DNA of 64,000 bases from positions 135,478 through 199,477 of the forward strand of contig DATLOC010000053.1 of NCBI GenBank assembly GCA_035536455.1. The letters are read 5' to 3'. The DNA comes from Thermoanaerobaculia bacterium. Its GTDB lineage: Bacteria; Acidobacteriota; Thermoanaerobaculia; Multivoradales; UBA5704. The notes beneath the pieces are model-generated. The model was not told the DNA's origin. It was given only the letters and a program-made list of their open reading frames with translations, and made no database searches. A program made the translations under genes and the position numbers. Positions 1 through 64,000 of this stretch are shown here, piece after piece. Position 1 is the stretch's first letter. Each line of letters begins with the position of its first letter.

Positions 1-1193
1 GCGGGCGCGGAGGGCTTCGGGGGCCACCGACCCTCCTGCCGCGACGCCGGCGAGGAAGGCGCGGAAGGCGGGGGCGAGGGCGCCGCCCTCCCCTTCGAGC
101 AGGTAGCGCACCCAGAACGAGGCCTGGGCGTAGTGCAGGCGGGCGCCGCCGCCGGCGACGAAGGCGGCCCACTCGAGGTCGAGCAGCTCCGCCAGCGGCC
201 GCAGCGTCCCCGCCTCGACCCCCTCGGCCAGCCGGTGGAGGGCGGCGGGGCCGCCGAAGAACTGCCGGCGGAAGCCCTCGACGACGATGGCGCCGCCGAG
301 CGTCCCCGGCGCCAGCCGTCCGGCCTCATCGATCCGCGACAGCGCCAGCTCGTCGGCGATCCCCTCGTCGAGCCAGCTCGGCAGCGCCGGGCCGATCGCC
401 CGCCGGTTCAGGAGGTGGGTCAGCTCGTGGACCAGCGTGCCGCCGACCTCGGCGCGGCGGCGGCCGCCGTCGAAGAGGGCCGCCAGGCCGTGCCCGGTGT
501 GGCCGGAGGCCCGGCGAGCCGGCCTTCGCGCTCCTGGAAGCCGCGGTAGGCCGCCTCGTCCGCGAAGAGGACCACGGTCTCGGCCGGCTCGCCCACCGGC
601 GCCAGGCCGTAGCGGGCGCGGTAGCTCGGCTCGATGCCGGCCGCGATGCGGTCCAGCCAGGCCAGCCGCTCGGGGTCGGCGAGGTCGGTGACCAGGGCGT
701 AGGGCCCGAGCCGCCCCTCGTCGGCGCCTTCACCCAGCGCGGCGCGGGCGACGGCGAGGAGCGCCGGGTCGGCGGGCGCGCCGGGGAGCGGCAGCGTCGG
801 GTCGGGGGCGCTGCCGAGCGGCGGCTCGTCCCAGTCCCCTTCGAGCGACACCCAGCCGGAGTGCCCGCGGTACTCGACCTTCACCCAGCCCGGCCGGTGA
901 TCGAGGACCTCGAGGTTGCCGTAGGCGTGGAAGCGGGTGATGGCGCGGGCGCCGGCGCGCGGCGCGGCGTGGAGGGCGTCGCCGCGCTCGATCGAGATAC
1001 TCGCCGGCGGCGGCGGCACGGCGTTGGGGTCGAGCGGGAAGGAGCTCCCCTTCTCGAAGAGCCCCTCGCTCAGCTTCCAGGGGCGTGGCGCCCGCGGCGG
1101 CGGCGGCTCGCGGCGCAGGACCCAGGCGGCGGCGCCGAGACCGGCGGCGGCGAGGAGCGCCAGGGCGACGACGAAGGCGGCGCGGCGGCCCAT
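1..1193 (-). CDS. secreted SH3b-domain / HExxH zinc-metallopeptidase-like protein; 3' end runs off the window; apparent 1-nt frameshift near 490-500 in a C-run
   Basis: ORF 420..1241 gives a signal peptide (MGRRAAFVVALALLAAAGLGAAAW) and an SH3b-like VKVEYRGHSGWVSLEG. Reverse translation of 1..500 in the adjacent frame continues as ...HTGHGLAALFDGG...TLVHELTHLLNRR...WLDEGIADELA (HExxH). Confidence 0.5.
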
Positions 1194-1215
1194 CGCCGGC
1201 CATTGTAGACGCCGC

Positions 1216-1992
1216 TCAGGGCGCGGACGGCCGGCGCGCACGCCGCCAGACGAGGACGCTCCAGGCGAGCGCGAGCGCCGGCAGCAGGACGAAGAGCGGC
1301 GGCATCCAGCGCGCCGCCTCCGCCGCCTCGCCCGGGCTCGGCGGCAGCCCCTGGTGCGCCCGCCAGGCGGCGACGTACTCGGCGATCCAGGCCGGCAGCG
1401 CGTCGTAGGCGAGGACGGCCGAGGCGATCGACGCGCCGTGGACGACGATCGAGAGCGGCAGGACCGCGGGCCTCAGCCGCAGCGCCGCGGCGCCCACCAG
1501 GCACTCCAGGACCCCGACGGCGACGCAGAGCGCGGCGGAGCCGGCGGGCGGCAGCTCGAGCCCGAACCAGGGCGTCGGTGGCGCCGCCACCATCCAGCGC
1601 ACCGCCTGCTTGACGCCGCTCAGGATCGCCAGGACGCCGAAGAGGACGGTCCACCAGGTCTCCGCCCGCAGCAGCCGCTCCGGCACCATCGGCACGGCGG
1701 GACGCGCCGGGCTTGGCGGATAGAGCAGCTCCGAGCCCGGCAGCTCGATCGAGAGGAGGGCGTTGCCGGGCGACCAGCGGGCGAAGCGGACGAGGGCGAT
1801 CTCGACGACGGCGAAGAGCAGCGTCTTGGCGATTAGCGCCTCGAGCGTCGCCCCCGCGAAGCGCGGCCCGAGGGCCCAAACGGCGAGCGCCCAGAGGCCG
1901 CCGAAGAGGAGGTAGTCGAGGTAGACCGCCAGGAGCTGCCGCCTGCCGCTCGCGGGGGCCCGTCCGGGCGGCAGCTCGGGGTCGGTGGTCAC
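1216..1992 (-). CDS. hypothetical polytopic membrane protein
   Basis: The C-terminal ~258 aa of ORF 1216..2421 are hydrophobic (LLAVYLDYLLFGGLWALAVWALG...). A GTG start lies 8 nt after the upstream methyltransferase stop. The upstream part of the track ORF is Arg/Ser-rich junk. Confidence 0.5.
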   Translation of the reverse strand: MTTDPELPPGRAPASGRRQLLAVYLDYLLFGGLWALAVWALGPRFAGATLEALIAKTLLFAVVEIALVRFARWSPGNALLSIELPGSELLYPPSPARPAVPMVPERLLRAETWWTVLFGVLAILSGVKQAVRWMVAAPPTPWFGLELPPAGSAALCVAVGVLECLVGAAALRLRPAVLPLSIVVHGASIASAVLAYDALPAWIAEYVAAWRAHQGLPPSPGEAAEAARWMPPLFVLLPALALAWSVLVWRRARRPSAP

Positions 1993-1999
1993 ACCGCGC

Positions 2000-2683
2000 T
2001 CACGGCAGCCTCGCGCCTTCGAGCACGTAGCTCTCCTCCGCCTCGTGCTCGGCGTCGAGACCGCCGAGCTCGGCCGCGGCCCACTCCTCCAGCTCGCGCA
2101 GCACCTCCTCTTGGACGCCGGGCGGCAGGACGATGCCGCCGAGCCCGTCCTTGCTCCGCCAGTCGGCGAGGGCGCGGCGTGGCGAGTGGACGGCCGGCCA
2201 GGAGGCGGCGACGGTCCGTGGCAGCTCGCGGGCGCCGCGGGCGCGGAGGGCTTCCAGAAAGCGCTTGCCTCCCGCTGAGCGGGGAGCGTAACCGCGCTCG
2301 CGCAGCCGCCGCCGCATCTCGCGAGCGAGACGTCCCTTGACGCTCTCGGGCGGGCGCTCGACCCACCCCACGACGCAGGCCGCGCCCGCTCCTCCCACCC
2401 GTAAAAGCTCCCCCACCACATGCTCTTCCGGCAGCAGGTGGAGGGCGCGCGAGCCGAAGACGGCGCGGGCGGCAGCGTCCGGCAGCGGCCAGGAGCGCGC
2501 GGCGTCGGCCTGCACCAGCGGGGCGCCGGCGGGGAGTTGCCGGCGGAAGACCTCGAGCATCGGGCGCGAGACGTCGAGGCCCAGGTAGCGGACGGGCTGC
2601 TCCAGGAGCCAGCGGCCGACCAGCCCGGTGCCGGCGCCGACCTCGAGCAGCAGGTCGCCGGGCCGCGCGCCGGCCAACGCCAC
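2000..2683 (-). CDS. class I SAM-dependent methyltransferase (N-terminal boundary uncertain)
   Basis: Motif I LLEVGAGTGLVGRWL lies close to the called GTG start. The frame stays open upstream (…TSFDAQAAEFDLRAGLTAETGRAAAAAVV) with no canonical start codon. Confidence 0.7.
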   Translation of the reverse strand: MALAGARPGDLLLEVGAGTGLVGRWLLEQPVRYLGLDVSRPMLEVFRRQLPAGAPLVQADAARSWPLPDAAARAVFGSRALHLLPEEHVVGELLRVGGAGAACVVGWVERPPESVKGRLAREMRRRLRERGYAPRSAGGKRFLEALRARGARELPRTVAASWPAVHSPRRALADWRSKDGLGGIVLPPGVQEEVLRELEEWAAAELGGLDAEHEAEESYVLEGARLP

Positions 2684-2795
2684 GACGGCCGCCGCCGCGG
2701 CGCGGCCGGTCTCAGCCGTGAGCCCCGCCCGGAGGTCGAACTCCGCGGCCTGGGCGTCGAAGGAAGTCGCTGGGGTCAGCGGCGGCGCTCCGCGG

Positions 2796-3378
2796 TCAGC
2801 CGGCGTGAGACGAGTGCCCGATGATCGGCCGCACGATCTTCGCCATCGCCAGCCCGGCGAGGAGCCACCCGACGATATGGTCGATCGCCTCGGCGCCGAT
2901 GTAGGCCGTGGGGTAGCCGTACCAGATCCAGTACGAGGCGCTGCCCGCCAGAGCGACGAAGACGCCGGCCAGCGCCACCAGCAGCACGCGGCGGCCGTAG
3001 GGGGCGACGACGTGCGCCAACCCGAAGGCGACGAGGAGCGCGGCCAGGATGTCGGACACCAGCTCGTACACGAGCCCGCGCATGGGCATCGGCTCGGCCC
3101 CTTGCGGATGGACCACCATGATGCCGCTCGGGCCAGTGCGCATGCGCTCCATCCAGGCCTCGTGCTGCGCGGGCGTCATGTCGGGGCTCATCCCGGCGGC
3201 CGGGAAAAAAGTAGAAGCCGTCCTCCCGGACGTTCGCGCGCAGCGCGCCGAGCACCGCCTCCTCGCCCGGGAGCGCGCTGATCCCCGCCGTCGCCAGCGG
3301 CGTCGCCATGTGCTGCACCGCGCTCCACGCGAAGACGATGAGGCCGCCGACCACGGCACCCAGCAGGATCCGTTTCAT
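2796..3378 (-). CDS. exported membrane protein of unknown function, disrupted by a 1-nt homopolymer frameshift at about 3205-3213
   Basis: AGGAGG RBS plus ATG. Signal peptide MKRILLGAVVGGLIVFAWSAV...EDGFYFF (tail of ORF 2776..4125) continues in the adjacent frame as FFPAAGMSPDMTPAQHEAWMER...TM helices...GHSSHAG* (ORF 2796..3359). The shift sits in a T6/C3 run. Confidence 0.55.
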
Positions 3379-3439
3379 GGTCTCCTCCTGAAAGAAAAAA
3401 GTGGCGAGAGCATAAAGCACCCGCCGCCGGGGGGAAGCG

Positions 3440-5578
3440 CTAGAGCGGCCTGACGGTGCAGACCTTGGCGGCGACGCGCTGGCCGGGGCCGAGGGAGAGG
3501 CGGGGGTAGACGCCGGGGTTGGGCTCGCGCTCGGCTTCGCGCTCGATCGCCTCGACGAAGGCGTCGCGGGAGAGGGTGGCGCCGAGGTGCGCCAGGGCGT
3601 GGTCGGCGAGCGACAGCACCCAGTGGGCGGTGAGCCGGTGCCGCGTGTCGTCGGCGGTCCCGCCGCCGGCGGCGCCGCGGGAGCGCAGCCAGGCGCTGGT
3701 GCGGTAGCCGTGCGGGCCCTCCTCGCCTGGCGCTCTGAAGGGGGAGACGACGGAAGAGCGCTCCTGCCAGCCGGGGGCGAGCGGCGCTTTCCCCAGGAGG
3801 GTGCCGGAAACGAAGACCTGGCGGGGGACCAGCGGCCCCGGCGGCGGCAGCGCGGCGAGGTCGGCGGCCGGCAGCCAGAGCACGAGCGCCGACAGCGCAC
3901 GGGCGCCGCGTGCGAGGAGGTCCGGCGGCAGCGGCGCGTCCGGCGGCAGCGCCCGCTCGGCGAGATCGACGCGGCCCTCGCCGGCAAGGCCCCGGCGCAA
4001 CGCGGCCGCCGCCGCGCGCCCGCGCACGTCGTCGCGGTACACCTGGAGGACGTCCGAGCGTCGGTCCGCCTGAGCGCCGTCGAGCAGGTGCCGCGCCAGC
4101 GCCTCGCCCTCCGCTTCCAGCCCACCTGAAAAATAGATGGTGTAGTCGCCGGAAGGCTCCAGCACCGGCAGGTCGGTGTCGGGGAAGAGGCAGGGGATCG
4201 CGCGCCGCTCGCAGACCTCGTGCACCGGCCGCCAGCTCCCGCCGCCCGCCCCGCCCAGCAGCGCGAAGACGGGCCGCGCGCCGAGCCGCGCCTCGAGCTG
4301 TCCCGCCCAGCCCTCCTCCGGCCCCGCCAGCTCCCAGACGTGCAGCACCCACTCGCGCCGCCGGCCGGTCAGATCCTCGCCGTATCCCGGGGTCGAGGCC
4401 GCCTTCCGCGCCAGGCCGGGGAGCATGGCGTTGCGCCAGCGGACGTAGGCCGCCGCCACCTCCAGCCAGGCCGCGCGCCGCGCCGGCTCCGCGTCGGGCG
4501 TAACGACGGTGGCGAAGTGGACCCGCGCCGGCTCGACTCCCGGCGGCTCCGTTGCGCCCAGCGTGCGCAGGTAGGCCGTGAGGTCGGCGAGGTCGCCCTC
4601 GCTCAGCTGGTAGCGCGGCATCAGCGGGTCGAGCGCCCGCCCCGTCGGGTCGTGCCCCTCGCGGAGGGCCACCGCGAGCGTGGCGTCGCCGTAGGGCGGG
4701 CGCGGCGAGCCGGTCCGCACGCGGCTCCACGGCTGCGGCGCGAGCTGCTCCTGGAAGAGGGCGCGGAAGAGGAGGCCGGTCGGAGGCGGCTCGGCGAAGA
4801 GCGCCGGCGCGGTGATCGGCGGCACCGCCACCGTCCCCTCGACGCCGCCGAAGCCGCTGCGGCGGTGGCAGGTGGCGCAGGCCGCGGCGCGGCCGGACGC
4901 CGGCACGTCCCCCTGGAGGACGGCGGCGAGCGGCGCGCCCGAGGGCAGCACGCCGCCGCGGTAGATGCGCTCCCCCGCCCGCGCGTCGCCCTCGGCCGGC
5001 GCCGGCGCGGCCGGGGGCAGGCGCTCGACCTCCGCCACCAGGTCGGCGGCGGCGAGAAAGCCGTCGATCCGCACCCAGGGCGCGCCCGGGGCGGCGCGCA
5101 GGAAGGTCGACGGCTCGTGCCGCATCTTGTCGCCGCGGTAGGCGTCGAAGGCCTCCTGCACGGCGAGGACGTCGGGCGGCTTGCCGGTCAGGAAGCGCCA
5201 GCGCCGCCCCGCCCCGAAGCGCGCCGCATACTCGCGCACGCGCGCCGGCGTGTCCTCCTCGGGGTCGATCGAGATCGAGAGGATCCGCACGTCGGGCAGC
5301 CGCTCCTGCGCCGCCGCGAGGGTCCCGGTCAGGACCGGGCAGACCGTGGCGCAGGAGGTGAAGAGGAAGTGCAGGACGACCGGCCCGGCGCGCTCCAGCT
5401 CGGCGCGTAGGCGCACCGGCGCCCCGTCCATGCCGACCAGCGCGACGTCGGGGGCGCGGTAGGCGTGGAGGGTGCGGCTGTAGCGCGGCGCGTCCGCGGC
5501 GCCGCCCGGGGGAGCGGCCAGCGCCAGCGCGCAGCCGAGGAGGACGGCCGCCTCAGTGGACCGAGAACACGGCCACAT
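3440..5578 (-). CDS. SCO1/SenC thioredoxin-like domain + c-type cytochrome (CxxCH) + periplasmic solute-binding-like domain fusion protein
   Basis: Signal peptide; the SCO motif FLFTSCATVCP with DPEEDTP; heme site CATCH; a C-terminal ~450 aa LivK/Peripla_BP-like region. 712 aa. Confidence 0.7.
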   Translation of the reverse strand: MWPCSRSTEAAVLLGCALALAAPPGGAADAPRYSRTLHAYRAPDVALVGMDGAPVRLRAELERAGPVVLHFLFTSCATVCPVLTGTLAAAQERLPDVRILSISIDPEEDTPARVREYAARFGAGRRWRFLTGKPPDVLAVQEAFDAYRGDKMRHEPSTFLRAAPGAPWVRIDGFLAAADLVAEVERLPPAAPAPAEGDARAGERIYRGGVLPSGAPLAAVLQGDVPASGRAAACATCHRRSGFGGVEGTVAVPPITAPALFAEPPPTGLLFRALFQEQLAPQPWSRVRTGSPRPPYGDATLAVALREGHDPTGRALDPLMPRYQLSEGDLADLTAYLRTLGATEPPGVEPARVHFATVVTPDAEPARRAAWLEVAAAYVRWRNAMLPGLARKAASTPGYGEDLTGRRREWVLHVWELAGPEEGWAGQLEARLGARPVFALLGGAGGGSWRPVHEVCERRAIPCLFPDTDLPVLEPSGDYTIYFSGGLEAEGEALARHLLDGAQADRRSDVLQVYRDDVRGRAAAAALRRGLAGEGRVDLAERALPPDAPLPPDLLARGARALSALVLWLPAADLAALPPPGPLVPRQVFVSGTLLGKAPLAPGWQERSSVVSPFRAPGEEGPHGYRTSAWLRSRGAAGGGTADDTRHRLTAHWVLSLADHALAHLGATLSRDAFVEAIEREAEREPNPGVYPRLSLGPGQRVAAKVCTVRPL

Positions 5579-7817
5579 CGTGGTGCAGCGGATCGAACTG
5601 GTAGAAGCGGAGCCGGCGCCCGGGGTCGAAGTTGTAGGTGATGTGGACCTTCTGGACGCTCGGCTTGTAGGGATCGCGGGTGGCGGGCGGCAGCATGACC
5701 GGCGCCGCCGTGTTGATCCACCAGTAGTTGCGGCCGAAGGTGAACCAGCAGCCCGAGCCCGCGACCTTGACCGACGACTTGTACTGGTTCTCCCAGCCGC
5801 GGCCGCCGCCGAAGTCGACGTTGATGTAGCCGCGCTGGTAGTAGTCGCCGTTGATCAGCGTCACCTTGACCTGCGTGCCGCGGGTCTGGAACGGGGGGAA
5901 GTTGATGAGGGTGCCCTGGGTGAACTCGCCGTAGATCGTGTTGTTGACGTAGAAGAGGGTGAGGTCGGCGTCCTTGTCCAGCTCGACCCCCTTGGGGAGC
6001 TGGTTCCGCTCCTTCCAGTCCTCGAAAGCGCTCCAGCCGGCGTCGGCCTGCGCCCGCACCGTCTTCCAGTCGCCCGTGCCGGCGGCGTCGCGCGCCGCGC
6101 GAAGCGCCTTCCACATCTTCTTGGCCGGCGACAGGTCCCCGATCTGGGCGATCGCATAGCTGCGCGCCTCCTCGCTCGAGGTCGGGGCCGGGCCGAAGGT
6201 GTCGATCTCCCACTGGGCGAGCGTCTTGCCGGCCACCGGCATGGTGGCGTCGTCCATCACCTGCACGCGCGGCGGGTGCATGCGCCAGCCCCAGGTGTAG
6301 ATCAGCTTGTAGTACGGGCCGGGCGCCATCTTGATCTTGAGCACCGTGCGGGTGCCCTCCTGCATCGGGAAGAAGCTCTGGTCCATGCCCATCCCCGGGC
6401 GCTTCCCCGCCGGCGGCGGCGACGGCGGGATGCACGGCGGCGGCGGCGTGGGCGGATGCGGCGCGTCGGGGGGCACCAGGTTCCAGTACATGACGTAGGG
6501 GGAGAAGTCGTCCTCGCCGCGGGTCAGGACGTCGATCGTGTAGGTGACCGTCCAGGTGACGTCGAGGGCGTTGCCGAGGCCGCTGACGTCGAGCAGCCCG
6601 GTGTCGGACTCGAAGTGGTTGTCGTACCAGACCTGGTGGACGTCGACGTTGCCGCCCACCACCTTGCCCGTGGCGTCGTAGATCGGCAGCACCTTCTTGA
6701 TCTTCTCCGGCCCGTTGTAGTGCAGCAGCGGCAGGCCGCTGTAGGCGCGGTTGCGCACCGGCCTCCCCTCCAGGATGTCGATGCCGTTCTGGATGGCCGC
6801 GCGGATCAGCTCCGACTCGACCGGGTCGCGCGGGCCGACGTCGCGCAGCCGGTCCCAGAGGGCGTCGAGGTCCTGGGTCGGCGAGATGGGGTTGATCGCG
6901 GTGACCACCGGCTCGCCGTCGTGGAGGTTGTAGAAGACGGTCGGGGTCGAGGGCAGGGTGTTCTGCACCTCGTTCCCGAGGCTGTCGAAGAGGTTGGTGT
7001 AGACGGTGGGCAGGAGGTTCGTGCCCGGCGGATCGACGAACGGGTAGCTCTGCGGGAAGTGGCTCTCGCCGGTGACGATGGTGGTGACGTTGCCTTCCGT
7101 CGTCTGGCAGGAAGGCGCCAGCGGCGGCTGCGGGTGCGGGTGCTGGGCGAAGCCGGCGGCGGCGCCGAGGCCCAGGAGGAGCCCGGCCAGGGCGGCGAGC
7201 GGCAGCGGGCCGCGCCGGCGCGGCGCGCCGGCGGCCGGCGCGCGCGGCGCGAGCCAGGCGATGCGCTCGGCGATCCACGCCGGGTCGGTCCGGGCCGGCA
7301 CCGACCCCCACAGGCCCACCGCCGCGTTGCCGTAGCGCAGCAGGCCGCGCGAGCAGTCCTGGATCGGCGCGGCGGCGTGCTCGGCGTGCGCTCCGGCCGC
7401 CGCGGCGGTCCCGGCGTCGTGCAGGAAGAGCCGCGAGCGCAGCAGCTCCATCGCCGCCGGCTCGCCGGTCAGGAAGAGCCAGCCGGGGCCGGCGCCGTGC
7501 GCGGCGGCGAAGTCGCGCAGCGCCCGCGGCGTGTCGTGCTCGGGGTCGGTAGTGAGCGAGTAGAGGAAGACGTCCCGCCCCATCCGCCCGCCGACGAGCG
7601 CCTGCACCTTGGCCAGGTTGTCGGCTACCGGGTAGGCGGCCTCGCCGGCCAGCGAGAAGACGTGCAGCACGACCGTCTTGCCGCGCACCAGGTCGCTCCA
7701 GAAGCGCGCGCGGCGGCCGTCGTGGCCCTCGACCACGACGTCGGGGAAGTAGCCCGCCGGCAGCCCGCATTGCGGCTCCTCGGCCGCCAGCCCCAGCACC
7801 TGCCTGCGGTTCATCAT
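5553..7817 (-). CDS. Tat-exported protein with an N-terminal SCO-like thioredoxin fold lacking CxxxC, plus a ~550-aa C-terminal domain of unknown function
   Basis: MMNRRQVLGLAA (RR motif); VVLHVFSLAGEAAYP...DPEHDTP is SCO-like; Pro-rich linker [23 protein letters not shown]. Start ATGATGA overlaps the MCO stop. Confidence 0.6.
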   Translation of the reverse strand: MMNRRQVLGLAAEEPQCGLPAGYFPDVVVEGHDGRRARFWSDLVRGKTVVLHVFSLAGEAAYPVADNLAKVQALVGGRMGRDVFLYSLTTDPEHDTPRALRDFAAAHGAGPGWLFLTGEPAAMELLRSRLFLHDAGTAAAAGAHAEHAAAPIQDCSRGLLRYGNAAVGLWGSVPARTDPAWIAERIAWLAPRAPAAGAPRRRGPLPLAALAGLLLGLGAAAGFAQHPHPQPPLAPSCQTTEGNVTTIVTGESHFPQSYPFVDPPGTNLLPTVYTNLFDSLGNEVQNTLPSTPTVFYNLHDGEPVVTAINPISPTQDLDALWDRLRDVGPRDPVESELIRAAIQNGIDILEGRPVRNRAYSGLPLLHYNGPEKIKKVLPIYDATGKVVGGNVDVHQVWYDNHFESDTGLLDVSGLGNALDVTWTVTYTIDVLTRGEDDFSPYVMYWNLVPPDAPHPPTPPPPCIPPSPPPAGKRPGMGMDQSFFPMQEGTRTVLKIKMAPGPYYKLIYTWGWRMHPPRVQVMDDATMPVAGKTLAQWEIDTFGPAPTSSEEARSYAIAQIGDLSPAKKMWKALRAARDAAGTGDWKTVRAQADAGWSAFEDWKERNQLPKGVELDKDADLTLFYVNNTIYGEFTQGTLINFPPFQTRGTQVKVTLINGDYYQRGYINVDFGGGRGWENQYKSSVKVAGSGCWFTFGRNYWWINTAAPVMLPPATRDPYKPSVQKVHITYNFDPGRRLRFYQFDPLHHDVAVFSVH

Positions 7818-9718
7818 GGCTCGCGCTCCTCCTCCTGGTCCTCCTGGAAGCTCGAGGCGGCGGGCCGCGACTCGAGGTGCGGCGGCGCCGCTTCCGTGCC
7901 GTAGACCGCCGAGGCCGGCCGCGAGCCGACGAAGCCCTGGCCGGGCTCGACGATGTCCCAGCGCACCATCATCGAGTGGTCCTCGTGCACCACGTTGTGG
8001 CAGTGCATGACGTACTTGCCGAGGAAGTCGGTCCAGCGCATCACCACCTTGATCTCGTCGCCGGGCAAGAGCGTCGCCACGTCGCGCCGCTTGCCGCCCA
8101 TGAAGCGCTTGATCGGCTTGGGCTTGGGCCCGCCGTCGAAGTAAGGGACGTGGACCTCCTCCCCCTCGTGCCAGTCCTGCACCCAGCTGCGGTCGAAGGG
8201 CACGCCGTTGACCTCGAGGATCAGGAACTCGGTGAAGTGGCTGTGGATGGGGTGCGACCAGGAGTTGCCGCCGTTGCGGAAGATCCACACTTCCGCCGTC
8301 CCCTGCTCGATGCCGGCGTCGATGCGGTTGGGGTCGAAGACCTTGCCGTTGACCGTCCACAGGCCGCCGTCGTAGTCGAACTCCCACACCCGCTCGCGGC
8401 GGATCTCGCCGGGCTCGATGTGCGGCCACTCGCGGAACCTGTCGGGGACGCGGCTGGGGTCGGGGCCGGTGGCGGCGACGACCCGGAACTCGATCAGCGG
8501 ATCGCCGGGGTCGAGCATGCGGCCCGAAGGCCCCTTGCCGTTGGTCTGCTCGAGGCGGTTCATCACCCGCACCGTCTCCCCCACCCGGTACTGCGAGAAG
8601 TCGAGGATGATGTCCACGCGCTGGGCGACCGAGAGGAAGATGCTCTCGGCCTCGAGCGGCCGCGGCAGGATGTTGCCGTCGCCGCTGATGACGAGGAAGG
8701 GACGGCCGCTCGAGAGGAAGATCTGGTAGAAGCGCGACGGCCCGCCGTTCAAGATGCGGAAGCGGTACTTGCGCCGCTCGACCTCGAAGTAGGGCTGGAT
8801 GCGGCGGTTGACGGTGTAGCGGTCGCCGAGGATGCCGTCGGTGTTGAAGGGGTTCCAGCGCACCTGGCCGGTCTCGTCGAACATCACGTCGTGGAGGATC
8901 AACGGCACGTCGTACTTGCCGCTCGGCAGGCCCCAGGCGGGCGGCGGGTCGTTCTCGTTGCCGGTGTCCCGATCGTCGAAGAGGCAGTAGAAGCCGTCGA
9001 GCCCGGCGTAGACGTTCGAGGCGGTGAAGTCCAGGCGGTGGTCGTGGTACCAGAGGGTAGTGAGCTTCTCGCGCGGGTCGAAGTTGGACGGGAAGTTGGG
9101 GTAGTGGTGGTCCCAGAACTCACCGGTGTCGATCCAGTCCTGCGGCTGGCCGTCGCTCTCCGAGGCGGTGTGGCCGTTGTGCAGGTGGCTGGTCGTCGAG
9201 GGCAGCGCGAAGTTGACCTTGCTCACCCCGACCGGCGGCAGGTCGTTGTAGCGCCGCACCAGGATCGCCTCGCCGTAGCGCGCGTGGTAGGTGGGCCCGG
9301 GGGTCGAGCCGTTGAAGCCCCACGACAGGCTGCCGGTCTTCCACGGCGGGCCGTCGGAGCCCCACGTCGGGCTGCCGTCGCCGTAGGGCGGGTCCGGGTG
9401 GTAGGACCAGAGGAATTCCTGCTCGCGGATCTCGTAGAACTTCTGCGGCTTGAACTCCTCGTAGCGCTGGTGCGCGCGCGGATCGGGCTGCGGGTCGAGC
9501 TTCGCGACCGGCTGCATGATCGGCGGCACGAAGAGCGGCGCGACGAAGGGCCGCGCCGGCGGGCTCGGGGTGGCGAGATCGGGCGGCTCGCCGTCGGGCG
9601 GGCAGAGGAACTTGAGCAGATCGCTCGGGTCGGCGGCCGCGGCGCGCCGGGCGAGGAGCCCGGAACCGCCGGCCACCAACCCGAGCTTGAGGACTTCCCT
9701 CCGTCGGATCATCGGCAC
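7814..9718 (-). CDS. multicopper oxidase (three cupredoxin domains), Tat-secreted
   Basis: RRREVLKLG Tat motif. Copper-site motifs HLHNGH, WYHDH, HPIHSH and HCHNVVHEDHSMM. Confidence 0.85.
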   Translation of the reverse strand: MPMIRRREVLKLGLVAGGSGLLARRAAAADPSDLLKFLCPPDGEPPDLATPSPPARPFVAPLFVPPIMQPVAKLDPQPDPRAHQRYEEFKPQKFYEIREQEFLWSYHPDPPYGDGSPTWGSDGPPWKTGSLSWGFNGSTPGPTYHARYGEAILVRRYNDLPPVGVSKVNFALPSTTSHLHNGHTASESDGQPQDWIDTGEFWDHHYPNFPSNFDPREKLTTLWYHDHRLDFTASNVYAGLDGFYCLFDDRDTGNENDPPPAWGLPSGKYDVPLILHDVMFDETGQVRWNPFNTDGILGDRYTVNRRIQPYFEVERRKYRFRILNGGPSRFYQIFLSSGRPFLVISGDGNILPRPLEAESIFLSVAQRVDIILDFSQYRVGETVRVMNRLEQTNGKGPSGRMLDPGDPLIEFRVVAATGPDPSRVPDRFREWPHIEPGEIRRERVWEFDYDGGLWTVNGKVFDPNRIDAGIEQGTAEVWIFRNGGNSWSHPIHSHFTEFLILEVNGVPFDRSWVQDWHEGEEVHVPYFDGGPKPKPIKRFMGGKRRDVATLLPGDEIKVVMRWTDFLGKYVMHCHNVVHEDHSMMVRWDIVEPGQGFVGSRPASAVYGTEAAPPHLESRPAASSFQEDQEEEREP

Positions 9719-9817
9719 CTCCGAGGAGCGGCTAGTCGACTGCTGGCTGCTGGAACGCCCAGAAAGCTAGCCGGGCTTCATCAACTTGTCAAGCACAGGA
9801 TCTTCCTTGTTGACGGG

Positions 9818-11431
9818 TCATTGACAGGCGAACGCCTCGATGTCCTGCACCGGGAGGTACGCCTTCCCCTGCGGGTTGAAGTAGCGCCGCGTGCGCCCGG
9901 TCTGGGTGTCGGTGACGATGACCAGCACCTCGACGTCGGTCAAGCCGCTGGCGAAGAACCAGTAGTGGTCGTTGACGGCGCAGCCTTCGAGCACCTTGAC
10001 GACCAGCTCGGTGTTGTCCTCGTTGAAGAACCAGAAGCGGCCGGAGTCGGCGGTGTCCGCGACGGCGAAGCCGTGGCCGCCGACGCCGCCGGTCTTCCAG
10101 AGCGCCTCGACCTTGAAGCGTCCGCCCTGCAGGCAGAGGTTGGCGATGCCGGGGACGCAGGGGCCGCTCGCGGCGAGCGGCCCGAGCTGGCTGAAGAAGA
10201 CCAGGTCCCCGAGCGCCCGCCCGGTCTGCAAACCGACCTGGTTGTCGTACTGCCAGTGGATGCCGCCGTAGATGCGGCTCTGCCCCGCTTCGTTGGCCGC
10301 CTGCGAGAAGCTGGTGAACGAGCGCGTGACGCCCGGCAGGCCGTCGGAGCCGTCGTCGAAGGAGAAGTTGTCGGTGCCGAAGAACTGCCCGAGGACGCGC
10401 GCGGCCGCGCCGCTGAAGGTGCTGTGCCCGGAGGTGTAGGCCGGGAAGGGTGGCGTGACGATCAGCGGCGTCCAGGCGGGGTCGGCGACGGTGTTCGGGT
10501 TGCCGTCCTTGTCGGCGTTGGGGATGCCGGTGAAGGGCCGCCAGTGGTTGTAGGCGTACTTGTGGTCCCAGGAGACGATCGCCGCGTCGGCCTCGGCGAT
10601 GCTCAGCAGCGCCAGCAGGCGCGACTTCTCGAGCAGCGACAGCCCCTCCTCCTCGGCGATGTGCTGGGCGATCACCAGCCAGTGCCCGGGCGGAGTGGCC
10701 GTGCCCGCGCCATCGGCCCAGAAGAGGGCGATCTGGGTCTGCTCGGGGGTGCGCGTGCTGCCGGTGGCCCGGCCCAGGCGCTTCACCTCGTTGAAGGCGA
10801 TCGTGTACTGGACGCTGGTGAGCGAGGGCGGCGGCCCCGCCCGGAGCTGCGAGCCGGTCTGCAGCGCCCAGGGGGTGACCAGCGGCCACTGCGGCAGCAG
10901 TCCGGCGGCGAAGGCGGGACCGGTCGGGATCCACCAGTTGGCGCCGTCGATGGTGTTGTAGGCGACGACCCGGTCGTGGCCGTCGTCGACGCGCAGGGCG
11001 AGGATCTGGTCGGCCACGTCCTGCCCCCAAGCGACGCCGATGGCCGCCGCGTTGCCGTCGGCGATGGTCGCCAGCGAGGCCGCGAGGGCGGCGTCGAAGG
11101 TCGCCTGCTGCGCCGGGAAGAGCGCCGAGAGCGCGCGGTGCGCCGCGGCGGCCGCCGCGGCCTCCGGCGAGGCGCCGGCCGGGGCGTCGTCGGTGACGTG
11201 GTACGGCGAGTAGCCGCCGAGGATCCCGACCAGGGCGTCGAAGATCGAGACGTGGACGATCGCCATGGCGCGGCTGGCGCGCGGCGGCGGCGTCTTGTCG
11301 GTGCGGACGGCGTCGAGCAGCTCCTCGTTCCAGTCCGACACGACGTCGGCGCGGGCGGCGCCGGCGGCGCCGAGCAGCCCGGCGCACAGCATGAGGACGA
11401 ACAGCTTCCGAGACATGACGGCCTCCTTCAA
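9818..11431 (-). CDS. secreted PAP2-superfamily / vanadium-dependent haloperoxidase-like protein
   Basis: Signal peptide. PAP2 motifs K-x6-RP (KYAYNHWRP), SGH (YTSGHSTF) and SR-x5-H-x3-D (SRIYGGIHWQYD). Confidence 0.75.
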   Translation of the reverse strand: MKEAVMSRKLFVLMLCAGLLGAAGAARADVVSDWNEELLDAVRTDKTPPPRASRAMAIVHVSIFDALVGILGGYSPYHVTDDAPAGASPEAAAAAAAHRALSALFPAQQATFDAALAASLATIADGNAAAIGVAWGQDVADQILALRVDDGHDRVVAYNTIDGANWWIPTGPAFAAGLLPQWPLVTPWALQTGSQLRAGPPPSLTSVQYTIAFNEVKRLGRATGSTRTPEQTQIALFWADGAGTATPPGHWLVIAQHIAEEEGLSLLEKSRLLALLSIAEADAAIVSWDHKYAYNHWRPFTGIPNADKDGNPNTVADPAWTPLIVTPPFPAYTSGHSTFSGAAARVLGQFFGTDNFSFDDGSDGLPGVTRSFTSFSQAANEAGQSRIYGGIHWQYDNQVGLQTGRALGDLVFFSQLGPLAASGPCVPGIANLCLQGGRFKVEALWKTGGVGGHGFAVADTADSGRFWFFNEDNTELVVKVLEGCAVNDHYWFFASGLTDVEVLVIVTDTQTGRTRRYFNPQGKAYLPVQDIEAFACQ

Positions 11432-11563
11432 GCCACAGTTCTGATGAGCGCCGCCCCGGGGGCGGCCGCGATACGCGTTGAGCTGGAGAAGAGCCTTACA
11501 GGATTCGCCGCGGGAGTCGAGAGCGTCGCAGGCCGTATGAGCTGCGCATAACTCCTACGGGCG

Positions 11564-13018
11564 TCAGTAGCGCGGGACCGCCGGGTCGACCCGGGTGCTC
11601 CAGGCGTCGATGCCGCCGGCGAGGTTCTTGGCGCGGTCGTAGCCCATGCTCAGGAGGAAGGCGACCGCCTGCGCCGAGCGCATGCCGTGGTGGCAGTGGG
11701 CGACGATGGTGGCTGCCGGGTCGAGCTCGCCCAGACGGTCGCGCAGCTCCTGGAGCGGGATGAGCCGCGCCCCCTCGATGCGCGCGATGTCGTGCTCCTG
11801 CGGGCTCCGCACGTCGAGCACCACCAGGTCGCGCCCCTCGTCGCGCCAGCGCTTGAGCTCCTCGGGCTGCACGTCGAAGTCGTATCCCATCGCCCCCTCC
11901 GGCCGCGGCGCGACGCCGCAGAACTGCTCGTAGTCGATCAGGCCGCGCTGCGTCGGGTGCTCGGAGCAAACCGGGCAGGCGGGGTCCTTGCGCAGCTTGA
12001 GCTCGCGGAACCGCATCTTGAGGGCGTCGAAGAGGACGAGGCGCCCGATCAGCGGCTCCCCCACCCCGACGACCAGCTTCACCACCTCGTTGGCCTGCAG
12101 CGCGCCGATGATCCCGGGCAGCACGCCGAGCACCCCGCCCTCGGCGCAGGAGGGCACCAGCCCGGGCGGCGGCGGCTCCGGGAAGAGGCAGCGGTAGCAG
12201 GGCCCGCGCGCCCCCCAGAAGATCGAGACCTGCCCCTCGAAGCGGAAGATCGAGCCGTAGACGTTGGGCTTGCCGGCCAGCACGCAGGCGTCGTTGACGA
12301 GATACCGGGTGGGGAAGTTGTCGGTGCCGTCCACGACGATGTCGTAGCCGGCGAAGAGCTCGAGGGCGTTCTGCGAGGTGAGGCGGGTCTCGTGCGGCAC
12401 AAGAGTCACGTGCGGGTTGACGTCGTGCAGCCGCTCGAGCGCCGCCTGGATCTTCGGGCGGCCGACGTCCGAGCGGCCGTAGAGCACCTGGCGGTGGAGG
12501 TTCGACTCGTCGACGACGTCGAAGTCGACCAGCCCGAGCTTGCCGACGCCGGCCGCCGCGAGGTAGAGCCCCAGCGGCGACCCCAGCCCGCCGGCGCCGA
12601 TGAGCAGGACGCGCGAGGCCTTGAGCTTCCGCTGCCCCGCCGTCCCCACCTCCGGCATGATGAGGTGGCGGCTGTAGTGGCGGATCTCGGAGGGCTCCAG
12701 CTCGGGAAGGTCCGCGGCTCGCGCCGGCGGCGGCTCCGCCGCCACGCCGCCGGCAATCGACGGCACGATCGAGAGCGCGTCCCCCGCCGCCACTGGCGAG
12801 CGCTCGCGCGCCGCGAGGTAGCGCACGTCCTCGTCGTTGACGAAGACGTTGACGAAGCTGCGCAGGCGCCCGTCGTCGGTGTAGAGGTGGCGCTCGAGCC
12901 CCGGGTGGCGCCGGACGAGGTCGCGCAGCGCCTCCTCGACCGTCGCCCCCTCGACCGCGATCTCCCCCTGCTCGCCGGTGAAGCGGCGGAGCGGGGTCGG
13001 GATGTGGATGGTCGGCAT
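11564..13018 (-). CDS. moeZ: MoaD/CysO-like sulfur-carrier domain (ends ...SIAGG) fused to a MoeZ/MoeB-ThiF E1 adenylyltransferase and a C-terminal rhodanese
   Basis: The N-terminal ~90 aa are a ThiS/MoaD fold ending in GG. E1 motifs GAGGLGS, CYRC...CPVC. Rhodanese active-site CHHGMRS. Confidence 0.8.
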   Translation of the reverse strand: MPTIHIPTPLRRFTGEQGEIAVEGATVEEALRDLVRRHPGLERHLYTDDGRLRSFVNVFVNDEDVRYLAARERSPVAAGDALSIVPSIAGGVAAEPPPARAADLPELEPSEIRHYSRHLIMPEVGTAGQRKLKASRVLLIGAGGLGSPLGLYLAAAGVGKLGLVDFDVVDESNLHRQVLYGRSDVGRPKIQAALERLHDVNPHVTLVPHETRLTSQNALELFAGYDIVVDGTDNFPTRYLVNDACVLAGKPNVYGSIFRFEGQVSIFWGARGPCYRCLFPEPPPPGLVPSCAEGGVLGVLPGIIGALQANEVVKLVVGVGEPLIGRLVLFDALKMRFRELKLRKDPACPVCSEHPTQRGLIDYEQFCGVAPRPEGAMGYDFDVQPEELKRWRDEGRDLVVLDVRSPQEHDIARIEGARLIPLQELRDRLGELDPAATIVAHCHHGMRSAQAVAFLLSMGYDRAKNLAGGIDAWSTRVDPAVPRY

Positions 13019-13040
13019 CGGTGTCTCCTACTCCTACTCC

Positions 13041-13523
13041 TTAGGGTGCGCTCTCGCTCCGCTCGGGCACCGGCGGACCGGCCGTGGCACTCTCCTCCGA
13101 CTGGCGCTCGATCGGCTCCTCGACGAAGGCGGAGCGGTCGTCGGCGAGGCGCCAGCTCCGCACCTCGGAGGCCTTGCCGTCGGTCACCGCCACGATCAGG
13201 TACGACACCCCCGGCCAGGCGTTCTCGCGGTCGAACTCGCTCGGCTGCGCCGGGTGGTCGGGGTGCGAGTGGTAGTAGCCGACGATCTCGAGGCCCTCCT
13301 CGCGCGCCGCGCGCTGCGCCGCGAGCACCGTCTCCGGGCCGATGACGAAGCGGTTGCCGCGGCTCTCCTCGCGCTCGTTGTCGGCCGGCACGATCCGCTG
13401 GACCAGCAGCCGCTCACCCTCGGCCTTGCCGAGGAGGATGCCGCAGCACTCCTCGGGGTAGGCCGCGGCGGCGTGCCGCTCGATGGCGGCCAGGTCGGAG
13501 GGCACGAGGACGAGGGCGGTCAT
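13041..13523 (-). CDS. mec: JAMM/MPN+ zinc metalloprotease (Mec-like CysO-processing enzyme)
   Basis: EECCGILLG plus YYHSHPDHPAQPSEFD (JAMM). ATGA overlap with cysM. The track ORF's N-terminal extension is junk. Confidence 0.8.
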   Translation of the reverse strand: MTALVLVPSDLAAIERHAAAAYPEECCGILLGKAEGERLLVQRIVPADNEREESRGNRFVIGPETVLAAQRAAREEGLEIVGYYHSHPDHPAQPSEFDRENAWPGVSYLIVAVTDGKASEVRSWRLADDRSAFVEEPIERQSEESATAGPPVPERSESAP

Positions 13524-14506
13524 GACGGGCTCGCGGGCTCCTCCCAGAAGCGCTCGGACAGGTACTTGTCGGCGCCGTCGCAGAGGACCGTGACCAGCGT
13601 AGCACCCTCGCCGGCGCCGCCATCTCCGCCGGCGGCGAGCCGCGCCGCCAGCCGCAGCGCCGCCGCCACGTTGGCGCCCGACGAGATCCCGGCCAGCACG
13701 CCGGCCTCGCGCGCCAGGCGGCGGACCATGGCTTGCGCCTCCTCGGTCGTCACCTCCCAGGCCTCGTCGGCCAGCGCCGGGTCGTAGATCGGCGGCACGA
13801 TGGCCGAGGCCATGTGCTTCATCCCCTCGAGGCCGTGAAAGGCGCTGTCGGGCTCGACCGAGATCAGCCGCACGCCGGGCGCCCGCTCGCGGAGACACCG
13901 CCCCACCCCCATGAACGTACCGCTGGTCCCCAGGCCGGCGACGAAGTGGGTGAGGCGGCCGCCGGTCTGCGCCCAGATCTCGGGGCCGGTCGAGCGGTAG
14001 TGGGCGCCCCAGTTCTCGGGGTTGGAGTACTGGTCGAGGTAGGCGTAGCGCGCGGGGTCGGCCCCGGCGAGGCGGCGGGCCTCGAGGATGGCGCCGTCGC
14101 TCCCGGTCAGCGGGTCGGTGAGGAGCAGCTCGACGCCGTAGGCGGCGAGGATGCGCTTGCGCTCCGGGCTGGCGTTGGCCGGCAGGCAGAGCGTGACGGG
14201 GATGCCGAGAGCGGCACCGATCATGGCGTAGGCGATCCCGGTGTTGCCGGAGGTGGAATCGAGGAGCCGGCGTGGGCCGCCTGGCGCGAGGAGCCCGCGG
14301 CGGACGGCGTCCTCGATCATGGCGAGCGCCGGGCGGTCTTTGACCGAGCCGCCGGGGTTGGCCAGCTCGGCCTTGGCGTAGAGGCGGACGCGCGGGGACC
14401 CGGTCAGGTGCGAGAGGTCGAGGAGCGGGGTGCGCCCGATGAGGTCGAGCAGCCGGCGCGGCCCCGGGCCGCCGGCGGGCGAGGCTTCGTCCTCGGCCTG
14501 CGTCAT
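13520..14506 (-). CDS. cysM: cysteine synthase, CysM/CysK family (PLP-dependent)
   Basis: GGSVKDRPAL PLP lysine motif; TSGNTG; GTSGT loop. Start MTQAEDEA. Confidence 0.85.
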   Translation of the reverse strand: MTQAEDEASPAGGPGPRRLLDLIGRTPLLDLSHLTGSPRVRLYAKAELANPGGSVKDRPALAMIEDAVRRGLLAPGGPRRLLDSTSGNTGIAYAMIGAALGIPVTLCLPANASPERKRILAAYGVELLLTDPLTGSDGAILEARRLAGADPARYAYLDQYSNPENWGAHYRSTGPEIWAQTGGRLTHFVAGLGTSGTFMGVGRCLRERAPGVRLISVEPDSAFHGLEGMKHMASAIVPPIYDPALADEAWEVTTEEAQAMVRRLAREAGVLAGISSGANVAAALRLAARLAAGGDGGAGEGATLVTVLCDGADKYLSERFWEEPASPS

Positions 14507-14604
14507 GGAGAAGAGAGGAACCGGAGAGAGGGAGCTTCCACCTCCCAAGCTAACAGAGGTCGGCCGCGGGGGCAAGGGGCGGCGCGGCAGGGCCCACGCG
14601 GGAC

Positions 14605-15105
14605 TCAGTTCGCGTTCTTGTCGACCTGCTCGATCAGCGTCTCCGGCCCCGGCAGCGGCGCCACCAGCGCGGCCTCGACCGCCTCCTCCTCGAGCCCCTG
14701 CCGGTCGGAGGAGAGCCGCCAGGCCCGCGTCTCCACCACCTGGCCGGCCGAGATCGCCGTCAGCAGGTAGCTCATGCCCGGGCGCAGCGTCTCGAGCTCC
14801 AGCTCGCTCGGCGTTGCCGTGTCGCCCGCGCGCGCCAGGTAATAGCCGACGACCTCCATCCCCAGTGACTGCGCCTCGTGCGCGGCGGCGGCGTGGGTCT
14901 CGGCCGGGACCGGATCGGCGCCTTGACCTTCGCCGCCGCCGTCGGCCGGCTGCACCGCGAGGATCCGCTCGACGAAGATCTTCTCCAGGCCGTTGCGATG
15001 CGGGCGGCCGATGAGGACGCCGCAGCACTCGCCCGGGTACGTCATAGCGGCGTGGCGGCCGATGGCGTGCAGGTGAGTGGGCGAGATCACGAGATGGCAG
15101 TTCAT
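14605..15105 (-). CDS. MPN-domain protein lacking the JAMM histidines (predicted inactive paralog of Mec)
   Basis: GECCGVLIGR is conserved, but the HSHP-x7-S-x2-D position reads YYLARAGDTATPSELE. Start MNCHLVISP. Confidence 0.6.
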   Translation of the reverse strand: MNCHLVISPTHLHAIGRHAAMTYPGECCGVLIGRPHRNGLEKIFVERILAVQPADGGGEGQGADPVPAETHAAAAHEAQSLGMEVVGYYLARAGDTATPSELELETLRPGMSYLLTAISAGQVVETRAWRLSSDRQGLEEEAVEAALVAPLPGPETLIEQVDKNAN

Positions 15106-15222
15106 ACCCGGTTGCAACCCCTTCTCTCGGAGCGTCGTGGCCAGGTCGGCCACGCGGTTACGCGTCGTCACGGCCGCACTGCAAGAGCAGGGCCAGAGGC
15201 GTTTTCCTCTATCCTGCGCGGC

Positions 15223-15879
15223 ATGGACGACAGCGTCCGCACCGGCGGCGAGCGGGTGCCGCCCGGCCAGTACGTGACCGAGAAGTGGCCGGTCCTCACC
15301 TATGGCCCAGAGCCGCACGTCGAGCCGCGCGAGTGGACGCTACGCCTCTCCGGCCTCGTGGAGGACGAATTGGCGTGGAGCTGGGACGACTTCCAGGCGC
15401 TGCCGCGCGTGCGGGTGACGGCCGACTTCCACTGCGTCACCCGGTTCTCCACTCTCGACAACGCCTGGGAAGGCGTGGCTACCCGCGAGCTGCTGCGCCG
15501 GGCGCGCGTGCGGCCCGAGGCCTCGCACGTCCTCGTCCACTGCTACGGCGGCTACACCACCAACCTCCCGCTCGAGGACTTCCTCTCCGAGCGCGCGCTG
15601 GTGGCCGACACCTGGCGCGGCCAGCCGCTAGCGGTCGAACACGGCGGTCCGGCGCGGCTGGTCGTCCCCCACCTCTACGCCTGGAAGAGCGCCAAGTGGG
15701 TGAGCGGCTTCGAGCTCCTCGACGCCGACCGCCGCGGCTTCTGGGAGGAGAACGGCTACCACACCTACGGCGACCCCTGGCGCGAGGAGCGCTTCAGCTT
15801 CCAGGAAGTCAAAGAGGCCTACCAGGTCCGTCGGCGGGCGAAGGAGCTGGGGCTGGTGCCGGGCCGACCTCCTCGATGA
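15223..15879 (+). CDS. sulfite-oxidase-family molybdopterin-binding oxidoreductase domain protein (MsrP/YedY-like, short)
   Basis: TADFHCVTRFS, GYTTNLPLEDF, YAWKSAKWVSGFELLD — a pattern typical of Oxidored_molyb. 218 aa. Confidence 0.55.
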   Translation: MDDSVRTGGERVPPGQYVTEKWPVLTYGPEPHVEPREWTLRLSGLVEDELAWSWDDFQALPRVRVTADFHCVTRFSTLDNAWEGVATRELLRRARVRPEASHVLVHCYGGYTTNLPLEDFLSERALVADTWRGQPLAVEHGGPARLVVPHLYAWKSAKWVSGFELLDADRRGFWEENGYHTYGDPWREERFSFQEVKEAYQVRRRAKELGLVPGRPPR

Positions 15880-16015
15880 CGTCGCTCTCCGCCGGCGCGA
15901 GGGTGATCGTCAGCGGCCGGCCCACGGCCGCGGCTTCCTTCAAGAGGCGCAAGGACACCTCGAAGGACGGGCGTGCTCTCGGCAGGCGGTAGAAGCGGGC
16001 CGACTCGTAAAACAT
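15809..16015 (-). CDS. small hypothetical protein (MFYESARFYRLPRA...), immediately downstream of 78-bp element copy 1; an alternative start at 16090 encodes a MERMSRREMTVAHVREPPGAD leader
   Basis: Open frame only. It overlaps the 3' end of the convergent Mo-enzyme gene by ~70 nt. Confidence 0.3.
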   Translation of the reverse strand: MFYESARFYRLPRARPSFEVSLRLLKEAAAVGRPLTITLAPAESDVIEEVGPAPAPAPSPADGPGRPL

Positions 16016-16026
16016 GACCTCGACGT

Positions 16027-16104
16027 GATCCGCCCCCGGCGGCTCGCGAACGTGAGCCACCGTCATCTCGCGCCGACTCATCCGCTCCATCCTACGGGCA
16101 GGTG
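16027..16104. repeat. 78-bp element, copy 1 (2 mismatches to copy 2 at 21501-21578)
   Basis: ATCCGCCCC[C/T]GGCGGCTCGCGAACGTGAGCCACCGTCATCTCGCGCCGACTCATCCGCTCC[A/G]TCCTACGGGCAGGTGA. On the minus-strand RNA it folds CGGUGGCUC-ACGUUCGC-GAGCCGCCG. Confidence 0.8.
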
Positions 16105-17048
16105 ACCCCGTTCTTGTACCCGATCAGCGTGCCGTTCGTCGCCGTGTACGACGGATCCGTGGTGAACGTGGTGGTCGAGCCGAAGGCCGGCGTGTAGGCC
16201 GAGCCCGGCTGGATCGAGTACTTCGACACTCTGGCGTGCGGATGGCAAGCGGGGTTCTCCTGCGCGGCCAGCCAACTGCTCAGGAGCACCGGCTTGTCGA
16301 ACATGCCGGGGTCGATGACCATCGCCAGCTCGGCGCTGACGCCCAGCTTCTTGATGGTGATGCGCACCCGCACGAGGGGAGCGACGTGGTACCACCAGGT
16401 CACGCAGCAGCCGCCCCATTTGTTCGCCTGCACCGACAGCCGGTCGAAGTTGTCGACGGCAAAGCTGAACACCTTCTCGCAGCAGTAGCCGTACTGGGTG
16501 GTGATGATCCGGCGCATCTCGTGGGCGCGCGCGTAGCAACCATCCCTCACGTACTGGAACGGGATGCAGTTCGGCACGCCGAACGGCCCCGGCAGGTGAC
16601 ACGACTGTTGCGCGCAGAAGTCGAAGATCGCCTTGGCCGTCGCGTAGTTCGGGACGACGCGCTTGCAGAGCAGGAAGACCGGGATCTTCAGATAGTGCTC
16701 GACGATGTTGAAGGTCGTCGGATCGATCTTCGAGAGGTCGATGTCATGGATCTTCTCGGGCCTCTCGACGTAGGTCCGGCGGCGTTGGAACTCCTCCAGC
16801 TCCACACCGCGGAGGACGTGGATACGCCCGATGAAGCCCCGCCCCTCGTCGAGCTGAGCTTTCACCGGAGCGCCCTTCTCGAAGGCCTCCTCGAGCCGGG
16901 CCGTCGAGGCCTCGGCGGTCCTGGTGGTGGCCGACCGGAAGGTGTAGATCCGCTGCTTCTCGTTGAACAGATACTCGGTCTCCTGCTCGCCCCTGCCCCT
17001 GCGAATGGCGGCGATCGTCAGGAGCTCCTCGCGCGGTTCCCTGGTCAT
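16092..17048 (-). CDS. protein-glutamine glutaminase (protein glutaminase, Cys-His-Asp) with an N-terminal pro-region and no recognisable signal peptide
   Basis: FQYVRDGCYARAHEMRRII...CCEKVF...GGCCVTWWYHVAPLV...VIDPGMF parallels the Chryseobacterium protein-glutaminase catalytic core (…VDGCYARAHKM…CEKQF…CCVAWSYHVA…IIDPSLF). Confidence 0.75.
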   Translation of the reverse strand: MTREPREELLTIAAIRRGRGEQETEYLFNEKQRIYTFRSATTRTAEASTARLEEAFEKGAPVKAQLDEGRGFIGRIHVLRGVELEEFQRRRTYVERPEKIHDIDLSKIDPTTFNIVEHYLKIPVFLLCKRVVPNYATAKAIFDFCAQQSCHLPGPFGVPNCIPFQYVRDGCYARAHEMRRIITTQYGYCCEKVFSFAVDNFDRLSVQANKWGGCCVTWWYHVAPLVRVRITIKKLGVSAELAMVIDPGMFDKPVLLSSWLAAQENPACHPHARVSKYSIQPGSAYTPAFGSTTTFTTDPSYTATNGTLIGYKNGVTCP

Positions 17049-17143
17049 CTCGAGCCTCCTCTTGCCATGGTCCTATGGCGTCCGGACGGCAGGCTGCGTT
17101 ACGCATGCTGAGCCGCTTGACCAGGTGACCACCGGTCACTACC

Positions 17144-19429
17144 GTGAAACGCATGAAAGCGGTTGGGATCAAGCAGCTGCAAGCCCTCGTCCTCGCTTGC
17201 GCCGCTTGGCTCGCCGTGGGCGCGGCACTCGCCGGCGCGGAGGAGGCGCTGGCCGCCGCCGAGGTGAGCGGCACCGCCGTCGGGCCCGGGGGCGAGCCGG
17301 CGGCGGGGGCGGTGGTCGCCGTCGTCGCCGCCCGGCGCAGCGAGCCGTCGGCGGTGGTGGTCGCCGGCGCCGGCGGGGCGTTCGCGGCGACGGTCCCCGC
17401 CGGCACCTACGCCCTGACCGCCACCCATCCGCAGTGGACGGCCGCCTGGTCGCCGCCGGCTGCCGTGAGCGGCAAGGTCGTTCGCGACCTGCGCCTCCTG
17501 GCGCCGGACGAGGGGGTCCTCCTCGAAGGCGACGTCCGCGACTCGACGGGGGCCGCCCTCGCCGGCGCGGAGGTGCACTGCATGCGCACCATCTCCAAGG
17601 GCGACCTCTTCGTCGGCCGCGCCGACGGCGCCGGGCGCTACGCGCTGCGCCTGCCGTCCTCGCCCTACTACGGCTGCCACGCGGCGGCCGACGGGCTGCG
17701 CTCGCCGCTTGTCGAGGTCGACGTCGACGTCGCCGCCGGAGCGGTACGGCGGGACCTGGTGATCCGCCGGCCGGCTCCCCCGCCGCAGGCAGTGGTGGAT
17801 TGGATCCGCGAGCAGGCGATCCCGCTGCTGACGACGCGCGCCGGGCACGGCTTCTCCGACCTGGCGCCCTTGCGCGACGTCGTCGGCGACGCCCGGGTGG
17901 TGGCCCTCGGCGAGGCCACCCACGGTACGCGCGAGTTCTTCCACCTCAAGCACCGCCTCTTCGAGTACCTCGTCGCCGAGCTCGGCTTCACCGTCTTCGC
18001 CATCGAGGCGAGCTGGCCGGAGTCCGAGGCGGTGGACGAGTACGTGCGGACGGGCCGGGGGAACCCCGCCGAGGCGCTCGCCGGGCTGTACATCTGGCCG
18101 TGGAACACCGAGGAGGTGCTCGACCTCATCCGCTGGATGCGGCAGTGGAACGCCGTGCCGGGGCACCGGCAGGTGCGCTTCTACGGCTTCGACGTCAAGG
18201 CCGCCGCGGTGGCGGCCGAGCGCCTGGCGGCGCGGCTCGGGCAGATCGATCCGGCGCTCGCGGCGGAGGCGGGGCCCGCCCTCGCCCGGCTCGCCGCGGC
18301 CGAGCGCGCCGCGCCCGAGCTCGCCGACGCCGACGAGGCGGAGTACCAGGCCGCCGTGGCCGGGGTGGCCGCGGTGCTGCCGCGGATCGCCGCGCGGCTG
18401 CCGCAGCCGGCGTCCGCCGCCGACCGGCAGGCGATCGTCGACCGGCACTACGTGCAGGTGCTCGAGCAGTACACGCGGCTGCGCGGCCCCGGGGGCGGCG
18501 GTCCGGTGCGCGACCGCGGCATGGCCGACAACGTGCGCTGGATCGCCGACGTCGCCGAGCCCGGGTCGCGCGTCGTCGTCTGGGCGCACAACTACCACGT
18601 CAACGTCTTCGCGGAGGGCTCGCTGCCCTGGATGGGCCACCACCTCGAGGCGGCGCTGGGTAAGGACTACCTGCCGGTGGGCTTCCTGTTCCACCACGGC
18701 TCGTTCCAGGCGATGGACCGCACCGGCGGCCCCCGCGGGCTCAAGGAGTTCACGGTCGGCCCACCCGCGGCAGGCACGCTCGAGGACACCTTCGAGCGCG
18801 CCGGCTGGCCGCTCTGCCTCCTCGACCTGCGCCGCCTGCCGGCGGAGGGCCCGGTCGCCGAGTGGCTCCGCGCCCCCCAGCTGTCGCGCGCCGTCGGCTC
18901 TTCTTTCAGCGGCGAAGCCGACATGGCGATGGAGCTGGTGCTGCCCGAGGTGTACGAGGCGGTGGTCTACGTCGAGGCGACGACGAGGGCCCGACCCAAC
19001 CCGCGGTGCAGCCGTAGGACGGGGCGGAGTTCACGTAGCGGGGCTCCGGGGGGTTCCCGGGAGGCGCGAGATGCGGAAGGAACGCTTGCGGATAAGGGAG
19101 CGCGACGTCCGGATAGATCCGCGAGCCGTCCGGATACATCCTCAGCGCGTCCGGATAGATCCGCGGGTCTTCCGGATCTATCCGCGGCGCTTCCGGATGG
19201 ATCTGCGGCGCTTCCGGATCTATCCGCGGGCGGTCCGGATACATCCTCGACGCTTCCGGATATATCCCCCGCGCTTCCGGATCTATCCGCCGCGCTTCCG
19301 GATACATCCGCAGGCCCTGGGGAGATGTCCGGAGGCCTCCCGGCGACCTCCGGAGAGGACGCGAAGAGGTCCTCGCCGCCGCCGGGCTCGTCACGCGGCG
19401 TCGTCAGCTTGCCCAGGAGGGTCCGATGA
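17144..19429 (+). CDS. secreted erythromycin-esterase-family (Ere) hydrolase with two N-terminal CarboxypepD_reg-like domains; the ORF continues in frame through tandem-repeat array A
   Basis: Signal peptide; LGEATHGTREFFHLKHRLFEYLV (Ere motif)...AVVYVEATTRARP; then a LPDLSAA-type heptad tail; stop in ATGA with the downstream ORF. Confidence 0.7.
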   Translation: MKRMKAVGIKQLQALVLACAAWLAVGAALAGAEEALAAAEVSGTAVGPGGEPAAGAVVAVVAARRSEPSAVVVAGAGGAFAATVPAGTYALTATHPQWTAAWSPPAAVSGKVVRDLRLLAPDEGVLLEGDVRDSTGAALAGAEVHCMRTISKGDLFVGRADGAGRYALRLPSSPYYGCHAAADGLRSPLVEVDVDVAAGAVRRDLVIRRPAPPPQAVVDWIREQAIPLLTTRAGHGFSDLAPLRDVVGDARVVALGEATHGTREFFHLKHRLFEYLVAELGFTVFAIEASWPESEAVDEYVRTGRGNPAEALAGLYIWPWNTEEVLDLIRWMRQWNAVPGHRQVRFYGFDVKAAAVAAERLAARLGQIDPALAAEAGPALARLAAAERAAPELADADEAEYQAAVAGVAAVLPRIAARLPQPASAADRQAIVDRHYVQVLEQYTRLRGPGGGGPVRDRGMADNVRWIADVAEPGSRVVVWAHNYHVNVFAEGSLPWMGHHLEAALGKDYLPVGFLFHHGSFQAMDRTGGPRGLKEFTVGPPAAGTLEDTFERAGWPLCLLDLRRLPAEGPVAEWLRAPQLSRAVGSSFSGEADMAMELVLPEVYEAVVYVEATTRARPNPRCSRRTGRSSRSGAPGGSREARDAEGTLADKGARRPDRSASRPDTSSARPDRSAGLPDLSAALPDGSAALPDLSAGGPDTSSTLPDISPALPDLSAALPDTSAGPGEMSGGLPATSGEDAKRSSPPPGSSRGVVSLPRRVR
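19083..19395. repeat. tandem array A: about 11 units of ~21 bp with consensus TCCGGAT-NN-ATCCGCGGCGCT (inverted-repeat core GGAT-NN-ATCC)
   Basis: Read directly: tccggatagatccgcgagccg / tccggatacatcctcagcgcg / tccggatctatccgcggcgct ... Paralogous to array B1. Confidence 0.85.
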
Positions 19430-19660
19430 AAGCCCGTCGTGTCGTCAAAGGCTGCGCCGTCGTGCCGCTGTTGGGCGTTCTCGGGATCGGCGCGCTGTTC
19501 GGCGCGCTCTGGCTGGAGCACCGGAGCAAGACGACGCTGCCGGCGCCCACCGGGCCCTTCGCGGTCGGCCGCGCGAGCTCGGTGTGGGCCGGCGGTCCGG
19601 GGACCGGGCGCGAGCTCGCGGTCTGGATCTGGTACCCGGCGGCGGCGGGCGATCTGATGC
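19426..19660 (+). pseudogene. N-terminal ~78-aa fragment of a PAF-acetylhydrolase/lipase-family alpha/beta hydrolase (truncated)
   Basis: GGAGGG RBS plus ATG. MKARRVVKGCAVVPLLGVLGIGALFG...PTGPFAVGRASSVW...RELAVWIWYPA, then the sequence degenerates. No continuation in any frame before the tyrosinase stop. Confidence 0.45.
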
Positions 19661-19832
19661 GGCTACGGCCGACTACCTGCCCGCTCCCCTGCGCGCGGAG
19701 ATCAAGCGCTCGCGCGGCGCGCAGATCAGCAAGTTCCTGACGCGAGACCTGTCGCGGGTGCGTGTGCACAGCACGCGGGACGCCGCCATGTCGCTGCGGC
19801 GGCGTTCATACCCGGTGGCGGTCCTGCGCGAA

Positions 19833-21281
19833 CTACTGCAGCTGTTCCTCGCGCCTCAGCTTGTCCTGCTCCTCCTTCGGCGGCTGCGGCATGGCGACAT
19901 CGACCGCAATGCTGATTTCACCGACGGTGACGTCGGCGCGCACCTCCGCGGGTAGCGAGCGACCCTGCACTTCGATGCCCGACACCGGCACGAACGTGAC
20001 CTGCAGCTTCGTCGGGTCGCCGGCGGCGCTGATGGCCTTGTCGATCGGGTAGACGAACTCGGCCGGGTGGTAGTGATCCCGCCGCGTCTTGACGCCGGCG
20101 CCGAACAGTCCGAGCACTCCCACGAAATAGGGGCCGGCCGGATCCGGCTTGAGCCCCGCCGGTCCGACATAGACTTCCCAGACGGCGCCGGGCTCTGTGC
20201 TGGCTTCAACCCCCTTCACTTGCAGGACCGCGGTCTGCCCGGGAGCCTTCGCGATTTCCAGAAGGCGCGCACCCATCGCCTTGTCCGCGGCTTCGGGGTA
20301 AAGCGGCAGGCTCACCGGCACCTTCGACAGCCTGAAGGGTTTCGCGATTCGCACGATCACCCTGATATCGAAAATCTCCGGGTCCCAGATGCGCGGGCAG
20401 TACTGCTCGACCTGCGCGGGCTCTCCTTCATAGACGTAGCTGAGCTGCCTGGCCGCGCGCAGAACTTCGCAGCTGGTCATCCTTACTTCCCGGCAGCACT
20501 CGTCGAAGAAAGTGAACGACGTATTGCGCCAGGCCGCATCGCCGAGCGGATTGCTCCGGCCGCCGCCTTGCGCCAGCCACAGGTTCCACTGTCGATCGAC
20601 GTTGGAATGGTGCGCCCAGAAAATGGGATCCTGCGCCGCCGAGCTCACGCAGCACATGTTGCCACTGACCGCGCCATGAACGCTGCCGTGCGGACCGTTG
20701 ATACCGGATTGCGCATTGTAGAAATCGAGGAGCAGGTTCGCGTTCGTAACCGCCGTCCCCAGGGACGTCGAGATCGAACCGGTGCCGTTGTTCATGGCGG
20801 CGTTGCGGCTCGGATCGTGCAGCGCGCTGCCGACGACGCGGAACGCGGGCGGCAACTGGCGCTGCGCGGGATTGGCCCAATCCCAGTAGGGAAGGGCCCA
20901 GTCGTGCATGCGGGAATACTTCCTGACGATTCGTTCGAACCAGTAGAGATACATTCTGTGCCACGACCAGAAGAACTTTGGATCGGTGTGGCAGGTGTTC
21001 CAGGCGGTCTGAACCGGCGTCAGCGTCGTGCCATGAATGGCCGCCTGGTACATCCAGCTGCAAGGATTGCTGGTCGGCAGCGCTCTCATCGCAACGATCG
21101 CGCGGCGGTAGCCCCTGAGAACCGGATCGCTCTCCGCCATCGTGAACGCGTTGCGCCGCACGGTGGGTCCGGCCGCATAGTCGGCGAGCGCAGGAATGCC
21201 GGTGAATGGTTGCGACATCGCTCCCAGCAGGGCGGCGGCGCCGGTCTTCAGAGCGTCGCGACGGTTGAATCGAATGGTCAT
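19833..21281 (-). CDS. tyrosinase (type-3 copper), Tat signal, with a C-terminal lid-like extension
   Basis: MTIRFNRRDALKTGAAALLGA. CuA region HGTT...FFWSWHRMYLYWFERIV. CuB region HGSVHGAVSG...DPIFWAHHSNVDRQWNLW. GGAGGG RBS. Confidence 0.85.
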   Translation of the reverse strand: MTIRFNRRDALKTGAAALLGAMSQPFTGIPALADYAAGPTVRRNAFTMAESDPVLRGYRRAIVAMRALPTSNPCSWMYQAAIHGTTLTPVQTAWNTCHTDPKFFWSWHRMYLYWFERIVRKYSRMHDWALPYWDWANPAQRQLPPAFRVVGSALHDPSRNAAMNNGTGSISTSLGTAVTNANLLLDFYNAQSGINGPHGSVHGAVSGNMCCVSSAAQDPIFWAHHSNVDRQWNLWLAQGGGRSNPLGDAAWRNTSFTFFDECCREVRMTSCEVLRAARQLSYVYEGEPAQVEQYCPRIWDPEIFDIRVIVRIAKPFRLSKVPVSLPLYPEAADKAMGARLLEIAKAPGQTAVLQVKGVEASTEPGAVWEVYVGPAGLKPDPAGPYFVGVLGLFGAGVKTRRDHYHPAEFVYPIDKAISAAGDPTKLQVTFVPVSGIEVQGRSLPAEVRADVTVGEISIAVDVAMPQPPKEEQDKLRREEQLQ

Positions 21282-21500
21282 GTGCGGGTTCCCTCCATCG
21301 AAGGCAGCGGATTGATTGGCGAGAGACGGGCGGGCGGCATCGAGGAGATCGCGTAGCGCCTGCGTCGCGGCAACGCGAAAAGAGCGAGCGACTGCAGACC
21401 TCGACTGGGTCATCTCCGTGTCCCCTGGTGTGCCATTCCATCGCCCGGGTGTTATTGCGCCGATAATAGTCCCGCGTTCGACTGGATCGCAAGTCGCTGG

Positions 21501-21578
21501 ATCCGCCCCTGGCGGCTCGCGAACGTGAGCCACCGTCATCTCGCGCCGACTCATCCGCTCCGTCCTACGGGCAGGTGA
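21501..21578. repeat. 78-bp element, copy 2 (~220 nt upstream of the tyrosinase start)
   Basis: See copy 1. Preceded by a possible degenerate remnant of the glutaminase 3' end (…IEKFTCP*). Confidence 0.8.
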
Positions 21579-21663
21579 ACTTCTCGATCACCCCACAGGC
21601 TGCCCAGAACAGGGCCGCCGCCATCCGCCGCTCGGGACTGGCAACACGCTGTTAGAGCACTAC

Positions 21664-21960
21664 CCGGATAAGGGAGCGCGACGTCCGGATCTATCCGCGA
21701 GCCGTCCGGATACATCCTCAGCGCGTCCGGATCGATCTGCGGGCCTTCCGGATCTATCCGCGGCGCTCCCGGATATCTCCCCAGGCGTTCCGGATACATC
21801 CTCGACGCTTCCGGATATGTCCCCCGCGCTTCCGGATACATCCTCAGGTGTTCCGGGCCTATCCTCAGGTCCTGGGGAGACGTCCGGAGGCCCTCCGGTG
21901 ACCCCGGAGAGGACACGCGGAGCTTCGGCGGCTGCCGGGTTCTCCTTTCGTTCGTTAGGG
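21664..21960. repeat. tandem array B1 (paralog of array A; TCCGGAT-NN-ATCC core, ~10 units)
   Basis: Same first unit ggataagggagcgcgacg and the same unit order as array A. Confidence 0.85.
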
Positions 21961-22019
21961 ATTGAAGGTGCGGACGCTCCGCGACGCCCGCCGAGCGCCG
22001 GCGACCGGCCGGCGCGCGG

Positions 22020-22300
22020 CGCCCAATGGCCTCCGGGAGGCGTGGAACGTCCTGCGGCGGCTTCGGAACCCTTTCCCGGAGCGTGGGAATGGATTGCGCG
22101 GGCCCGGGAACAGGTTGCGGAGCGCCGGGAATCCTTTCCGAGCGGCTCGGAATACGTTCCGCGGCGCGCGCAACTCGTTCCCGGCGTCGCGCAATCGATT
22201 CCCGGCACCGCGCAGGAGGTTCCGGAGGGCGCGCAGGAGGTTCCGAGGTCCCGGGAGGACATAGGGAGGCTCCACCGGGGCGTCTGAGGGTCGCACGGGG
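22020..22300. repeat. tandem array B2 (~12 units of ~21 bp, core GGAA-N4-TTCC)
   Basis: cggaaccctttcccggagcgt / gggaatcctttccgagcggct / cggaatacgttccgcggcgcg / caatcgattcccggcaccgcg ... Confidence 0.8.
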
Positions 22301-22329
22301 ACATTCCGGGGCTTCCGGCGGGCGTTACG

Positions 22330-22560
22330 CCACCTTCTCCAGGGGTTTGTGGGTCGTCGGAGGGAAATCTCGGACGCCCGGAGGGAGATCTCCGAGGGCG
22401 AGAGATAGATCTCCGGCTATGGAAGATGAGTTACGGCGGCTCCGCGAGAGATCCCGGGCGATGGCTGGTTCATCTGCGGAGCTCTGAGACAGGTCTCCAG
22501 GATCCGGAAATGAATCTCCGGCACCCCCGGATACATCTCGGACGGTCCGAGATAACTCGT
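22330..22560. repeat. tandem array B3 (~8 units of ~21-22 bp, core GAGATCTC/GGAGATCTCC)
   Basis: ggagggaaatctcggacgccc / ggagggagatctccgagggcg / agagatagatctccggctatg ... Confidence 0.75.
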
Positions 22561-22645
22561 GCGCCGCCGCGTGAAGCCCCTCCTTCACCTGCTTTTCCTT
22601 ACGCGACCTTCGCCAGGTGCTCCTTGGCGGGCGGGGGGACGGCCC

Positions 22646-23476
22646 CTAGCCAACGAGGAGAGACGCGGCGATCGCTCCGGCGGTGGCGACCAGGCAGAGG
22701 AGGGCGCCGACGGCGTGGTCGGTGCGCTCCGGCTTCAGCGGGTCGAGCCAGACGGCCGCGAGGTAGCCGCCGGCGAAGCCGCCGAGGTGGGCCCAGTTGT
22801 CCACCCGCGTCGCCACGAGGCCGTAGACGAAGAGCATCACCGCGTACCCCCAGGCCTGGGTGGTGAGGGCGCGGCTGCCGCCGCGGCGGCCGTAGCGCAC
22901 CAGCGCCCCGAGCAGGCCGAAGATCGCCGCCGACGCCCCTACCGTCACCCGCGCCCCGCCGAGGAAGGGGAAGAACGCCGCCACCGCGCTGCTGAGCAGG
23001 AACCCCGTGACGCTGGCGAGGGTGTAGAGGATCACCAGGCGGCCGGCGCCGTAAAACTCGGCGGTGAGCGGCGCGAGCTGGCGCAGCCAGAGCAGGTTGA
23101 AGAAGAGGTGGAGGAGGTCGCCGTGCAGCCAGCCGGCCGAGAGCGGAGTCCACCAGCGGCCGAGCTCGAAGACCAGGATCGAGCCGCTCGCCCCGAAGCG
23201 GGCGAGGGCCTCGGTGGTGGGCGGGAAGATGGAGAACGGGCCGCCCGCCGGCCCCGGCCCGCCGCCGGCGACGAGCGTGGCGGCGTAGAGGACGATGCAC
23301 CCCCCGAGCACCAGCTGCACGAACCCCAGGTCGCCGCCGAAGCGGCGCAGGGCCCCGGCGAAGCCCCACATCCCCGGCCGCAGCCGCCCGCAGTTGAAGC
23401 AGCGCTCGTCGGCGACGCCGACCAACCGGCCGCACGACGGGCAGACGACGGCGCCGGTGCGTTGGCGGCGGAGCAT
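22646..23476 (-). CDS. rhomboid-family intramembrane serine protease with an N-terminal zinc ribbon
   Basis: CPSCG...CFNCG; catalytic GASAAIFGLLGA (GxSG) and AHLGGFAGGYL (His). Confidence 0.8.
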   Translation of the reverse strand: MLRRQRTGAVVCPSCGRLVGVADERCFNCGRLRPGMWGFAGALRRFGGDLGFVQLVLGGCIVLYAATLVAGGGPGPAGGPFSIFPPTTEALARFGASGSILVFELGRWWTPLSAGWLHGDLLHLFFNLLWLRQLAPLTAEFYGAGRLVILYTLASVTGFLLSSAVAAFFPFLGGARVTVGASAAIFGLLGALVRYGRRGGSRALTTQAWGYAVMLFVYGLVATRVDNWAHLGGFAGGYLAAVWLDPLKPERTDHAVGALLCLVATAGAIAASLLVG

Positions 23477-23504
23477 GCGCCTACTCTAGAACGGCGCGGG
23501 GGAG

Positions 23505-26500
23505 CTACAGCGGCTCGGGCTGCGGTTGGGAGGCCGGCTCGCCGCCGGCGACCGGCCGCCGGCCGCGGCGGAGGGCGGCGACGACGGCGTCGCGGGCGTC
23601 GTCGAAGAGGGTGTAGAAGACCGGCACGACGAGGAGGGTCAGCAGGGTGGCGGTGGTCATGCCGCCGATCAGGGTGAAGCCGAAGCTGGTGTAGGAGAGG
23701 CCGATCGAGTTGGAGCCGCCGACGGTGAGCGGGACCATGCCGCCCATCGTGGTCAGCGCCGTCATCATGATCGGGCGGAACCGCCGCTCGGTGGCGAGGA
23801 GGAGGGCCTCGCGGCGCGGGTGCCCCTCTTCGCGCAGGCGGATCACGCAGTCGATCAGCACGATGCCGTTGTTGACCACGACGCCGATCAGCAGCACCGC
23901 GCCGACGAAGCCCAGGACGTCGAGGTCGAGGCCGGTCGCGGCGTGCATCCAGACGACGCCGATCGAGGCCAGCGGGATGGTGAGCACGATCGACAGCGGC
24001 AGGATGAAGCTCTCGAAGAGGAACCCCATCAGCAGGTAGACGAAGACGATCGACAGGAGCCCGGCGAAGAGGAGGTTCTTCATCTCCTCGTCGCCGCCGG
24101 CGCGCTCCGGCGGGGCGCCGAGCGAGATCCCCTCGGGCAGGTCGAGCACCGCGGCGAGGGACTCCAGCCGCTCGCGCGTCTCCTTCTCCTTGCCCTCTTG
24201 CATCTCGACGGTCACCGGCCGGGCGACGCGCTGGTCCTCGCGCTGGATGCGGCGGGAGGCGGGGAGGAAGCGAACGTCGGTGAGCGCGGCGAGGGGGACG
24301 ACCCCCGTCGCGGACGGCACCTCGAAGCTCGCCAGCTCCGAGAGGCTCTCGCGGTCCTCCTCCTCGAAGCGCACCCGCACCGGCACCTGGCGGCCGTCGC
24401 GCTGGTAGCGCGGCAGCGCCTGGCCGCGCAGCGCGTAGCCGACGACGCCGGCGATGACCTCGGGGTCGACGCCCTGGCGCTGGGCGCGGGCGCGGTCGAC
24501 GACCAGCGCCAGCTCGTCGGGCGGGCGCTCGCCGGCGCGGCGCACGCCGAGCACCCCCGGCACCTGCGCGAAGAGGGCCTCGAGCTCCTCCGCCGTCTCC
24601 TCCAGCGCCGCGGCGTTCTCGCCGTAGAGGGTGACGGCGTGCACGCCCTCCTCCTTCGCCTCGTCCTCGGCCTGGTCGCCGGTGAAGAGCTTGAAGCCGG
24701 GGCGCTCCGGCAGCGCCGCCATCACCCGCTCCGTGGCCTCACGCGACGTCACGCCGGCGGTGGCCGGCTGGGTGAACCAGCCCTCGATCTCGCCGTAGGT
24801 GGCACGGTGGAAGAGGAACCAGCCTTCCAGACCCAGCTCCTCCTTGAGCCCTTCGACCGTCTTCTCGGCCTGGAGGAACCAGGCCTCGGCCTCCTCCAGC
24901 GTCGTGTTGGCCGGCATCTCGACCGCGATCCCCCAGCCGCGCGCCTCGCTCTCCTGGGTGGGTGAGAACTTGACCCGCTGCTTCGCCACGGCGCCGGTCG
25001 CCGCCAGCACCAGGAGGAGCCCGAGCACCACGTCCAGCCGCCGCCCGAGGGCCACCGCCAGGAGCGCCGTGTAGCCGCGGTTCAGGCGCCCGAAGGTGCC
25101 CTCGTAGAGGCGGGCGAGGAGGACTTCGACGCGGCGCCAGGCCCGCCGGTGCCCCGGCTCCGGCGCGGCGCCGTTCTCGCGCTGCGCCGGCAGCGTCAGG
25201 TAGACGGCGAGCGGCACCGCCACCAGCGCCACGAGGAGCGAGGCCAAGAGCGCCACCGAGACCGGGATCGAGAGGCGGAGGAGGAAGAACTGCCCTTCGC
25301 CCTCGACCAGCGACACCGGCAGGAAGACCATGACGCTGGTGAGGGTCGCCAGGGTGATGGCGAGGGCGATCTCGCCGGCACCTTCGAGGCAGGCCTGCCG
25401 CCGCGGCACGCCCGCGAGGTGGAGGCGGTGGATGTTCTCGGCGACGACGATCGAGTTGTCCACGAGCATCCCGACCGAGATCATCAGGCCGAGGAGCGAC
25501 AGCACGTTGAGCGTCTCGCCGGCGAAGTACATGACGGTCAGGGCGAGGAGCAGCGAGAGCGGGATCGAGAGCGTGATGATGAGGGTCATCCGCAGCCGGC
25601 GGAGGAAGAAGAAGAGGACCGCGACGGCGATGGCGCCGCCGATGAAACCGCTGTCCACGACCTTCCGCAGCGACTCCAGGATCACGTCGCCCTGGTCGAA
25701 GAGCGGGATCATGCGCACCGTGCGCAGGCGCGGGTCGCGCTCCAGCCGCCCGACCAGGGCGCCGATCGAGCGCGCCACCTCCAGCGTGTTGGCGTCCCCC
25801 TCCTTGAGCACCACCACCGCCACCGCCGGCCGGCTCAGGGCCCGCGCCCGGTAGTTGCGCTCGGCCTCCTCGTAGCGCAGGGTGGCGATGTCGCCCAGCC
25901 GCACGGTCGGGGCGACCGGCCGGCGGGCGAGCGCTTCGAGGTCGGCGTAGCGGGCGACCGAGCGCAGGAGGAGCTTGTCGCCGCCGGCGCGCACGCTCCC
26001 CAAGGCGAGGGTGAAGTTGTCGGTGGCGAGCCGGCGGCCCAGCTCGTAGATGTTGAGCCCCGCCGCCTCGGTGCGGTCGCGGTCGAGCTCGATCAGGATC
26101 TCCTTCTCCTCCAGGCCGTCGGTCTCGACCGCGGCGACGCCGTCGATCCGCTGCAGCGGCAGGACGACGCCGTTCTGGATCAGGTTCCAGGCGTCGGTCA
26201 GCTCCGGATCGACCGCCAGGCCGAGGACGTAGACCGGCACGCCGCTCTCGTCGTGCTTGCGGATGAAGATGCGGTCGGCGTCGCGCGGCAGCCGGGCGCG
26301 CGCGCGCTGCACGCGGTCGCGCACCTCGCGGTAGGCGACGTCCATGTCGCTGCCCGGCTTGAAGGCGAGCCCGATGCGGCCGAAGCCGGGGACCGCGGTC
26401 GAGTCGAGCCGGTCGAGGCCGCGCACCGTCGCCAGCTCCTCCTCGAGCGGCAGGACGATCTTCTCCAGCACCTCCTCAGGCGGCGCGTCGGACCAGGGGA

Positions 26501-26668
26501 CGGAGACGCCGAGGTGCGGGGCGTTGAAGCCACGCGGCAGCAGCTCCAAGGGGATGGCGAGGGTCGCGACCAGCCCCACGACCACCGTGCTGGCGATGAA
26601 GACCAGGACGGTGATGCGGCGGTCGAGGGAGAGGCGCGGCAGCGCTTTCTCCCAGCGCGAGGGGGCGC

Positions 26669-26672
<4 letters not shown>
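23505..26672 (-). CDS. RND efflux transporter, inner-membrane subunit (second of two tandem paralogs, MdtC-like position)
   Basis: 12-TM HAE1-like sequence; GTG start in GTGA overlap with the upstream RND stop. The track ORF 23505..28547 is an over-extension. Confidence 0.8.
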
Positions 26673-30432
<3,760 letters not shown>

Positions 30433-30436
<4 letters not shown>

Positions 30437-31539
30437 GCGCCCTTCCCCGCCAGCCGCACCTTCGCGCCCTGCTTGAGCCCGGCCTGCCCGGCCACCACCA
30501 GCCGGTCGCCGGCGGCGAGGCCGCCGGCCGGCTCGACGTTGGCGCGGTCCTCGAGCTTCGCTACCAGGCGCACGCGCTCGACGTGCCGGCCGTCCGGCCG
30601 CAGGCGGTAGACGAAGAGCTGGTCGTGGTCGTAGACCAGCGCCCGCTTGGGGACGAGGAGGGCGTCGGGGTGGACGGCGGTGACGAGCGCCACGTCCACG
30701 TACATGCCGGGGCGGAGCCCCTCCTGCGGCGGCACGTCGACGGTCACCTTGACGGTGCCGCTCTGCGGGTCGACCACCGGCGACAGGCGCTCGACGCGGC
30801 CGGCGAACTCGCGCCCGCCCAGGGCCGGCGCCACGATCCGCACCGTCTGGTTCGGGGCCAGCCGCCCCAGCTCCTTCTCCGGCACGTGGACGCGGGCGAC
30901 GATCGAGTCGAAGTCCACCAGCTCGAAGAGCGGCTGGTTCAGGTTGACGAAGTCGCCGACGCCGACCAGGCGGCGGGTGACGGTGCCGGAGATCGGCGCC
31001 CGCACCTCGGTGTAGCCGAGCTGCCGCCGCGCCTCCTCGCGCGCCAGCTGGAGCTGCTCGAGCTCGTAGGCGGTCTCGTTGAAGGCCTGCTCGGGGATGA
31101 GCTGGAGGGCGAAGAGCTTCTTCTGCCGCTCGTGCTCGCGCTGCGCCTGGGCGAGCTGGCTCTGGACCTTGGCGAGGGCGGTGCGCTGCTCCTCGTCCTG
31201 GAGGCGCAGCAGCGGCTGGCCGCGCCCGACCCGCCGCCCCTCCTCGACGAAGAGCTGCCGCACCTGGCGCGAGGCCTGGGCGAGGACCTCCACCTGCTCC
31301 TCGGCCTCCAGGTGGGTCGAGTAGCGGAGCACCGCCTCGATCGGCCCGCGCCCGAGCGGCGCCACCTCGACCGGCACCGCCTCGTCCTTGGGCTTGGCGT
31401 CCTTGCCGTCCTCGCCCTTCTTCTCCTCGCGGGCGGCCTTGTCGTCCGTCTCGCGGGCCTCGGCGTCCCTCTCCGAGCACCCCGCCCCGGCCAGCCCGAC
31501 GGCCGCCAGCAGCACCAACAGCCAGCATGCGCTTCTCAC
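30433..31539 (-). CDS. RND periplasmic adaptor (membrane fusion protein), lipoprotein
   Basis: GGAGGA RBS plus GTG; lipobox LAGAGC; HlyD-like coiled-coil and beta-barrel regions. Confidence 0.8.
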
Positions 31540-31744
31540 GACGTTCCTCCTCGGCCGAAAAAGGGACCGCCCCGGTGCGCGCGAAACCGAGCTGGGGCTC
31601 CAGAGCCTGCTACGTCCGGCGGAACGGGGTTGTTTCAGGGCGACCGTAACACTCGACCCCCTTTCGCGCCTACTGGAGGAAGCGAGGCCGCAAGTGCGGC
31701 GGCGCAAGGTCTCTCAAACCATCCACAAAAAAGGAGGAAGGACG

Positions 31745-31945
31745 ATGGCGGCACAACCAGCACCAGCGGCACCAGCGACACCGGCGGCACGGGCGAGGAG
31801 CAGCAACGTGCGACTGGGGATCTTCGTGGGCTTCGGCGCGCTCGTCGGCTTCGGCATCGGCTTCGGCATCGGCGGGGTCATCGGCGGCGTCATCGGCGGC
31901 GTCGTCGGCGGCATCATCGGCGGCATCATCGCCAAGTTCGACTGA
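31745..31945 (+). CDS. small glycine-zipper membrane protein (66 aa; transglycosylase-associated/YmgE-like style)
   Basis: AAGGAGGA RBS; ...GIFVGFGALVGFGIGFGIGGVIGGVIGGVVGGIIGGIIAKFD. Confidence 0.6.
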   Translation: MAAQPAPAAPATPAARARSSNVRLGIFVGFGALVGFGIGFGIGGVIGGVIGGVVGGIIGGIIAKFD

Positions 31946-31962
31946 ACCCAAGGAGACACACC

Positions 31963-32241
31963 ATGGCCAAGGAGCAACCGAAACCGGGTCAGGTCGACCG
32001 GGAGGTCGTCAAGGCGCTGCTCGACAGCGGCGCCGTCAACTTCGAAGCGATCGGGGCGGCCGTCGCCAAGTTCGGCCCCAGCCTCGCGCTCAACCCCAAC
32101 GACGAGTGGGAGAACTTCTGCCTGACGATGAAGATCTTCGTCCGGCTCTACCGGTTCCCCTTCCCGTTCGGCGAGCGCCAGAGGGGGCTGGAGGACCTCG
32201 GCGCGCTGCGCGGGGAAGTGGCGCCCGACGTCAAGGGCTAG
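31963..32241 (+). CDS. hypothetical protein (92 aa)
   Basis: AAGGAGA RBS plus ATG; MAKEQPKPGQVDREVVKALL...; shares a 17-bp direct repeat (ccttcccgttcggcgag) with the next gene's start region. Confidence 0.5.
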   Translation: MAKEQPKPGQVDREVVKALLDSGAVNFEAIGAAVAKFGPSLALNPNDEWENFCLTMKIFVRLYRFPFPFGERQRGLEDLGALRGEVAPDVKG

Positions 32242-32264
32242 CCTTCCCGTTCGGCGAGGACGAC

Positions 32265-33521
32265 ATGCACCACGGCTGGGACGAGGAGAACCTGCGGGAG
32301 CGGCTCGCCGCCTCCCTGCAGGTGGCGGCACGCGCCGTCACCCTCCTCGCTCCGGCCGGTTATGAAGCCGAGACGCAAGAGGGACTCCGGCCCGAGAAGG
32401 TGCGGGCCGAAACGGCGCTCTTCCTGCTGGCGAGCCACGCCGTCTGCGCCGCGGACCCGGACCTCGCCGCGCGCCACCGGCAGGTCGCCGAGGCGCTGGT
32501 GCCGTATGCCCGCAGCGAGCGCGTCGCGGCCATGATCGCCCTCGAGCCGGTCGTCGCCCTGGACCACGCCCTGATCCACCTCTGTCTTTCGCGCCTCGGG
32601 CTCGGCGACGAGCGGTTCGACCGCCTCCTCGCCGCGGCCCGGACGAGCCGCGCCGCGGCCGCGCGCGAGCGTCTCCCCCACCGCGACATGGAGCAGGCGT
32701 GGCTCGGACGCCTGACCGGCGCCGCCGGCGAGGAGTCCGGCCGGGGGCGCGGCCTGCCCGGCCGGTCCATCCTCGGGCGCCCGCTGGACGCTCTTTCTGC
32801 GACGGCCGACGACGTCTATGCCTTCACTCATGCCGTGTTGTTCGCCACCGACCTGGGCGCGCGGACGCCGCGGCTACCGCGCTCGGGCGCCGCGATCGCC
32901 GCCGACGCCGAAGCGGCGCTCGCCTGGTGCCTGGACGACCAGGATTACGACCTCGGCGGCGAGGTGCTGCTGACCTGGCCGCTGCTGCGGCGGCGCTGGA
33001 GCGCCGCCGCGACCTTCGGCTTCCACTGCCTCGCCCGCGTCGAGGACGAGGCCGGGTTCCTGCCGGCGCCCGTGATCTCGCTCGAGCGGCTCGCCACCCT
33101 CGCCGGCGAGGCGCGGGCGCGCTACGCCCTCGCGCTGAGCTACCACACCGTCTACGTGATGGGGCTGTTGTGCTCGCTCGCGCTCCTCCCCGGCGGCGCG
33201 CCGCCGCGCTCCATTCCGCCCGCGCGCCGCCAGTGCGGAGCGGCGGCGGCCCTCCTCGAGGTCCCCGACGCGGACGCCGAGCCGAGGCACTGGCAGGGCG
33301 TCTTCGCGGCCCTCGACGCGGCACAGCGCGACGCGCTGGCGCCCCTCCTGCTCGCCATCCGCCTGCGCCGCGCGGCTGCGCGCCGGGACCTGGCGGGCAT
33401 CCAGGAGCTGCTCAGGGCGGCCGCGCGGTTCGACCTCCTGGCGGCGCCGGCCCCGCAACAGGCGATCGAGCTCCTCCAGCGCGCGGCCCTCTTGGGCCGG
33501 CTGGGGCTCGCCACCGACTGA
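32265..33521 (+). CDS. hypothetical alpha-helical protein (418 aa)
   Basis: Open frame with protein-like composition; MHHGWDEENLRERLAAS...; no motif recognised. Confidence 0.45.
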   Translation: MHHGWDEENLRERLAASLQVAARAVTLLAPAGYEAETQEGLRPEKVRAETALFLLASHAVCAADPDLAARHRQVAEALVPYARSERVAAMIALEPVVALDHALIHLCLSRLGLGDERFDRLLAAARTSRAAAARERLPHRDMEQAWLGRLTGAAGEESGRGRGLPGRSILGRPLDALSATADDVYAFTHAVLFATDLGARTPRLPRSGAAIAADAEAALAWCLDDQDYDLGGEVLLTWPLLRRRWSAAATFGFHCLARVEDEAGFLPAPVISLERLATLAGEARARYALALSYHTVYVMGLLCSLALLPGGAPPRSIPPARRQCGAAAALLEVPDADAEPRHWQGVFAALDAAQRDALAPLLLAIRLRRAAARRDLAGIQELLRAAARFDLLAAPAPQQAIELLQRAALLGRLGLATD

Positions 33522-33568
33522 CTAGCTGACCGTCTTCCGGAACGCCCAGGGCGCCGCGTCCAAGAGGC

Positions 33569-33787
33569 TCAGGCAGTCGATCTCCAGGACATCGAGAGTC
33601 GCTTCCCCGAAGCGGCGCACTCCTGGAGATAGAGATTGATCAGCGTCTGGTAGGGAACCCCGACCTCCTCCGAGAGCCTCTTGAAGTAGTCCAAGGTCGG
33701 AACGTCCAAGCGGATCGTGATCTGCTTCTTCAGCCGTTTGGCGTACGGGTTGGGACGGGCCTTGGAAAAGTCGTAGCGCTTCCTCAT
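33569..33787 (-). CDS. brnA: BrnA-family antitoxin (RHH)
   Basis: MRKRYDFSKARPNPYAKRLKKQITIRLDVPTLDYFK is a typical BrnA pattern. 4-nt overlap with brnT. Locally lower GC. Confidence 0.75.
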   Translation of the reverse strand: MRKRYDFSKARPNPYAKRLKKQITIRLDVPTLDYFKRLSEEVGVPYQTLINLYLQECAASGKRLSMSWRSTA

Positions 33788-34080
33788 CGCCGCAGTCTCC
33801 GGTTGTACTCCTCTCGCTCGTGACGGTCGGCCTTGCGTGCCGAGATGATCCGGATGACTTCCTCCCTTACCCGGTAGCAGTGAGACACGACCACGGTACG
33901 TAGCCGGATGCTGAGTCCCAAGAGCACGAACCGATCCTCCTCCTCCGAGTGGTCCGGGTCGGCGAGCAACAGGGCGTTCTCGTCGTAGAAGACACTCGCG
34001 CCTTCCTCGAAGGAGATGCCGTGCTTCCGGCGGTTGGCGGCATCCTTGGCCTCATCCCACTCGAACCGTAGCTCTCCCAC
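33784..34080 (-). CDS. brnT: BrnT-family toxin (DUF497 RNase)
   Basis: FEWDEAKDAANRRKHGISFEEGASVF. Confidence 0.75.
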   Translation of the reverse strand: MGELRFEWDEAKDAANRRKHGISFEEGASVFYDENALLLADPDHSEEEDRFVLLGLSIRLRTVVVSHCYRVREEVIRIISARKADRHEREEYNRRLRR

Positions 34081-34122
34081 GGAACTACAGCATAACTACG
34101 CTGTAGTGGCGGAGGCAAGCCT

Positions 34123-35229
34123 CTAACTCACGGTCTTCCGGAACGCCCGCGCGCTGCCGAGCACCAGGACGGTGGCGATGGCGAGGAGGGCGGCGACGTG
34201 CTGCCAGAGGTCGAGGAAGCCGGCGCCGCGGATGACGATGCCGCGGGAGATGGCGATGAAGTGGGTGGCGGGCAGGACCTGCGCCACCCACTGAAGCGGC
34301 CCGGGGAGCGACGAGAGCGGGAAGATGTAGCCCGAGAGCATGATCGAGGGGAGCAGCACCATCTGCGCGATCTGCGTCGCCTCCATCTGCGTCTTGGCGC
34401 GCGCCGAGATCAGCAGGCCCAGCGACAGGAGAGCGAAGAGGTAGACCGCGGCTAGCCCGAGGAGGAGCGGCACGCTGCCGTGGATCGGCACGCGGAAGAC
34501 CGTGGACATGAGCGCCAGCACCACCAGGAGCTGGAGGAAGGAGAGGGCGAGGTAGGGCAGGAGCTTGCCGAACACCACTGCGATCGGCGAGGCCGGCGTC
34601 ACCATGAGCTGCTCGAGCGTGCCGCGCTCGCGCTCCCGGACGATGGCGTAGGCCGAGAGGAGCGTCCCCGAGAAGGTCAGGAGGATGGCGATCAGCCCCG
34701 GGATCAGCAGGTTCGCGCTCCGCGAGTCGGGGTTGAAGAGGAGCTGCGGCCGCGCCTCCAGCGGCAGCTCGTCGATCCCCTGCTCGCGCGCCAACTGCTC
34801 GAGCGACCGCGAGAGCGTCAGCCCGTTCGTCGCCGCGAGGGCCTGCGACGAGAGACTGGAGTCCGAGCCGTCGATCAGCACCAGGACGCGCGCCGCCCCT
34901 CCGTAGAGCCGCCGGCGGGCGAAGTCGGGCGGCACCTCGATCCCCACCGACGCCTCGCCGGCCACGATCGCCTCGCGCAGCGCCGCCCGCGACGGCACGT
35001 AACGCTCGACGGCGAAGAGCCCCGTGCTCTGGAAGGCGGCGAGGAGCTCGCGGCTCTCGGCGCTGCGGCTCTGGTCGAAGACCGCGGTCGGCACGTCGGT
35101 GACGTTGGTGTCGATCAAGCCGAAGAGGACGAGCTGGAAGACCGGCAGAGCGAGGGCGAAGCGCAGGGTGCCGCGGTCGCGCACCATCTGCAGGCCCTCC
35201 TTGCGCAGGACCGCCCCGAAGCCCCTCAC
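34123..35229 (-). CDS. ABC-2 family transporter permease
   Basis: GTG (GTGA overlap) [29 protein letters not shown]; six TM helices at the C-terminus. Confidence 0.8.
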
Positions 35230-36257
35230 CGCGCCGCTCCCGCCGCCGCCGGCGCCACGCCCGCGGCCTTGCCGTCGCCTTGCATCGCCGTGAGCCGCAC
35301 GAAGACGTCCTCCAGGCTGGGCTCGATCGGGCGGACGCGCACGTCGGAGCGCCCGGCGGCCTCGAGGTCGCGCTCGATCGTCTCGTCGGGCACGCCGGCG
35401 TCGACCAGCAGGTGGAGGGCGTTGCCGAAGATCGTCACCTCCTGGACGTAGGGGAGCGACCGCGCCCGCCCCATGACCGCCGCCGCGCCGAGGTCGCACT
35501 CGGCCTCCACCCGCCGCGTCCCCGTCGGCGTCACCTCCGGCCGCCGCGTCAGCTCGTCCGGGCGGCCCTCGACGAGGAGGCGGGCCATGTAGAGGTAGCC
35601 GACGGTGCCGCAGCGCTCGGCCTCGTCCATGTAGTGGGTGGTGACGAGGAGGGTCACGCCCTCGGCGGCGAGCTCGAAGAGGAGGTTCCAGAGCTCGCGC
35701 CGCGCCACCGGGTCGATGCCGGCGGTCGGCTCGTCGAGGAAGAGGACGCGCGGCCGGTGCATGACCGCGGCGGCGAGCGACAGGCGCTGCTTCCAGCCGC
35801 CGGAGAGCTGGCCGGCGAGGCGGTCGAGGTAGGGGGCGATGCCGGTCAGCTCGATCGCCCACCGCCGCCGCTCGCGCGCCGTCTCGCCGGCCAGGCCGTA
35901 GACCGAGGCGAAGAAGTCCAGGTTCTCGGCCACCGACAGGTCCTCGTAGAGCGAGAAGCGCTGCGGCACGTAGCCGATGCGCGCCCGCACTTCCTCCCCT
36001 TGCGTGGCGACGTCGAGGCCGTCCACCGAAGCGCGCCCGGCGGTCGGGGCCAGGAGGCCGCAGAGGATGCGGATGAGGGTGGACTTGCCCGAGCCGTTGG
36101 GGCCGAGGAGGCCGTAGATCTCGCCGCGGTGGACGCGCAGCGAGACGCCGTCGAGGGCGCGCACGCGGCCGAAGTCCTTGACGATCTTCTCGGCCTCGAT
36201 CCCCCAGCCGCCGGCGGCCGCCGAGGCCGCCACACCGGGTTCACCGGGCTCGCTCAC
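35226..36257 (-). CDS. ABC transporter ATP-binding protein
   Basis: GGAGGAG RBS plus GTG; Walker [10 protein letters not shown]; signature LSGGWKQRL; Walker B LFLDEP. Confidence 0.85.
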
Positions 36258-37189
36258 CGCTCCTCCAGGTGCACCAGCGCCGCCATCCCCGCCTTGAGCT
36301 CCGGCGCCGCTTCCACCTCCACCTTGACGCCGAAGACCTGCTCGGCCCGCTGCTCCAGGGTCTGGACGTTGCGCGGCGTGTACTCGGCCTGGTCGCGGAT
36401 CTCGACGATGCGGCCGCGGAAGCGGCGCTCGGGGAAGCTGTCCACCGTCACCGCCGCCGGCTGGCCGACGCGCACGCGGCCGAGCGCGGGCTCCGGGACG
36501 TAGACGCGCACCCAGAGCTGCCCGGCCTCGAGCAGCGCGGCCACCGGGCGGTTGGCCGGCACCAGGTCGCCGGGCCGCAGGTCGAGGCTCTCGACGACGC
36601 CGGCCGCCGGCGCCGCGACCAGCGTCTCCTGCCGCTGCCGCTCGAGCAGCGCCAGCCGCGTTTCCTCGCGCGCCAGCGCCGCCCGCGCTCCCGCCACGTC
36701 CTCCTCGCGGCCGCCGCTCTCGGCCTCGCGCAGGGTCTCGCGGGCGGTGGCGGCGCGCACCGTCGCGGCGTCGTAGTCGCGGCGCGGGATCACCCCCTGC
36801 CGCCAGAGCGCCTCGAAGCGGCGGCGGTCGGTCTCGGCGGCCCGGTACTCGATCTCGGCGCGGCGCACCGCCTCGCTCCTCGGCCCGCGCTCGGTGCGGG
36901 CGAGGGACGCCCGCGCCTCCTCGATCCGCGCCCGCTGCTCGGCGACCTCCAGGTTGCGCAGGTCGGAGTCGAAGCGGACGATGGGCTGGCCGGCCGCCAC
37001 CCGGTCCCCCTCCTCGACGTAGACCTCCAGTACCCGCCCGCCGACCAGCGACCCCACCTCCACCGTCCGCGCCTCCAGCGACCCCGAGAGGATCAGCCCC
37101 TCGCGGTCGCGCCGGGCGGCTCGCCAGAGCCAGACGCCGGCGGCGGCGACGGCGAGGAGGAGGACGGCGACGGCGGCGCGGCGCTTCAT
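36254..37189 (-). CDS. HlyD-family secretion/adaptor protein
   Basis: N-terminal TM; coiled-coil; stop overlaps the ATPase start. Confidence 0.75.
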
Positions 37190-37263
37190 CGTGGGGGTTC
37201 GAGCCGCCGGCAGTGTATCCCCGGGCAGTCTTCTTGCTTGACTCGGCCGCGAGGCCGCCCCCC

Positions 37264-37722
37264 ATGCACCCCCCCGACAGCTCGCAGTGGGTCCTCCAGC
37301 TCGTCTGGCTCTTCGCCCTGGCGCTGCCGGTCGCCTGCGTCGCCTGGACGGTCACCCACGAGGAGGTCTTCAAAGAGCCGCGCGAGTGGTGCGAACGGAA
37401 GTCCAAGACGGCGCGCTCGCTCCTCGCCCGCAAGTTCTTCTACCTCTTCACCTGCGAGTACTGCTTCAGCCACTACGTGACGATCTTCTTCCTCGTCGTG
37501 ACGCGCTACCGACTGCTCCTCGACGACTGGCGCGGCTACCTGATCGCCTTCTTCGCCCTGGTCGCGGTGGCCAACAGCTACATGAGCGCCTTCGGCCGCC
37601 TCCGCCAGGAGGTCAAGTCCGAGAAGCTGGAGGCCGAGACGAAGGAGAAGGTGCTCGAGAAGGTGGAGCTGGAGGTTGAGCGGCGGGCGGAGGAGAAGCG
37701 GCGGCCGGCCCGTGCGCGCTAG
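37264..37722 (+). CDS. hypothetical membrane protein with a charged coiled-coil tail
   Basis: [23 protein letters not shown]...; divergent from the HlyD operon. Confidence 0.5.
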
Positions 37723-38198
37723 GCGCCCGTGCCGGGCACGGCGACCTCGTCCTCCCGCCACTCCTGGCCGCAGCCGCGGCAGCTCCAGCGCCGGTGCAGG
37801 ACCGGCACCGGAAACCCCAGCAGCAGCCAGGCGGCGACGAAGGCTTTGAGCGACCAGCGGCGGTAGCGCAGCTCGGCCGAATGGCAGCCGGGGCAGCGCC
37901 GCACCGTCACCTCTTCCCCCTCCTCGACCAGGTAGATCTCCGGCAGCGACTCCTCGCGCGCCAGCTCCGCCGCCGCGGCCTCCAGGTCCTGGCGGCGGAC
38001 CTGGAGCTTGACGCCGCCGACCGCCTGGGAGACCGCCCAGACGATGCGGACCGTGTGCTCGTCGGCGACGCTGGCCTCGATCCCCGCCGACTCCAGCCGC
38101 GCCTTGCCGAGGAGCGCTTCCCAGGGCGTGGTGAAGGCCGCCACGGTCACCCGCGGCTCGAGGCCGTAGGCGGGCTGGGGCTCGGGCTCGGCGTTCAC
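37719..38198 (-). CDS. DUF2007-like putative signal-transducing protein with a C-terminal zinc ribbon and TM
   Basis: GTG in GTGA overlap; VNAEPEPQP...CPGCHS...CRGCG. Confidence 0.5.
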   Translation of the reverse strand: MNAEPEPQPAYGLEPRVTVAAFTTPWEALLGKARLESAGIEASVADEHTVRIVWAVSQAVGGVKLQVRRQDLEAAAAELAREESLPEIYLVEEGEEVTVRRCPGCHSAELRYRRWSLKAFVAAWLLLGFPVPVLHRRWSCRGCGQEWREDEVAVPGTGA

Positions 38199-38377
38199 GG
38201 CGCCACGCCCCCTTCGCTCAGGAGGTTCCCGATCCACCAGAGGAGGGCGGCGAAGAGGAGGAGCACGGAGAGGGCGGCGCCGGCGGCCACCACCCGGCCG
38301 AGCGGCCCGCGCAGCGCGAGGTAGGCGAGGACCGCCGCGAGCAGCGCGAAGACGCCGAAGACCAGCGTCGCCAGCAC
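38195..38377 (-). CDS. small hydrophobic membrane protein (60 aa)
   Basis: TAGGTG junction with xseB; MLATLVFGVFALLAAVLAYLAL... Confidence 0.4.
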   Translation of the reverse strand: MLATLVFGVFALLAAVLAYLALRGPLGRVVAAGAALSVLLLFAALLWWIGNLLSEGGVAP

Positions 38378-38608
38378 CTAGCCCGCCCCCTCGCCCTCGC
38401 GCCCCTCGATCCCCTGCACGATCTGCGTCACCTCGACCTCGGCGCGGCGGATCTTGGCGCGGCAGACCTCGAGCAGCTCGGCTGCCCGGCGCAGCTCCTC
38501 GGCCAGGCGGTCGACGTCCACCTCCTCCCCCTCGATGCGGGCGAGGATGCGCTCCAGCTCGTCGATCGCCTCGCGGAAGCTCGGGCCGGCCTGCGGCTCG
38601 CTGCTCAT
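38378..38608 (-). CDS. xseB: exodeoxyribonuclease VII small subunit
   Basis: SFREAIDELERILARIEGEEVDVDRLAEELRRAAELLEVCRAKI. Confidence 0.8.
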   Translation of the reverse strand: MSSEPQAGPSFREAIDELERILARIEGEEVDVDRLAEELRRAAELLEVCRAKIRRAEVEVTQIVQGIEGREGEGAG

Positions 38609-39849
38609 CCCTGCTCCTCCACCACCCGGCTGCGCAGAGCGCCCGCGGCGAGGCGGGTGACCAGCAGCTCGCCGGCGCCGGTGCGCGCGGCGTCGCGCAG
38701 GAGGGCCCCGTCCGCCGTACGGGTGATCGAGAAGCCGCGCGCCAGGGTGCGCTCGGGGCCGAGCTGCCGGCAGAGGCGCTCGAGGCCCTCGGTGCGCCGG
38801 GCGGCGGCGCGCAGGACGCCCTGCCCGGCGCGGCCGAGCGCCCGCCCCAGCTCGGCCACCCGCGCTCCCCGGCCGGCGAGGCGCAGCCGCGCCAGCCGCA
38901 CGCCGCGCTCGGCCCGCCCCAGCGCCTCGCGCCCGGCGCGCAAGGGCGCGGTGCCCTGGCGCAGCAGGGCCTGGCGCAACTTGACAAGCCGCTGCTCGGC
39001 CCGCGCCACTCGCTCGACCAGCAGCTCCGCCGCCTTGGTCGGGGTCTTCACCGCGGTGTGGGCGACTAGGTCGGCGATGGCGTGGTCGATCTCGTGGCCG
39101 AGGCCGGTCAGCACCGGGAAAGGCGCCCGCGCCACCGCCTCGGCGACGGCGCGGCTGTCGAAGGCGGCGAGGTCGGCGCGGGAGCCGCCGCCGCGCACCA
39201 GCACCGCGCAGTCGACCGCCGCGCGGGCCAGCGCCGCCAGCGCCGAGACCACCTCGCGCTCCGCCTCCCGCCCCTGCACGGAGACGTGGACGAAGACGAC
39301 GCGGAAGCCGTAGCCGCTCTCGGCGAGGCCGGAGAGGAAGTCGTGGTAGGCGGCGCTGCCTTTTGAAGTGACGAGGGCGACGCTCAGTGGCAGGTCAGGG
39401 AGGAGCAGCGCGCGGTTGCGCTCGAGGAGGCCGGCGGCGGCGAGGGCGGCGAGAGTTTCGCGCCGGCGCCGCTCGAGCTGCCCCAAGGTGAACGCCGGGT
39501 CCACCTCGCGCACGCAGAGCTGCACCTTGCCGCCGGCGGCGAAGAAGTCGAGGTTGCCGCGCAGCCGCACCTCCTGGCCGTCGGCGAGCTCTTGTCCCGA
39601 GCGGGCGAGGAAGCGCGCCACCCGCTGGTGGTCGGTCTTCCACAGCACCGCCTCGAGCTTCCCCACCACCTCGTCGTCCGCCCCCTTCTCGACCAGCTCG
39701 CAGTAGAGGTGGCCGCGCGGGCTGGCTTTCACCCGCTGCAGCTCGCCGATCACCCAGACGCTCGGGAAGGCCGAGGCCAGCAGCCCCTTGACCTCCCCGC
39801 ACAGCTCGGAGACGGTGTAGGTGGTCTCGAAGAGGGCGAGCGTGCTCAA
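38605..39849 (-). CDS. xseA: exodeoxyribonuclease VII large subunit
   Basis: TTG start in TTGA overlap; OB fold LSTLALFETTYTVSELCGEVK...; 414 aa. Confidence 0.8.
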   Translation of the reverse strand: MSTLALFETTYTVSELCGEVKGLLASAFPSVWVIGELQRVKASPRGHLYCELVEKGADDEVVGKLEAVLWKTDHQRVARFLARSGQELADGQEVRLRGNLDFFAAGGKVQLCVREVDPAFTLGQLERRRRETLAALAAAGLLERNRALLLPDLPLSVALVTSKGSAAYHDFLSGLAESGYGFRVVFVHVSVQGREAEREVVSALAALARAAVDCAVLVRGGGSRADLAAFDSRAVAEAVARAPFPVLTGLGHEIDHAIADLVAHTAVKTPTKAAELLVERVARAEQRLVKLRQALLRQGTAPLRAGREALGRAERGVRLARLRLAGRGARVAELGRALGRAGQGVLRAAARRTEGLERLCRQLGPERTLARGFSITRTADGALLRDAARTGAGELLVTRLAAGALRSRVVEEQG

Positions 39850-40394
39850 TGCGGGGACTTGAGCTCCTTCGAGGTCCCGAGCGGGATCGACTCCGCCCAC
39901 TCGATCGCCTTCTTCTCGCCGGCGGTCAGCTTGGAGAGGAAGTCCACCGCCTCGTCGCGCTCGCGGAAGAGGCGCCAGATGAAGGTGTGGCCGGCGGGGG
40001 CGGTGAAGTAGGTGTAGTGCTTCGAGCCGTTCGAGAGGTCGAAGCCCAGGTTGGCCTCGCCGTTGACGCCGACGCAGGCCAGGGCGATCGCCCGGCAGGC
40101 CAGGGCCAGCGCTTTGATCTCGTCCTCGTAGTCCGACAGCTCCTCGCGCGACAGCGGCGAGTGGAAGAGGGAGACCCGCGTCCCGTCCTCCTCGGCGAGC
40201 AGGGTGTAGGGGATGTCGTTGCGGTCCATCGCGTCCTTGGTCTCGGCGGTGGTGACGAAGACGTCCTCGGTGCCGTGGACCTTGTAGGTGATGGCGTAGA
40301 CGTCCTTGTCGAGCTGGGCGAAGCTCTCGGCGAGGATCGATTCGTCTTCGATGGTGAAGTAGAAGAGGCGGTTGCGCGTGCGGCGTGCGGTCAT
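39846..40394 (-). CDS. hypothetical protein (182 aa)
   Basis: Protein-like ORF, MTARRTRNRLFYFTIEDESILAESFAQLDKDVYAI... Confidence 0.5.
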   Translation of the reverse strand: MTARRTRNRLFYFTIEDESILAESFAQLDKDVYAITYKVHGTEDVFVTTAETKDAMDRNDIPYTLLAEEDGTRVSLFHSPLSREELSDYEDEIKALALACRAIALACVGVNGEANLGFDLSNGSKHYTYFTAPAGHTFIWRLFRERDEAVDFLSKLTAGEKKAIEWAESIPLGTSKELKSPH

Positions 40395-40473
40395 GCGGGG
40401 GACTCCTGGGGTTGGGATGGGCGGCCGGCCGGGACCTTCCCGGCCGCCGCGAACACGTCAATATATCAAATGG

Positions 40474-41130
40474 TTAGCCGGCGGTCCTGCGGAGGTACTC
40501 GTCGAGCAGGCGCCGCTCGTCGCGGGTCAGCGTGGCCTCGGGCAGCACCAGGCTCTCGCCGGCGCGCGGCAGCTCGACGACCAGGGTGTTGACCGCCCGC
40601 TCGACGCCCGAGCAGTCCATCGCCAACCCGGGCACCAGGGCCATCGAGGCGCAGAGGTCGACGAGGCCGTCGCCGACGCCGCTGCGCACGCTCACCGAGA
40701 CCCGCTTCGGGAGCTGCTCGGGGGTGATCCGGTAGCCGCCTTCGATGCGCGCCACCTTCGCCCGCCCTTCCAGGGTCTTGGTCTGGCGCGGCATCCGCAC
40801 CTCGTCCTCCAGCCGCCGCGTCACCCCGCCCATCGTCACGTCCGCCACCAGCCAGCCGGTGCCCTCGAAGGTCAGGGTCAGCTCGGCGGCGTGGCTGCCG
40901 CCGGCCCCCGGCTCCAGGCGGAGGAGGTGGTCGCGCACGGTGACGGCGTTGCGCGGCGAGGCCAGGCGGAGGGTCATGTCCCCCTCCTCCAGGACGGCGA
41001 TCTCGGGCGCCAGGTCGCGGTAGGTGCGGTTGGCGCGCTCCAGGCGGAGGCGCAGGCCCGGCTCGGGGACCGGGGTCGGCGCCGCGCCGAGGAGCAGCAG
41101 GGCGGCGAGCGGCAGGAGCGCGCGCTTCAC
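40474..41130 (-). CDS. secreted hypothetical protein
   Basis: Signal peptide MKRALLPLAALLLLGAAPTP. Confidence 0.55.
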   Translation of the reverse strand: MKRALLPLAALLLLGAAPTPVPEPGLRLRLERANRTYRDLAPEIAVLEEGDMTLRLASPRNAVTVRDHLLRLEPGAGGSHAAELTLTFEGTGWLVADVTMGGVTRRLEDEVRMPRQTKTLEGRAKVARIEGGYRITPEQLPKRVSVSVRSGVGDGLVDLCASMALVPGLAMDCSGVERAVNTLVVELPRAGESLVLPEATLTRDERRLLDEYLRRTAG

Positions 41131-41131
41131 G

Positions 41132-43708
41132 CTACGGATAGTAGCCGCGGATCGTCCGCGCCTTCAAACCGCCGCGCACCCGCACCTCGACCTCGCGGAA
41201 CCCCTCACCGCCGCCGGTCGGGGCGTAGGCGAGGTAGTAGCGGCTGCGCAGCTCCTTCTCGATCTCCTCGTAGACCCCGACGAGCTGCCCCGCCTTCTCG
41301 ACGAAGAAGGCGCGGCCGCCGGTCTCGTTGGCGAGGCGCGAGAGCTTGCTGCGGATGCCGGCCGAGAGCGGCGAGACGGCGAGGCCGATCGTGTAGATGG
41401 CGACGCCGCTGCGCCGCGCGTACTCCAGGGCGTTGCGGTAGGGGGTGTGGCTGGCGGTGTCGTCGCCGTCGGAGAGCAGCACCAGGGCGCGCTGCCCGCG
41501 CACGCCGCGGAAGTAGTAGAGGCTGGTCACCAGCGCGTCGTGGAGCGCCGTGTAGCCCACCGCCTGCAGCCCCTTGAGCGCCTGGATGACCCCGTCGGCG
41601 TCGTCGGTCGGCGGCATCAGGACGACCGGCTTGTCGGAGAAGGAGACCGCGAACGACCGGTCGCGCGGCGTCACCACGTCGCGCACGAAGTCGGCGGCGG
41701 CGCGCTGCGCCTCGACCAGCGAGGACGACATCGAGCCCGAGGTGTCGATCACCAGCCCTACGGAGAGCGGCAGGTCCTCGACCAGCTCGAACTTGGTGAT
41801 CGTCTGCGGCGTGCCCCCGTCGAGCACCTCGAAGTCCGCCGCCGTGAGGCCCAGCGCCGGCTGGCCGCCGCGGTCGAAGACCGTGGTGTAGAGCTCGACC
41901 AGGGTGACGTCGACGCGGTCGAGGTTGGGCGGCGCGTTGAGGAAGCGGGTGTCCTCGGCGCGGCTGCCGTCGTCGAGGGTCGCCACGACCGTCAGGTAGG
42001 CCACGTCGCCGCCGACCGGCACCTCGATCTGCGCCTGCCAGGGGGGCTTGACGAGGCTCGCCACCGTCGCGTCGTTGATCCGGAAGTCGACCGACTCGAT
42101 CCGCTTCCCCTCCGGCACCGAGACCTCGGCGCGCGACAGCGTCTGGCCGCTCACCTTGACGCCGCGGCCGGGGGCGAGGATCGTCACCTGGAGCGCCCCG
42201 CGCGGCTGGTTGACCACCACTTCGTCGGCGGCGACCAGCTCGCCCCGCTCGTCGTAGCCCTCGGCGCGCACCACCTGCTCGACCGGGAACTCGGCGAGGC
42301 GTACCTCGGCGCTGAACGGCGTCTTGGCGCGGGTGAGCTGCACCGCGCCGTCGACGAGGAAGACCACCTTGACGATGCGGCCGCCGGAGACCAGCGCCTC
42401 CGCCCGCCAAAGGCCGAGCACCACGTCCTCCTCCGGCGGCACCAGGATCAGGCTGTCGCGCCCGGCCGGCCGCTCGAGCCCCAGGTCCTCGCCGAGCGCC
42501 ACGACGACGTCGTCCGGCACCGGCGGCTCGGCCACCGCCTCCGGCTCGCGCGGCACCTGGAAGCCGCGGGCGAGGCGGACGCGGGCGCCGCTGACGTCGT
42601 CCTTCAAGTCGAAGCGGAGGAGGAAGGCGCCGGGGCGGAGCGCGCGCTCCAAGGCGAGCGCCACCGGCACCCCTGCGGCCGGGGGCTCGAGCCGGAAGCG
42701 GAGCCGGAACTCCTCGAACGGGCGCCCGTCCTGCTCGAGCATCCCTTGGAGCGTCAGCCGCAGCTCGGGCTTCTCCTTCTCGGTCGCCGGTGTGGAGGCG
42801 CGGACGCTCCCCGGCGGCAGCGTCAGCAGCGCGCGGGCGAGGAGGCGCTGGCCGCGCCGGTCCGGGTAGAGCATCTGCAGGTCGCCGAGCGCCAGCCGCG
42901 GCGCGTCGGCGGTTGCCTTGGCGGGGAGCGCGGTCTTCGCCGCCGCCGCCGCCCAGGCGCCGAGGTCCTCGGGCGGCGCCAGGAAGCGCTCGAAGTCCGC
43001 GCCGGTCGGCCGCCCCTTGCGGAAGCCGAAGAGGCCGTTGACGCCGCTCGCCTTGTCGACGCGCGGCGTCTCCTCGCAGACCTGGAGGTCGAAGCGCACG
43101 GCGCGGATCTGCCCGCGCAGCGCCTCGAAGTCGTCGAGGAGCTTCTCCATGTCGCGGGAGTAGAGGGCGCGCTTGCCCTCGGCCGGCCGCCAGAGCTTGT
43201 ACGGGGCGGTGGGGAGCGGCCGGTAGACGAGCAGCTCACGCCGGCGGTTCTCCGGGTCCGGATCGCTGCCGACGTCGTAGCCCCAGATCTCGAGCGGCTT
43301 GAACGCCTGGCCGCAGTCGATGACCAGGCGCTCCGCCGGCTTGCCGTTCAAGAACAGGAGCTGAGCGCGGACGTCGAGCGGCGAGAGGAACTCCTCGGCG
43401 GCGAGCTGCTGGCGGCGCGCGATGCCGAGCGCGAGCTCGTTCTCCGGCGTCGCCGGCAGCGGGTCGCGGGCGAGGAACTCGGCGATGGAGCGGGTGCGGG
43501 CGGCCGCGTCGAGCGCGGCGAAGGACGCGCGCTCGGACTCGGGGAGGAGGAGGGCGGGGCCGTCCTGAAGGAAAGCGCGCTGCTCCTCGGGCCAGAGGAC
43601 CGGGTCCTCGGCGGCACGGGCGGGCGGTGGGGCGAAGGTGGCGAGCGCGCCGGCGAGCGCGAGAGAAAGGACGACGTATCTGGGATGCACGGCAGGCCCG
43701 CTTTGCAC
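41132..43708 (-). CDS. large secreted protein with a C-terminal von Willebrand factor A domain
   Basis: Signal peptide; VWA MIDAS region LSVGLVIDTSGSMSS...LLSDGDDTAS. Confidence 0.75.
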   Translation of the reverse strand: MQSGPAVHPRYVVLSLALAGALATFAPPPARAAEDPVLWPEEQRAFLQDGPALLLPESERASFAALDAAARTRSIAEFLARDPLPATPENELALGIARRQQLAAEEFLSPLDVRAQLLFLNGKPAERLVIDCGQAFKPLEIWGYDVGSDPDPENRRRELLVYRPLPTAPYKLWRPAEGKRALYSRDMEKLLDDFEALRGQIRAVRFDLQVCEETPRVDKASGVNGLFGFRKGRPTGADFERFLAPPEDLGAWAAAAAKTALPAKATADAPRLALGDLQMLYPDRRGQRLLARALLTLPPGSVRASTPATEKEKPELRLTLQGMLEQDGRPFEEFRLRFRLEPPAAGVPVALALERALRPGAFLLRFDLKDDVSGARVRLARGFQVPREPEAVAEPPVPDDVVVALGEDLGLERPAGRDSLILVPPEEDVVLGLWRAEALVSGGRIVKVVFLVDGAVQLTRAKTPFSAEVRLAEFPVEQVVRAEGYDERGELVAADEVVVNQPRGALQVTILAPGRGVKVSGQTLSRAEVSVPEGKRIESVDFRINDATVASLVKPPWQAQIEVPVGGDVAYLTVVATLDDGSRAEDTRFLNAPPNLDRVDVTLVELYTTVFDRGGQPALGLTAADFEVLDGGTPQTITKFELVEDLPLSVGLVIDTSGSMSSSLVEAQRAAADFVRDVVTPRDRSFAVSFSDKPVVLMPPTDDADGVIQALKGLQAVGYTALHDALVTSLYYFRGVRGQRALVLLSDGDDTASHTPYRNALEYARRSGVAIYTIGLAVSPLSAGIRSKLSRLANETGGRAFFVEKAGQLVGVYEEIEKELRSRYYLAYAPTGGGEGFREVEVRVRGGLKARTIRGYYP

Positions 43709-43742
43709 GGCAGGTGCCAGACACTACACTTGCTCCATCACT

Positions 43743-44828
43743 ATGGCCAAACCGCTGCGCAACGCGCCGATCCGGACCTGGCAGGCCGGGGACGTCGTTC
43801 AGGGCTACGCGCTCCTGACCAAGAAGGAGCTGCGCCAGGACCGCAACGGCAAGAGCTTCATGGACCTCGAGGTGGTGGACGCCAGCGGCTCGATGGTGGC
43901 CAAGGTGTGGAACGACAGCCCGGCCCTCAACGGCCAGTTCGAGACCCACCGCTTCATCGCCTTCCGCGGCTCGGTCAAGCTCTACCGCGATCAGCTCCAG
44001 CTCAGCATCGACGAGTGCCGCGAGGCGACCGAGGAGGACCGCCGCTTCGGCTTCGACGAGACCGTCCTCGTGCCGTCCACCCGCGAGGACGTGGACGACC
44101 TCTGGCGCCGGCTGGAGCGGCTGCTCGGCGAGGAGGTCGAGCGCCCGGTCCTGCGCCGCCTGGCGCGCGAGACGCTGGCCGCGCACGGCGCGGCGTTGCG
44201 CCAGCACCCGGCGGCCAAGTCGATGCACCACGCCTACCGCGGCGGCCTGCTCGAGCACGTCGTCTCGATGGCCGAGCTGGCGATGGCGGTCTGCCGCCAC
44301 TACCGCGACCTCGACCGCGACCTGCTGCTCCTCGGCGTCCTCTTCCACGACCTCGGCAAGCTCCAGGAGCTGGGCGCGATGCCGGTCAACGACTACACCC
44401 TGGTCGGCCGCCTCGTCGGCCACGTCGTCCTGGGCCGCGACCTGCTGCGCGAGCGCTGCGCCGCGATCGAGGACTTCCCCGAGGACCTCCAGCTCCTCCT
44501 CGAGCACATGGTCCTGGCCCACCAGGGGCGGAAGGAGTTCAGCTCCCCGGTCGAGCCGATGACCCCGGAAGCCCTCGCCCTCCACTTCCTCGACGACCTC
44601 GATTCCAAGCTCAACCAGCTCCGCGCCTCCCGCGAGGCGCAGCCCGGCGTGCAGTACCACCGCGGCCTGGGGCGGTTCGTCTACCTGCCGGTCGTCGGCG
44701 AGCTGGGCGAGAGGGTCGAGGCCGTCCCGGTCGAGGTGGAAGTGCGCGAGAGCGTCACCGTCGAGGAGGTCGAAGAGGCCGTAGAGGAAGCGGCCGCCGA
44801 GCCGCGGCCGCTGACGCTGTTCGAGTAG
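43743..44828 (+). CDS. YhaM-like 3'-5' exoribonuclease (OB-fold + HD domain)
   Basis: OB: YALLTKKELRQDRNGKSFMDLEVVDASG. HD: HHAYRGGLLEHVVSM...LFHDLGK. Confidence 0.7.
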   Translation: MAKPLRNAPIRTWQAGDVVQGYALLTKKELRQDRNGKSFMDLEVVDASGSMVAKVWNDSPALNGQFETHRFIAFRGSVKLYRDQLQLSIDECREATEEDRRFGFDETVLVPSTREDVDDLWRRLERLLGEEVERPVLRRLARETLAAHGAALRQHPAAKSMHHAYRGGLLEHVVSMAELAMAVCRHYRDLDRDLLLLGVLFHDLGKLQELGAMPVNDYTLVGRLVGHVVLGRDLLRERCAAIEDFPEDLQLLLEHMVLAHQGRKEFSSPVEPMTPEALALHFLDDLDSKLNQLRASREAQPGVQYHRGLGRFVYLPVVGELGERVEAVPVEVEVRESVTVEEVEEAVEEAAAEPRPLTLFE

Positions 44829-44891
44829 GGAGACTTACGAGTCAATTCGCCGTCGCGCGCACCTCGGTGGGCGGACGGCTCCGACTTTCCC

Positions 44892-45230
44892 TCAATCGCC
44901 GATGATCTGGTTGAGGCCGTCGAGGATGAGGGCGAGCTCTTCCGGCGATGCGCGGCCGAGCCGCCGGCTCAGGCGCTCGGTCGAGAGGGTGCGGATCTGC
45001 CCCGTCTTGATCCACGATCTCTTCGGCAACCGCGCCGACCTCAGCGCCACGGAGAGCGGGAACCCCGCCTTGGGCTCCTGGCCCGTGACCGCCAGCGCGA
45101 TGACCGTGCCGGATCGCTCGTTAAAGACTTCGTGGCTGAGCACGAGGACAGGGCGCTGGCCGGCCTGCTCGTGACCGCGGGCGGGGTCCAAGTCGGCCCA
45201 GAAGATGTCGCCTCTCAGTATTCGGGCCAC
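44892..45230 (-). CDS. MazF/PemK-family endoribonuclease toxin
   Basis: RGDIFWADLDPARGHEQAGQRPVLVLS. Confidence 0.75.
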   Translation of the reverse strand: MARILRGDIFWADLDPARGHEQAGQRPVLVLSHEVFNERSGTVIALAVTGQEPKAGFPLSVALRSARLPKRSWIKTGQIRTLSTERLSRRLGRASPEELALILDGLNQIIGD

Positions 45231-45454
45231 GCAGCCTCGCCGCTCAACCACTGCTCCGCCTCGGCGCGCTCGACCGCGGGCTCCAGCTTGGCGCACTCCT
45301 CGGCGAGGCTCACCCGCTTCAGCCGCTGCAGCTTCTCGCGGACGGCGTCCTGAATCAGCTTGCTGCGGCTGGCTCCCGCGCCCTGCTCGACGAGCTCGTC
45401 GAGCTCTTGGAGGTCGTTGGGGTCGATCGAGATGGCGATCTTGGCCGTAGGCAT
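45215..45454 (-). CDS. RHH/MazE-like antitoxin
   Basis: MPTAKIAISIDPNDLQELDELVEQG; overlaps the toxin start. Confidence 0.65.
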   Translation of the reverse strand: MPTAKIAISIDPNDLQELDELVEQGAGASRSKLIQDAVREKLQRLKRVSLAEECAKLEPAVERAEAEQWLSGEAAWPEY

Positions 45455-45629
45455 GAGATCATGGTATTCTCGCTGGTCGTACCAGTCAAGCATGCGTCAG
45501 CCTCCAAGGAGGTCGCTCGGTGACTCTCGAGGGCCGAGGCCAAGATTCCGACGAGTGGAAGCTGGAGTCCTATCGCCAGGGCTCGGATGCGTGCAGGAAC
45601 TACAGCGGCCTGACGATGAGAGTGCGGAC

Positions 45630-46130
45630 GCTGCGCAACAGGTCCTCGGCTTGAGCATCGCCGGTCTTGCCGCTACCTACCTGAAAGATGACTCCGGCAT
45701 CGATGGCACGCCAGATCGGGCGATCCTGGTTGGCGGCGGTCTGACCCTCGTCCTCCTTGCCATCTCGTTGGGCTTCGTCGACTGGCACTATCAATCCGCC
45801 TTTAGCGCTATCCGGGACTCGCTGGCGAGGGCGGAGGCGGAGCGCAGGATCGACGGGCCGTGGCGAGCTCACCTCTCGGTGCGCAGTCGGCTGGTAGACC
45901 ATTTCGCTTCGTACCTGCCGTTCGTTTTCCTCTTCGCCATCGGCTGCGTTGGCGCCTGCGTCGGCATGTTCGGCATTGGCATTGGATGGTGGCTGTCGGC
46001 TCCGCTGGTGGCCGCGGCGTTTGCCTTCTTCTTCTACCTCTCCTCCCGTGCCAAGAAACGGGACCGGAAGATGCAGGCCGAGATCGATGACATCGTCGCG
46101 CGATGCCCCGCGAGCGCGAGACCCGTATGA
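45630..46130 (+). CDS. hypothetical membrane protein (start uncertain)
   Basis: The C-terminal half of ORF 45360..46130 is hydrophobic (LPFVFLFAIGCVGACVGMFGIGIGWWL). Confidence 0.35.
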   Translation, partial: AAQQVLGLSIAGLAATYLKDDSGIDGTPDRAILVGGGLTLVLLAISLGFVDWHYQSAFSAIRDSLARAEAERRIDGPWRAHLSVRSRLVDHFASYLPFVFLFAIGCVGACVGMFGIGIGWWLSAPLVAAAFAFFFYLSSRAKKRDRKMQAEIDDIVARCPASARPV

Positions 46131-47071
46131 AGGTGGGGATCATCGGGGTCGGCAACGTCGGCACAGCGTGCGCGAAGGCGATGCTGCTGAGGGGGTCCTG
46201 CCTCGAGATCGTGCTTCTCGACACCGATGAAGCGCGCGCCAACGGAGTCGCGGCAGACCTGTCCCACGGTGAGTCGCTCTGTCCTCCGACGAAGATCCTG
46301 GCTGGCGGGTATCGGGATCTGACCCGTGCCGCCGTCGTCGTCATCACCGCTGGAATCAACGAGCGGACCGGAAAGGCGATCGATCGCGACGACAACCTCG
46401 GGCGGCTCCGCCTCCTGCCCCACAACGCCGCCATCTACAGCAAGATCGTGCCGCGTATCGCGCGCGTCGCCCCGCGGGCGCTCATCCTCGTCGTCACCGA
46501 TCCGCCGGACCCCCTCGCCGATGTCGCCCGCCGCTTCACCAAGAGCCCGGTACTCAGCTCGGGCACCTTCCTCGACACGCTCCGGTTCCGCCTACAGCTG
46601 GCGACGGAGCTCGGGTGCCACCCTTCCTCCGTGGACGCGCTCGTGGTCGGAGAGCACGGCACCTCACAGGTGTACGTCTGGTCCTCCGCGACGATAGGAG
46701 GCGAGCCCGTCCTCGAGCTCGCGAGAAGGAAGGGCTTGAACGTGGCGAGCTTCCGGGCGAAGGTCGAGCAAGAAGTGAAGTACGCCAACATCAAGATCAT
46801 TGAGGGAACGGGCGCCAGCCAACACGGCATTGGGATCGTGACGGCGAGGATCGTCGAGGCCATTCTCCGCGATGAGGGGCTGGTGGCGCCGATCGGTGTG
46901 CTCCAGCCGGAGTACGGTGTCACGCTCTCGCTTCCGGCGGTGATCGGGCGCGGGGGGGTGTCGAAGGTCCTGGCTCCCGCTCTCTCAGGCAAGGAGAGGC
47001 GGGCGCTGGCGGCGAGCGCTAAGGCGATCGCCGGGGCGCTAGACGGTCTTGCGGATGAACTCCGGCCCTAG
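46127..47071 (+). CDS. L-lactate/malate dehydrogenase family protein
   Basis: MKVGIIGVGNVGTACA (Rossmann); VVGEHGTSQ catalytic His. Confidence 0.8.
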   Translation: MKVGIIGVGNVGTACAKAMLLRGSCLEIVLLDTDEARANGVAADLSHGESLCPPTKILAGGYRDLTRAAVVVITAGINERTGKAIDRDDNLGRLRLLPHNAAIYSKIVPRIARVAPRALILVVTDPPDPLADVARRFTKSPVLSSGTFLDTLRFRLQLATELGCHPSSVDALVVGEHGTSQVYVWSSATIGGEPVLELARRKGLNVASFRAKVEQEVKYANIKIIEGTGASQHGIGIVTARIVEAILRDEGLVAPIGVLQPEYGVTLSLPAVIGRGGVSKVLAPALSGKERRALAASAKAIAGALDGLADELRP

Positions 47072-48169
47072 TGCCAAGGCCCCCACCGCCAGCCCCATCC
47101 CCACCCAGAACGGAATCCGCGGCACGACCCAGACCCGCGCTCTCAGCACCGGGCTCTCGTAGGGCTCGGGGTCGGGGCGGGGGCGCTTGGCGTTGATCTC
47201 GCTGCGTTGTGCCTCGGGCAGGCGGTGCTGCGCATGCGGTGGCTGGAAGGAGCGGAGGGCCAGGAACGGCGTGTAGTAGACCTCCAGGATCCGGTTCTCC
47301 TTCCAGGCGTGGAACCAGTCGCCGCGGTGGAAGCTGGTGTTGCGGTGCTCGACGTGCCAGCCGGCGGCGGTCAGATAGAAGTCCTCCTTCCCCAGCGGCG
47401 TCAGGCCGGCCGGCGGGTCGGCGGCCCAGGCGCGCGCCCGCTCGGCCTTGAGCTCAGCCAGCCGCTCGCGCGAGTGGAACGAGCGGAAGCGGCCGATCTC
47501 CAGGTCGGCGATCTCGTAGCCCAGGTGGGCGCGGTCGAAGAAGAGGGCGAAGGCAAGGAGTACCACGGCGGCGGTGCGGCCGACGCGCCGCGCCGCGGGC
47601 AGGTCGGGCCGCCAGCGGAAGCCACGCGGCGGCTCCAGCGCGACGCCGAAGAGCAGCCCGCACAGCCCGGCGTAGGCGTTGAGCGCCACGTCGCGCACGT
47701 CGCCGGTGCGCACCGGCGTCCACCACTGCACCGCCTCGTCGACGATCCCGACGAGCGCCACCGCCAGCACGGTCAGCGGCAGGACGGAGGCGTCGCCGTG
47801 GCGGCGGAAGGCGCGGTAGAAGAGCAGCCCCAGGGCGCCGTACTCCAGGAAGTGGATGCGCTCGACCGCGTCCACCTGGAGGTTGCCGGTGCCGAAGCCC
47901 ACGACCTGCACGCCCAGCAGCATCAGCGCCAGTGCCAGCCCGCCGAGCCGCAGCAGTCGCACCGGCCGGCGCGGCTCGCGGACGCGCAGCGCCGCCGCCA
48001 CGACCAGCCCCGCCACCACGACCGCGAAGCCGGCCGCCAGCGCCACGACGAAGCGGCGGCCGAAGAGTTCGAGGAGGAGGTCGCGCAGCGTCCCCATGAA
48101 CGGGGCGGTAGCGACGATGAAGAGGGCGAGGAGGAGCGGCGGGCGGAGGCTCGGGGAGCGCGTCACCAT
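47039..48169 (-). CDS. VanZ-like family membrane protein with a C-terminal extension
   Basis: DEAVQWWTPVRTGDVRDVALNAYAGLCG. Confidence 0.6.
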   Translation of the reverse strand: MVTRSPSLRPPLLLALFIVATAPFMGTLRDLLLELFGRRFVVALAAGFAVVVAGLVVAAALRVREPRRPVRLLRLGGLALALMLLGVQVVGFGTGNLQVDAVERIHFLEYGALGLLFYRAFRRHGDASVLPLTVLAVALVGIVDEAVQWWTPVRTGDVRDVALNAYAGLCGLLFGVALEPPRGFRWRPDLPAARRVGRTAAVVLLAFALFFDRAHLGYEIADLEIGRFRSFHSRERLAELKAERARAWAADPPAGLTPLGKEDFYLTAAGWHVEHRNTSFHRGDWFHAWKENRILEVYYTPFLALRSFQPPHAQHRLPEAQRSEINAKRPRPDPEPYESPVLRARVWVVPRIPFWVGMGLAVGALALGPEFIRKTV

Positions 48170-48585
48170 TGCATCCGGTAGAGCATCCAGTAGACGACCA
48201 CGCCGGTCATTGATACGTAAAGCCAGATCGGCAGCGTCCAGCGGGCGATGCGGACGTGCCGCGGGTAGCGGCGGCGGAAGGCGTGGGTCACCGTGATGAT
48301 GGCGAGGAACGGCACCGTCGCGGCGAGCACGGTGTGGGTCAGGAGGATCGCGAGGTAGGTGGTGCGCGCGCCGCCGGTCCCGGGGAAGCGCACCGAGCCC
48401 ACCTGGTAATGGTAGGTTAAGTAGGAAGCGAGGAAGAGGACCGAGCAGGCCAGGGCGGCCAGCATGACGTTGCGGTGGGCGGTGATCCGCCGGCGGCGGA
48501 TCAGGAGCCAGGCGACGACCAGTAGCACCGCCGCGGTCAGGTTGAGCGCCGCGTTGACGGCCGGCAGGTCGCGGACGGTGAGCAC
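48163..48585 (-). CDS. DUF420-family membrane protein
   Basis: Four TM helices; ...THAFRRRYPRHVRIARWTLPIWLYVS. Confidence 0.6.
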   Translation of the reverse strand: MLTVRDLPAVNAALNLTAAVLLVVAWLLIRRRRITAHRNVMLAALACSVLFLASYLTYHYQVGSVRFPGTGGARTTYLAILLTHTVLAATVPFLAIITVTHAFRRRYPRHVRIARWTLPIWLYVSMTGVVVYWMLYRMQW

Positions 48586-48643
48586 TTGGGGATTCTAGCC
48601 GGCCCGCCCCTGGTATCCTCGCCGTGTTTGAGCGACCTCAGCG

Positions 48644-51025
48644 ATGACCGCAGCACGGCGTAACGGTCCCCCCGGCTCCGCCCCCTTCCTCGCGGCTCTC
48701 CTGCTCCTCGGCAGTCTCGTCCAGGCGGCGCTCCTCCTCGCTGCCGAGGCACGCTACGCCGGCCGCAGCCTCGAAGAGGCGCTCCTCGACCTCCGCGCCC
48801 GCGGCCTGCGCTTGGTCTTCACCAGCAACGTCGTGCGCCCGGAGATGCGGGTCGAGACCGAGCCGGCCGCCGCCGAGCCGCGCCGCGTCCTCGACGAGAT
48901 CCTCGCCCCGCACGGCCTCGCCGCCCGCGAGGCCCCGAACGGCATCGTCGTCGTCGTGCGGCGCCCCGCCACGCCGGCCGCCGCGGCGCCCGCGCCCGGC
49001 GCGCCCGGCGCCGCAACCTCCGCGCCGGTATCCGCCGCCCCCGAGCCACCGCTCGAGATCCACGAGGAGATCGTCGTCACCCCGAGCAAGATCTCGCTGC
49101 TGCGCGAGGACCCGGTCGGCCTCCTCGGCTTGAGCCGCGACGAGATCCTCACCCTCCCCCACCTGGGCGACGACTTCTTCCGCGCCCTGTCGCTGCTGCC
49201 CGGGACGGCGGCCAACGACGTCAGCGCCCGCTTCCACGTCCGCGGCGCGCGCGACGACGAGACGCAGATCGTGCTCGACGGCCAGGAGCTGTTCGAGCCC
49301 TTCCACCTCCAGGACTTCGAGAGCCCGCTCAGCCTCATCGCCCCCGCCACCCTGAGCGGCGCCGACCTCTCGACCGGCGGCTTCCCGGCCCGCTACGGCG
49401 ACCGCATGGGGGGCGTCCTCGACATGACAACGGTGCGGCCGAGCGGCGGCGCGCGCTTGCGGCTCGGCGCCGGCATCCTCGGCTTCCACCTCGGCGGCGG
49501 CGGCACCTTCGCCGGCGAGCGCGGCGCCTGGCTGGTCGAGGCGCGGCGCGGCTCGAGCGACCTCCTGGGCCGGCTCCTGGGCGACGAGGACCCGCGCTAC
49601 TGGGACGGCTTCGGCAAGGTCGACTACTACCTGACCGCCCGCCACGGCCTGCGCGTCAACTTCCTGCGCTCCTTCGACGAGCTGGACTTCGAGGACGTCG
49701 GCGAGGAGACCAAGCGCTTCGAGACCGAGTACGACAACGGCTACCAGTGGCTGACCCACCAGGCGCTGCTGGGCGCCGACCAGTCGCTGGAGTCCGCCGT
49801 CGCCGGCGCCCGCGTCGAGCGCGAGCGGCGCGGGCTGGAGCTGGAGGAGGACGCGCGCTTCGCCGTCCTCGACCACCGCGACACCGGGGTCTTCGAGCTG
49901 CGCCAGGGCTGGCAGCGGCAGACGCCGCGGCACCTGCTGCAGGCGGGCTGGCAGCGGCGCGAGCTGGAGACCGAGTACGACTACGCCGCCGAGCGCGAGC
50001 TGGACGAGCCGCTGGCGCGCATCCGCCACGACTTCGGGCACGACACCACGGTCTTCGCCGGCGAGTTCGACGAGCGCGACTGGGGCGCCTGGGCCAGCGA
50101 CCGCCTGCGTCTCGGCGAGCCGCTGACCCTCGAGCTCGGCCTGCGCCACGACCGCCACTCGCAGACCAGCGAGGGCCACACCAGCCCGCGCGTCAACCTC
50201 GCCTGGGCGGTCGGCGAGCGCAGCGTCGTGCGCGCCGCCTGGGGGCGCTACCACCAGAGCCAGCGGCCCTACGAGCTGGAGGTCGAGGACGGCGAGACGG
50301 CGTTCCACCGCGTCGAGCGCTCGGAGCACCGCGTCCTCGGCTTCGAGACCCTGCTGGGCGCCCCCGGCGGCCGCGACTGGGAGCTGCGCCTCGAGCTCTA
50401 CCGCCGCGGCGTCGCCAACCCGCGGCAGCGCTTCGAGAACCTCTTCGAGCCGATCAACGTCTTCCCCGAAGTCGAGCCCGACCGCGTGCGCATCGCGCCG
50501 GAGGAGAGCGTCGCCGAGGGGGTCGAGCTCTTCCTGCGCGGCGAGGCCGGACCGCGCGCCGCCTGGTGGGTCAACTACACCTACGCCACGACCGAGGACG
50601 AGATCGCCGGCCGCCGCGTGCCGCGGCAGTTCGACCAGACGCACAGCCTGAACCTCGACCTCGACCTGCGCGCCGGCACCCACTGGCGGCTCAACTTCGC
50701 CTGGCGCTTCCACACCGGCTGGCCGACGACGCCGCTGTCGCTCGTGGAGACGGACGACAAGGGGGACCTCGAGTACCAGCCAGTCCTGGGGCCGCTCAAC
50801 AGCGCCCGCCTCCCCGACTACCACCGCCTCGACGTGCGCGCCAGCCGCCGCTGGCGGATCGGCGCGGCGTCGCTCGACCTGTTCTTCGACGTGCAGAACC
50901 TCTACAACCGGAAGAACGTCGCCGGCTTCGACATCGAGATCGACGAGGACGAGGGGAGGCTGGTGATTCGCGAAGAGGGGTGGCCGGGGATCATCCCGTC
51001 GGCCGGCATCAGCCTCGAGCTGTGA
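48644..51025 (+). CDS. TonB-dependent receptor/transducer with an N-terminal STN (FecA-like signalling) domain
   Basis: LEEALLDLRARGLRLVFTSNVV (STN); plug; barrel; C-terminal ...DIEIDEDEGRLVIREEGWPGIIPSAGISLEL. Confidence 0.8.
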   Translation: MTAARRNGPPGSAPFLAALLLLGSLVQAALLLAAEARYAGRSLEEALLDLRARGLRLVFTSNVVRPEMRVETEPAAAEPRRVLDEILAPHGLAAREAPNGIVVVVRRPATPAAAAPAPGAPGAATSAPVSAAPEPPLEIHEEIVVTPSKISLLREDPVGLLGLSRDEILTLPHLGDDFFRALSLLPGTAANDVSARFHVRGARDDETQIVLDGQELFEPFHLQDFESPLSLIAPATLSGADLSTGGFPARYGDRMGGVLDMTTVRPSGGARLRLGAGILGFHLGGGGTFAGERGAWLVEARRGSSDLLGRLLGDEDPRYWDGFGKVDYYLTARHGLRVNFLRSFDELDFEDVGEETKRFETEYDNGYQWLTHQALLGADQSLESAVAGARVERERRGLELEEDARFAVLDHRDTGVFELRQGWQRQTPRHLLQAGWQRRELETEYDYAAERELDEPLARIRHDFGHDTTVFAGEFDERDWGAWASDRLRLGEPLTLELGLRHDRHSQTSEGHTSPRVNLAWAVGERSVVRAAWGRYHQSQRPYELEVEDGETAFHRVERSEHRVLGFETLLGAPGGRDWELRLELYRRGVANPRQRFENLFEPINVFPEVEPDRVRIAPEESVAEGVELFLRGEAGPRAAWWVNYTYATTEDEIAGRRVPRQFDQTHSLNLDLDLRAGTHWRLNFAWRFHTGWPTTPLSLVETDDKGDLEYQPVLGPLNSARLPDYHRLDVRASRRWRIGAASLDLFFDVQNLYNRKNVAGFDIEIDEDEGRLVIREEGWPGIIPSAGISLEL

Positions 51026-51034
51026 GCCGGGCGC

Positions 51035-52042
51035 TCAGCCGCCGGCGCGGGTGATGCGCAGCGCGCCGCCTTCGAGGCGGTAGTCGAGGCCGCTCCCCGG
51101 CAGGACGACGGCGACGGAGGCGTCGGGGGGCATGCCCTCGATCGAGCCGTGCAGGCGGATGGTCGAGGCCAGCTCGGCCAGCGACTCGTCCTCGTACTGC
51201 AGGCGCCAGGCGGTCTCGCGCGACACCCAGTGCAGGTAGTCGCGCAGCGTCGCCCCCTCGATCTCGAAGCTCGGCGCCGCCGCCAGCACCCACTCCCAGA
51301 CCGCTCCCTGCGGCTCGATCCGCCCGCGGCCGAGCCGGCCGTCGCGCCCCAGCCGCAGCTCGCCGCCGGCGGCGACCGGCGCCTCCGGCCCGGCCTGGCG
51401 GACGAGGGCCACCGAGCCCTCGCGCACCCGCACCCGCAGCGCCACCCCGCCCGCGGGGTCCATGCGCACCTCGAACTGGGTGCCGACCTCGCGCACGCTA
51501 CCCCAAGGGGTGCCGATTGCGAGCCCGCCGCCGCCGGCCGCGCCCGCCGAGTCCACGTACACCGCGCCGCGCTCGAGCTCCAGCCGGGTGGCGGAGGTGA
51601 GCCGGACCCGAGTGCCGCCGTCGAGGCGGACCGACTCGCCGCCCGCCAGGCGGAGGGCGATGAGTCCGCCGCCGCCGGTCTCGACCGTCGTGCCGGCGGT
51701 GAGGACGGCGCCGGGGGCCACCGCGACTTCCCCCTTGACGAGCTGCACGGTCGCCACCCGCTCCACCCCGACCGGCGCGGCGTCGCGCACCGACCACCAC
51801 CAGCCGATCCCCAGGGCGAGGAGCAGGGTCGCGGCGAGCGCCAGCGGCAGGGTACGGCGGAAGCGCCGCCGGCGCTCTGCCGCCGCCAGCGCCTCCCACT
51901 CGCGCCGCGCCGCCGCGCGGATGGCGGCCAGGTCCTCGGCCGGCACCGCCGGGCGGCGGCCGGCGCTCTCCAGGAGCTCGCGCACCGCCGCCTCGTCGGC
52001 CGGCGACTCCGTGGAGCGCGGGTCGAGCCGGGGGTCGCTCAC
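51035..52042 (-). CDS. FecR-family anti-sigma factor
   Basis: GTG in GTGA overlap; single TM LPLALAATLLLALGIGWWW; FecR periplasmic domain. Confidence 0.75.
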   Translation of the reverse strand: MSDPRLDPRSTESPADEAAVRELLESAGRRPAVPAEDLAAIRAAARREWEALAAAERRRRFRRTLPLALAATLLLALGIGWWWSVRDAAPVGVERVATVQLVKGEVAVAPGAVLTAGTTVETGGGGLIALRLAGGESVRLDGGTRVRLTSATRLELERGAVYVDSAGAAGGGGLAIGTPWGSVREVGTQFEVRMDPAGGVALRVRVREGSVALVRQAGPEAPVAAGGELRLGRDGRLGRGRIEPQGAVWEWVLAAAPSFEIEGATLRDYLHWVSRETAWRLQYEDESLAELASTIRLHGSIEGMPPDASVAVVLPGSGLDYRLEGGALRITRAGG

Positions 52043-52668
52043 GACGCCGTCACCTCGCGCCGCGCGCGCTCGAACGGCGTCTCCGCGGTCGGCGCCTCCG
52101 GCCCGGTGACCCGCCGGAAGGCGTCGCGGAAGGCCTGGCGGGCGCGCGTCAGCAGCGACTCCGCGGCCTTCGTCCGCACCCCCAGCCGCGCGGCGATCTT
52201 CTCGACCGGCAGGCGCTCGACGTACTTCCACTCGAGCGCCAGGCTGTAGTGCGGCGGCAGGCCGTCGAGGACGGCGTGCACCAGCCCGGCGCGCTCCTTG
52301 GCGAGCAGCGCCTGCTCCGGCCCCGGGGGTCCGGGGACGAGGGCCGCGTCGGCCGCGATGTCAGTGCCCGTCAGCGTCATCTCTTGGTCCCTCCGGCCTT
52401 CGCGCCGGAAGTGGGCGGCGATCTCGTTGCGGCAGCAGGCGCAGAGCCAGGTCATCAGCTCCGACTCGCCGCGGAAGCTCGCCAGCTTCGCGATCACCTT
52501 GCACACGGTCGTCTGCACGATCTCGCGCGTCAGCTCGCGGTCGCGGAGCTGGCGCTGGGCGAAGCGGTAGACCGCCGGGATGTAGGCGTCGGAGAAGACC
52601 TCGAAGGCGGCCCGGTCTCCAGCCAACATCCTCTCGACGAGCGACCGCTCCGCCTCGCCCGCGCCCAT
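52039..52668 (-). CDS. ECF (sigma-70 family) RNA polymerase sigma factor
   Basis: Region 2 FEVFSDAYIPAVYRFA; region 4 LPVEKIAARLGVRTKAAESLLTRAR. Confidence 0.8.
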   Translation of the reverse strand: MGAGEAERSLVERMLAGDRAAFEVFSDAYIPAVYRFAQRQLRDRELTREIVQTTVCKVIAKLASFRGESELMTWLCACCRNEIAAHFRREGRRDQEMTLTGTDIAADAALVPGPPGPEQALLAKERAGLVHAVLDGLPPHYSLALEWKYVERLPVEKIAARLGVRTKAAESLLTRARQAFRDAFRRVTGPEAPTAETPFERARREVTAS

Positions 52669-52713
52669 CGGCTCCCGCCAACCCGTTCGCATCGTGGGTA
52701 CGCAGCCTAACTC

Positions 52714-53445
52714 CTAGTGCGCCACGCCGAACGACACCAGCTCCAGGTCCTCGTCCTTGACGATCCCGACGCCGGGGCAGAAGACCTTGACGTCCACCGC
52801 GTTGGGGTTGCTGGAGAGCGGGTTGGTCTCGTCGATCTGCACGCACTCGGTGAAGATGCCGGCCGGGACCGACATCGCGAACCCCATGCGCGCGTTCTCG
52901 CCGCGGTCCTCGGCGTCGTCCGGGGCCTGCTCCTGGTAGTACCGCGCGCCGAGCAGGAAGCTGCCCGGCATGAGGAGCCCGGGCTGGGCGCCGTCCACCC
53001 CGGCGCGCCAGGCGCCTTCGTGGTCGACCAGCACGCCGTCCTCGTAGTTGTCCACCTCTTCGCCGAAGTAGAAGATGTTGCTCGTCTGGACGCAGCGGGC
53101 GACCCAGTTGCGCGACACCTCGACGATCTCGCCGTCCTCGAACTCCCGCTCCTCCATCACCCGGGCGACGACCGTCAGAGGCTTGCCCTTGGCGGTGGTG
53201 AAGTGGATCGTCTCGAGCTGGTGCAGCATGGTGACCTCCGCCCGGATCTCCGTGCCGTCCTCCTCGCCCTCCAGCACCTGCTGGCGGCCGGGACGCAGGC
53301 TCATGTAGGGGTTCTCCCGCCCCCAGGCCGACCAGGTGCAGTCCTCGATGCGGAAGTCGGTGGTGAACTCGTCCGCGCCGAGCGCGACCTGGGGCAGGGC
53401 GAGGGCGGCCGCCAGGGTCAAAGCCAGTCCGATGCTCGTTCTCAT
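52714..53445 (-). CDS. secreted hypothetical protein (243 aa)
   Basis: Signal peptide MRTSIGLALTLAAALALPQVALGADE; last gene of the cox transcription unit. Confidence 0.55.
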   Translation of the reverse strand: MRTSIGLALTLAAALALPQVALGADEFTTDFRIEDCTWSAWGRENPYMSLRPGRQQVLEGEEDGTEIRAEVTMLHQLETIHFTTAKGKPLTVVARVMEEREFEDGEIVEVSRNWVARCVQTSNIFYFGEEVDNYEDGVLVDHEGAWRAGVDGAQPGLLMPGSFLLGARYYQEQAPDDAEDRGENARMGFAMSVPAGIFTECVQIDETNPLSSNPNAVDVKVFCPGVGIVKDEDLELVSFGVAH

Positions 53446-53510
53446 GGGTGGATTCCTCCTCTCTGCGCGGTTGGACGCGCGGAGCGGCGGAATCCTTCGC
53501 GGGAGCGCCT

Positions 53511-54365
53511 CTAGGGCGCGGGCGCCGGCGCGGCCGCCGGAGCGGCGGCCGGCTCGGCCGGGGCCGCCGGCGGGGCCGGCGGCTTGGGCGCGGCGCCGGC
53601 GAGCCAGGCCTGGTAGCCGGCGGCGTCGTGGACGGTGAAGAAGCCCTTCATCCGGTAGTGCGAGAGGCCGCAGAGCTGGGCGCAGGAGATCTCCCAGCAG
53701 TCCATCGTGGCGGCGCAGCCGGGCAGCGTCGCCTCCGGCGGGGTCACCGCCGTGGGGGTGAAGTGGACGGGGATCTCCATTCCCGGGATGGCGTCCTGCT
53801 TGACCCGCATGGTGGGGAGGAAGAAGCTGTGGATCACGTCCTTCGAGGAGAGGCGGATGTAGGCCGGGCGGTTGACCTCGAGGTGGAGCTGGTTGATCGT
53901 CGTGACGTCGTCGGCGGCCGCCGGGTCGTTGCGGTCGATCCCCAGCGGGTTGGTGCCGGTCGAGATGAGCTTGACGTCGGTGCGCCCGAAGCGGCCGTCG
54001 GCCCCGGGGTAGTGGATGTTCCAGGCGAACTGCTCCCCCACCACCCGCACCTCGATCGCCCGCTGCCGCTCCTCGGGGCTCAGCGCCGACACCCGCCGCG
54101 CCCACATCGGCACCGCGAAGCCGATCAGCAGAGCGATCTCGACCAGCGCCACCCCGACCTCGCCGTAGGTCGAGAAGTGCCCCTTGGCACCGGCGTAGCG
54201 CGCCGTCTGCTGCCGCCCGCCGCGGAAGCGGACCAGCGCCACCACGAAGTAGATGGACCAGCCGACGAAGAGGATGGCCATCACCCAGTGGACGAGGCCG
54301 GTCAGGAAGTCGAGCTCCCCGCCGTGCGCCGAGCCGTTGAACGGCAGGTTGAGATATCTCTCCAT
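53511..54365 (-). CDS. coxB: cytochrome c oxidase subunit II (CuA)
   Basis: VVGEQFAWNIHYP; DVIHSFFLPTMRVKQDAIPG; CuA site CWEISCAQLCGLSHYRM. Confidence 0.85.
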   Translation of the reverse strand: MERYLNLPFNGSAHGGELDFLTGLVHWVMAILFVGWSIYFVVALVRFRGGRQQTARYAGAKGHFSTYGEVGVALVEIALLIGFAVPMWARRVSALSPEERQRAIEVRVVGEQFAWNIHYPGADGRFGRTDVKLISTGTNPLGIDRNDPAAADDVTTINQLHLEVNRPAYIRLSSKDVIHSFFLPTMRVKQDAIPGMEIPVHFTPTAVTPPEATLPGCAATMDCWEISCAQLCGLSHYRMKGFFTVHDAAGYQAWLAGAAPKPPAPPAAPAEPAAAPAAAPAPAP

Positions 54366-54578
54366 CTAGGCTTTCCCCCCTTTGAGCAGGCGCAGCCGGG
54401 TGGCCGGCCGGGAGACCCGTTTCGAGCGCTGCCAGAAGTCCCAGAAGAGCTTGCCGAACCCGACCCACATCAGCGCCACGATGCCGAGCAGGAAGAGGAT
54501 GGCGTTGTTCATGCCGCCCACGATCGGCGCGTCGGCGGCGCCGAAGCAGGTGGCGCAGGCGGCGGCCCAGCCGGTCAC
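54366..54578 (-). CDS. small membrane protein with CxxC (70 aa)
   Basis: MTGWAAACATCFGAADAPIVGGMNNAILFLLGIVALMWVGFG; tightly packed between cox genes. Confidence 0.45.
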   Translation of the reverse strand: MTGWAAACATCFGAADAPIVGGMNNAILFLLGIVALMWVGFGKLFWDFWQRSKRVSRPATRLRLLKGGKA

Positions 54579-54579
54579 C

Positions 54580-54798
54580 TCACTCCTCCTCCGGCGCGAT
54601 GCGGCGGAGCTTGTCGCGCACCCGCAGGCCGTAGACCGCGAGCACCGCGGCGACGGCGAAGAAGACGAGCCCCATCCCCAGCTCCGTGCCGGCGCCCGAG
54701 GCGCGCCAGGCGCCGATCCCCCACACCCCCACCCACGCCGAGAGCAGCACCGAGGCGGCGATGAAGAAGAGGTGGAAGGTGCGCAGGGAGAGCGGCAT
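54580..54798 (-). CDS. small two-TM membrane protein (72 aa)
   Basis: MPLSLRTFHLFFIAASVLLSAWVGVWGIGAW... Confidence 0.45.
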   Translation of the reverse strand: MPLSLRTFHLFFIAASVLLSAWVGVWGIGAWRASGAGTELGMGLVFFAVAAVLAVYGLRVRDKLRRIAPEEE

Positions 54799-54804
54799 CG
54801 CGCG

Positions 54805-55122
54805 CTAGCCCGTCCCCTGCCGGATGCCGATGGTGTCCCCTTCGGTGCCCAAGGGAATCAACATCAGGGCGATGAAGAAGACCACCGTCAGCGCCAGCAG
54901 CCAGTAGATCACCCGTCGTTCGTCGAGCAGATGCATGAAGTAGCCGGCCACCAAGGACCCCTTGACGACCGCGATGAGCAAAGCCACCGCAACCGTCATG
55001 CCCGGGCCGAGCTGCAGTCGGCTCGCCGCCACCGTCACCACCGTCAGCACCGCCAGCGCCGCGAAGACCAGCACGTAGGTGCGGGTCTGCCGCCGGATCG
55101 CCTCCACGTCGTGTCCGCTCAT
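54805..55122 (-). CDS. cytochrome c oxidase subunit IV (bacterial aa3/caa3 CtaF-like)
   Basis: TRTYVLVFAALAVLTVVTVAASRL...VAGYFMHLL. Confidence 0.6.
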   Translation of the reverse strand: MSGHDVEAIRRQTRTYVLVFAALAVLTVVTVAASRLQLGPGMTVAVALLIAVVKGSLVAGYFMHLLDERRVIYWLLALTVVFFIALMLIPLGTEGDTIGIRQGTG

Positions 55123-55140
55123 CGTGCCTCCGTCCCTCCG

Positions 55141-55731
55141 TCAGAGCAGGTACAGCGTCGGGAACAGGAAGATCCACACCAGGTCCACGAAGTGCCAGTA
55201 CAGGCCGGCCACCTCGATGCGGTTGGCGAAGCGCTCGGGGTCGCGCTTCCAGAGCTTCGCGCCGGGGCCCCAGAAGTAGCCGTTGACGATCATCCCGCCG
55301 AGCACGTGCAGGCCGTGCAGGCCGGTCAACGTGAAGTAGATGGCGAGGAAGGTATTGGTCGACGGGTAGAGATGGTGCTCGAACTTGGTGCCGTACTCGA
55401 CGGCCTTGACGATCATGAAGCCGAACCCGGCGAGGATCGTCAGCCCCATGTAGAGCCGGTACTTCTTGAAGTCGCCGAGCTTGAGCGAGGCCCACGACAT
55501 GACCATCGTCACCGACGAGCCGATGAGGATGAGCGTGTTGAGGGTGGCGAGCCAGACGTTCAGGTACTCCGAGCCGTGCGGCCAGCTCGCGGCGCCGGTG
55601 CGCAGCAGCACGTAGGAGGAGAAGAGGGCGCCGAAGAGCATCACCTCGGAGGCCAGGAAGAGCCAGATTCCGAGCTTGGCGTTGTAGAGGCCGGTGTCCG
55701 GCCGCGGCTCGACGGTGTAGGGGATCTGCAT
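55141..55731 (-). CDS. coxC: cytochrome c oxidase subunit III
   Basis: GIWLFLASEVMLFGALFSSY...HGLHVLGGMI...YWHFVDLVWIFLF. Confidence 0.85.
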   Translation of the reverse strand: MQIPYTVEPRPDTGLYNAKLGIWLFLASEVMLFGALFSSYVLLRTGAASWPHGSEYLNVWLATLNTLILIGSSVTMVMSWASLKLGDFKKYRLYMGLTILAGFGFMIVKAVEYGTKFEHHLYPSTNTFLAIYFTLTGLHGLHVLGGMIVNGYFWGPGAKLWKRDPERFANRIEVAGLYWHFVDLVWIFLFPTLYLL

Positions 55732-55734
55732 GGC

Positions 55735-57516
55735 TCAGGCCGCCTCTTCGTCGGCGTGGCCGTTCTGCGTCAGGTAGGCGGCGGGCGCCTCCGGGACGCT
55801 GTACTCGTAGGGGCCGCGCACCACCGTCGGCACGTGCGCGAAGTTGCCGTGCGGGATCGGCGGCGAGGGGGCGGCGGCCCACTCCAGGGTCGTCGCCTCC
55901 CAGTGGTTGTCGGCCACGCGCTTGCCCTTCGCCATGCTCCAGAAGAAGTTGATGATGAAGGGGATCTGCGCCAGGCCCAGGCACCAGGCCGAGACCGACA
56001 TCACCTCGTTGAGCCAAAGCACGTCCTGGGCGTGGGCGTACTGCTGGCCGCCGTCGTAGAGGCGGCGCGAGACCCCGGCCAGACCCTGCCAGAACATCGG
56101 CATGAAGACGCCGTTGATGAACAGGAACGAGGGCCAGAAGTGGATCTTCCCCAGCAGCTCGTTCATCTTCTTGCCGGTCACCTTCGGGAACCAATAGTAG
56201 ATGCCGGCGAACATGGCGAAGATCGTCCCCGGCGCCACCACGTAGTGGAAGTGGCCGATGACGTAGTAGGTGTCGTGGAGGTGGATGTCGGCGGCGGCGA
56301 GCCCGAGCGGCAGCCCGGTGAGGCCGCCGATGCCGAACATCGGCAGGAAGGCGAGGGCGAAGAGCATCGGCGTGTTGAAGCGGATCGAGCCCCCCCAGAG
56401 CGACAGGAAGAGGGCCGAGAGGATGATCACCGAGGGGATCGAGATGATCATCGTCGTGGTCTGGAAGAAGGTCGAGATCGCCGTCCCCATGCCGGTCAGA
56501 AACATGTGGTGGGACCAGACGATGAACGACATGAAGCCGACGAAGATCAGCGAGTAGACCATCGAGCGGTAGCCGTAGAGGGGCTTCCGCGTGTTGTTGG
56601 TGATGACCTCGGCGACGATGCCGAAGGCGGGGAGGATGAGGACGTAGACCTCGGGGTGGGCGAGGAACCAGAAGAGGTGCTGCCAGAGCAGCGGGCTGCC
56701 GCCCCCGGCGACCTCGAGGGCCTTGCCCGAGATGACCAGCCCCTCCGGCAGGAAGAAGCTGGTGCCGGCGACGCGGTCCAAGAACTGGAGGATCGCCGCC
56801 GCCTGCAGGGCCGGGAAGGCGAGCAGCAGCAGGAACGAGGTCACGAACTGGGCCCAGACGAAGAACGGCAGCCGGAACCAGGTGAGCCCCGGAGCGCGGA
56901 GCTGGATGATGGTGACCAGGAAGTTGGTGGCGCCGAGCAGCGAGGAGAAGATCAGGAAGAGCATGCCGACCAGCCACCAGGTCTGGCCGGCGGTGGCGAT
57001 GTTGGAGAGCGGCGGGTAGGAGGTCCAGCCCGAGTTGGCGGCCCCGCCCGGCGCGAAGAAGCTCGCCAGCATGACCACCCCGCCCACGAAGTAGAACCAG
57101 TAGCTCGCCATGTTGAGCTTGGGGAAGGCCATATCGGGGGCGCCGATCTGCAGCGGCACGACGTAGTTGCCGAAGGCGCCGACGGCGAGCGGCACGATCC
57201 CCAGGAAGACCATGATCGTGCCGTGCATGGCCCCGAGCTGGTTGTAGAACTCGGGGAGCATGATGCCGCCGGTGGCCTGGCCCTCGCCGAGCAGCCCGCC
57301 GATCAGCGGCAGCGGCTTGCCTGGGTAGGCGAGCTGCCAGCGCATCATCATCATCAGGGTGAAGCCGAAGAGCAGGAAGGCGAGGGCGGTGAAGCCGTAC
57401 TGAATGCCGATCACCTTGTGGTCCTGCGAGAAGACGTACTTGCGCCAGAAGCCCGGCTCGTCGTGGTGGGCGGCGTCGTGCGCGTGCCCGCCCCGTTCCT
57501 CGACCAGTGCACTCAT
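55735..57516 (-). CDS. coxA: cytochrome c oxidase subunit I
   Basis: Start MSALVEERGG; 12 TM helices; conserved His ligands (WAHHMF, HFHYV). Track ORF 55735..57648 is over-extended. Confidence 0.85.
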   Translation of the reverse strand: MSALVEERGGHAHDAAHHDEPGFWRKYVFSQDHKVIGIQYGFTALAFLLFGFTLMMMMRWQLAYPGKPLPLIGGLLGEGQATGGIMLPEFYNQLGAMHGTIMVFLGIVPLAVGAFGNYVVPLQIGAPDMAFPKLNMASYWFYFVGGVVMLASFFAPGGAANSGWTSYPPLSNIATAGQTWWLVGMLFLIFSSLLGATNFLVTIIQLRAPGLTWFRLPFFVWAQFVTSFLLLLAFPALQAAAILQFLDRVAGTSFFLPEGLVISGKALEVAGGGSPLLWQHLFWFLAHPEVYVLILPAFGIVAEVITNNTRKPLYGYRSMVYSLIFVGFMSFIVWSHHMFLTGMGTAISTFFQTTTMIISIPSVIILSALFLSLWGGSIRFNTPMLFALAFLPMFGIGGLTGLPLGLAAADIHLHDTYYVIGHFHYVVAPGTIFAMFAGIYYWFPKVTGKKMNELLGKIHFWPSFLFINGVFMPMFWQGLAGVSRRLYDGGQQYAHAQDVLWLNEVMSVSAWCLGLAQIPFIINFFWSMAKGKRVADNHWEATTLEWAAAPSPPIPHGNFAHVPTVVRGPYEYSVPEAPAAYLTQNGHADEEAA

Positions 57517-57649
57517 GCGGCCTTCTCCTCTTGGGGTGCCTCGAAAACCGGCGGGAGTGTATGGGAGGCGCGGAGGGCTGGGCAAGCGGGGCGGGCGGAG
57601 TCGGAAAGGGGCCGTCGAGAGGCTGCGCGATGCCAAAACGGCGCGCAAA

Positions 57650-57890
57650 TCGCTCCGGTACGGAGATGGAAGCGCCGGTACCGTAATGGACGCGCCGTTA
57701 CGGTACCGGGCGCCCCGTTACCGTACCGGGCGCCCCGTCACCATACCGGGCGCCCCGTTACCGTACCGGGCGCTCCGTTACCGTAATGGAAGCTCCGTTA
57801 CCGTACCGGACGGACCGTTACCGTAACGGACGCTCCGTCACCATACCGGACGCGCCGTGTCCATAACGGACGCGGCGGTGCGTTCGCGGC
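57650..57890. repeat. tandem array C (~10 units of 20 bp; CGTTACCGTACCGGGCGCCC-like; cores GTTAC-C-GTAAC / GGTACC)
   Basis: cgttacggtaccgggcgccc / cgttaccgtaccgggcgccc / cgtcaccataccgggcgccc / cgttaccgtaacggacgctc ...; divergent promoter region between coxA and a plus-strand membrane gene. Confidence 0.85.
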
Positions 57891-57932
57891 TGGTGTAGGC
57901 TCGACCTCGCCGCGCTAACAGGGAGATCCGCC

Positions 57933-58667
57933 ATGTCCGAAGGCACCGGGAGGTCGGTCCTGTGGTGGCTGTGCCTGTTCTTCGCGCCGCTGGTCCTGCT
58001 GGTCATCGAGCTGTTCCACCCCGCGGGGTTCACCAAGGACCCCGGGATGTTCGCGTACCTCTCCCAGCCCGAAGCCCACAGCCCGCAGCACGGGGCGCTG
58101 GCCTACTTCGGGCCACGGTGGTGGTTCACGCTGCACATGATCCAGACGTTGCTGATGGGGCTGGTGGCGGTTGGGCTCTGGCTCTTGGTCGACGGCTTCG
58201 GGCCCAGCGACCGGCGGCCGGCCGGGATCCTCGCCTGGCTCTCCCGCGTCGCGGCATTCGTCTTCCTCATTTACTACACGGCGCTCGACTCGATCGGCGG
58301 CAGCGGTCTGGGGCGCACCATCGAGCACACGCTGGCGATGAACCTGCCGCCCGACCAGCTCGCGGCGGTGGCGGCGGTCCTCGACGCCACCTGGACCGAC
58401 CCCTGGGTCGGCGGCGTGGGCTCCTTCATCAGCGAGACCGGCTCCTGGGCGGTCTTCATCGCGGCGCTGGCCGCCGCCGGGGCCTTGTTCGCGGCGAAGA
58501 AGGCGCCCTGGCCGCCGCTCGTCCTGCTCGTCGCCTTCGGCTGGGAGCTGCAGGTCAGCCACGCCGCCCCGCACGGGCCGATCGCCTTCGCCCTGCTGCT
58601 GGTCGCGGCGTTCTGGCTCTGGTGGGTGTGGCGGCGGCGGCCAGCGGGCCGTATGCTGGACGCCTAG
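57933..58667 (+). CDS. hypothetical polytopic membrane protein
   Basis: MSEGTGRSVLWWLCLFFAPLVLLVIELF... has multiple TM helices. Confidence 0.55.
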   Translation: MSEGTGRSVLWWLCLFFAPLVLLVIELFHPAGFTKDPGMFAYLSQPEAHSPQHGALAYFGPRWWFTLHMIQTLLMGLVAVGLWLLVDGFGPSDRRPAGILAWLSRVAAFVFLIYYTALDSIGGSGLGRTIEHTLAMNLPPDQLAAVAAVLDATWTDPWVGGVGSFISETGSWAVFIAALAAAGALFAAKKAPWPPLVLLVAFGWELQVSHAAPHGPIAFALLLVAAFWLWWVWRRRPAGRMLDA

Positions 58668-58678
58668 GGAGAAGCACA

Positions 58679-59185
58679 ATGAATCCGACACGCCGAGAGC
58701 TGTTGCAGAGCGGAGCGCTGGCCGCGGCCGGCACGCTCCTCATTTCCCCGCGCATTCTCCTCGCCCAGAACCCGCCGTCGTCCGCCCCGGACCGCGGGCC
58801 GGCGCTCGACAAGGAGCTGGTGCGCGAGTTCGTGGGCGCCGCCCACGCCAATCTCGCGCGGACCAAAGAGATGCTCGAGCCGCAGCCGGCGCTGGTCAAT
58901 GCCACCTGGGACTGGGGCGGCGGCGACTGGGAGACCGGCTTGGGCGGCGCCTCGCACATGGGGAGCCGCGAGATCGCCGAGTACCTGCTGGGGAAGGGCG
59001 CGCGGATGGACGTCTTCTGCGCCGCCATGCTCGGCCGTATCGAGATCGTCAAGGCGTTCCTGGCCGCCGATCCGCAGGTCGTCCACCTGCGCGGCCCGCA
59101 CGGCATCGCGCTGGTGCGCCACGCCGTGGCCGGCAAGCAGCAGGCGGTGGTCGACCTGCTCGTCGCGGCCGGCGCCAACGCCTGA
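58679..59185 (+). CDS. Tat-signal ankyrin-repeat protein
   Basis: MNPTRRELLQSGALAAAGTLL; ANK-like GSREIAEYLLGKGARMDV...HGIALVRHAVAGKQQAVVDLLVAAGANA. Confidence 0.65.
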   Translation: MNPTRRELLQSGALAAAGTLLISPRILLAQNPPSSAPDRGPALDKELVREFVGAAHANLARTKEMLEPQPALVNATWDWGGGDWETGLGGASHMGSREIAEYLLGKGARMDVFCAAMLGRIEIVKAFLAADPQVVHLRGPHGIALVRHAVAGKQQAVVDLLVAAGANA

Positions 59186-59596
59186 GGCCGGCAAGCTTGC
59201 GACTTCTAGCCTAGAGAGATATCTCGCGGAACCTGGAACGTCGACAGCTTCAAGGAAGCTCGATTATTATTCTCGAAGGGCCTCTACCTCAGCCCCGGCT
59301 ACAGGCGGCCGTGGAGAATGTAAGGTCGCCTGACCTCACGCCTGACCCAGCCATGCCGCCGAGCAGGGTCAAGTGCCACGGGGCGTTCCGGGCGGATGTA
59401 GCCGAGACCGCAACCCCTACTCGCAAACCGGGCAAACCCGCCAGGACGACCACGGCGAAATCTCCGAATGTATTGTTGATGGCAGACCGCTCTAAAACCG
59501 CGCTAGAAGCACGCACCATAAACAGGGCGAAAGTTTCGGTTAGCTTTGGGGCGAAGCTCGAAAGCAGCGCGCTCCCACTGCTCTACAGAGCGCGTC

Positions 59597-59764
59597 TCAA
59601 GCTCCAACCAGGTATTTGTGTTTGCATCCTGGGCAAGAATTCCCTTTCCTTCCGTGTTGGCTGCACCACCAAGCACCACACTTGGGGCACCTCGCAAAAA
59701 TACGGCCGCTCTTCTCCGTCGCAGTACACCCTGATGCTGCGCAGTGGATTACCGCCATCTCCAT
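59597..59764 (-). CDS. small Cys-rich zinc-binding protein (55 aa; treble-clef/B-box-like C-x4-C...C-x2-C-x3-C-x2-H...C-x2-C)
   Basis: AGGAGGA RBS plus ATGGAGATG; MEMAVIHCAASGCTATEKSGRIFARCPKCGAWWCSQHGRKGNSCPGCKHKYLVGA. Below the 60-aa track cutoff. Confidence 0.5.
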   Translation of the reverse strand: MEMAVIHCAASGCTATEKSGRIFARCPKCGAWWCSQHGRKGNSCPGCKHKYLVGA

Positions 59765-59788
59765 TCCTCCTAGCCTCTGAGAGCTATG

Positions 59789-59929
59789 CTATCGAAGTGT
59801 GTGCCCGCAAAGAGGGCAATGGCCGTGTCCCCAAGCACAATCCTTACAGATGAAGTGCCCTTTACTACAGGTCTTGCCGCCATAGACATCTTTATGGTGG
59901 CCGCATTTGTCGCAAACTCGTTGTGACAT
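59789..59929 (-). CDS. small RING-finger-like zinc-binding protein (46 aa; C-x2-C-x11-C-x3-H-x2-C-x2-C-x6-C-x2-C)
   Basis: MSQRVCDKCGHHKDVYGGKTCSKGHFICKDCAWGHGHCPLCGHTLR, hand-translated from the minus strand. Confidence 0.45.
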   Translation of the reverse strand: MSQRVCDKCGHHKDVYGGKTCSKGHFICKDCAWGHGHCPLCGHTLR

Positions 59930-60006
59930 TCTAGAATCTCCTTGGGAGCAATCTTGCTAGTTAAGAGTCAGGGTATATCTGTTGTCTTAGCACAAAAAAG
60001 TCTTGC

Positions 60007-60357
60007 TCAGAGGCGCAAAACAACCACAACGAGAACCGCGACAATGCTAAGCAAGACCATGCAGCCAGTATCGCCTCTTGAGGGCGATGGCAAAGAGGTT
60101 CTCACCCGCTTTGACCCTGAACTGGACGGGGAAATGGATGCAGATGAAGACCTGCTGTCTGTAGCGCCACCCCTAAGAAAATCAGGGTTGTTTTGTGCTG
60201 CGGTTTTCTTGGAGGGTCGGATCCTCCCAGGGTCGCCCTGTTCAGCCAGGATATTGACTGTTTTACAGCGCCGACACCGCCACACATCACCGATCTTCGC
60301 AGTGCGCGGCCAATGAATCGTCTTACCGCAACGGCACGTGTGTGTCATATGTGGCAT
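60007..60357 (-). CDS. tail-anchored zinc-ribbon membrane protein (C-x-C...C-x2-C, Ser-rich linker, C-terminal TM)
   Basis: GGAGA RBS; MPHMTHTCRCGKTIHWPRTAKIGDVWRCRRCKTV...CMVLLSIVAVLVVVVLRL. An antisense plus-strand ORF 59942..60316 is the alternative. Confidence 0.45.
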   Translation of the reverse strand: MPHMTHTCRCGKTIHWPRTAKIGDVWRCRRCKTVNILAEQGDPGRIRPSKKTAAQNNPDFLRGGATDSRSSSASISPSSSGSKRVRTSLPSPSRGDTGCMVLLSIVAVLVVVVLRL

Positions 60358-60463
60358 CTGGTAAGGTCTCCTTCCCGACCAAGAAACCGCCTGCAGGGCC
60401 TGAACCACTATTGCACGACTTGCCGCAACATCGGTCGGCGCATTCGACAGTTGACTGCCGTGG

Positions 60464-60500
60464 TATGCGAGCTTAAACGGTTAAGCTTAGCATACCATAA
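60464..60500. promoter_or_regulatory. long imperfect palindrome GGTATGCGAGCTTAAACGGTTAAGCTTAGCATACC (core AAGCTTAA-ACGG-TTAAGCTT) at the island border, ~100 nt upstream of the zinc-ribbon gene set
   Basis: Read directly; candidate operator or recombination site. Confidence 0.4.
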
Positions 60501-60559
60501 GGTGGTGTGCCGGCGGTGGCGATGCGGTCGCGGGGAGGCCGGAGCCGCGGCCGGCGCGC

Positions 60560-60830
60560 AGGCCTGACCGAAGCCCCATCCTCGCCTCGCGGGGGGTGGC
60601 TTCCGAACGGGTCGGTGCCCGCCCTTACACGGGCACGGGTTTCACATGGGAAGGCGTTCTTGTGGGGAAGCGTTCGCCCGGGTGGGCAGGGCGTTCACCC
60701 CTCGAGAGCACCTTTTAGGGACGGCGCCGCCCTTTTCGGGTTGGCGGCGGGCATACTCGGGGAGGCGTCTTCCCCTTTGCCGTTCCCCCAGGGGGCGGCG
60801 TTCCGCCTTTCGGGGAGGGCCTATCCCTCG
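60560..60830. repeat. GC-rich structured intergenic region with ~7 loosely periodic GGG(A/G)GGCGTTC...CCCTTT units and a perfect 7-bp hairpin (GTGCCCG-N8-CGGGCAC at about 60613-60636)
   Basis: gggaaggcgttcttgtgg / ggaagcgttcgcccgggtg / gcagggcgttcacccctcg / gggaggcgtcttcccctttgcc / gggggcggcgttccgcctttcgggg. Confidence 0.5.
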
Positions 60831-61468
60831 TGCCCGAGGGCCGCGGCGTCGAGCCCGAGGCGGTGTATCGCCTCGTCGTCGAAGGCGTCGTAGTAGCCGC
60901 GGATGCGGCCTTCGCCGTCCACCAGGACGAAACGGTTGCTGTGGAGGATCGGCTCCTGGGGCGACGCCGTCCCCGGCGGCGGCGACGGCTCGACGGCGAG
61001 CAGAAAGCCCTCGCGGACCAAGGGGTAGACCTCGGCGGCCGAGCCGCTCAGGAAAAGCCAGTCGTCGGGCGCGGCGTAGCGCTCGGCGTAGCGCGCCAGC
61101 ACCTCCGGCGTGTCGTGCTCCGGGTCGACGGTGAAGCTGACGCGGCGGAACGGGGGCTCCTCTCGCCCGCGGCCCAGGTCCGCCATCCGCTCGGTCATCA
61201 GCGGGCAGGACAGGGCGCAGCGGGTGAAGACGAAGTCGGCCACCCAGGGGCGGCCGGCGAGGTCGGCGCGGGTGACCGTGCGGCCGTCGCGGTTGGTGAG
61301 CGCGAAGTCCGGCACCTGCCCGAGCACGGGCGGCGGCGCGGCCTCCCCGCCCGCCAACCGGCTCCAGAGCGCGGCGCCGCCGATCCCCACCAGCGCCAGC
61401 ACCAGCACCGCCCAGAGGACGAGCCGCTGGAAACGGCGCGCGGACGCCGACGCGGGCGCGACGCTCAA
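60821..61468 (-). CDS. SCO1/SenC copper chaperone
   Basis: TTG start in TTGA overlap; TM; FVFTRCALSCP CxxxC; DPEHDTPEVL. Confidence 0.8.
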   Translation of the reverse strand: MSVAPASASARRFQRLVLWAVLVLALVGIGGAALWSRLAGGEAAPPPVLGQVPDFALTNRDGRTVTRADLAGRPWVADFVFTRCALSCPLMTERMADLGRGREEPPFRRVSFTVDPEHDTPEVLARYAERYAAPDDWLFLSGSAAEVYPLVREGFLLAVEPSPPPGTASPQEPILHSNRFVLVDGEGRIRGYYDAFDDEAIHRLGLDAAALGHEG

Positions 61469-62292
61469 TCGACCCTCGCGCCGCGGCTGGCGAGGAGCGC
61501 GGCGAGGAAGCCGGCGACGGCCACCAGCGCGGTCGCCGCGAGCGCCGTGCCGAAGGGCGGCAGCGCCGGCCCGAGCGGCGTGCCGTCGGGGTAGAGGGCG
61601 CGGCGCAGCGCGGCGACGCCGTAGGTCATCGGGTTGATCCACATCAGCGCGGCCAGCCAGCGCGGCGCGCCGTCGAGCGGGAAGAACGCCCCGGAGAGCA
61701 GCCACATCGGCACCAGCAGCAGGTTCATCACCGCGTGGAAGCCCTGCACCGAGTCCACCCGCCAGGCGAAGGCGAGGCCGACGCCGGCGAGGCCGAGGGC
61801 CAGGAGCGCGAGGACCCCCGCCGCGGCGAGCGCCGAGCGCAACGTCAGCGCCACGCCGGCGAAGGGCGCGAGCGCCAGGAAGGGCAGCCCCTGCAGCCAG
61901 GCGAGCGCGGCGCCGCCCAGGACCTTCCCACCGACGATCGCGGCGCGCGGCACCGGTGCCACCAGCACGCCCTGAAGGAAGCCCTGAGCGCGGTCCTCGA
62001 TCGTCGAGATCGTGGCGAAGATGGCGGCGAAGAGGACGACCAGCGCCACGGTGCCGGGGAAGAAGTACTCGCGGTAGTCGAGGCCGGCCGGGCCGCCCGG
62101 GAGGCGGAAGGAGCTCGAGAGACCGCTGCCGATGAGCAGCCAGAAGAGCAGCGGCGAGCCCGCCGCGCCGGCGATCCGCCATGGCTGGCGGAAGAAGCGC
62201 ACGACCTCGCGGCGGGCGAGGGTGGCGGCGGCGAGGAGCGCCGAAGGATTGCCCACGGCCGGCGCCGCGCCGGCCGCCGCGACCGCGCTCAT
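61465..62292 (-). CDS. ABC-2 family permease (NosY-like)
   Basis: Six TM helices; ATGA overlap with the ATPase. Confidence 0.75.
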   Translation of the reverse strand: MSAVAAAGAAPAVGNPSALLAAATLARREVVRFFRQPWRIAGAAGSPLLFWLLIGSGLSSSFRLPGGPAGLDYREYFFPGTVALVVLFAAIFATISTIEDRAQGFLQGVLVAPVPRAAIVGGKVLGGAALAWLQGLPFLALAPFAGVALTLRSALAAAGVLALLALGLAGVGLAFAWRVDSVQGFHAVMNLLLVPMWLLSGAFFPLDGAPRWLAALMWINPMTYGVAALRRALYPDGTPLGPALPPFGTALAATALVAVAGFLAALLASRGARVD

Positions 62293-63242
62293 GGACGTTC
62301 CTCCACGTAGAGCGGGTGGCCGGTGCGCTGGAGGAAGACGTCCTCCAGCGTCGGCCGCGCCACCGTCACCGCCGCGAGGCGGCCGGGAAAGGCCTCGGCC
62401 AGGCGCGGCACCAGCTCGTGGGCGCGCTCGCGCTCCAGCCGCACCTGCCGGCCGCCGGGGCCATCGGCGACGCGCGGCGCCAGCTCCGGGAAGCGGGCGG
62501 CGAGCTCCGCCGCCAAGCCGTCGGGGTCGTCGGCGCCTAGGGTCACCACGTCGCCGCCGATCCCGTCCTTGAGGACCGTCGGCGCCCCCTCCGCCACGAT
62601 CGCGCCGCCGTCGAGGAGCGCCAGGCGGTCGCAGCGGTCCGCCTCGTCCATGTGATGGGTCGTGAGGAGCACCGTCACGCCGGCGCTCCGCAGGCCGGCG
62701 AGGACGTCCCAGAGGTCGCGCCGCGCGCCGGGGTCAAGGCCGCTCGACGGCTCGTCGAGCAACAGGAGCCGCGGCGCGTGGAGGAGGGCCTTGGCGATCT
62801 CCACCCGCCGGCGCAGACCGCCGGAGAGGGTCGCCGCGCGCTCCCCCGCCCGCTCGGCGAGGCCGAAGCGGGCGAGCTGCTCGCCGGCCCGCCGCGCCAG
62901 CTCGCCGCCGGCGAGGCCGTGCAGCCACCCCTGGTGGAGCAGGTTCTCGCGCACCGTGAGCTGAAGGTCGAGGCTCGGGGCCTGGAAGACGACGCCGAGG
63001 AGGCGGCGCACCGCCGCCGGCGCGGCCGCGACGTCGTGGCCGAAGACGCGCAGGGCGCCGCGCGCGGGACTCGCCAGCGTGGCGAGGATGCGGAAGAGGG
63101 TCGTCTTGCCGCCGCCGTTGGGGCCGAGGAAGCCGTAGACCTCCCCCACCGCCACGCTGAAGGAGACGCCGCGCAGCGCTTGGCGGTCGCGGTAGGAGAA
63201 CTCGAGCCCGGAGGCCTCGACCGCGGCGGTCTCGGCGGTCAC
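62289..63242 (-). CDS. ABC transporter ATP-binding protein (NosF-like)
   Basis: GPNGGGKTT, LSGGLRRRV, LLLDEP. Confidence 0.85.
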   Translation of the reverse strand: MTAETAAVEASGLEFSYRDRQALRGVSFSVAVGEVYGFLGPNGGGKTTLFRILATLASPARGALRVFGHDVAAAPAAVRRLLGVVFQAPSLDLQLTVRENLLHQGWLHGLAGGELARRAGEQLARFGLAERAGERAATLSGGLRRRVEIAKALLHAPRLLLLDEPSSGLDPGARRDLWDVLAGLRSAGVTVLLTTHHMDEADRCDRLALLDGGAIVAEGAPTVLKDGIGGDVVTLGADDPDGLAAELAARFPELAPRVADGPGGRQVRLERERAHELVPRLAEAFPGRLAAVTVARPTLEDVFLQRTGHPLYVEERP

Positions 63243-64000
63243 GCCAGGCCGTCGACCAGCATGACCGCGAGGAGGGCCGGCAGGTAGAGGATCGAGGCGA
63301 GCATCAGCCGGCGGGCGGCCGGCGTCGAGCGCCGGCGCGCGAAGTCCACGCCGAAGCCGAGGTAGGCGAGGCCGAGGAGCAGAGCGCCCAAAAAGTAGGG
63401 CACGCCGAGCAGCCCCTGCACCGCCGGCAGCAGCGAAATCGGCACCAGCGCCGCGCCGTAGAGCAGCACCTGGCGCGCAGTGCGCGTCCCTTCCGGGTCG
63501 TGGACCGTGAGCATCGGCAGGCCGGCGCTGGCGTAGTCGGCGCGGCAGAGCCAGGCGATGGCCAGGAAGTGCGGCATCTGCCAGAGGAAGAGGATGCCGA
63601 AGAGCGCCCAGGCGGCGGGGTCGAGCCCGTCGCGCACCGCCGCCCAGCCCATGAGGGGCGGAATGGCGCCGGGCACCGCCCCGACCACGGTGTTGAGCGA
63701 GCTCACCCGCTTGAGCGGCGTGTAGGCGAAGACGTAGCCGGCGAGGGCGAGGGCGCCGAGGAGAGCGGTCAGGAGGTTCACCGCCAGCGCCAGCTCGAGG
63801 AGCCCGGCGACGGCGAGCCCGACGCCGAAGAGGAGCGCGAGGTCGGGGTCGAGCCGCCCGGCCGGGAGCGGCCGCTCGGCGGTGCGCCGCATGCGCGCGT
63901 CCACCTCCCGCTCGAGGACGTGGTTGAGCGCCGAGGCGCCGGCCGAGACGAGGCCGGTGCCGACCAGCGTATGGACGAGGAGGAGCCAGGGGAGTCGGGC
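63239..64000 (-). CDS. ctaB: protoheme IX farnesyltransferase (heme O synthase), 5' end outside the window
   Basis: ...ALNHVLEREVDARMRRTAERPLPAG...VVGAVPGAIPPLMGW...WQMPHFLAIAW. The frame stays open to the window edge. Confidence 0.8.
   Translation of the reverse strand, partial: ARLPWLLLVHTLVGTGLVSAGASALNHVLEREVDARMRRTAERPLPAGRLDPDLALLFGVGLAVAGLLELALAVNLLTALLGALALAGYVFAYTPLKRVSSLNTVVGAVPGAIPPLMGWAAVRDGLDPAAWALFGILFLWQMPHFLAIAWLCRADYASAGLPMLTVHDPEGTRTARQVLLYGAALVPISLLPAVQGLLGVPYFLGALLLGLAYLGFGVDFARRRSTPAARRLMLASILYLPALLAVMLVDGLA

Follow-up and report, generated by a model that had tools for sequence, protein, structure and literature searches.

In the genome assembly of a Thermoanaerobaculia bacterium (GCA_035536455.1), the space between a rhomboid protease gene and a tyrosinase gene is largely taken up by tandem repeats of about 21 bp, which raises the question of what these arrays are and whether they have anything to do with the tyrosinase. 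We analysed 64,000 nt of contig DATLOC010000053.1 (positions 135,478-199,477, forward strand); this whole stretch is referred to as the window, and coordinates are positions within it. The arrays belong to what seems to be an undescribed family of tandem repeats, 21 bp in unit length, non-coding and self-complementary, and packaged as cassettes that, as far as sequence comparison can tell, are dispersed across Thermoanaerobaculia genomes.

Layout and reality of the arrays

Three neighbouring arrays of 21-bp period lie at 21660-22600, B1R (nine units), B2 (~11) and B3 (~10, degenerate), where the initial annotation had counted 10, 12 and 8 units. The interval ends at the stop codon of the rhomboid gene (22646-23476, reverse strand; Pfam Rhomboid). 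All three arrays are far beyond chance and none is coding. TRF places B1R at 21684-21869 (period 21, 8.9 copies) and pieces of B2 at 22077-22253 (period 21), and makes no call for B3. Self-identity at lag 21 is 0.68 for B1R, 0.60 for B2 and 0.47 for B3, compared to maxima of 0.39-0.42 in dinucleotide shuffles, and a two-unit B1 core pattern has 19 matches in the window and none in 100 shuffles. Dyad symmetry within each array is modestly significant, with the observed value reached by 0-28 of 200 column-permutation nulls. The arrays first described upstream of tyrosinase are real; their units are indeed ~21 bp long with differing dyad cores, and they are not CRISPR. The interval is packed with repeats, as had been stated, only over 21660-22600: 21282-21659 is unique DNA, and the periodicity is absent from the stretch 21282-21660. 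Two further arrays had been missed, another B1 copy (19045-19385) and one with a period of 20 bp (57655-57874).

Each cassette spans ~300-400 bp and consists of a conserved head, about ten tandem 21-bp units and a conserved tail. B1R, B2 and B3 are three orphan cassettes arranged head-to-tail in the interval, with a fourth, B1L, past the tyrosinase gene; B1 and B2 are discrete elements of ~350-400 bp each that recur at unrelated loci of related Acidobacteriota/Thermoanaerobaculia assemblies. B1L (19045-19385, reverse strand, given as the sense of the native operon) is a complete B1-type cassette with its head at 19045-19107, ten 21-bp units at 19108-19317 (TRF 19108-19311, period 21, 9.7 copies) and its tail at 19318-19385. 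It scores 410 bits against the element profile (nhmmer) and is orthologous to L006:7238-7647 with 88% identity. Carried with it is the stop-codon stub of a Pterin_4a-like gene (…AA*, GCCGCGTGA; 19386-19400, reverse strand), a sequence that also follows the cassette in L020, there with the full Pterin_4a-like gene. In the stretch that separates B1L from the tyrosinase 3′ end, open reading frames and translations indicate a frameshifted and truncated hydrolase-like gene fragment (19426-19830, forward strand), whose 104 residues have no Pfam match.

B1R (21660-21935, reverse strand) has a truncated head and comprises a degenerate unit (21660-21683), nine units (21684-21872) and a tail (21873-21935); it scores 319 bits (nhmmer) and shares 83% identity with B1L and 74-80% with other copies. 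The palindrome first proposed for B1 holds as a short dyad, GGAT-NN-ATCC, but the conserved core, TCCGGAT-A-N-ATCC-N-C, is asymmetric. B2 (21936-22324, reverse strand; ~11 units at 22021-22262) is not built of palindromic units, as had been suggested, but of two mirrored half-arrays, whose arms at 22095-22152 and 22157-22214 form an inverted repeat. Its outward Shine-Dalgarno (SD)-like end, AAAGGAGAACCC, is the reverse complement of ~21940-21952. B2 is 91% identical over ~395 bp to L017:2-366, and matches the array upstream of a small gene, X, in L094 with an nhmmer E-value of 2.6e-68. Between B2 and B3 lies a Pterin_4a-like 3′-end stub (…PLEKVA*; 22325-22342, reverse strand), matching the …ELEKVA* and …ALEKVA* ends found directly before arrays in L014 and L094. 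B3 (22343-22599, reverse strand; units at ~22343-22560 plus a tail) has GAGAT-NN-ATCTC-type cores and a weak nhmmer similarity (E 6.5e-10) to a GGAGAT-type array of L025; a second small-gene 3′-end stub (…KEHLAKVA*; 22600-22630, reverse strand), read from the sequence, separates it from the rhomboid stop. The remaining array, A57 (57655-57874, forward strand), has ~11 units of 20 bp with a CCGTTAC-C-GTAACGG core (TRF period 20, 10.4 copies; lag-20 identity 0.81). A 244-aa membrane-protein gene starts 58 bp beyond its end, and the array is also upstream of a divergent cox operon (neighbours by Pfam).

Collapsed, expanded or chimeric repeats in a short-read assembly could in principle have produced both the triple array and the B1-tyrosinase-B1 order. 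Logan unitigs of the same run are interrupted at the arrays, the GC content of the tyrosinase segment is deviant, and 21540-22315, which contains B1R and B2, is covered by this assembly alone and by no independent contig. However, independent Logan contigs (SRR8544467) match 19296-21540 and 22315-24924 at 100% identity, recovering B3 (contig L001), both unique junctions and the tail of B1L. Long-read assemblies (OY969474.1 and ENA contigs) contain equally sized B1- and B2-type cassettes, and the 17% difference between B1L and B1R marks them as distinct copies. We consider an artefact very improbable.

The idea that the arrays encode heptad-repeat peptides, extending either upstream genes at the C terminus or X at the N terminus, is effectively refuted. 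It draws on four of six frames being open across most B1 copies, on the esterase frame continuing through B1L in the window, and on two proteins, one a database entry with an array-derived N-terminal extension fused to X (P0127) and the other a called protein that is array-derived (P0001). Open frames are trivially expected, because the GC-rich unit repeats are stop-free; nor are all six open, as had been claimed, since one frame of B1R contains six stops and four frames of B3 are interrupted by stops. Third-position GC content (GC3) of the arrays is 0.5-0.8 in every frame compared to 0.96-0.98 in resident genes, which bears out the interval as non-coding, and no conserved reading frame crosses the arrays at related loci. 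Variable positions are contiguous rather than 3-periodic, and the period of A57 is 20 bp. The esterase read-through is due to a 1-bp indel absent from L006, where the reading frame closes 45 bp short of the head. Downstream of the array come a strong SD and a start codon, the frame in phase with X is closed inside the L096 array, and four-frame translation matches just one predicted protein among 5.8 billion.

Tyrosinase and the native site of the cassettes

The initial annotation had considered the arrays as a device controlling the tyrosinase gene (19833-21281, reverse strand; Tat-type signal; Pfam Tyrosinase, PPO1_DWL and DUF7868), which comparison with other loci does not support. Four tyrosinase orthologues (83-87% identical) in four other contexts have no arrays, and the homology of tyrosinase loci elsewhere to the window ends at 21478. 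In MAG OY969474.1 the orthologous esterase-rhomboid locus has a single B1 between the genes, directly against the stop codon of the rhomboid gene, and lacks tyrosinase, B2 and B3; the rhomboid gene itself is 95.6% identical to L006:7634-8000. B1 and B2 also occur at unrelated loci. By these comparisons the arrays are not tyrosinase-specific and have no conserved link to it. The gene, with a GC3 of 0.82 compared to 0.96-0.98 in its neighbours, looks like a foreign, low-GC3 import between two B1 copies. The only sigma70-like promoter match of the interval, TTGCGA-18-TATTAT (TTGACA-type; 21463-21492, reverse strand), lies within the unique DNA (21282-21659) downstream of the arrays and is the candidate tyrosinase promoter.

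Where the cassettes belong is shown by their occurrence elsewhere. B1 is found at six loci in the 5.46-Mb OY969474.1, as well as in a separate ENA assembly (L089) and metagenome contigs (L072 and L048), and the copies share head, units and tail and can be aligned unit by unit. The usual place of the cassettes is immediately upstream of a single small, conserved gene, X, encoding an uncharacterised 140-aa helical protein, and their native site is the spacer between it and a small Pterin_4a-like gene. In all six independent X loci examined (L020, L094, L096, L097, L099 and L100), about 10-12 units of 21 nt lie between the Pterin_4a-like stop and the SD of X, with the same period but five different cores. 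For instance, L094 and L096 are 80-85% identical on both flanks and have no similarity across the array. The array therefore behaves as a swappable cassette, in which period, unit number and edges are kept while the core differs completely between collinear clusters. The Pterin_4a-like and X cluster has been found so far only in Thermoanaerobaculia-type genomes.

The window copies have stubs of both flanking genes at their ends, and non-native copies retain a handful of upstream-gene codons (…LEKVA*) together with the SD end found before X; this marks them as relics that recombination has spread, not elements built for their present neighbours. In the window they are orphan remnants at a recombination hotspot. 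They probably do nothing specific for tyrosinase; they are recombination-prone blocks of homology, and at most would put a structured barrier between the rhomboid gene and the co-directional tyrosinase gene. Their distance from the tyrosinase promoter is at most 1.1 kb, so an upstream effect at the DNA level may exist.

Such dispersal would also be seen if the cassettes were a purely selfish or neutral MITE/REP-like repeat bearing a minisatellite, with no cellular function even upstream of X. This repeat would spread by in-trans transposition or by illegitimate or homologous recombination and be tolerated in intergenic DNA, its palindromic cores being kept by templated (quasi-palindrome) mutation and gene conversion. 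Dispersed copies lie near many IS256, IS3, integrase and toxin-antitoxin genes, one head is interrupted by IS256, and the architecture is that of the BrickBuilt MITE, which has a leader, 23-nt repeats and a tail in 19 intergenic copies. Change outside the core is faster than at synonymous sites: between orthologues the rest of the unit is 72% identical, compared to 88-92% at nearby third codon positions. However, the core positions are 96.6% identical, being kept although the spacers are randomised. The cassettes showed neither terminal inverted repeats nor target-site duplications, and copies end not at precise termini but in variable stubs of the two native flanking genes. The array holds the same operon position with a conserved unit number in six of six X loci, and the B1 unit number is narrow (9-11 in eight copies) compared to 1-23 in BrickBuilt. 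We regard the selfish repeat as improbable.

A possible RNA leader or phased duplex

For the native site we favour a structured, recombination-prone leader cassette, a reading resting on sequence and predicted folds to which we give a probability of roughly 55%. Fold energy is lower than in within-unit shuffles for 11 of 11 arrays (z -3.4 to -10.4; B3 -5.0, A57 -9.7), and for B1L, B2 and A57 also than in dinucleotide shuffles (z -4 to -9). The B2-type consensus forms a predicted hairpin of ~125 bp (128 pairs) with four compensated pairs, which depends on the order of the units. Consensus scans find promoter-like matches upstream of arrays, while in the X loci they find none between array and X, and no terminators. 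From the self-complementarity of units in all array types and promoter-like sites only upstream, we infer that the native array would be transcribed within the leader or intercistronic RNA of X. Such RNA would fold unit-on-unit into a long, periodically interrupted hairpin, which would set the processing, stability or translation of the gene downstream.

Several observations go against an RNA fold. The RNAalifold covariation term for B1 is unfavourable (+2.07), its conserved core is asymmetric with complementarity limited to GGAT/ATCC, and sense and antisense strands fold about equally well. In L099/L100 a variable stem position is G-C nine times and A·A six times, a correlated change rather than compensation. 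The strict 20-21-bp period is explained more naturally by helical phasing of a duplex than by RNA folding, unless it was inherited from an ancestral array.

Phased binding by a dimeric protein is possible, each two-turn unit being occupied by a DNA-binding protein of dimeric or iteron type. Some ten such proteins on one face of the helix would then form an operator, insulator, centromere-like or nucleoid-structuring filament, with different cores for different cognate proteins, and might act on the tyrosinase promoter from upstream. The strict period across every family (21 bp, 20 in A57) fits this, as do AT-centred dyad cores in a 72% GC genome. Twelve of 21 B1 positions are near-invariant, including asymmetric ones that pairing leaves unexplained, and the central dinucleotide and spacer are free to drift, as in operators and iterons. 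The native cluster contains an Xre-type HTH gene, but clusters whose arrays have no sequence in common encode HTH proteins of 88% identity in which the HTH motif is nearly the same. Residues of X subfamilies likewise do not follow array type, and neither of these two native-cluster proteins co-varies with the array core. No DNA-binding gene recurs beside arrays, several cores in one genome would require several cognate proteins, and the mirrored B2-type half-arrays of non-palindromic units fit a fold-back rather than identical sites. Together with the array-free tyrosinase orthologues and the lack of any rep/par gene, AT-rich unwinding element, or plasmid or phage match, this leaves phased binding unlikely and the structured leader cassette the reading that we prefer.

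Comparison with known repeat systems

The initial statement that the arrays fit no nameable repeat family was too strong, as BrickBuilt, BOX and REP/BIME-type elements offer parallels to both the head-repeats-tail build and the dispersed occurrence. Plasmid iterons and ParR/parC-type centromeres are family-specific arrays of 4-10 direct repeats of 17-22 bp, similarly phased at about two helical turns. The present arrays are instead chromosomal and multi-copy, with no adjacent rep/par gene or AT-rich unwinding region, and no plasmid or phage record is similar to them. The RNA arrays of type III toxin-antitoxin systems (ToxI/ToxN, AntiQ/AbiQ and CptIN) have 2-6 repeats of 34-45 nt, a terminator and a ToxN-family endoribonuclease. 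The likeness lies in short direct repeats directly upstream of a small protein gene, system-specific in sequence and conserved in position and architecture; the cassettes differ in their 21-nt units, ~10 copies and the lack of a detected terminator, and X, a helical hairpin, has no match resembling ToxN. In Streptococcus pneumoniae, BOX elements are modular (A-(B)n-C), dispersed and intergenic, form stable RNA folds, and have boxB units of 45 bp in 0-8 copies and no conserved home locus. The cassettes resemble them in modular build, dispersal and folding, though sequence and host are unrelated.

REP/BIME elements, including GTAG/CGTC-tagged REPs, are likewise clustered extragenic palindromic units, often just past stop codons and between co-directional or convergent genes, and are transcribed, structured and targets of recombination and IS insertion (PMC3733652). 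The cassettes have no GTAG/CGTC tag, their 21-bp units with 4-7-bp dyads are in direct rather than alternating orientation, copies number tens rather than hundreds, and none of the loci showed a RAYT gene. The BrickBuilt MITE and MITEPgRS/464 of Porphyromonas gingivalis share the build of leader, spacerless ~22-nt direct repeats and tail, dispersal in a few to ~20 copies per genome that are all intergenic, units with conserved and variable positions, spurious ORF calls and predicted secondary structure (PMC4596501). BrickBuilt has IS5-type terminal inverted repeats and 1-23 repeats (PMC4596501), whereas the cassettes, in which neither terminal inverted repeats nor target-site duplications were seen, have ~9-12 units, end in stubs of two specific genes, and have a fixed home upstream of X at which the core is swapped between homologous loci.

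Arrays in the interval upstream of tyrosinase

The interval upstream of the tyrosinase gene (21282-22645) lies, in the ORF and Pfam reading, between two minus-strand genes, one for a tyrosinase with a Tat signal (19833-21281), whose start bounds it, and one for a rhomboid protein (22646-23476), whose stop bounds it. A database protein under the name Thermoanaerobaculia is 100% identical to this tyrosinase. Within a window of about 72% GC, the first 380 bp of the interval (21282-21659) are unique DNA and hold the sole sigma70-like promoter match there (TTGCGA-18-TATTAT, 21492..21463, minus strand), and the remainder is periodic, being made up of three arrays: B1R (21660-21935), B2 (21936-22324) and B3 (22343-22599). 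TRF identifies a B1 array at 21684-21869 (period 21, 8.9 copies) and pieces of B2 at 22077-22253 (period 21), and makes no call for B3. Self-identity at a lag of 21 is 0.68 for B1, 0.60 for B2 and 0.47 for B3, compared to a dinucleotide-shuffle maximum of 0.39-0.42, and a two-unit B1 pattern has 19 matches in the window compared to 0 in shuffles. The TRF calls, together with self-identity and pattern counts above those of the shuffles, confirm the tandem arrays of ~21 bp that the initial annotation had reported upstream of tyrosinase, corrections apart.

Read along the minus strand, the rhomboid gene is followed by a gene stub (…KEHLAKVA*), B3, a second stub (…PLEKVA*) and B2, which ends in AAAGGAGAACCC and is joined directly to B1R; the unique DNA with the promoter and then tyrosinase come next. 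By this order and its gene stubs, all three arrays are orphan junction cassettes in a head-to-tail stack. Contigs from an independent (Logan) assembly of the same run, SRR8544467, match 19296-21540 and 22315-24924 at 100%, the B1R/B2 joins lying outside these stretches, and the unit counts come from a short-read MAG and could be off. Arrays of this kind break short-read assemblies, and in MAGs of high GC they give rise to heptad ORFs and gene fusions that are spurious.

The heptad-repeat ORFs that the ORF track had called across the arrays do not behave as genes in their codon usage, substitution pattern or frame conservation. Resident genes have a GC3 of 0.96-0.98, compared to 0.5-0.8 in the arrays, where no frame exceeds 0.8 and several contain stops. 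Variation in the B1 unit is confined to the central dinucleotide and a contiguous spacer of 6-8 nt, rather than falling on each third base. An erythromycin-esterase-like ORF (17144-) apparently reads through B1L (19045-19385), a B1-type cassette beyond the tyrosinase gene, but its orthologue at L006, the esterase-rhomboid locus of MAG OY969474.1, has one extra base and a TAG stop 45 bp before the element. The in-phase frame of X, the small gene behind the array at the home site considered below, is closed by a stop within the array of locus L096. A coding role is thus ruled out by GC3, by variation without a period of three, by a read-through that depends on a frameshift and by the L096 stop; the many open frames are a trivial outcome, because a GC-rich unit without stops is repeated. 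The esterase-like ORF itself (17144..19429) lacks a normal stop owing to the 1-bp difference from L006, either a true frameshift or a sequencing error, and acquires a 130-aa low-complexity tail (…LPDLSAALPD…) across B1L that would mislead annotation. A census of protein databases with a four-frame concatenated translation of the array returned one protein and was of little use beyond locus L089.

Home site and dispersed copies

The arrays belong to a dispersed family. B1L is a second B1 copy on the opposite side of the tyrosinase gene, and a scan of one genome per species finds the B1 two-core pattern at 6 loci of the 5.46-Mb Acidobacteriota MAG OY969474.1, in the Thermoanaerobaculia MAG140 and in a few other taxa; loci L089, L072 and L048 carry additional full copies. 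Aligned in register, B1 copies have in common a head of ~70 bp (…GGGGCTCCGGGGGGTTCCCGGAGAGG…GGATAAGGGAGCGCGACG), ~10 units of the form TCCGGAT-A-N-ATCC-N-C plus 6 variable nt, and a tail of ~65 bp, with identities of 73-89% between paralogues and 88-94% for orthologous pairs. B2 represents a second family, with 91% identity to L017:2-366 over ~395 bp, and B3 has a weak likeness to the GGAGAT-type array of L025. Scanning metagenomes with the B1 head/unit junction pattern gave no matches, and a rescan with a generic two-core pattern gave 44 stretches, 2 of them full family members. The arrays match nothing among plasmids, phages and viral contigs, so an origin in such elements was dropped. Nor are they a known RNA: nothing in the whole window reaches the gathering score in Rfam 15, and 18800-22800 gives chance-level matches alone (E > 0.5). 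Searches of the literature gave no account of such arrays, nor of any repeats from Thermoanaerobaculia, and the family, in a poorly studied Acidobacteriota class, is apparently undescribed.

Arrays of GGAT-NN-ATCC type with a 21-bp period also occur at L016:121-441, L038:3535-3979, L033:7477-7872, L008:5032-5261 and L052:1661-1839, in MAGs labelled delta proteobacterium, Verrucomicrobiaceae, another Acidobacteriota and Nostoc. Many of these lie at contig ends, and they have neither the B1 head nor its tail; this recurrence in Deltaproteobacteria, Verrucomicrobia and Nostoc is suggestive only and does not describe a distribution, because a query with 21-bp spacing picked out the matches. SymE-family (type I toxin) genes end ~20-110 bp from a 21-bp array at four loci (L032:3054-3419, L072:1080-1241, L015:3258-3410 and L025:7067-7228), VapBC, HicB, PemK and Phd modules and copies of IS256 and IS3 are frequent neighbours, and an IS256 is inserted in the B1 head of L017. 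When flanking ORFs were compared all-vs-all by BLASTP for a cognate binder, IS256 and the SymE-like toxin were the sole recurrent neighbours, and a recurrent neighbour as array-binding protein was dropped.

The edges of the cassettes reveal where they normally reside. One edge of several copies holds the 3' end of a small gene, a few codons with the stop (…ELEKVA*, …LELAA*, …HLAKVA*), and the other holds an outward-facing Shine-Dalgarno sequence of AAGGAGG type followed by GTG. Both flanking genes are intact at locus L020, where one belongs to the Pterin_4a family (Pfam E 1.7e-16) and the other encodes X (141 aa), a protein without a Pfam, PHROG or PADLOC match. The AF2 model of X predicts a hairpin of helices and a tail that is rich in Pro/Thr and disordered, and Foldseek finds nothing meaningful for it in the PDB. 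A search of 5.8 billion proteins yields only 18 clusters homologous to X; Thermoanaerobaculia is the one source named, and the remainder come from contigs that bear the same gene cluster. All six independent X loci that we fetched (L020, L094/L095, L096, L097/L098, L099 and L100) have ~10-12 x 21 nt between the small-gene stop and the Shine-Dalgarno sequence of X, built on five unrelated cores: CCGGAT..ATCC (B1-type), GGGAA..TTGCG (B2-type), TACCTAGGTA, GGGAATCGATCCC and GGGGAT..ATCCCC. L094 and L096 each have a cluster of 10 genes in the same order, with identities of 80% and 85% to the two sides of the array, and no detectable similarity across the ~300 bp of the array itself. Changes of array type are followed neither by the Xre-type HTH protein of the cluster, which is 88% identical and has an almost unchanged HTH motif, nor by X.

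The cluster of ~10 genes around the array (L094:1479-8255, L096:1504-7790; also in L020, L099 and L100) is apparently restricted to Thermoanaerobaculia. Before the array it encodes an 81-aa Gly-rich secreted peptide, a 430-aa zinc-finger/TPR protein, a divergent Xre-type HTH protein, a 254-aa protein and the small Pterin_4a-like protein of 71-107 aa, and after it X and proteins of 137, 314, 247 and 204 aa. Pfam, PHROG, PADLOC and NCBIfam give no assignment for them, the exceptions being the HTH protein and, by a sub-threshold TPR match, the 430-aa protein.

The arrays thus form a family of non-coding cassettes that are built from 21-bp units and have one fixed home site. Homologous loci exchange the array type wholesale, and orphan copies dispersed elsewhere retain stubs from the flanks of that site; four of these orphans surround the imported tyrosinase gene. 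What is unusual for such a family is a fixed home upstream of one conserved small gene, where period, unit number and self-complementarity are kept and unit sequence is swapped whole between near-identical clusters. Two questions become concretely testable with it: the way in which tandem-repeat cassettes are swapped, and the effect that a long leader of periodic structure has on the gene that follows.

The presence of tyrosinase among the orphans is seen by comparison with the orthologous locus L006, where the esterase and rhomboid 3' ends are 95% and 95.6% identical to those of the window and one B1 copy lies directly against the rhomboid stop codon, with no tyrosinase, hydrolase fragment, B1R, B2 or B3. 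Tyrosinase has a GC3 of 0.82 and lies within a low-GC patch, and the four nearest of its orthologues that lie on long contigs (83-87% identical) each have a different neighbourhood, none with 21-bp arrays; homology of these loci to the window is confined to 19828-21478. The low GC3, the differing array-free contexts and the L006 locus together make tyrosinase an import placed between two paralogous B1 copies, and the orphans mark recombination hotspots that hold foreign genes, here tyrosinase. B1L and B1R are 83% identical, B1L being the true orthologue of the L006 copy. We considered whether a crossover within B1 had brought in the tyrosinase segment by Campbell-type insertion, the simple form of which is unsupported, both for the full-length orthology of B1L to L006 and for the position of B1R as a more distant paralogue. 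The initial annotation had also considered the arrays as a control locus for tyrosinase, a tie that is not conserved, given the array-free orthologues and the L006 B1 copy without tyrosinase; the apparent regulatory super-array is thereby explained away.

Several smaller features were seen in the same region. Tyrosinase and ~200 bp upstream have 83-86% DNA identity to L090-L093, on contigs of 54-67% GC with wholly different neighbours, which suggests a horizontally mobile single-gene unit. Directly upstream of the promoter candidate, 80 bp (21499-21578) are ~97% identical to 16024-16108, just downstream of a Gln_deamidase_2-domain gene (16092-17048); the flanks of both copies are unrelated, the Logan contig L002 ends inside the shared stretch, and recombination may have left this stretch as a scar, or it could represent a small dispersed repeat. 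At 19426-19830 lies the signal-peptide-bearing start of an alpha/beta-hydrolase-like gene (MKARRVV…ELAVWIWYPAA), frameshifted and cut by the tyrosinase 3' end; at L089 an intact Chlorophyllase-family hydrolase gene adjoins the B1 cassette.

Constraint, folding and possible function

Core positions of orthologous B1 copies are 96.6% identical, compared to 72% for other unit positions and 88-92% for the third positions of codons in the flanking genes. Within the family the cores are thus under constraint, in a comparison that is partly circular because the core is common to all units. Across families sequence is free, yet each array is strongly self-complementary: folding z-scores are -3.4 to -10.4 against within-unit shuffles for 11/11 arrays, and -4 to -9 against dinucleotide shuffles (B1L, B2 and A57), with unique and coding controls at ~0 to +1.5. 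B2-type arrays consist of mirrored half-arrays that would form an imperfect hairpin of ~125 bp (128 pairs) whose stability depends on unit order, with 4 pairs compensated across three copies. Promoter-like sites lie upstream of arrays, with none between array and X, and the scans gave no terminator-like site. We propose that the array at its home site would be transcribed within the leader of X and act via its fold-back structure, and that exchange and dispersal would proceed by recombination in the conserved flanks and between arrays.

The weak points of the fold-back reading are that B1 has no convincing covariation and an asymmetric conserved core, that the variable stem pair of L099 and L100 is either G-C or A·A, which refutes a compensatory change within the unit, and that the period strictly follows the helical repeat. 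This last point suits phased binding of protein on duplex DNA, a substantial rival that we regard as less likely. A CsrA-type sponge for GGA, the motif from SELEX, was set aside, as GGA occurs in dyad arms on both strands and A57 is largely without it. A57 itself (57655-57874) has ~11 x 20 bp (CCGTTACCGTACCGGGCGCC), with dyads of the form CCGTTAC-C-GTAACGG and strong self-complementarity (z -9.7). It separates two divergent transcription units, the cox operon (coxI 55735-57516, minus strand) and a gene for a 244-aa membrane protein (57933-58667, no Pfam match), ending 58 bp before the start codon of the latter; no relatives of A57 were found among the fetched loci.

Comparison with known systems

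CRISPR arrays have repeats separated by unique spacers. Here units abut, their 6-8 variable bases are too short for spacers, no cas-like ORFs occur in the annotated flanks and PADLOC finds no match among the native-cluster proteins, bearing out the earlier statement that these are not CRISPR. An integron-like cassette system is ruled out, since attC sites (R''/L''-L'/R', with IntI) are unlike elements of 300-400 bp made of 21-bp units, and the only tyrosine recombinase nearby (at L014) is a generic XerC/D type below the integron-integrase cut-off. Phased direct repeats of 17-22 bp, as in iterons and centromeres, are present in all arrays (period 21 bp, 20 in A57), but no rep or par gene is found in the flanks and, with a GC of at least 64%, there is no AT-rich unwinding element.

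As in type III toxin-antitoxin systems, a tandem array lies directly upstream of a protein gene (at 6/6 independent X loci), but those systems have an endoribonuclease of the ToxN/AbiQ/CptN/TenpN family and a terminator between array and toxin, neither of which was found; unit size, terminator and toxin family all fail, and the likeness is a functional analogy only. A more speculative reading, functionally akin to such RNA arrays or to phage immunity regions, is that the 10 x 21-nt array is a cis-acting RNA (or DNA) specificity module of the uncharacterised Thermoanaerobaculia-restricted cluster, a cassette, hypervariable and open to swapping, in which unit would pair with unit or with another partner in a self/non-self, addiction or immunity-type role, the orphans being a reservoir of alternative specificities exchanged by gene conversion via the flanking stubs; we consider this a long shot.

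REP/BIME units are imperfect palindromes of 20-40 bp outside genes. The arrays here are extragenic and self-complementary, with dyads of only 4-7 bp in each 21-bp unit. REPs also reach high copy numbers in genomes with a cognate RAYT (Y1 transposase); in the loci of 8-20 kb no RAYT-like ORF recurs near arrays, and the pattern scan of the 5.46-Mb MAG gives 6 B1 loci. The palindrome of a REP bears GTAG or CGTC as a tag on one side (PMC3733652), which is absent here, the unit logo being TCCGGATANATCCNC plus N6. In P. gingivalis the BrickBuilt MITE places its 23-nt repeats between a leader and a tail and occurs as 19 intergenic copies, and the cassettes here likewise have head, tandem units and tail in multiple dispersed intergenic copies. 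A neutral MITE- or REP-like element is, with this resemblance on its side, a lesser rival and an improbable one: target-site duplications, precise ends and the GTAG tag are absent, cassette ends are variable-length stubs of the Pterin_4a-like gene and X, terminal inverted repeats appear to be lacking, with by eye a weak GC-rich similarity alone between left and right (CGGCGG..ACCTC), and the IS256 and IS3 near arrays are insertions, not parents. The home-site behaviour has no counterpart in BrickBuilt, BOX or REP/BIME, but in architecture the BrickBuilt MITE is the closest described element, with BOX and REP/BIME next.

Follow-up and report, generated by a model that had tools for sequence, protein, structure and literature searches.

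The gap between coxA, the gene of cytochrome c oxidase subunit I, and a divergently oriented membrane-protein gene of an uncultured Thermoanaerobaculia bacterium (Acidobacteriota), represented by a metagenome-assembled genome, is largely filled by a tandem array of short palindromic units, which raises the question of whether this array controls the cox operon, binds a protein for another purpose, promotes recombination or represents a repeat without function. The array was therefore analyzed in the window, i.e. the complete stretch of 64,000 nucleotides under study (GC content 71.9%), and in related genomes.

Structure of the array upstream of coxA

The coxA-to-membrane-gene gap has a length of 416 bp, and most of it is occupied by the array designated array C (Table 1). 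The gene coordinates agree with an earlier note on this DNA, which had placed the array in the divergent gap between coxA on the minus strand and a membrane gene on the plus strand. A TRF search detected a single array at positions 57668-57874 (period 20, 10.4 copies, 82% matches, 0% indels, score 211), and reading in register from position 57655 yielded the unit CCGTTAC-C-GTACCGG-GCGCC (n=11). In each unit, a 7-1-7 imperfect palindrome (CCGKTAC-C-GTAMCGG) is joined to a GC-rich spacer of 5 nt (RCGCN), so that the array is indeed palindrome-bearing, as had been claimed. The roughly ten units of the sequence CGTTACCGTACCGGGCGCCC described previously represent the same repeat with a shift of one base, and the quoted unit variants as well as the cores GTTAC-C-GTAAC and GGTACC were all recovered within array C. 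Unit 1 reads CCGGTAC-G-GAGATGG and is a hybrid of two half-sites, named C and C', that are distinguished below.

A search with the 15-mer CCGTTACCGTAACGG, allowing up to three mismatches, returned 17 matches in the 64-kb window, every one of them within array C, whereas dinucleotide shuffles gave a mean of 0.86 matches and none of 100 shuffles reached 17. The independent Logan contig L001 is identical in sequence across array C and orthologous arrays are present in five other assemblies; array C is therefore not an assembly artefact. Array C is a non-coding, DNA-level minisatellite that displays head-to-tail non-coding repeats, an orthologous locus and unit turnover.

Several other identities were rejected. 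A coding repeat does not apply, as a 20-bp period is not divisible by 3. In CRISPR arrays, repeats of 23-50 bp alternate with unique spacers of about the same length, and cas genes or a leader are located in the vicinity; the whole period of array C is 20 bp, its spacer has 5 nt and is semi-conserved, and no cas domains were detected among the window proteins. A plasmid or phage iteron or a partition centromere was likewise discarded, the neighbours being cox genes, a membrane protein and an ankyrin protein. Neither par or rep domains nor plasmid matches were found in the window, and scans of viral contigs yielded four isolated chance matches without arrays and none for the core of array A (see below).

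Table 1. Positions of the palindromic arrays and adjacent features in the window (L166, L170 and L176 are handles of related sequences described in the text).
Feature	Position	Strand	Description	Evidence
Element A	19088..19362	+	ten 21-bp units TCCGGAT-nn-ATCC-n-C plus spacer (19108-19317); orthologous to the single L170 array	
Segment without L170 counterpart	19382..22645	.	3.26 kb	blastn, Pfam, GC3 filter
Element B	21664..21905	+	about 9 units; co-linear paralogue of Element A with the same flanks and orientation	
Array B2	22077..22253	.	about 8 units, 21 bp, CGGAAT-n-ATTCCG-type core	TRF
coxA (cytochrome c oxidase subunit I)	55735..57516	-		Pfam COX1 E=1.9e-137; conserved synteny
Putative coxA core promoter	57556..57585	-	-35 TTGCCC 57580-57585, 18-nt spacer, -10 TACACT 57556-57561	
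coxA-side flank	57589..57654	.	travels with the array as part of the C haplotype; common to L166 and L176	
Array C	57655..57874	.	11 head-to-tail in-register 20-bp units, each containing a palindrome	TRF, register listing, motif enrichment
Degenerate tail and junction	57875..57919	.	unique to the window	blastn synteny
Membrane-protein ORF, 244 aa	57933..58667	+	HVF61219.1; rightward neighbour of array C in the window only	

Orthologous arrays with two half-site types in related genomes

The coxA regions of relatives were recovered by exact-protein look-ups, and nucleotide identities to the window refer to roughly 8-10 kb of cox DNA. Array C proved to be orthologous in six genomes of one Thermoanaerobaculia species complex, so that the refuting condition proposed earlier, an array unique to this assembly, does not hold. 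Arrays of the C type are carried by the window (11 units), by L166 (95.7% identity, 11 units) and by L176 (92.3%, 10-11 units), which have the coxA-side flank (…CCAAAACGGCGCGCAAATCGCT) and the first unit in common. The carriers of the C' type are L177 (96.3%) and L083, which equals L167 (94.3%), with about 9 units each. About two degenerate C'-like units are present in L168 (85.8%), and no array occupies the orthologous position in L169 (85.0%).

The C' unit, CCAKCTC-C-GAGMTGG-GCGCY, has the same 20-bp period and architecture as the C unit. The half-sites C (CCGKTAC) and C' (CCAKCTC) are distinguished by three differences, each of which is mirrored in the opposite arm. In every genome, the first unit is a hybrid of the form (C/G)CGG(T/G)AC-G-GAGATGG, the left arm being a C and the right arm a C' half-site. 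Moreover, the commonest right arm of the C type, GTACCGG, is the exact complement of the left arm CCGGTAC of the hybrid first unit, and the L166 array still has a perfect C' unit at its distal edge. These observations suggest that each type represents a palindromised half of an ancestral unit that was subsequently amplified. Super-periods of 40 and 63 bp were seen in the arrays. The comparisons indicate that array C is an old orthologous locus evolving by concerted evolution, since the edge units keep the ancestral sequence and the interior units have been replaced.

The array type is incongruent with the similarity of the flanks, as the closest relative L177 carries the C' type and L176, the most distant of the four, carries the C type; both types occur in strains whose coxA/coxC genes share about 98% identity. 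This incongruence might reflect allelic exchange by recombination or an old dimorphism, but the order of the strains may itself be obscured by recombination inside the cox genes.

Sister arrays and taxonomic distribution

Two further arrays, A and B, had been mentioned in the earlier note and were located at positions 19108-19311 and 21684-21869, both with a period of 21. The suggestion of a family of 20/21-bp arrays with locus-specific cores also held up, with four arrays in the 64-kb window, orthologues in relatives and an extra array in L169. Element A is flanked by GGATAAGGGAGCGCGACG on the left and by a hairpin, TCCGGAGG/CCTCCGGA, on the right. Arrays A and B form co-linear direct repeats that bracket the 3.26-kb segment without a counterpart in L170; array B lies inside this segment, together with a hydrolase fragment, a tyrosinase gene with low GC3 and array B2. 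With regard to symmetry, perfect 7-bp dyads as in the consensus units of C, C' and B2 are reached by about 1% of shuffles, and the dyads of the A unit (5-bp arms, p ~0.16) and of the L169 unit (4-bp arms, p ~0.4) are individually non-significant.

The rhomboid-gene neighbourhood of the window was compared with that of two relatives, L170 (the same genome as L166) and L171. In L170, a single A-type array (21 bp × 10.6) starts directly behind the rhomboid stop codon and is bounded on its other side by the convergent esterase gene, whose stop codon likewise comes before the array. The ORF of the window runs through array A because of a 1-bp deletion relative to L170. Only a 3-unit remnant of B2 is present in L171, located between the rhomboid gene and a convergent ParE toxin gene; this relative lacks arrays A and B as well as the genes for the esterase and the tyrosinase. 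In L169, a distinct array (21 bp × 12.9) and an inverted 42-bp repeat are found in a 1.25-kb co-directional gap. Since sister arrays sit between convergent genes, namely the A type in L170 and the B2 type in L171, the arrays are not tied to promoters, and the earlier view that they mark regulatory DNA could not be upheld.

A survey of 80 GTDB coxA loci (at most 78% CoxA identity) and 80 JGI metagenome loci (at most 83%), comprising 1.76 Mb, revealed no 20/21-bp array upstream of coxA, and comparable arrays in any position were almost absent from these coxA neighbourhoods of other taxa. The arrays are therefore restricted to a narrow lineage, of which the 20/21-bp arrays are a feature. A search of about 170 kb of DNA from this lineage detected no isolated copies of the cores beyond the arrays themselves. 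In a literature search, neither arrays of this kind nor any tandem repeats of Thermoanaerobaculia were found to have been described. A dimorphism that preserves symmetry and a 20/21-bp grammar shared across the lineage are unusual features.

Constraint and turnover of the array units

In a comparison of the window with L166, 4.6-9.1% of the four-fold degenerate sites, about 17% of the non-array flank and 24% of array C in register (11 versus 11 units, no indels) were found to differ. Divergence of this extent without indels implies turnover at the level of units and not point decay. Between these two C-type arrays, 29 of 154 arm positions were changed compared with 24 of 66 positions in the centre plus spacer (p=0.009); the respective values were 16/140 versus 20/60 for the window and L176 (p=5e-4) and 22/140 versus 22/60 for L166 and L176 (p=0.0016). 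The outer CCG/CGG trinucleotides differed at 2 of 60 positions between the window and L176, the remaining positions at 34 of 140 (p=2e-4). Array A and its L170 orthologue were changed at 4 of 118 core and 21 of 76 non-core positions (p=1e-6), and an information profile of 28 units from A, B and L170 assigned 1.4-2.0 bits to TCCGGAT-nn-ATCC-n-C and 0.2-1.0 bits to the other positions. The C' arrays of L177 and L083 revealed no arm constraint (arms 18/126 versus centre plus spacer 5/54, p=0.47); they differ by about 13% and keep broken units at orthologous positions. Accordingly, operator-like conserved half-sites with a free centre and spacer are a property of the C- and A-type arrays, but not of C'. 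One-sided arm variants were mostly uncompensated within units, pair 4/12 being mismatched in 15 of 22 units and pair 5/11 being T.G in four and C.A in four, which implies that the symmetry is a property of the half-site consensus and not of base pairing.

Because of the arm-specific constraint, the symmetry at the level of half-sites and the phasing by two helical turns, we tentatively favour the prediction, at somewhat less than an even chance, that this lineage-specific palindromic minisatellite is a multi-site docking platform for a dimeric protein. Each unit would serve as docking site for a dyad-symmetric DNA-binding protein, and several dimers would bind the array cooperatively along approximately the same side of the helix, as the period corresponds to two helical turns. 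Any effect on coxA and on the divergent rightward genes would be modulatory, with the array acting as an upstream operator or an architectural element. The strict register and the orthology of the array, the dyad-symmetric differences between C and C', the rarity in shuffles of perfect dyads like those of C, C' and B2, and the similar unit number within each type are consistent with such a platform. Several observations argue against it. No candidate for a binding protein or regulator is encoded in the window or beside the arrays in relatives, and as each core is confined to its own array within the roughly 170 kb of lineage DNA searched, every array would need its own protein. The divergence of the array exceeds the rates at four-fold sites (5-9%) and in the flank, the C' arrays are devoid of arm constraint, the distance to the promoter varies by about 26 bp, the array is displaced, reduced or absent in relatives, and sister arrays lie between convergent genes. 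Moreover, the contrast between arms and spacers could partly result from turnover among units that differ mainly in their spacers.

Tandem sites that are bound cooperatively by dimers are known from parC/ParR, the heptad arrays of the omega protein and sopC (PMC5016525). Array C resembles such operator or centromere arrays, which consist of head-to-tail short sites with dyad or direct symmetry and helical phasing, often upstream of an operon. The known arrays are accompanied by an adjacent gene for the cognate protein and usually comprise 2-10 sites overlapping the promoter, whereas array C is located upstream of the core promoter, has no par, rep or regulator gene nearby and is dispensable. 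Further cooperatively bound operators are the tandem 20-bp operators of GlpR and the paired ARG boxes of ArgR. If the arrays are docking sites, they would provide a natural series for the origin, specificity change and decay of multi-site nucleoprotein platforms, as two half-site types and displaced, reduced and absent arrays are found beside an otherwise identical cox operon.

The strongest alternative and a close rival of the docking platform is a functionless, neutral or selfish, palindromic minisatellite, which we regard as a real, if rather doubtful, possibility. A half-site might have been palindromised by template switching, after which slippage during replication or unequal crossing-over multiplied the resulting palindrome; in an intergenic region that is long and permissive, nothing would remove the array, which would then decay, and symmetry and phasing would be by-products. 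Such an origin is in line with the derivation of both unit types from the halves of the hybrid first unit, with super-periods typical of block duplication, with an array divergence at or above the neutral rate and with the diverged C' arrays, in which arms are unconstrained and broken units are kept. It would also account for the loss or reduction of the array in L169 and L168 beside an unchanged cox operon, for arrays in any kind of intergenic region and for the finding of neither a cognate protein nor dispersed sites. It is less easily reconciled with the higher conservation of arms than of spacers in the C- and A-type arrays, as uniform neutral decay predicts otherwise, with the near absence of indels within units despite many substitutions, with similar unit numbers across genomes, and with several independent arrays of 20-21-bp period in one lineage and almost none in the coxA neighbourhoods of other taxa. 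A neutral array would define a mutational route, i.e. palindromisation of a half-site and amplification at a period of two helical turns, that mimics operator arrays, and would call for caution in motif-based regulon prediction in high-GC metagenome-assembled genomes.

Among the known repeat families, REPs are stem-loops of 20-40 nt with a GTAG/CGTC tag that occur in tens to hundreds of dispersed copies and are linked to RAYTs (PMC3733652, PMC3116915, PMC2613905). The arrays resemble REP/BIME/REPIN and SMAG elements in their extragenic palindromic units, head-to-tail clusters and occurrence in any intergenic context, including that of convergent genes. In contrast to REPs, the units lack a tag and possess a centre of only 1 nt; they are not dispersed in the DNA examined, and the window does not encode a RAYT. 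A classical REP/BIME (REPIN) was thus rejected on the basis of the 7-1-7 dyad with its 1-nt centre and the missing conserved GTAG head; CGTC occurs in variant array units only, and a search for Y1_Tnp (RAYT) among the window proteins was negative. Mycobacterial MIRUs are 40-100 bp in length and non-palindromic, often contain small ORFs and frequently show copy-number polymorphism. The arrays share with MIRU/VNTR loci the intergenic tandem repeats at orthologous positions and the gain, loss and conversion of units, but their unit number is nearly constant within a type and their units are operator-like palindromes.

Strain-variable DNA next to the arrays

Each of the three array loci adjoins DNA that varies between strains. 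On the right side of array C, five different gene contents were found among seven genomes: none in the window, a UPF0175/DUF3368 toxin-antitoxin pair in L083, a CytoC_RC remnant in L176, HTH_37 plus CytoC_RC in L166 and 317aa-BrnT-HTH_37-CytoC_RC in L177. In both the window and L176, a deletion reaches as far as the edge of array C, and homology resumes in every relative at position 57920, i.e. 13 bp before the ATG of the membrane gene. On the opposite side, a left synteny breakpoint is located at approximately 57586-57594, the DNA further upstream of coxA is variable and the coxA-side flank is diverged in the C' haplotype. L166 carries an insertion of 1.9 kb with a 536-aa ORF at this breakpoint, 66 bp outside the array; the array is thereby pushed 2 kb away from coxA. 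An IS-like nature of this insertion was rejected, as no terminal repeats were present and the ORF gave only weak BNR-like matches.

These neighbourhoods would be expected if the array promoted recombination like the NIME/dRS3 elements of Neisseria, both marking sites at which neighbouring gene cassettes are exchanged, inserted or deleted and driving these events, for which there is a documented precedent (PMC1797815). The direct repeats A and B around the 3.26-kb insertion that L170 is without and the incongruence of array type with the identity of the 8-kb flank, which would imply allelic exchange, point in the same direction. Nevertheless, we consider a recombination-promoting array unlikely: no recombinase, integrase or transposase was found near any array, the insertion in L166 lies outside the array and has no repeat ends, and toxin-antitoxin-rich variable islets are common in intergenic gaps regardless of repeats, so that the association, seen in a small sample of three loci, may be a coincidence.

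In NIMEs, 20-bp dRS3 inverted repeats with RS elements of 50-150 bp between them contain the sequence ATTCCC-N8-GGGAAT, which is present genome-wide in hundreds of copies (PMC1797815). The arrays described here likewise are lineage-restricted and intergenic, with palindromic units of about 20 bp, are syntenic and strain-variable, and lie beside variable genes and putative recombination end-points, the protein partners being hypothetical in both cases (PMC1797815). Unlike NIMEs, they consist of contiguous units with 5-nt spacers and locus-specific cores, no dispersed copies were seen in about 170 kb of lineage DNA, and RS-type elements between the units are absent. If the arrays promote recombination, the NIME principle would be exemplified a second time, independently and in an uncultured phylum far removed from Neisseria.

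Less probable still is an undescribed system in which arrays of individual specificity would be bound by cognate dimers or a cognate recombinase and would delimit cassettes, C and C' representing an exchanged specificity switch. Such a system might provide NIME- or integron-like cassette exchange or insulation, with the C/C' dimorphism being maintained between strains.

The putative coxA promoter and its relation to the array

The coxA gene (protein accession HVF61218.1) is the first gene of the operon coxA-COX3-COX4_pro-(two small ORFs)-COX2. The divergently encoded 244-aa membrane protein gave no family match in a Pfam search. In the coxA-proximal alignment of five genomes, the only conserved block was CTTGCCC…(18 nt)…TACACTCCC, located 45-75 nt before the ATG; it is preserved in each of the five relatives aligned, even where no array is adjacent. 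This block resembles a sigma70 promoter at 8 of 12 consensus positions; as such a match falls below the cut-off of the consensus promoter/terminator scanner, which reported nothing for positions 57400-58000, the promoter was assigned by conservation. Array C is located about 70 bp upstream of the putative -35 region and extends from roughly -106 to -325 relative to the start site predicted near position 57549 on the minus strand; its distance to the -35 region is not the same in the window and in L083, the difference being about 26 bp.

In the earlier note, the array had been placed in the cox promoter region and read as regulatory DNA of the operon. The position and orientation of the array upstream of the coxA promoter are kept in the window, L176, L177, L083 and L167, and the dyad units and their two-turn phasing would suit a dedicated cox operator or enhancer by which a regulator switches the cytochrome oxidase operon. 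We nevertheless judge such an operator very unlikely. The conserved TTGCCC-N18-TACACT block lies outside the array, a 1.9-kb gene separates array and -35 region in L166, and the same operon is found with about two units in L168 and with none in L169 and all more distant taxa. In addition, the two half-site types occur in strains with nearly identical coxA/coxC genes, and the spacing between array and promoter is not conserved. Neither the fixed position nor the retention with the operon that would be expected of a transcription-factor operator array was observed. Because it is displaced in L166, reduced in L168 and absent in L169, array C is neither the core promoter nor obligatory for cox control and is, to judge from these relatives, dispensable for the cox operon. 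Under any reading, the regulation of cytochrome oxidase is not redefined by the array.

Two further promoter-related identities were dismissed. A sigma54 enhancer was rejected by eye, as there is no GG-N10-GC element at the coxA promoter, and pairs of ECF-type -35 and -10 elements from adjacent units would have the wrong spacing (14 nt).

Folding of the array

Both strands of the array fold far better than shuffles (z = -6.8 and -5.8). An RNA or hairpin element, i.e. a structured 5' leader, an sRNA, a protein sponge or cruciform DNA, is nonetheless the least probable of all explanations, since the predicted fold has neither a regular hairpin per unit nor a strand preference, the 1-nt centre is too short for a hairpin loop, compensatory changes within units are missing, the array lies upstream of the putative coxA promoter, and Rfam returned no match at gathering scores.

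A known structured RNA was rejected for the whole window by the latter search; a permissive Rfam scan yielded only noise from microRNA hairpin models, with 19-29 bits compared with cut-offs of 70-168 bits. Constraint by a hairpin or cruciform was discarded in view of the uncompensated units, and pairing between neighbouring units was no better by eye. A CsrA-type GGA sponge was likewise excluded, as the GGA of the unit is not conserved between the window and L166. The unit of the distinct L169 array could form a CCUC-GGAGU-GAGG hairpin, which would be in favour of an element of the hairpin kind.

Gene content of the cox locus

Both in the window (53511-57516) and in all relatives, the genes of the cox operon are arranged in the order coxA, COX3, COX4_pro, two small ORFs and, in last position, COX2. 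The two small ORFs are conserved and encode proteins of 72 and 70 aa without a Pfam match. Since the subunits COX3, COX4 and COX2 accompany subunit I, the gene content indicates an aa3-type (A-family) oxidase, despite the name 'cbb3-type' given to subunit I by NCBI. The operon is followed, again in the window and in all relatives, by the gene of a conserved 243-aa protein without a Pfam match and by an ECF sigma/FecR/TonB-receptor set.

Surroundings of array C in related loci

In the C' haplotype of array C, which carries CCATCTC instead of CCGTTAC arms in its palindromic units, the hairpin GCGCGCC-AAAAA-GGCGCG lies ahead of the array, on its coxA side (see table). On the coxA strand this hairpin is followed by CTTTTGG, and it may therefore represent a weak terminator shielding coxA from upstream transcription; in the C haplotype the hairpin is degenerate. 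The cox locus L166 contains a 1.9-kb insertion (8037-9930) directly upstream of the coxA -35 hexamer, which is of lower GC content, lacks terminal repeats and encodes a 536-aa ORF with only weak BNR/sortilin-like matches. In the cox locus L176, what is left of a CytoC_RC-type cytochrome c gene (5290-5640), with a still legible heme motif CxxCH, separates the array from the membrane gene. The array edge is the endpoint of the deletion that removed the 5' part of this gene.

A different array is present in the cox locus L169 (5455-5926), where 12.9 copies of the 21-bp unit GCCTCGGAGTGAGGTGACGCG are followed by 42-bp repeats in which the motif appears as its reverse complement, ACTCCGAGGC. Being mutually inverted, these two arrays could pair if transcribed. 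The 21-bp unit itself could form the hairpin CCUC-GGAGU-GAGG with GGA in the loop.

Elements A and B at the esterase locus

The 21-bp arrays A and B of the window share the common start GGATAAGGGAGCGCGACG and are both closed by a conserved hairpin-capable flank, GTCCGGAGGCC…CCTCCGGAGAGGAC, with the stem TCCGGAGG/CCTCCGGA (19312-19362 and 21870-21905). The duplicated unit is the entire element of ~250 bp including its flanks, beyond the repeats alone. Directly ahead of the erythromycin-esterase stop codon, the window (19000-19020) shows a 1-bp deletion, CCGCGGTG versus CCGCCGGTG in L170 (about 11040-11060), the rhomboid-gene neighbourhood of a close relative. Be it a frameshift or a sequencing error, this deletion makes the ORF 17144-19429 continue for ~140 codons through array A, which may consequently be annotated as protein by gene callers.

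Strain-variable segments

The 1.6-kb segment 59196-60806 of the window, which is missing from the related loci L166, L082, L085 and L176, is probably foreign DNA. Its GC content drops to 47-60% compared with 72% for the window, and it contains a 133-aa zinc-ribbon-like ORF (60007-60408, minus strand) with a weak SprT-ribbon match, besides which neither convincing genes nor an Rfam match were found in the segment. In loci devoid of it, the ankyrin gene adjoins the SCO1 region or other genes. Another strain-variable islet of the window is likewise missing from L166 (see table). The window is in turn devoid of a 5.2-kb insertion (4589-9836) that separates the RND pump gene from the rhomboid gene in L170 (between window positions 23516 and 23476). 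This insertion codes for a TIR-nSTAND protein, a WD40 protein and a MazE/PIN toxin-antitoxin pair, with trypsin/NACHT/AAA genes downstream, and the region looks like a defence island.

Table. Positions of the C' hairpin and of genes in a strain-variable islet
Feature	Position	Remark
C' hairpin GCGCGCC-AAAAA-GGCGCG	L083:8825-8851; L177 about 5895-5925; L168 about 6575-6600	cox loci of relatives
MazF/PemK toxin gene	44892-45296	within segment 44832-47078, absent from L166
Lactate/malate dehydrogenase gene	46103-47071	within segment 44832-47078, absent from L166

What the first reader, a model, noticed from the sequence alone, without database searches (positions are those of the whole stretch)
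59190..60540. AT-rich island encoding three tandem small zinc-ribbon/RING-like proteins, bounded by a 35-bp palindrome
Base composition drops sharply for ~1.35 kb. On the minus strand, each with a Shine-Dalgarno, are three ORFs. One is a 116-aa tail-anchored zinc-ribbon protein. One is a 46-aa protein whose Cys/His spacing (C-x2-C-x11-C-x3-H-x2-C-x2-C-x6-C-x2-C) matches a C3HC4 RING finger. One is a 55-aa B-box/treble-clef-like protein. Two fall below the 60-aa track cutoff. About 100 nt upstream of the first ORF is GGTATGCGAGCTTAAACGGTTAAGCTTAGCATACC. There is no integrase, transposase or tRNA. Stand-alone bacterial RING-like mini-proteins are unusual. This could be a small mobile cargo module of regulatory or defence function.
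Basis: partly seen in the sequence, partly recalled or inferred. Interest (0 to 1): 0.6.

Follow-up and report, generated by a model that had tools for sequence, protein, structure and literature searches.

The report
Inserted islet of three zinc-finger mini-proteins
A 1.4-1.7 kb piece of foreign, lower-GC DNA in a Thermoanaerobaculia genome carries three real but unannotated genes for tiny zinc-binding proteins, one of them a 46-residue RING-like finger from a family spread across at least six bacterial phyla whose function is still unknown.

Summary
GC falls from about 0.72 to 0.49-0.57 over 59186-60500. The three minus-strand ORFs exist, each with a Shine-Dalgarno, and the 35-bp palindrome is at 60462-60496.

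All three proteins have homologues with conserved Cys/His. Third-codon-position changes dominate in the sense frame. The antisense ORFs are broken in relatives, so the stated refutation fails.

A related genome about 95% identical in the flanks has an empty site: there the Ank and SCO1 genes overlap by 4 nt. The window has about 1.65 kb extra, with imperfect 22-bp direct repeats (19/22) of the Ank 3' end on either side of the low-GC part. No recombinase is present.

The trio is not a conserved module. None of 108 other loci carrying the 46-aa gene holds the other two genes.

The 46-aa protein belongs to an unannotated family of 95 representative clusters, mostly stand-alone. Its AlphaFold model matches RING and ZZ cross-brace domains. 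No E1, E2 or ubiquitin-like genes lie nearby. Rare fusions join it to a TIR domain and to the toxin-binding domain of an Xre-RES antitoxin.

The likeliest role is a small protein- or DNA-binding regulator in accessory conflict-type cassettes. That is inferred, not shown. This is a new member of a known kind, of moderate interest.

The parts
58679..59185 (+). Host ankyrin-repeat gene with a Tat-like signal. It forms the left flank of the insert.
   Evidence: Pfam Ank. GC3 is 0.92. It is 89% nt identical to the Ank gene of relative L122.
59164..59185 (+). Left copy of the 22-bp imperfect direct repeat, CGCGGCCGGCGCCAACGCCTGA. It is the last 22 nt of the Ank gene, stop codon included.
   Evidence: (D10). 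The only other match in 64 kb with up to 3 mismatches is the right copy; shuffles give a mean of 0.02.
59186..59596 (.). Tail of the insert with intermediate GC and no recognisable gene. The 76-aa ORF at 59289-59519 (minus strand) has no Shine-Dalgarno and no homologue.
   Evidence: no match in any fetched locus.
59597..59764 (-). Gene C: 55 aa, probably 53 aa from the second ATG at 59758. It has 7 Cys and 1 His spaced C-x4-C-x12-C-x2-C-x4-C-x2-H-x6-C-x2-C, an AN1-like arrangement consistent with a two-zinc finger.
   Evidence: Homologues P0011 (91%) and P0012 (81%) keep all ligands. Codon-position differences are 0.095/0.095/0.63. Pfam zf-AN1 gives E 0.0014, below its cut-off. The AF2 model is poor, pLDDT 62.
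59789..59929 (-). Gene B: 46-aa RING/ZZ-like cross-brace zinc finger, C6 C9 C21 H25 C28 C31 C38 C41, plus conserved H35, H37 and H43.
60007..60357 (-). Gene A: 116-aa protein with an N-terminal zinc ribbon (C8-x-C10 ... C28-x2-C31), a Ser/Thr/Pro/Arg-rich linker and a C-terminal membrane anchor. pI 11.1.
   Evidence: Homologues P0001 and P0002 are 57-58% identical, with residues 1-47 nearly invariant and the hydrophobic tail conserved. Kyte-Doolittle maximum is 3.47 at residues 100-114. Weak zinc-ribbon Pfam hits fall below cut-off.
60462..60496 (.). Imperfect 35-bp palindrome (7 + 7 bp stems, one bulge, 4-nt loop), 105 nt upstream of gene A. It is a candidate operator or recombination-related site.
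   Evidence: It is absent from all other fetched loci.
60546..60567 (+). Right copy of the direct repeat, CGCGGCCGGCGCGCAGGCCTGA. It resembles the 3' end of the Ank gene of the relative (18/20).
60568..60820 (.). GC-rich 253-nt spacer between the right repeat and the SCO1 stop codon. It is absent from the relative and its origin is unexplained.
60821..61468 (-). Host SCO1/SenC gene, the right flank. Its last ~13 codons differ from those of the relative.
   Evidence: Pfam SCO1-SenC, E 8e-25. Translation. It is 94.5% nt identical to L122.

Best explanation
This is a horizontally acquired, recombinase-less islet. The low-GC part spans 59186-60545. Relative to a sister genome, the replaced stretch is 59179-60852. 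It sits between the convergent 3' ends of the Ank and SCO1 genes of a Thermoanaerobaculia bacterium.

The islet carries three genuine small genes in one direction, probably one transcript. A is a tail-anchored membrane protein with a cytoplasmic zinc ribbon. B is a 46-residue two-zinc cross-brace finger of the RING/ZZ structural class. C is a second finger whose ligand count fits two zincs, with AN1-like ligand spacing.

The three genes are independent units that occur elsewhere with other partners. B in particular is a highly conserved gene that moves between lineages. In high-GC hosts it sits in similar ~1-kb low-GC patches, in operons with other small proteins.

Inferred mechanism: these mini-proteins have no catalytic domain and act by binding partners. 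B serves as a regulatory, sensor or operator-binding module of the kind placed N-terminal to NAD-targeting effectors. Examples are its fusion to TIR, and its replacement of the HTH domain of an Xre-RES antitoxin. Here A may be its membrane-tethered partner, and the upstream palindrome a possible operator. It is not a ubiquitin E3 ligase.

Shown: the genes, their conservation, the insertion, the predicted fold and the fusions. Inferred: the operon structure, zinc binding and the regulatory, conflict-type role.
For: Insertion:
- The GC drop.
- An empty site in relative L122, where SCO1 and Ank overlap by 4 nt while the flanks are 89-98% identical.
- 19/22 direct repeats of the Ank 3' end flank the low-GC part.

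Real genes:
- Homologues exist for all three.
- Ligands are invariant.
- Third-position changes are in excess, the sense frame has no stops, and the antisense frames carry stops in 83-96% of B homologues.
- Shine-Dalgarno motifs precede all three.

Independence of the genes:
- No A or C lies near B in 108 loci.
- DNA similarity is confined to each coding sequence.

Spread of B:
- 104 metagenomic relatives.
- 21 genomes: Acidobacteriota, Bacteroidota, Akkermansia, Syntrophaceae, Dehalococcoidia and Chlamydiota.
- 95 clusters at 50% identity, mostly 42-130 aa.
- Low-GC patches in high-GC hosts.

Functional hints:
- The L071 fusion of B with TIR_2, E 1e-20, also hits PADLOC ThsB and PDC-S66.
- P0045 is B fused to Xre_MbcA_ParS_C (E 5e-18), directly followed by a RES toxin and next to HicAB.
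- Canonical Xre antitoxins carry an N-terminal HTH domain there and bind a promoter palindrome (PMC12204516).
- Partners are always on the same strand: a YbjN-like protein in 24 loci, the MKIHI/MKLTL family in about 24, and CFI-box-CTERM proteins in 14.
- All three window proteins are basic, pI 8.8-11.1.
Against: - No toxin, effector or known regulator lies in the window's islet.
- A, B and C match no Pfam, NCBIfam, PHROG or PADLOC family above threshold.
- The fusions are rare: a handful among 95 clusters.
- B's neighbours are heterogeneous. Among the 150 nearest ORFs, Pfam shows only scattered families (zinc ribbons, VWA, DUF6232, CHAT, TM2), and housekeeping families are hit once each.
- Other B islets show no flanking repeats, and the palindrome is unique to this locus. 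No general mobility mechanism or operator is therefore established.
- The 253-nt GC-rich spacer and the altered SCO1 C-terminus do not fit a simple one-step integration.
- Zinc binding, expression and operon structure are untested. The hairpin after gene A is not significantly stable, which only weakly supports co-transcription.
Confidence: 0.5

Rival explanations
1. B (and perhaps C) is a minimal RING-type E3 or adaptor of a prokaryotic ubiquitin-like conjugation system. It would work with E1, E2 and Ubl proteins encoded elsewhere.
For: The spacing fits the C3HC4 consensus and the ligands are conserved. The predicted fold matches RING domains of E3 ligases. Relatives give weak hits to RING profiles: zf-C3HC4_3 E 9e-4, and Sina_RING and zf-RING_5 at about E 0.005-0.01. 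Prokaryotic RING E3s in Ubl operons are known (Burroughs et al. 2011, as cited in PMC7159879).
Against: No E1, E2, Ubl or JAB family appears among the families reported for the 150 nearest neighbours of B homologues, nor in the window's flanks. All RING profile scores are below the curated cut-offs, and Prok-RING_4 gives E 0.93. The model matches ZZ domains, which are peptide binders, equally well. A 46-residue protein has no substrate-binding part.
Confidence: 0.04
2. The three proteins are ordinary small zinc-finger regulators or stress proteins, like archaeal zinc-finger micro-proteins or the anti-sigma factor CsfB. They would have host-physiology roles unrelated to conflict or toxin-antitoxin systems, and they merely travel by gene transfer.
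Against: Patchy distribution across six or more phyla, high identity and the atypical GC of the islets point to accessory, mobile genes. The fusions to TIR and to a RES-toxin antitoxin are conflict-type contexts. CHAT, TIR_2 and restriction-modification genes lie near some homologues.
Confidence: 0.25
3. The islet is a metal-handling accessory: cysteine-rich zinc- or copper-binding proteins recruited next to the SCO1 copper chaperone and the cytochrome oxidase assembly genes.
For: The insert lies beside SCO1/SenC, UbiA (haem O synthase-like) and COX genes. The three proteins carry 5-7 Cys each.
Against: Homologues of A, B and C sit in unrelated neighbourhoods with no metal-homeostasis theme. 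The sister genome has the same oxidase cluster without the islet. The ligand geometry is that of structural zinc sites.
Confidence: 0.05
4. The minus-strand ORFs are chance ORFs in AT-richer DNA. Either the plus-strand ORFs 59311-59853 and 59942-60316 are the genes, or nothing here is coding.
For: The plus-strand ORFs are long, at 180 and 124 aa. Composition gives no codon-position signal in either strand.
Against: The plus ORFs have no Pfam hit. The 180-aa ORF spans the antisense of two genes that are never adjacent elsewhere. The antisense frames of B carry stops in 83-96% of 95 homologues, and the antisense frames of A are broken in L001 and L003. The sense frames show strong third-position bias and conserved ligands.
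Confidence: 0.01

Closest known systems
Prokaryotic RING and other binuclear treble-clef zinc fingers (Burroughs, Iyer & Aravind 2011, Mol BioSyst 7:2261, cited in PMC7159879; Pfam Prok-RING_1 to _4)
   Same: Eight-ligand C3HC4-type spacing. A predicted cross-brace fold whose best structural matches are RING domains. A bacterial origin and an occurrence near conflict-type genes.
   Different: No significant match to any RING or Prok-RING profile. No E1, E2, Ubl or JAB neighbours. It is a stand-alone 46-residue protein with three extra conserved His.
ZZ domain (p62/SQSTM1, CBP/p300, HERC2)
   Different: No sequence-profile match. ZZ domains are eukaryotic and embedded in large proteins, and the ligand pattern differs in detail.
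Xre-RES / MbcA-MbcT / ParS-ParT type II toxin-antitoxin systems
   Same: A B-family domain forms the N-terminus of an antitoxin with the Xre_MbcA_ParS_C toxin-binding domain. That antitoxin is directly followed by a RES toxin. The window's islet has a promoter-proximal palindrome, as autoregulated xre-res operons do (PMC12204516).
   Different: The window encodes no RES toxin and no MbcA/ParS_C domain. B stands where the HTH domain normally is, so its DNA binding is only inferred.
Stand-alone small zinc-finger proteins: Haloferax one-domain zinc-finger micro-proteins (PMC6562870), the 'Small CPxCG-related zinc finger protein' of PDB 8q5b, and Bacillus CsfB/Gin
   Same: Size of 40-60 residues, CxxC-based zinc sites, stand-alone genes, and action by binding partners.
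Integrase-less integrated islets flanked by att-like repeats (cis-mobilisable element type remnants)
   Same: Atypical composition, insertion at the 3' end of a gene with a short duplication of that end, and an empty site in a relative.
   Different: No recombinase gene and no tRNA target. The repeats are only 19/22 identical. An extra 253-nt spacer remains unexplained. Other B islets lack such repeats.

Membership tests
RING finger (C3HC4, E3 ligase type) | Ligand spacing C-x2-C-x(9-39)-C-x(1-3)-H-x(2-3)-C-x2-C-x(4-48)-C-x2-C | tested here: met
   B has C6-x2-C9-x11-C21-x3-H25-x2-C28-x2-C31-x6-C38-x2-C41. Each ligand is kept in 84-91 of 91 distinct homologues.
RING finger (C3HC4, E3 ligase type) | Cross-brace two-zinc fold | tested here: inconclusive
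RING finger (C3HC4, E3 ligase type) | Significant match to a curated RING profile | tested here: not met
   Sina_RING E 0.0023 (18.5 bits against a 29.3 cut-off), zf-RING_5 E 0.3, zf-C3HC4_3 E 0.56. Relatives also score below the cut-offs.
RING finger (C3HC4, E3 ligase type) | Functional link to E2 or ubiquitin-like conjugation genes | tested here: not met
   No E1, E2, Ubl or JAB family appears among the reported families of the 150 nearest neighbour ORFs of B homologues, nor in the window's flanks.
RING finger (C3HC4, E3 ligase type) | E3 ligase activity | not testable with these tools
   This needs biochemistry.
Pfam Prok-RING_1 to _4 | Profile match above the gathering score | tested here: not met
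   Only Prok-RING_4 appears, at E 0.93 and 9.9 bits against a cut-off of 27.
zf-AN1 (for protein C) | C-x2-C-x(9-12)-C-x(1-2)-C-x4-C-x2-H-x5-H-x-C spacing, with a profile match | tested here: not met
   C has C-x4-C-x12-C-x2-C-x4-C-x2-H-x6-C-x2-C. The middle four ligands fit but the first and last pairs differ. Pfam gives E 0.0014 and 19.2 bits against a cut-off of 27.9. The model is too poor to judge.
Tail-anchored membrane protein (for protein A) | A single hydrophobic segment at the extreme C-terminus, with the rest cytoplasmic | tested here: met
   Kyte-Doolittle maximum is 3.47 at residues 100-114 of 116, with a mean of -0.87 elsewhere. The hydrophobic tail is conserved in both homologues. 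Topology itself is not tested.
Type II toxin-antitoxin module | Adjacent toxin and antitoxin genes from recognisable families | tested here: not met
   No toxin or antitoxin family matches A, B or C. Only a distant relative of B (P0045) is part of an Xre-RES pair.
Type II toxin-antitoxin module | Palindromic operator at the promoter | tested here: inconclusive
   A palindrome lies 105 nt upstream of gene A. No promoter is mapped and binding is untested.
Integrated mobile islet | Atypical composition together with an empty site in a close relative | tested here: met
Integrated mobile islet | Flanking direct repeats that duplicate the target | tested here: met
   The repeats at 59164-59185 and 60546-60567 match 19/22 and are the only such pair in 64 kb. 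The right copy matches the relative's Ank 3' end 18/20.
Integrated mobile islet | Its own integrase or transposase | tested here: not met
   No recombinase is present in the insert or its flanks.
Integron gene cassettes | An attC site of at least ~57 bp after each ORF | tested here: not met
   The B-C gap is 24 nt and the A-B gap is 77 nt, with only a weak hairpin. No integron integrase is present.
Phage or plasmid cargo | Relatives in viral or plasmid collections | tested here: not met
   blastn against phages and plasmids found nothing. IMG/VR scans with A, B and C found no relative. No PHROG match reaches significance.

The most novel reading that the evidence does not exclude
The 46-residue B protein represents a previously unrecognised, widely transferred bacterial 'mini-RING/ZZ' module. 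It would act in trans as a sensor or regulator of NAD-targeting toxins and immune effectors (TIR, RES). On this reading the window's A-B-C operon is a minimal membrane-anchored conflict cassette built entirely of zinc-finger mini-proteins, in which A is the membrane effector or tether and B and C are its controllers.
Probability: 0.15. Interest if true: 0.7.

Novelty: new member of a known kind. Interest (0 to 1): 0.45.

Why it matters
The three genes fall below or near usual annotation cut-offs. They appear to be absent from the public annotation of this genome. Only two accession numbers lie between the flanking proteins HVF61219 and HVF61222, and the exact sequences are not in a 15-billion-protein collection.

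Even so, B belongs to a strongly conserved family found in soil, freshwater, gut and marine bacteria of at least six phyla. That makes it a concrete example of conserved, mobile micro-proteins that current pipelines miss.

If the link to TIR and RES systems reflects function, the family would add a new small regulatory module to bacterial toxin-antitoxin and immune systems. It would also add a further bacterial branch of the RING/ZZ fold class, relevant to the origin of eukaryotic zinc-finger adaptors.

The empty-site comparison also documents gene-sized insertions without a recombinase at the junction of two overlapping convergent genes.

Tried and rejected
- blastn of the islet against phage and plasmid collections found no match.
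- IMG/VR scans with all three families found no relatives.
- Rfam on the region and on the whole window found nothing.
- PHROGs, NCBIfam and PADLOC gave no family for A, B or C.
- PDB sequence searches gave nothing significant.
- Exact-sequence look-ups of B and of the Ank protein failed. The organism was identified instead through flanking ABC-transporter proteins.
- I searched for the palindrome or its arms in 97 other loci and found none. It is therefore not a family-wide site.
- I searched for flanking direct repeats around ten other B islets and found none convincing. The repeat is specific to this locus.
- The terminator-like hairpin after gene A is no more stable than shuffled sequence (z 0.16), so I rejected it as evidence for separate transcripts.
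- Common partner families of B (YbjN-like, MKIHI/MKLTL, CFI-box-CTERM) were sought in the window's islet and are absent.
- A profile-profile comparison of B and C shows no detectable homology, at 30% probability.
- The structure prediction of C gave low confidence, pLDDT 62. Its fold matches are not used as evidence.
- An integron-cassette reading was rejected on spacing, and the antisense-ORF reading was rejected on conservation.
- The 1134-aa plus-strand ORF upstream is spurious; the real gene there is COX1 on the minus strand.
Full report
OBSERVATION. The window is about 72% G+C. Between roughly 59186 and 60500 the 300-nt GC falls to 0.49-0.59, against 0.69-0.78 on both sides. The 59001-60000 bin is the lowest of all 64 one-kb bins. 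Three minus-strand ORFs are present:
- A: 60007-60357, 116 aa.
- B: 59789-59929, 46 aa.
- C: 59597-59764, 55 aa. It probably starts at the second ATG (53 aa), as its closest homologue does.
Each is preceded by a Shine-Dalgarno motif. The 35-bp palindrome is at 60462-60496, 105 nt upstream of A. It is unique in the window and forms a hairpin far more stable than shuffled sequence (z = -4.5). There is no tRNA in the window, no Rfam match, and no recombinase among the flanking genes. Those genes are an ankyrin-repeat protein, SCO1/SenC, an ABC-2 transporter and UbiA. The description is therefore confirmed.

ARE THE ORFS GENES? Composition does not decide this, because the islet has no GC3 signal in any frame. 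Homology does.
- A has two homologues, 57-58% identical. Residues 1-47, including the Cys pairs, are almost invariant. The linker varies in length and the hydrophobic tail is conserved.
- B has eight close homologues in the indexed search, 104 in metagenome contigs and 21 in species-representative genomes.
- C has two homologues, 81-91% identical.
Over 95 distinct B-homologous DNAs, differences per codon position are 0.22, 0.17 and 0.59. None has a stop in the sense frame, while 83-96% have stops in each antisense frame. For C the figures are 0.095, 0.095 and 0.63. The eight proposed metal ligands of B are each kept in 84-91 of 91 distinct sequences. The plus-strand ORFs named as a possible refutation have no family hits. 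They are interrupted in the homologous loci, and one of them spans two genes that are never adjacent elsewhere. The refutation condition is not met.

IS IT AN INSERTION? Flanking proteins identify the source as a Thermoanaerobaculia MAG with a 250-kb contig. A relative, locus L122 on a 5.46-Mb contig, shares the neighbourhood at 89-98% nucleotide identity. There the SCO1 and Ank genes are convergent and their ends overlap by 4 nt. In the window, 59179-60852 (about 1.67 kb) replaces 25 bp of the relative. The last 22 nt of the Ank gene (59164-59185) recur at 60546-60567 with 19/22 identity. This is the only such match in 64 kb, where shuffles give a mean of 0.02. The right copy resembles the relative's Ank 3' end, 18/20. 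This is the signature of integration into the 3' end of a gene with duplication of the target. Three things complicate that picture. No recombinase is present. A 253-nt GC-rich spacer (60568-60820) and an altered SCO1 C-terminus are not explained by a single clean event. And the same region shows other gene-scale indels between the two genomes.

THE TRIO IS NOT A MODULE. None of the 108 other loci carrying a B homologue contains A or C, and loci with A or C homologues lack the other two. DNA similarity between the window and these loci stops at the ends of each coding sequence; for B it also covers about 20 nt of ribosome-binding region. Each gene is therefore an independent unit. In high-GC hosts B repeatedly lies in 0.8-1.3-kb low-GC patches between housekeeping genes. 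In low-GC hosts the B gene is GC-richer than its surroundings. B's partners, always on the same strand, are:
- a YbjN-like protein of about 145 aa, in 24 loci;
- a family of about 115-aa proteins (MKIHI/MKLTL), in about 24 loci;
- CFI-box-CTERM proteins, in 14 loci (NF041770);
- occasionally VWA plus J-domain proteins, GYF_2, DUF6232, TM2, other small zinc ribbons, CHAT and PP2C.
The A homologue in L001 lies beside another small zinc ribbon, a membrane protein, DUF5677 and a TIR_2 protein. No relative of A, B or C was found in phage, plasmid or IMG/VR collections.

WHAT THE PROTEINS ARE.
- A is an N-terminal four-Cys zinc ribbon followed by a low-complexity basic linker and a C-terminal membrane anchor. 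The Kyte-Doolittle maximum is 3.47 at residues 100-114 and the pI is 11.1.
- C has seven Cys and one His in an AN1-like arrangement. It falls below the AN1 cut-off, and its model is too uncertain to use. B and C are not detectably related.

FUNCTION (INFERRED). An exhaustive profile search found 95 representative clusters of B relatives, nearly all 42-130 aa and stand-alone. The few fusions are the only direct clues:
- B is N-terminal to a TIR_2 domain in L071, next to a stand-alone B copy.
- B is N-terminal to the Xre_MbcA_ParS_C toxin-binding domain in P0045. Its gene is immediately followed by a RES toxin and a HicAB pair, in a small islet between housekeeping genes.
- B is also fused to hemerythrin, GYF_2 and a zinc ribbon.
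In canonical Xre-RES antitoxins the N-terminal position is a helix-turn-helix domain, and the complex represses its promoter by binding a palindrome (PMC12204516). B thus occupies a regulatory or DNA-binding position next to NAD-targeting effectors. No ubiquitin-system genes accompany B anywhere.

My best reading is that the three proteins are partner-binding zinc-finger modules of an accessory, conflict-type or stress-type cassette. A would be the membrane-tethered component, and the palindrome a candidate operator. This functional part is inference, with a probability of roughly one in three. The descriptive part (genes, insertion, family, predicted fold) is well supported.

COMPARISON AND NOVELTY. 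[quoted passage not shown] Small stand-alone zinc-finger proteins are known in archaea (PMC6562870). The present families are not in Pfam, NCBIfam, PHROGs or PADLOC, and by accession numbering they seem not to be annotated in the source record (inference). They are new members of a known kind. The trio arrangement and the recombinase-less, repeat-flanked insertion are particular to this locus. Interest is moderate: a conserved, cross-phylum, unannotated mini-protein family with suggestive links to TIR and RES systems, but no demonstrated function.

Noticed in passing
window 57668-57874: A tandem array of a 20-bp unit (GGACGCGCCGTTACCGTACC, 10.4 copies, 82% matches) lies in the divergent intergenic region between COX1 (minus strand) and the 244-aa membrane-protein gene. 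The repetitive region is also present in relative L122 at about 16332-16608.
   Followed up: partly
window 54382-57786 (+) versus 55735-57648 (-): The longest ORF here, 1134 aa on the plus strand, has no family hit and is spurious. The region is 98% identical to the COX1 gene of L122, which corresponds to the minus-strand ORF.
   Followed up: partly
L122 12129-13945 and 15336-18237, versus window 58667-58679 and 57586-57920: The relative genome carries a HisKA_3/GerE two-component pair between Ank and the 239-aa gene. It also carries CytoC_RC, HTH and 536-aa genes near COX1. All are missing from the window. This oxidase neighbourhood is therefore an indel hot spot between ~95%-identical genomes.
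   Followed up: no
window 60568-60820: This GC-rich 253-nt spacer has G-rich motifs (GGGAAGGCGTTC, GGGGAAGCGTTC, GGGCAGGGCGTTC) and small hairpins. It is absent from the relative, unique in the window, and of unknown origin.
   Followed up: partly
L071 1463-1600 and 1802-2704: A stand-alone B-family gene is directly followed by a gene that fuses a B-family domain to TIR_2 and a Cys-rich C-terminal tail. This suggests duplication and fusion within one locus.
   Followed up: partly
L003 639-1574; L025, L033, L038, L044, L075, L114 and others: Proteins ending in the CFI-box-CTERM domain (CF[IV]ATAAYGS..., NCBIfam NF041770) lie next to B homologues in 14 loci. One also lies next to the A homologue in L003. 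The different zinc-finger genes therefore draw on a shared pool of neighbours.
   Followed up: partly
L107 10173-12066; L069 10173-12002: In two Acidobacteriota-like loci B is followed by a VWA-domain protein and a protein of about 400 aa with a J-domain HPD motif, all inside one low-GC patch.
   Followed up: no
L005 8005-8381; L006 7567-7779; L010 1992-2729; L040 1141-1275: Other small Cys-rich proteins cluster near B or C homologues. They include DnaJ-type CxxCxGxG repeats, a 68-aa C-like finger and a 44-aa four-CxxC protein. Tandem zinc-finger mini-genes thus recur even though the particular trio does not.
   Followed up: no
L014 65-1150; L111 8705-9895: ORFs that look like IS4/IS5-type transposases (361 and 396 aa, judged by eye and not scanned against Pfam) lie directly upstream of the B operon in these two loci. 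One B homologue (P0004) is even named 'transposase-like protein' by IMG.
   Followed up: no
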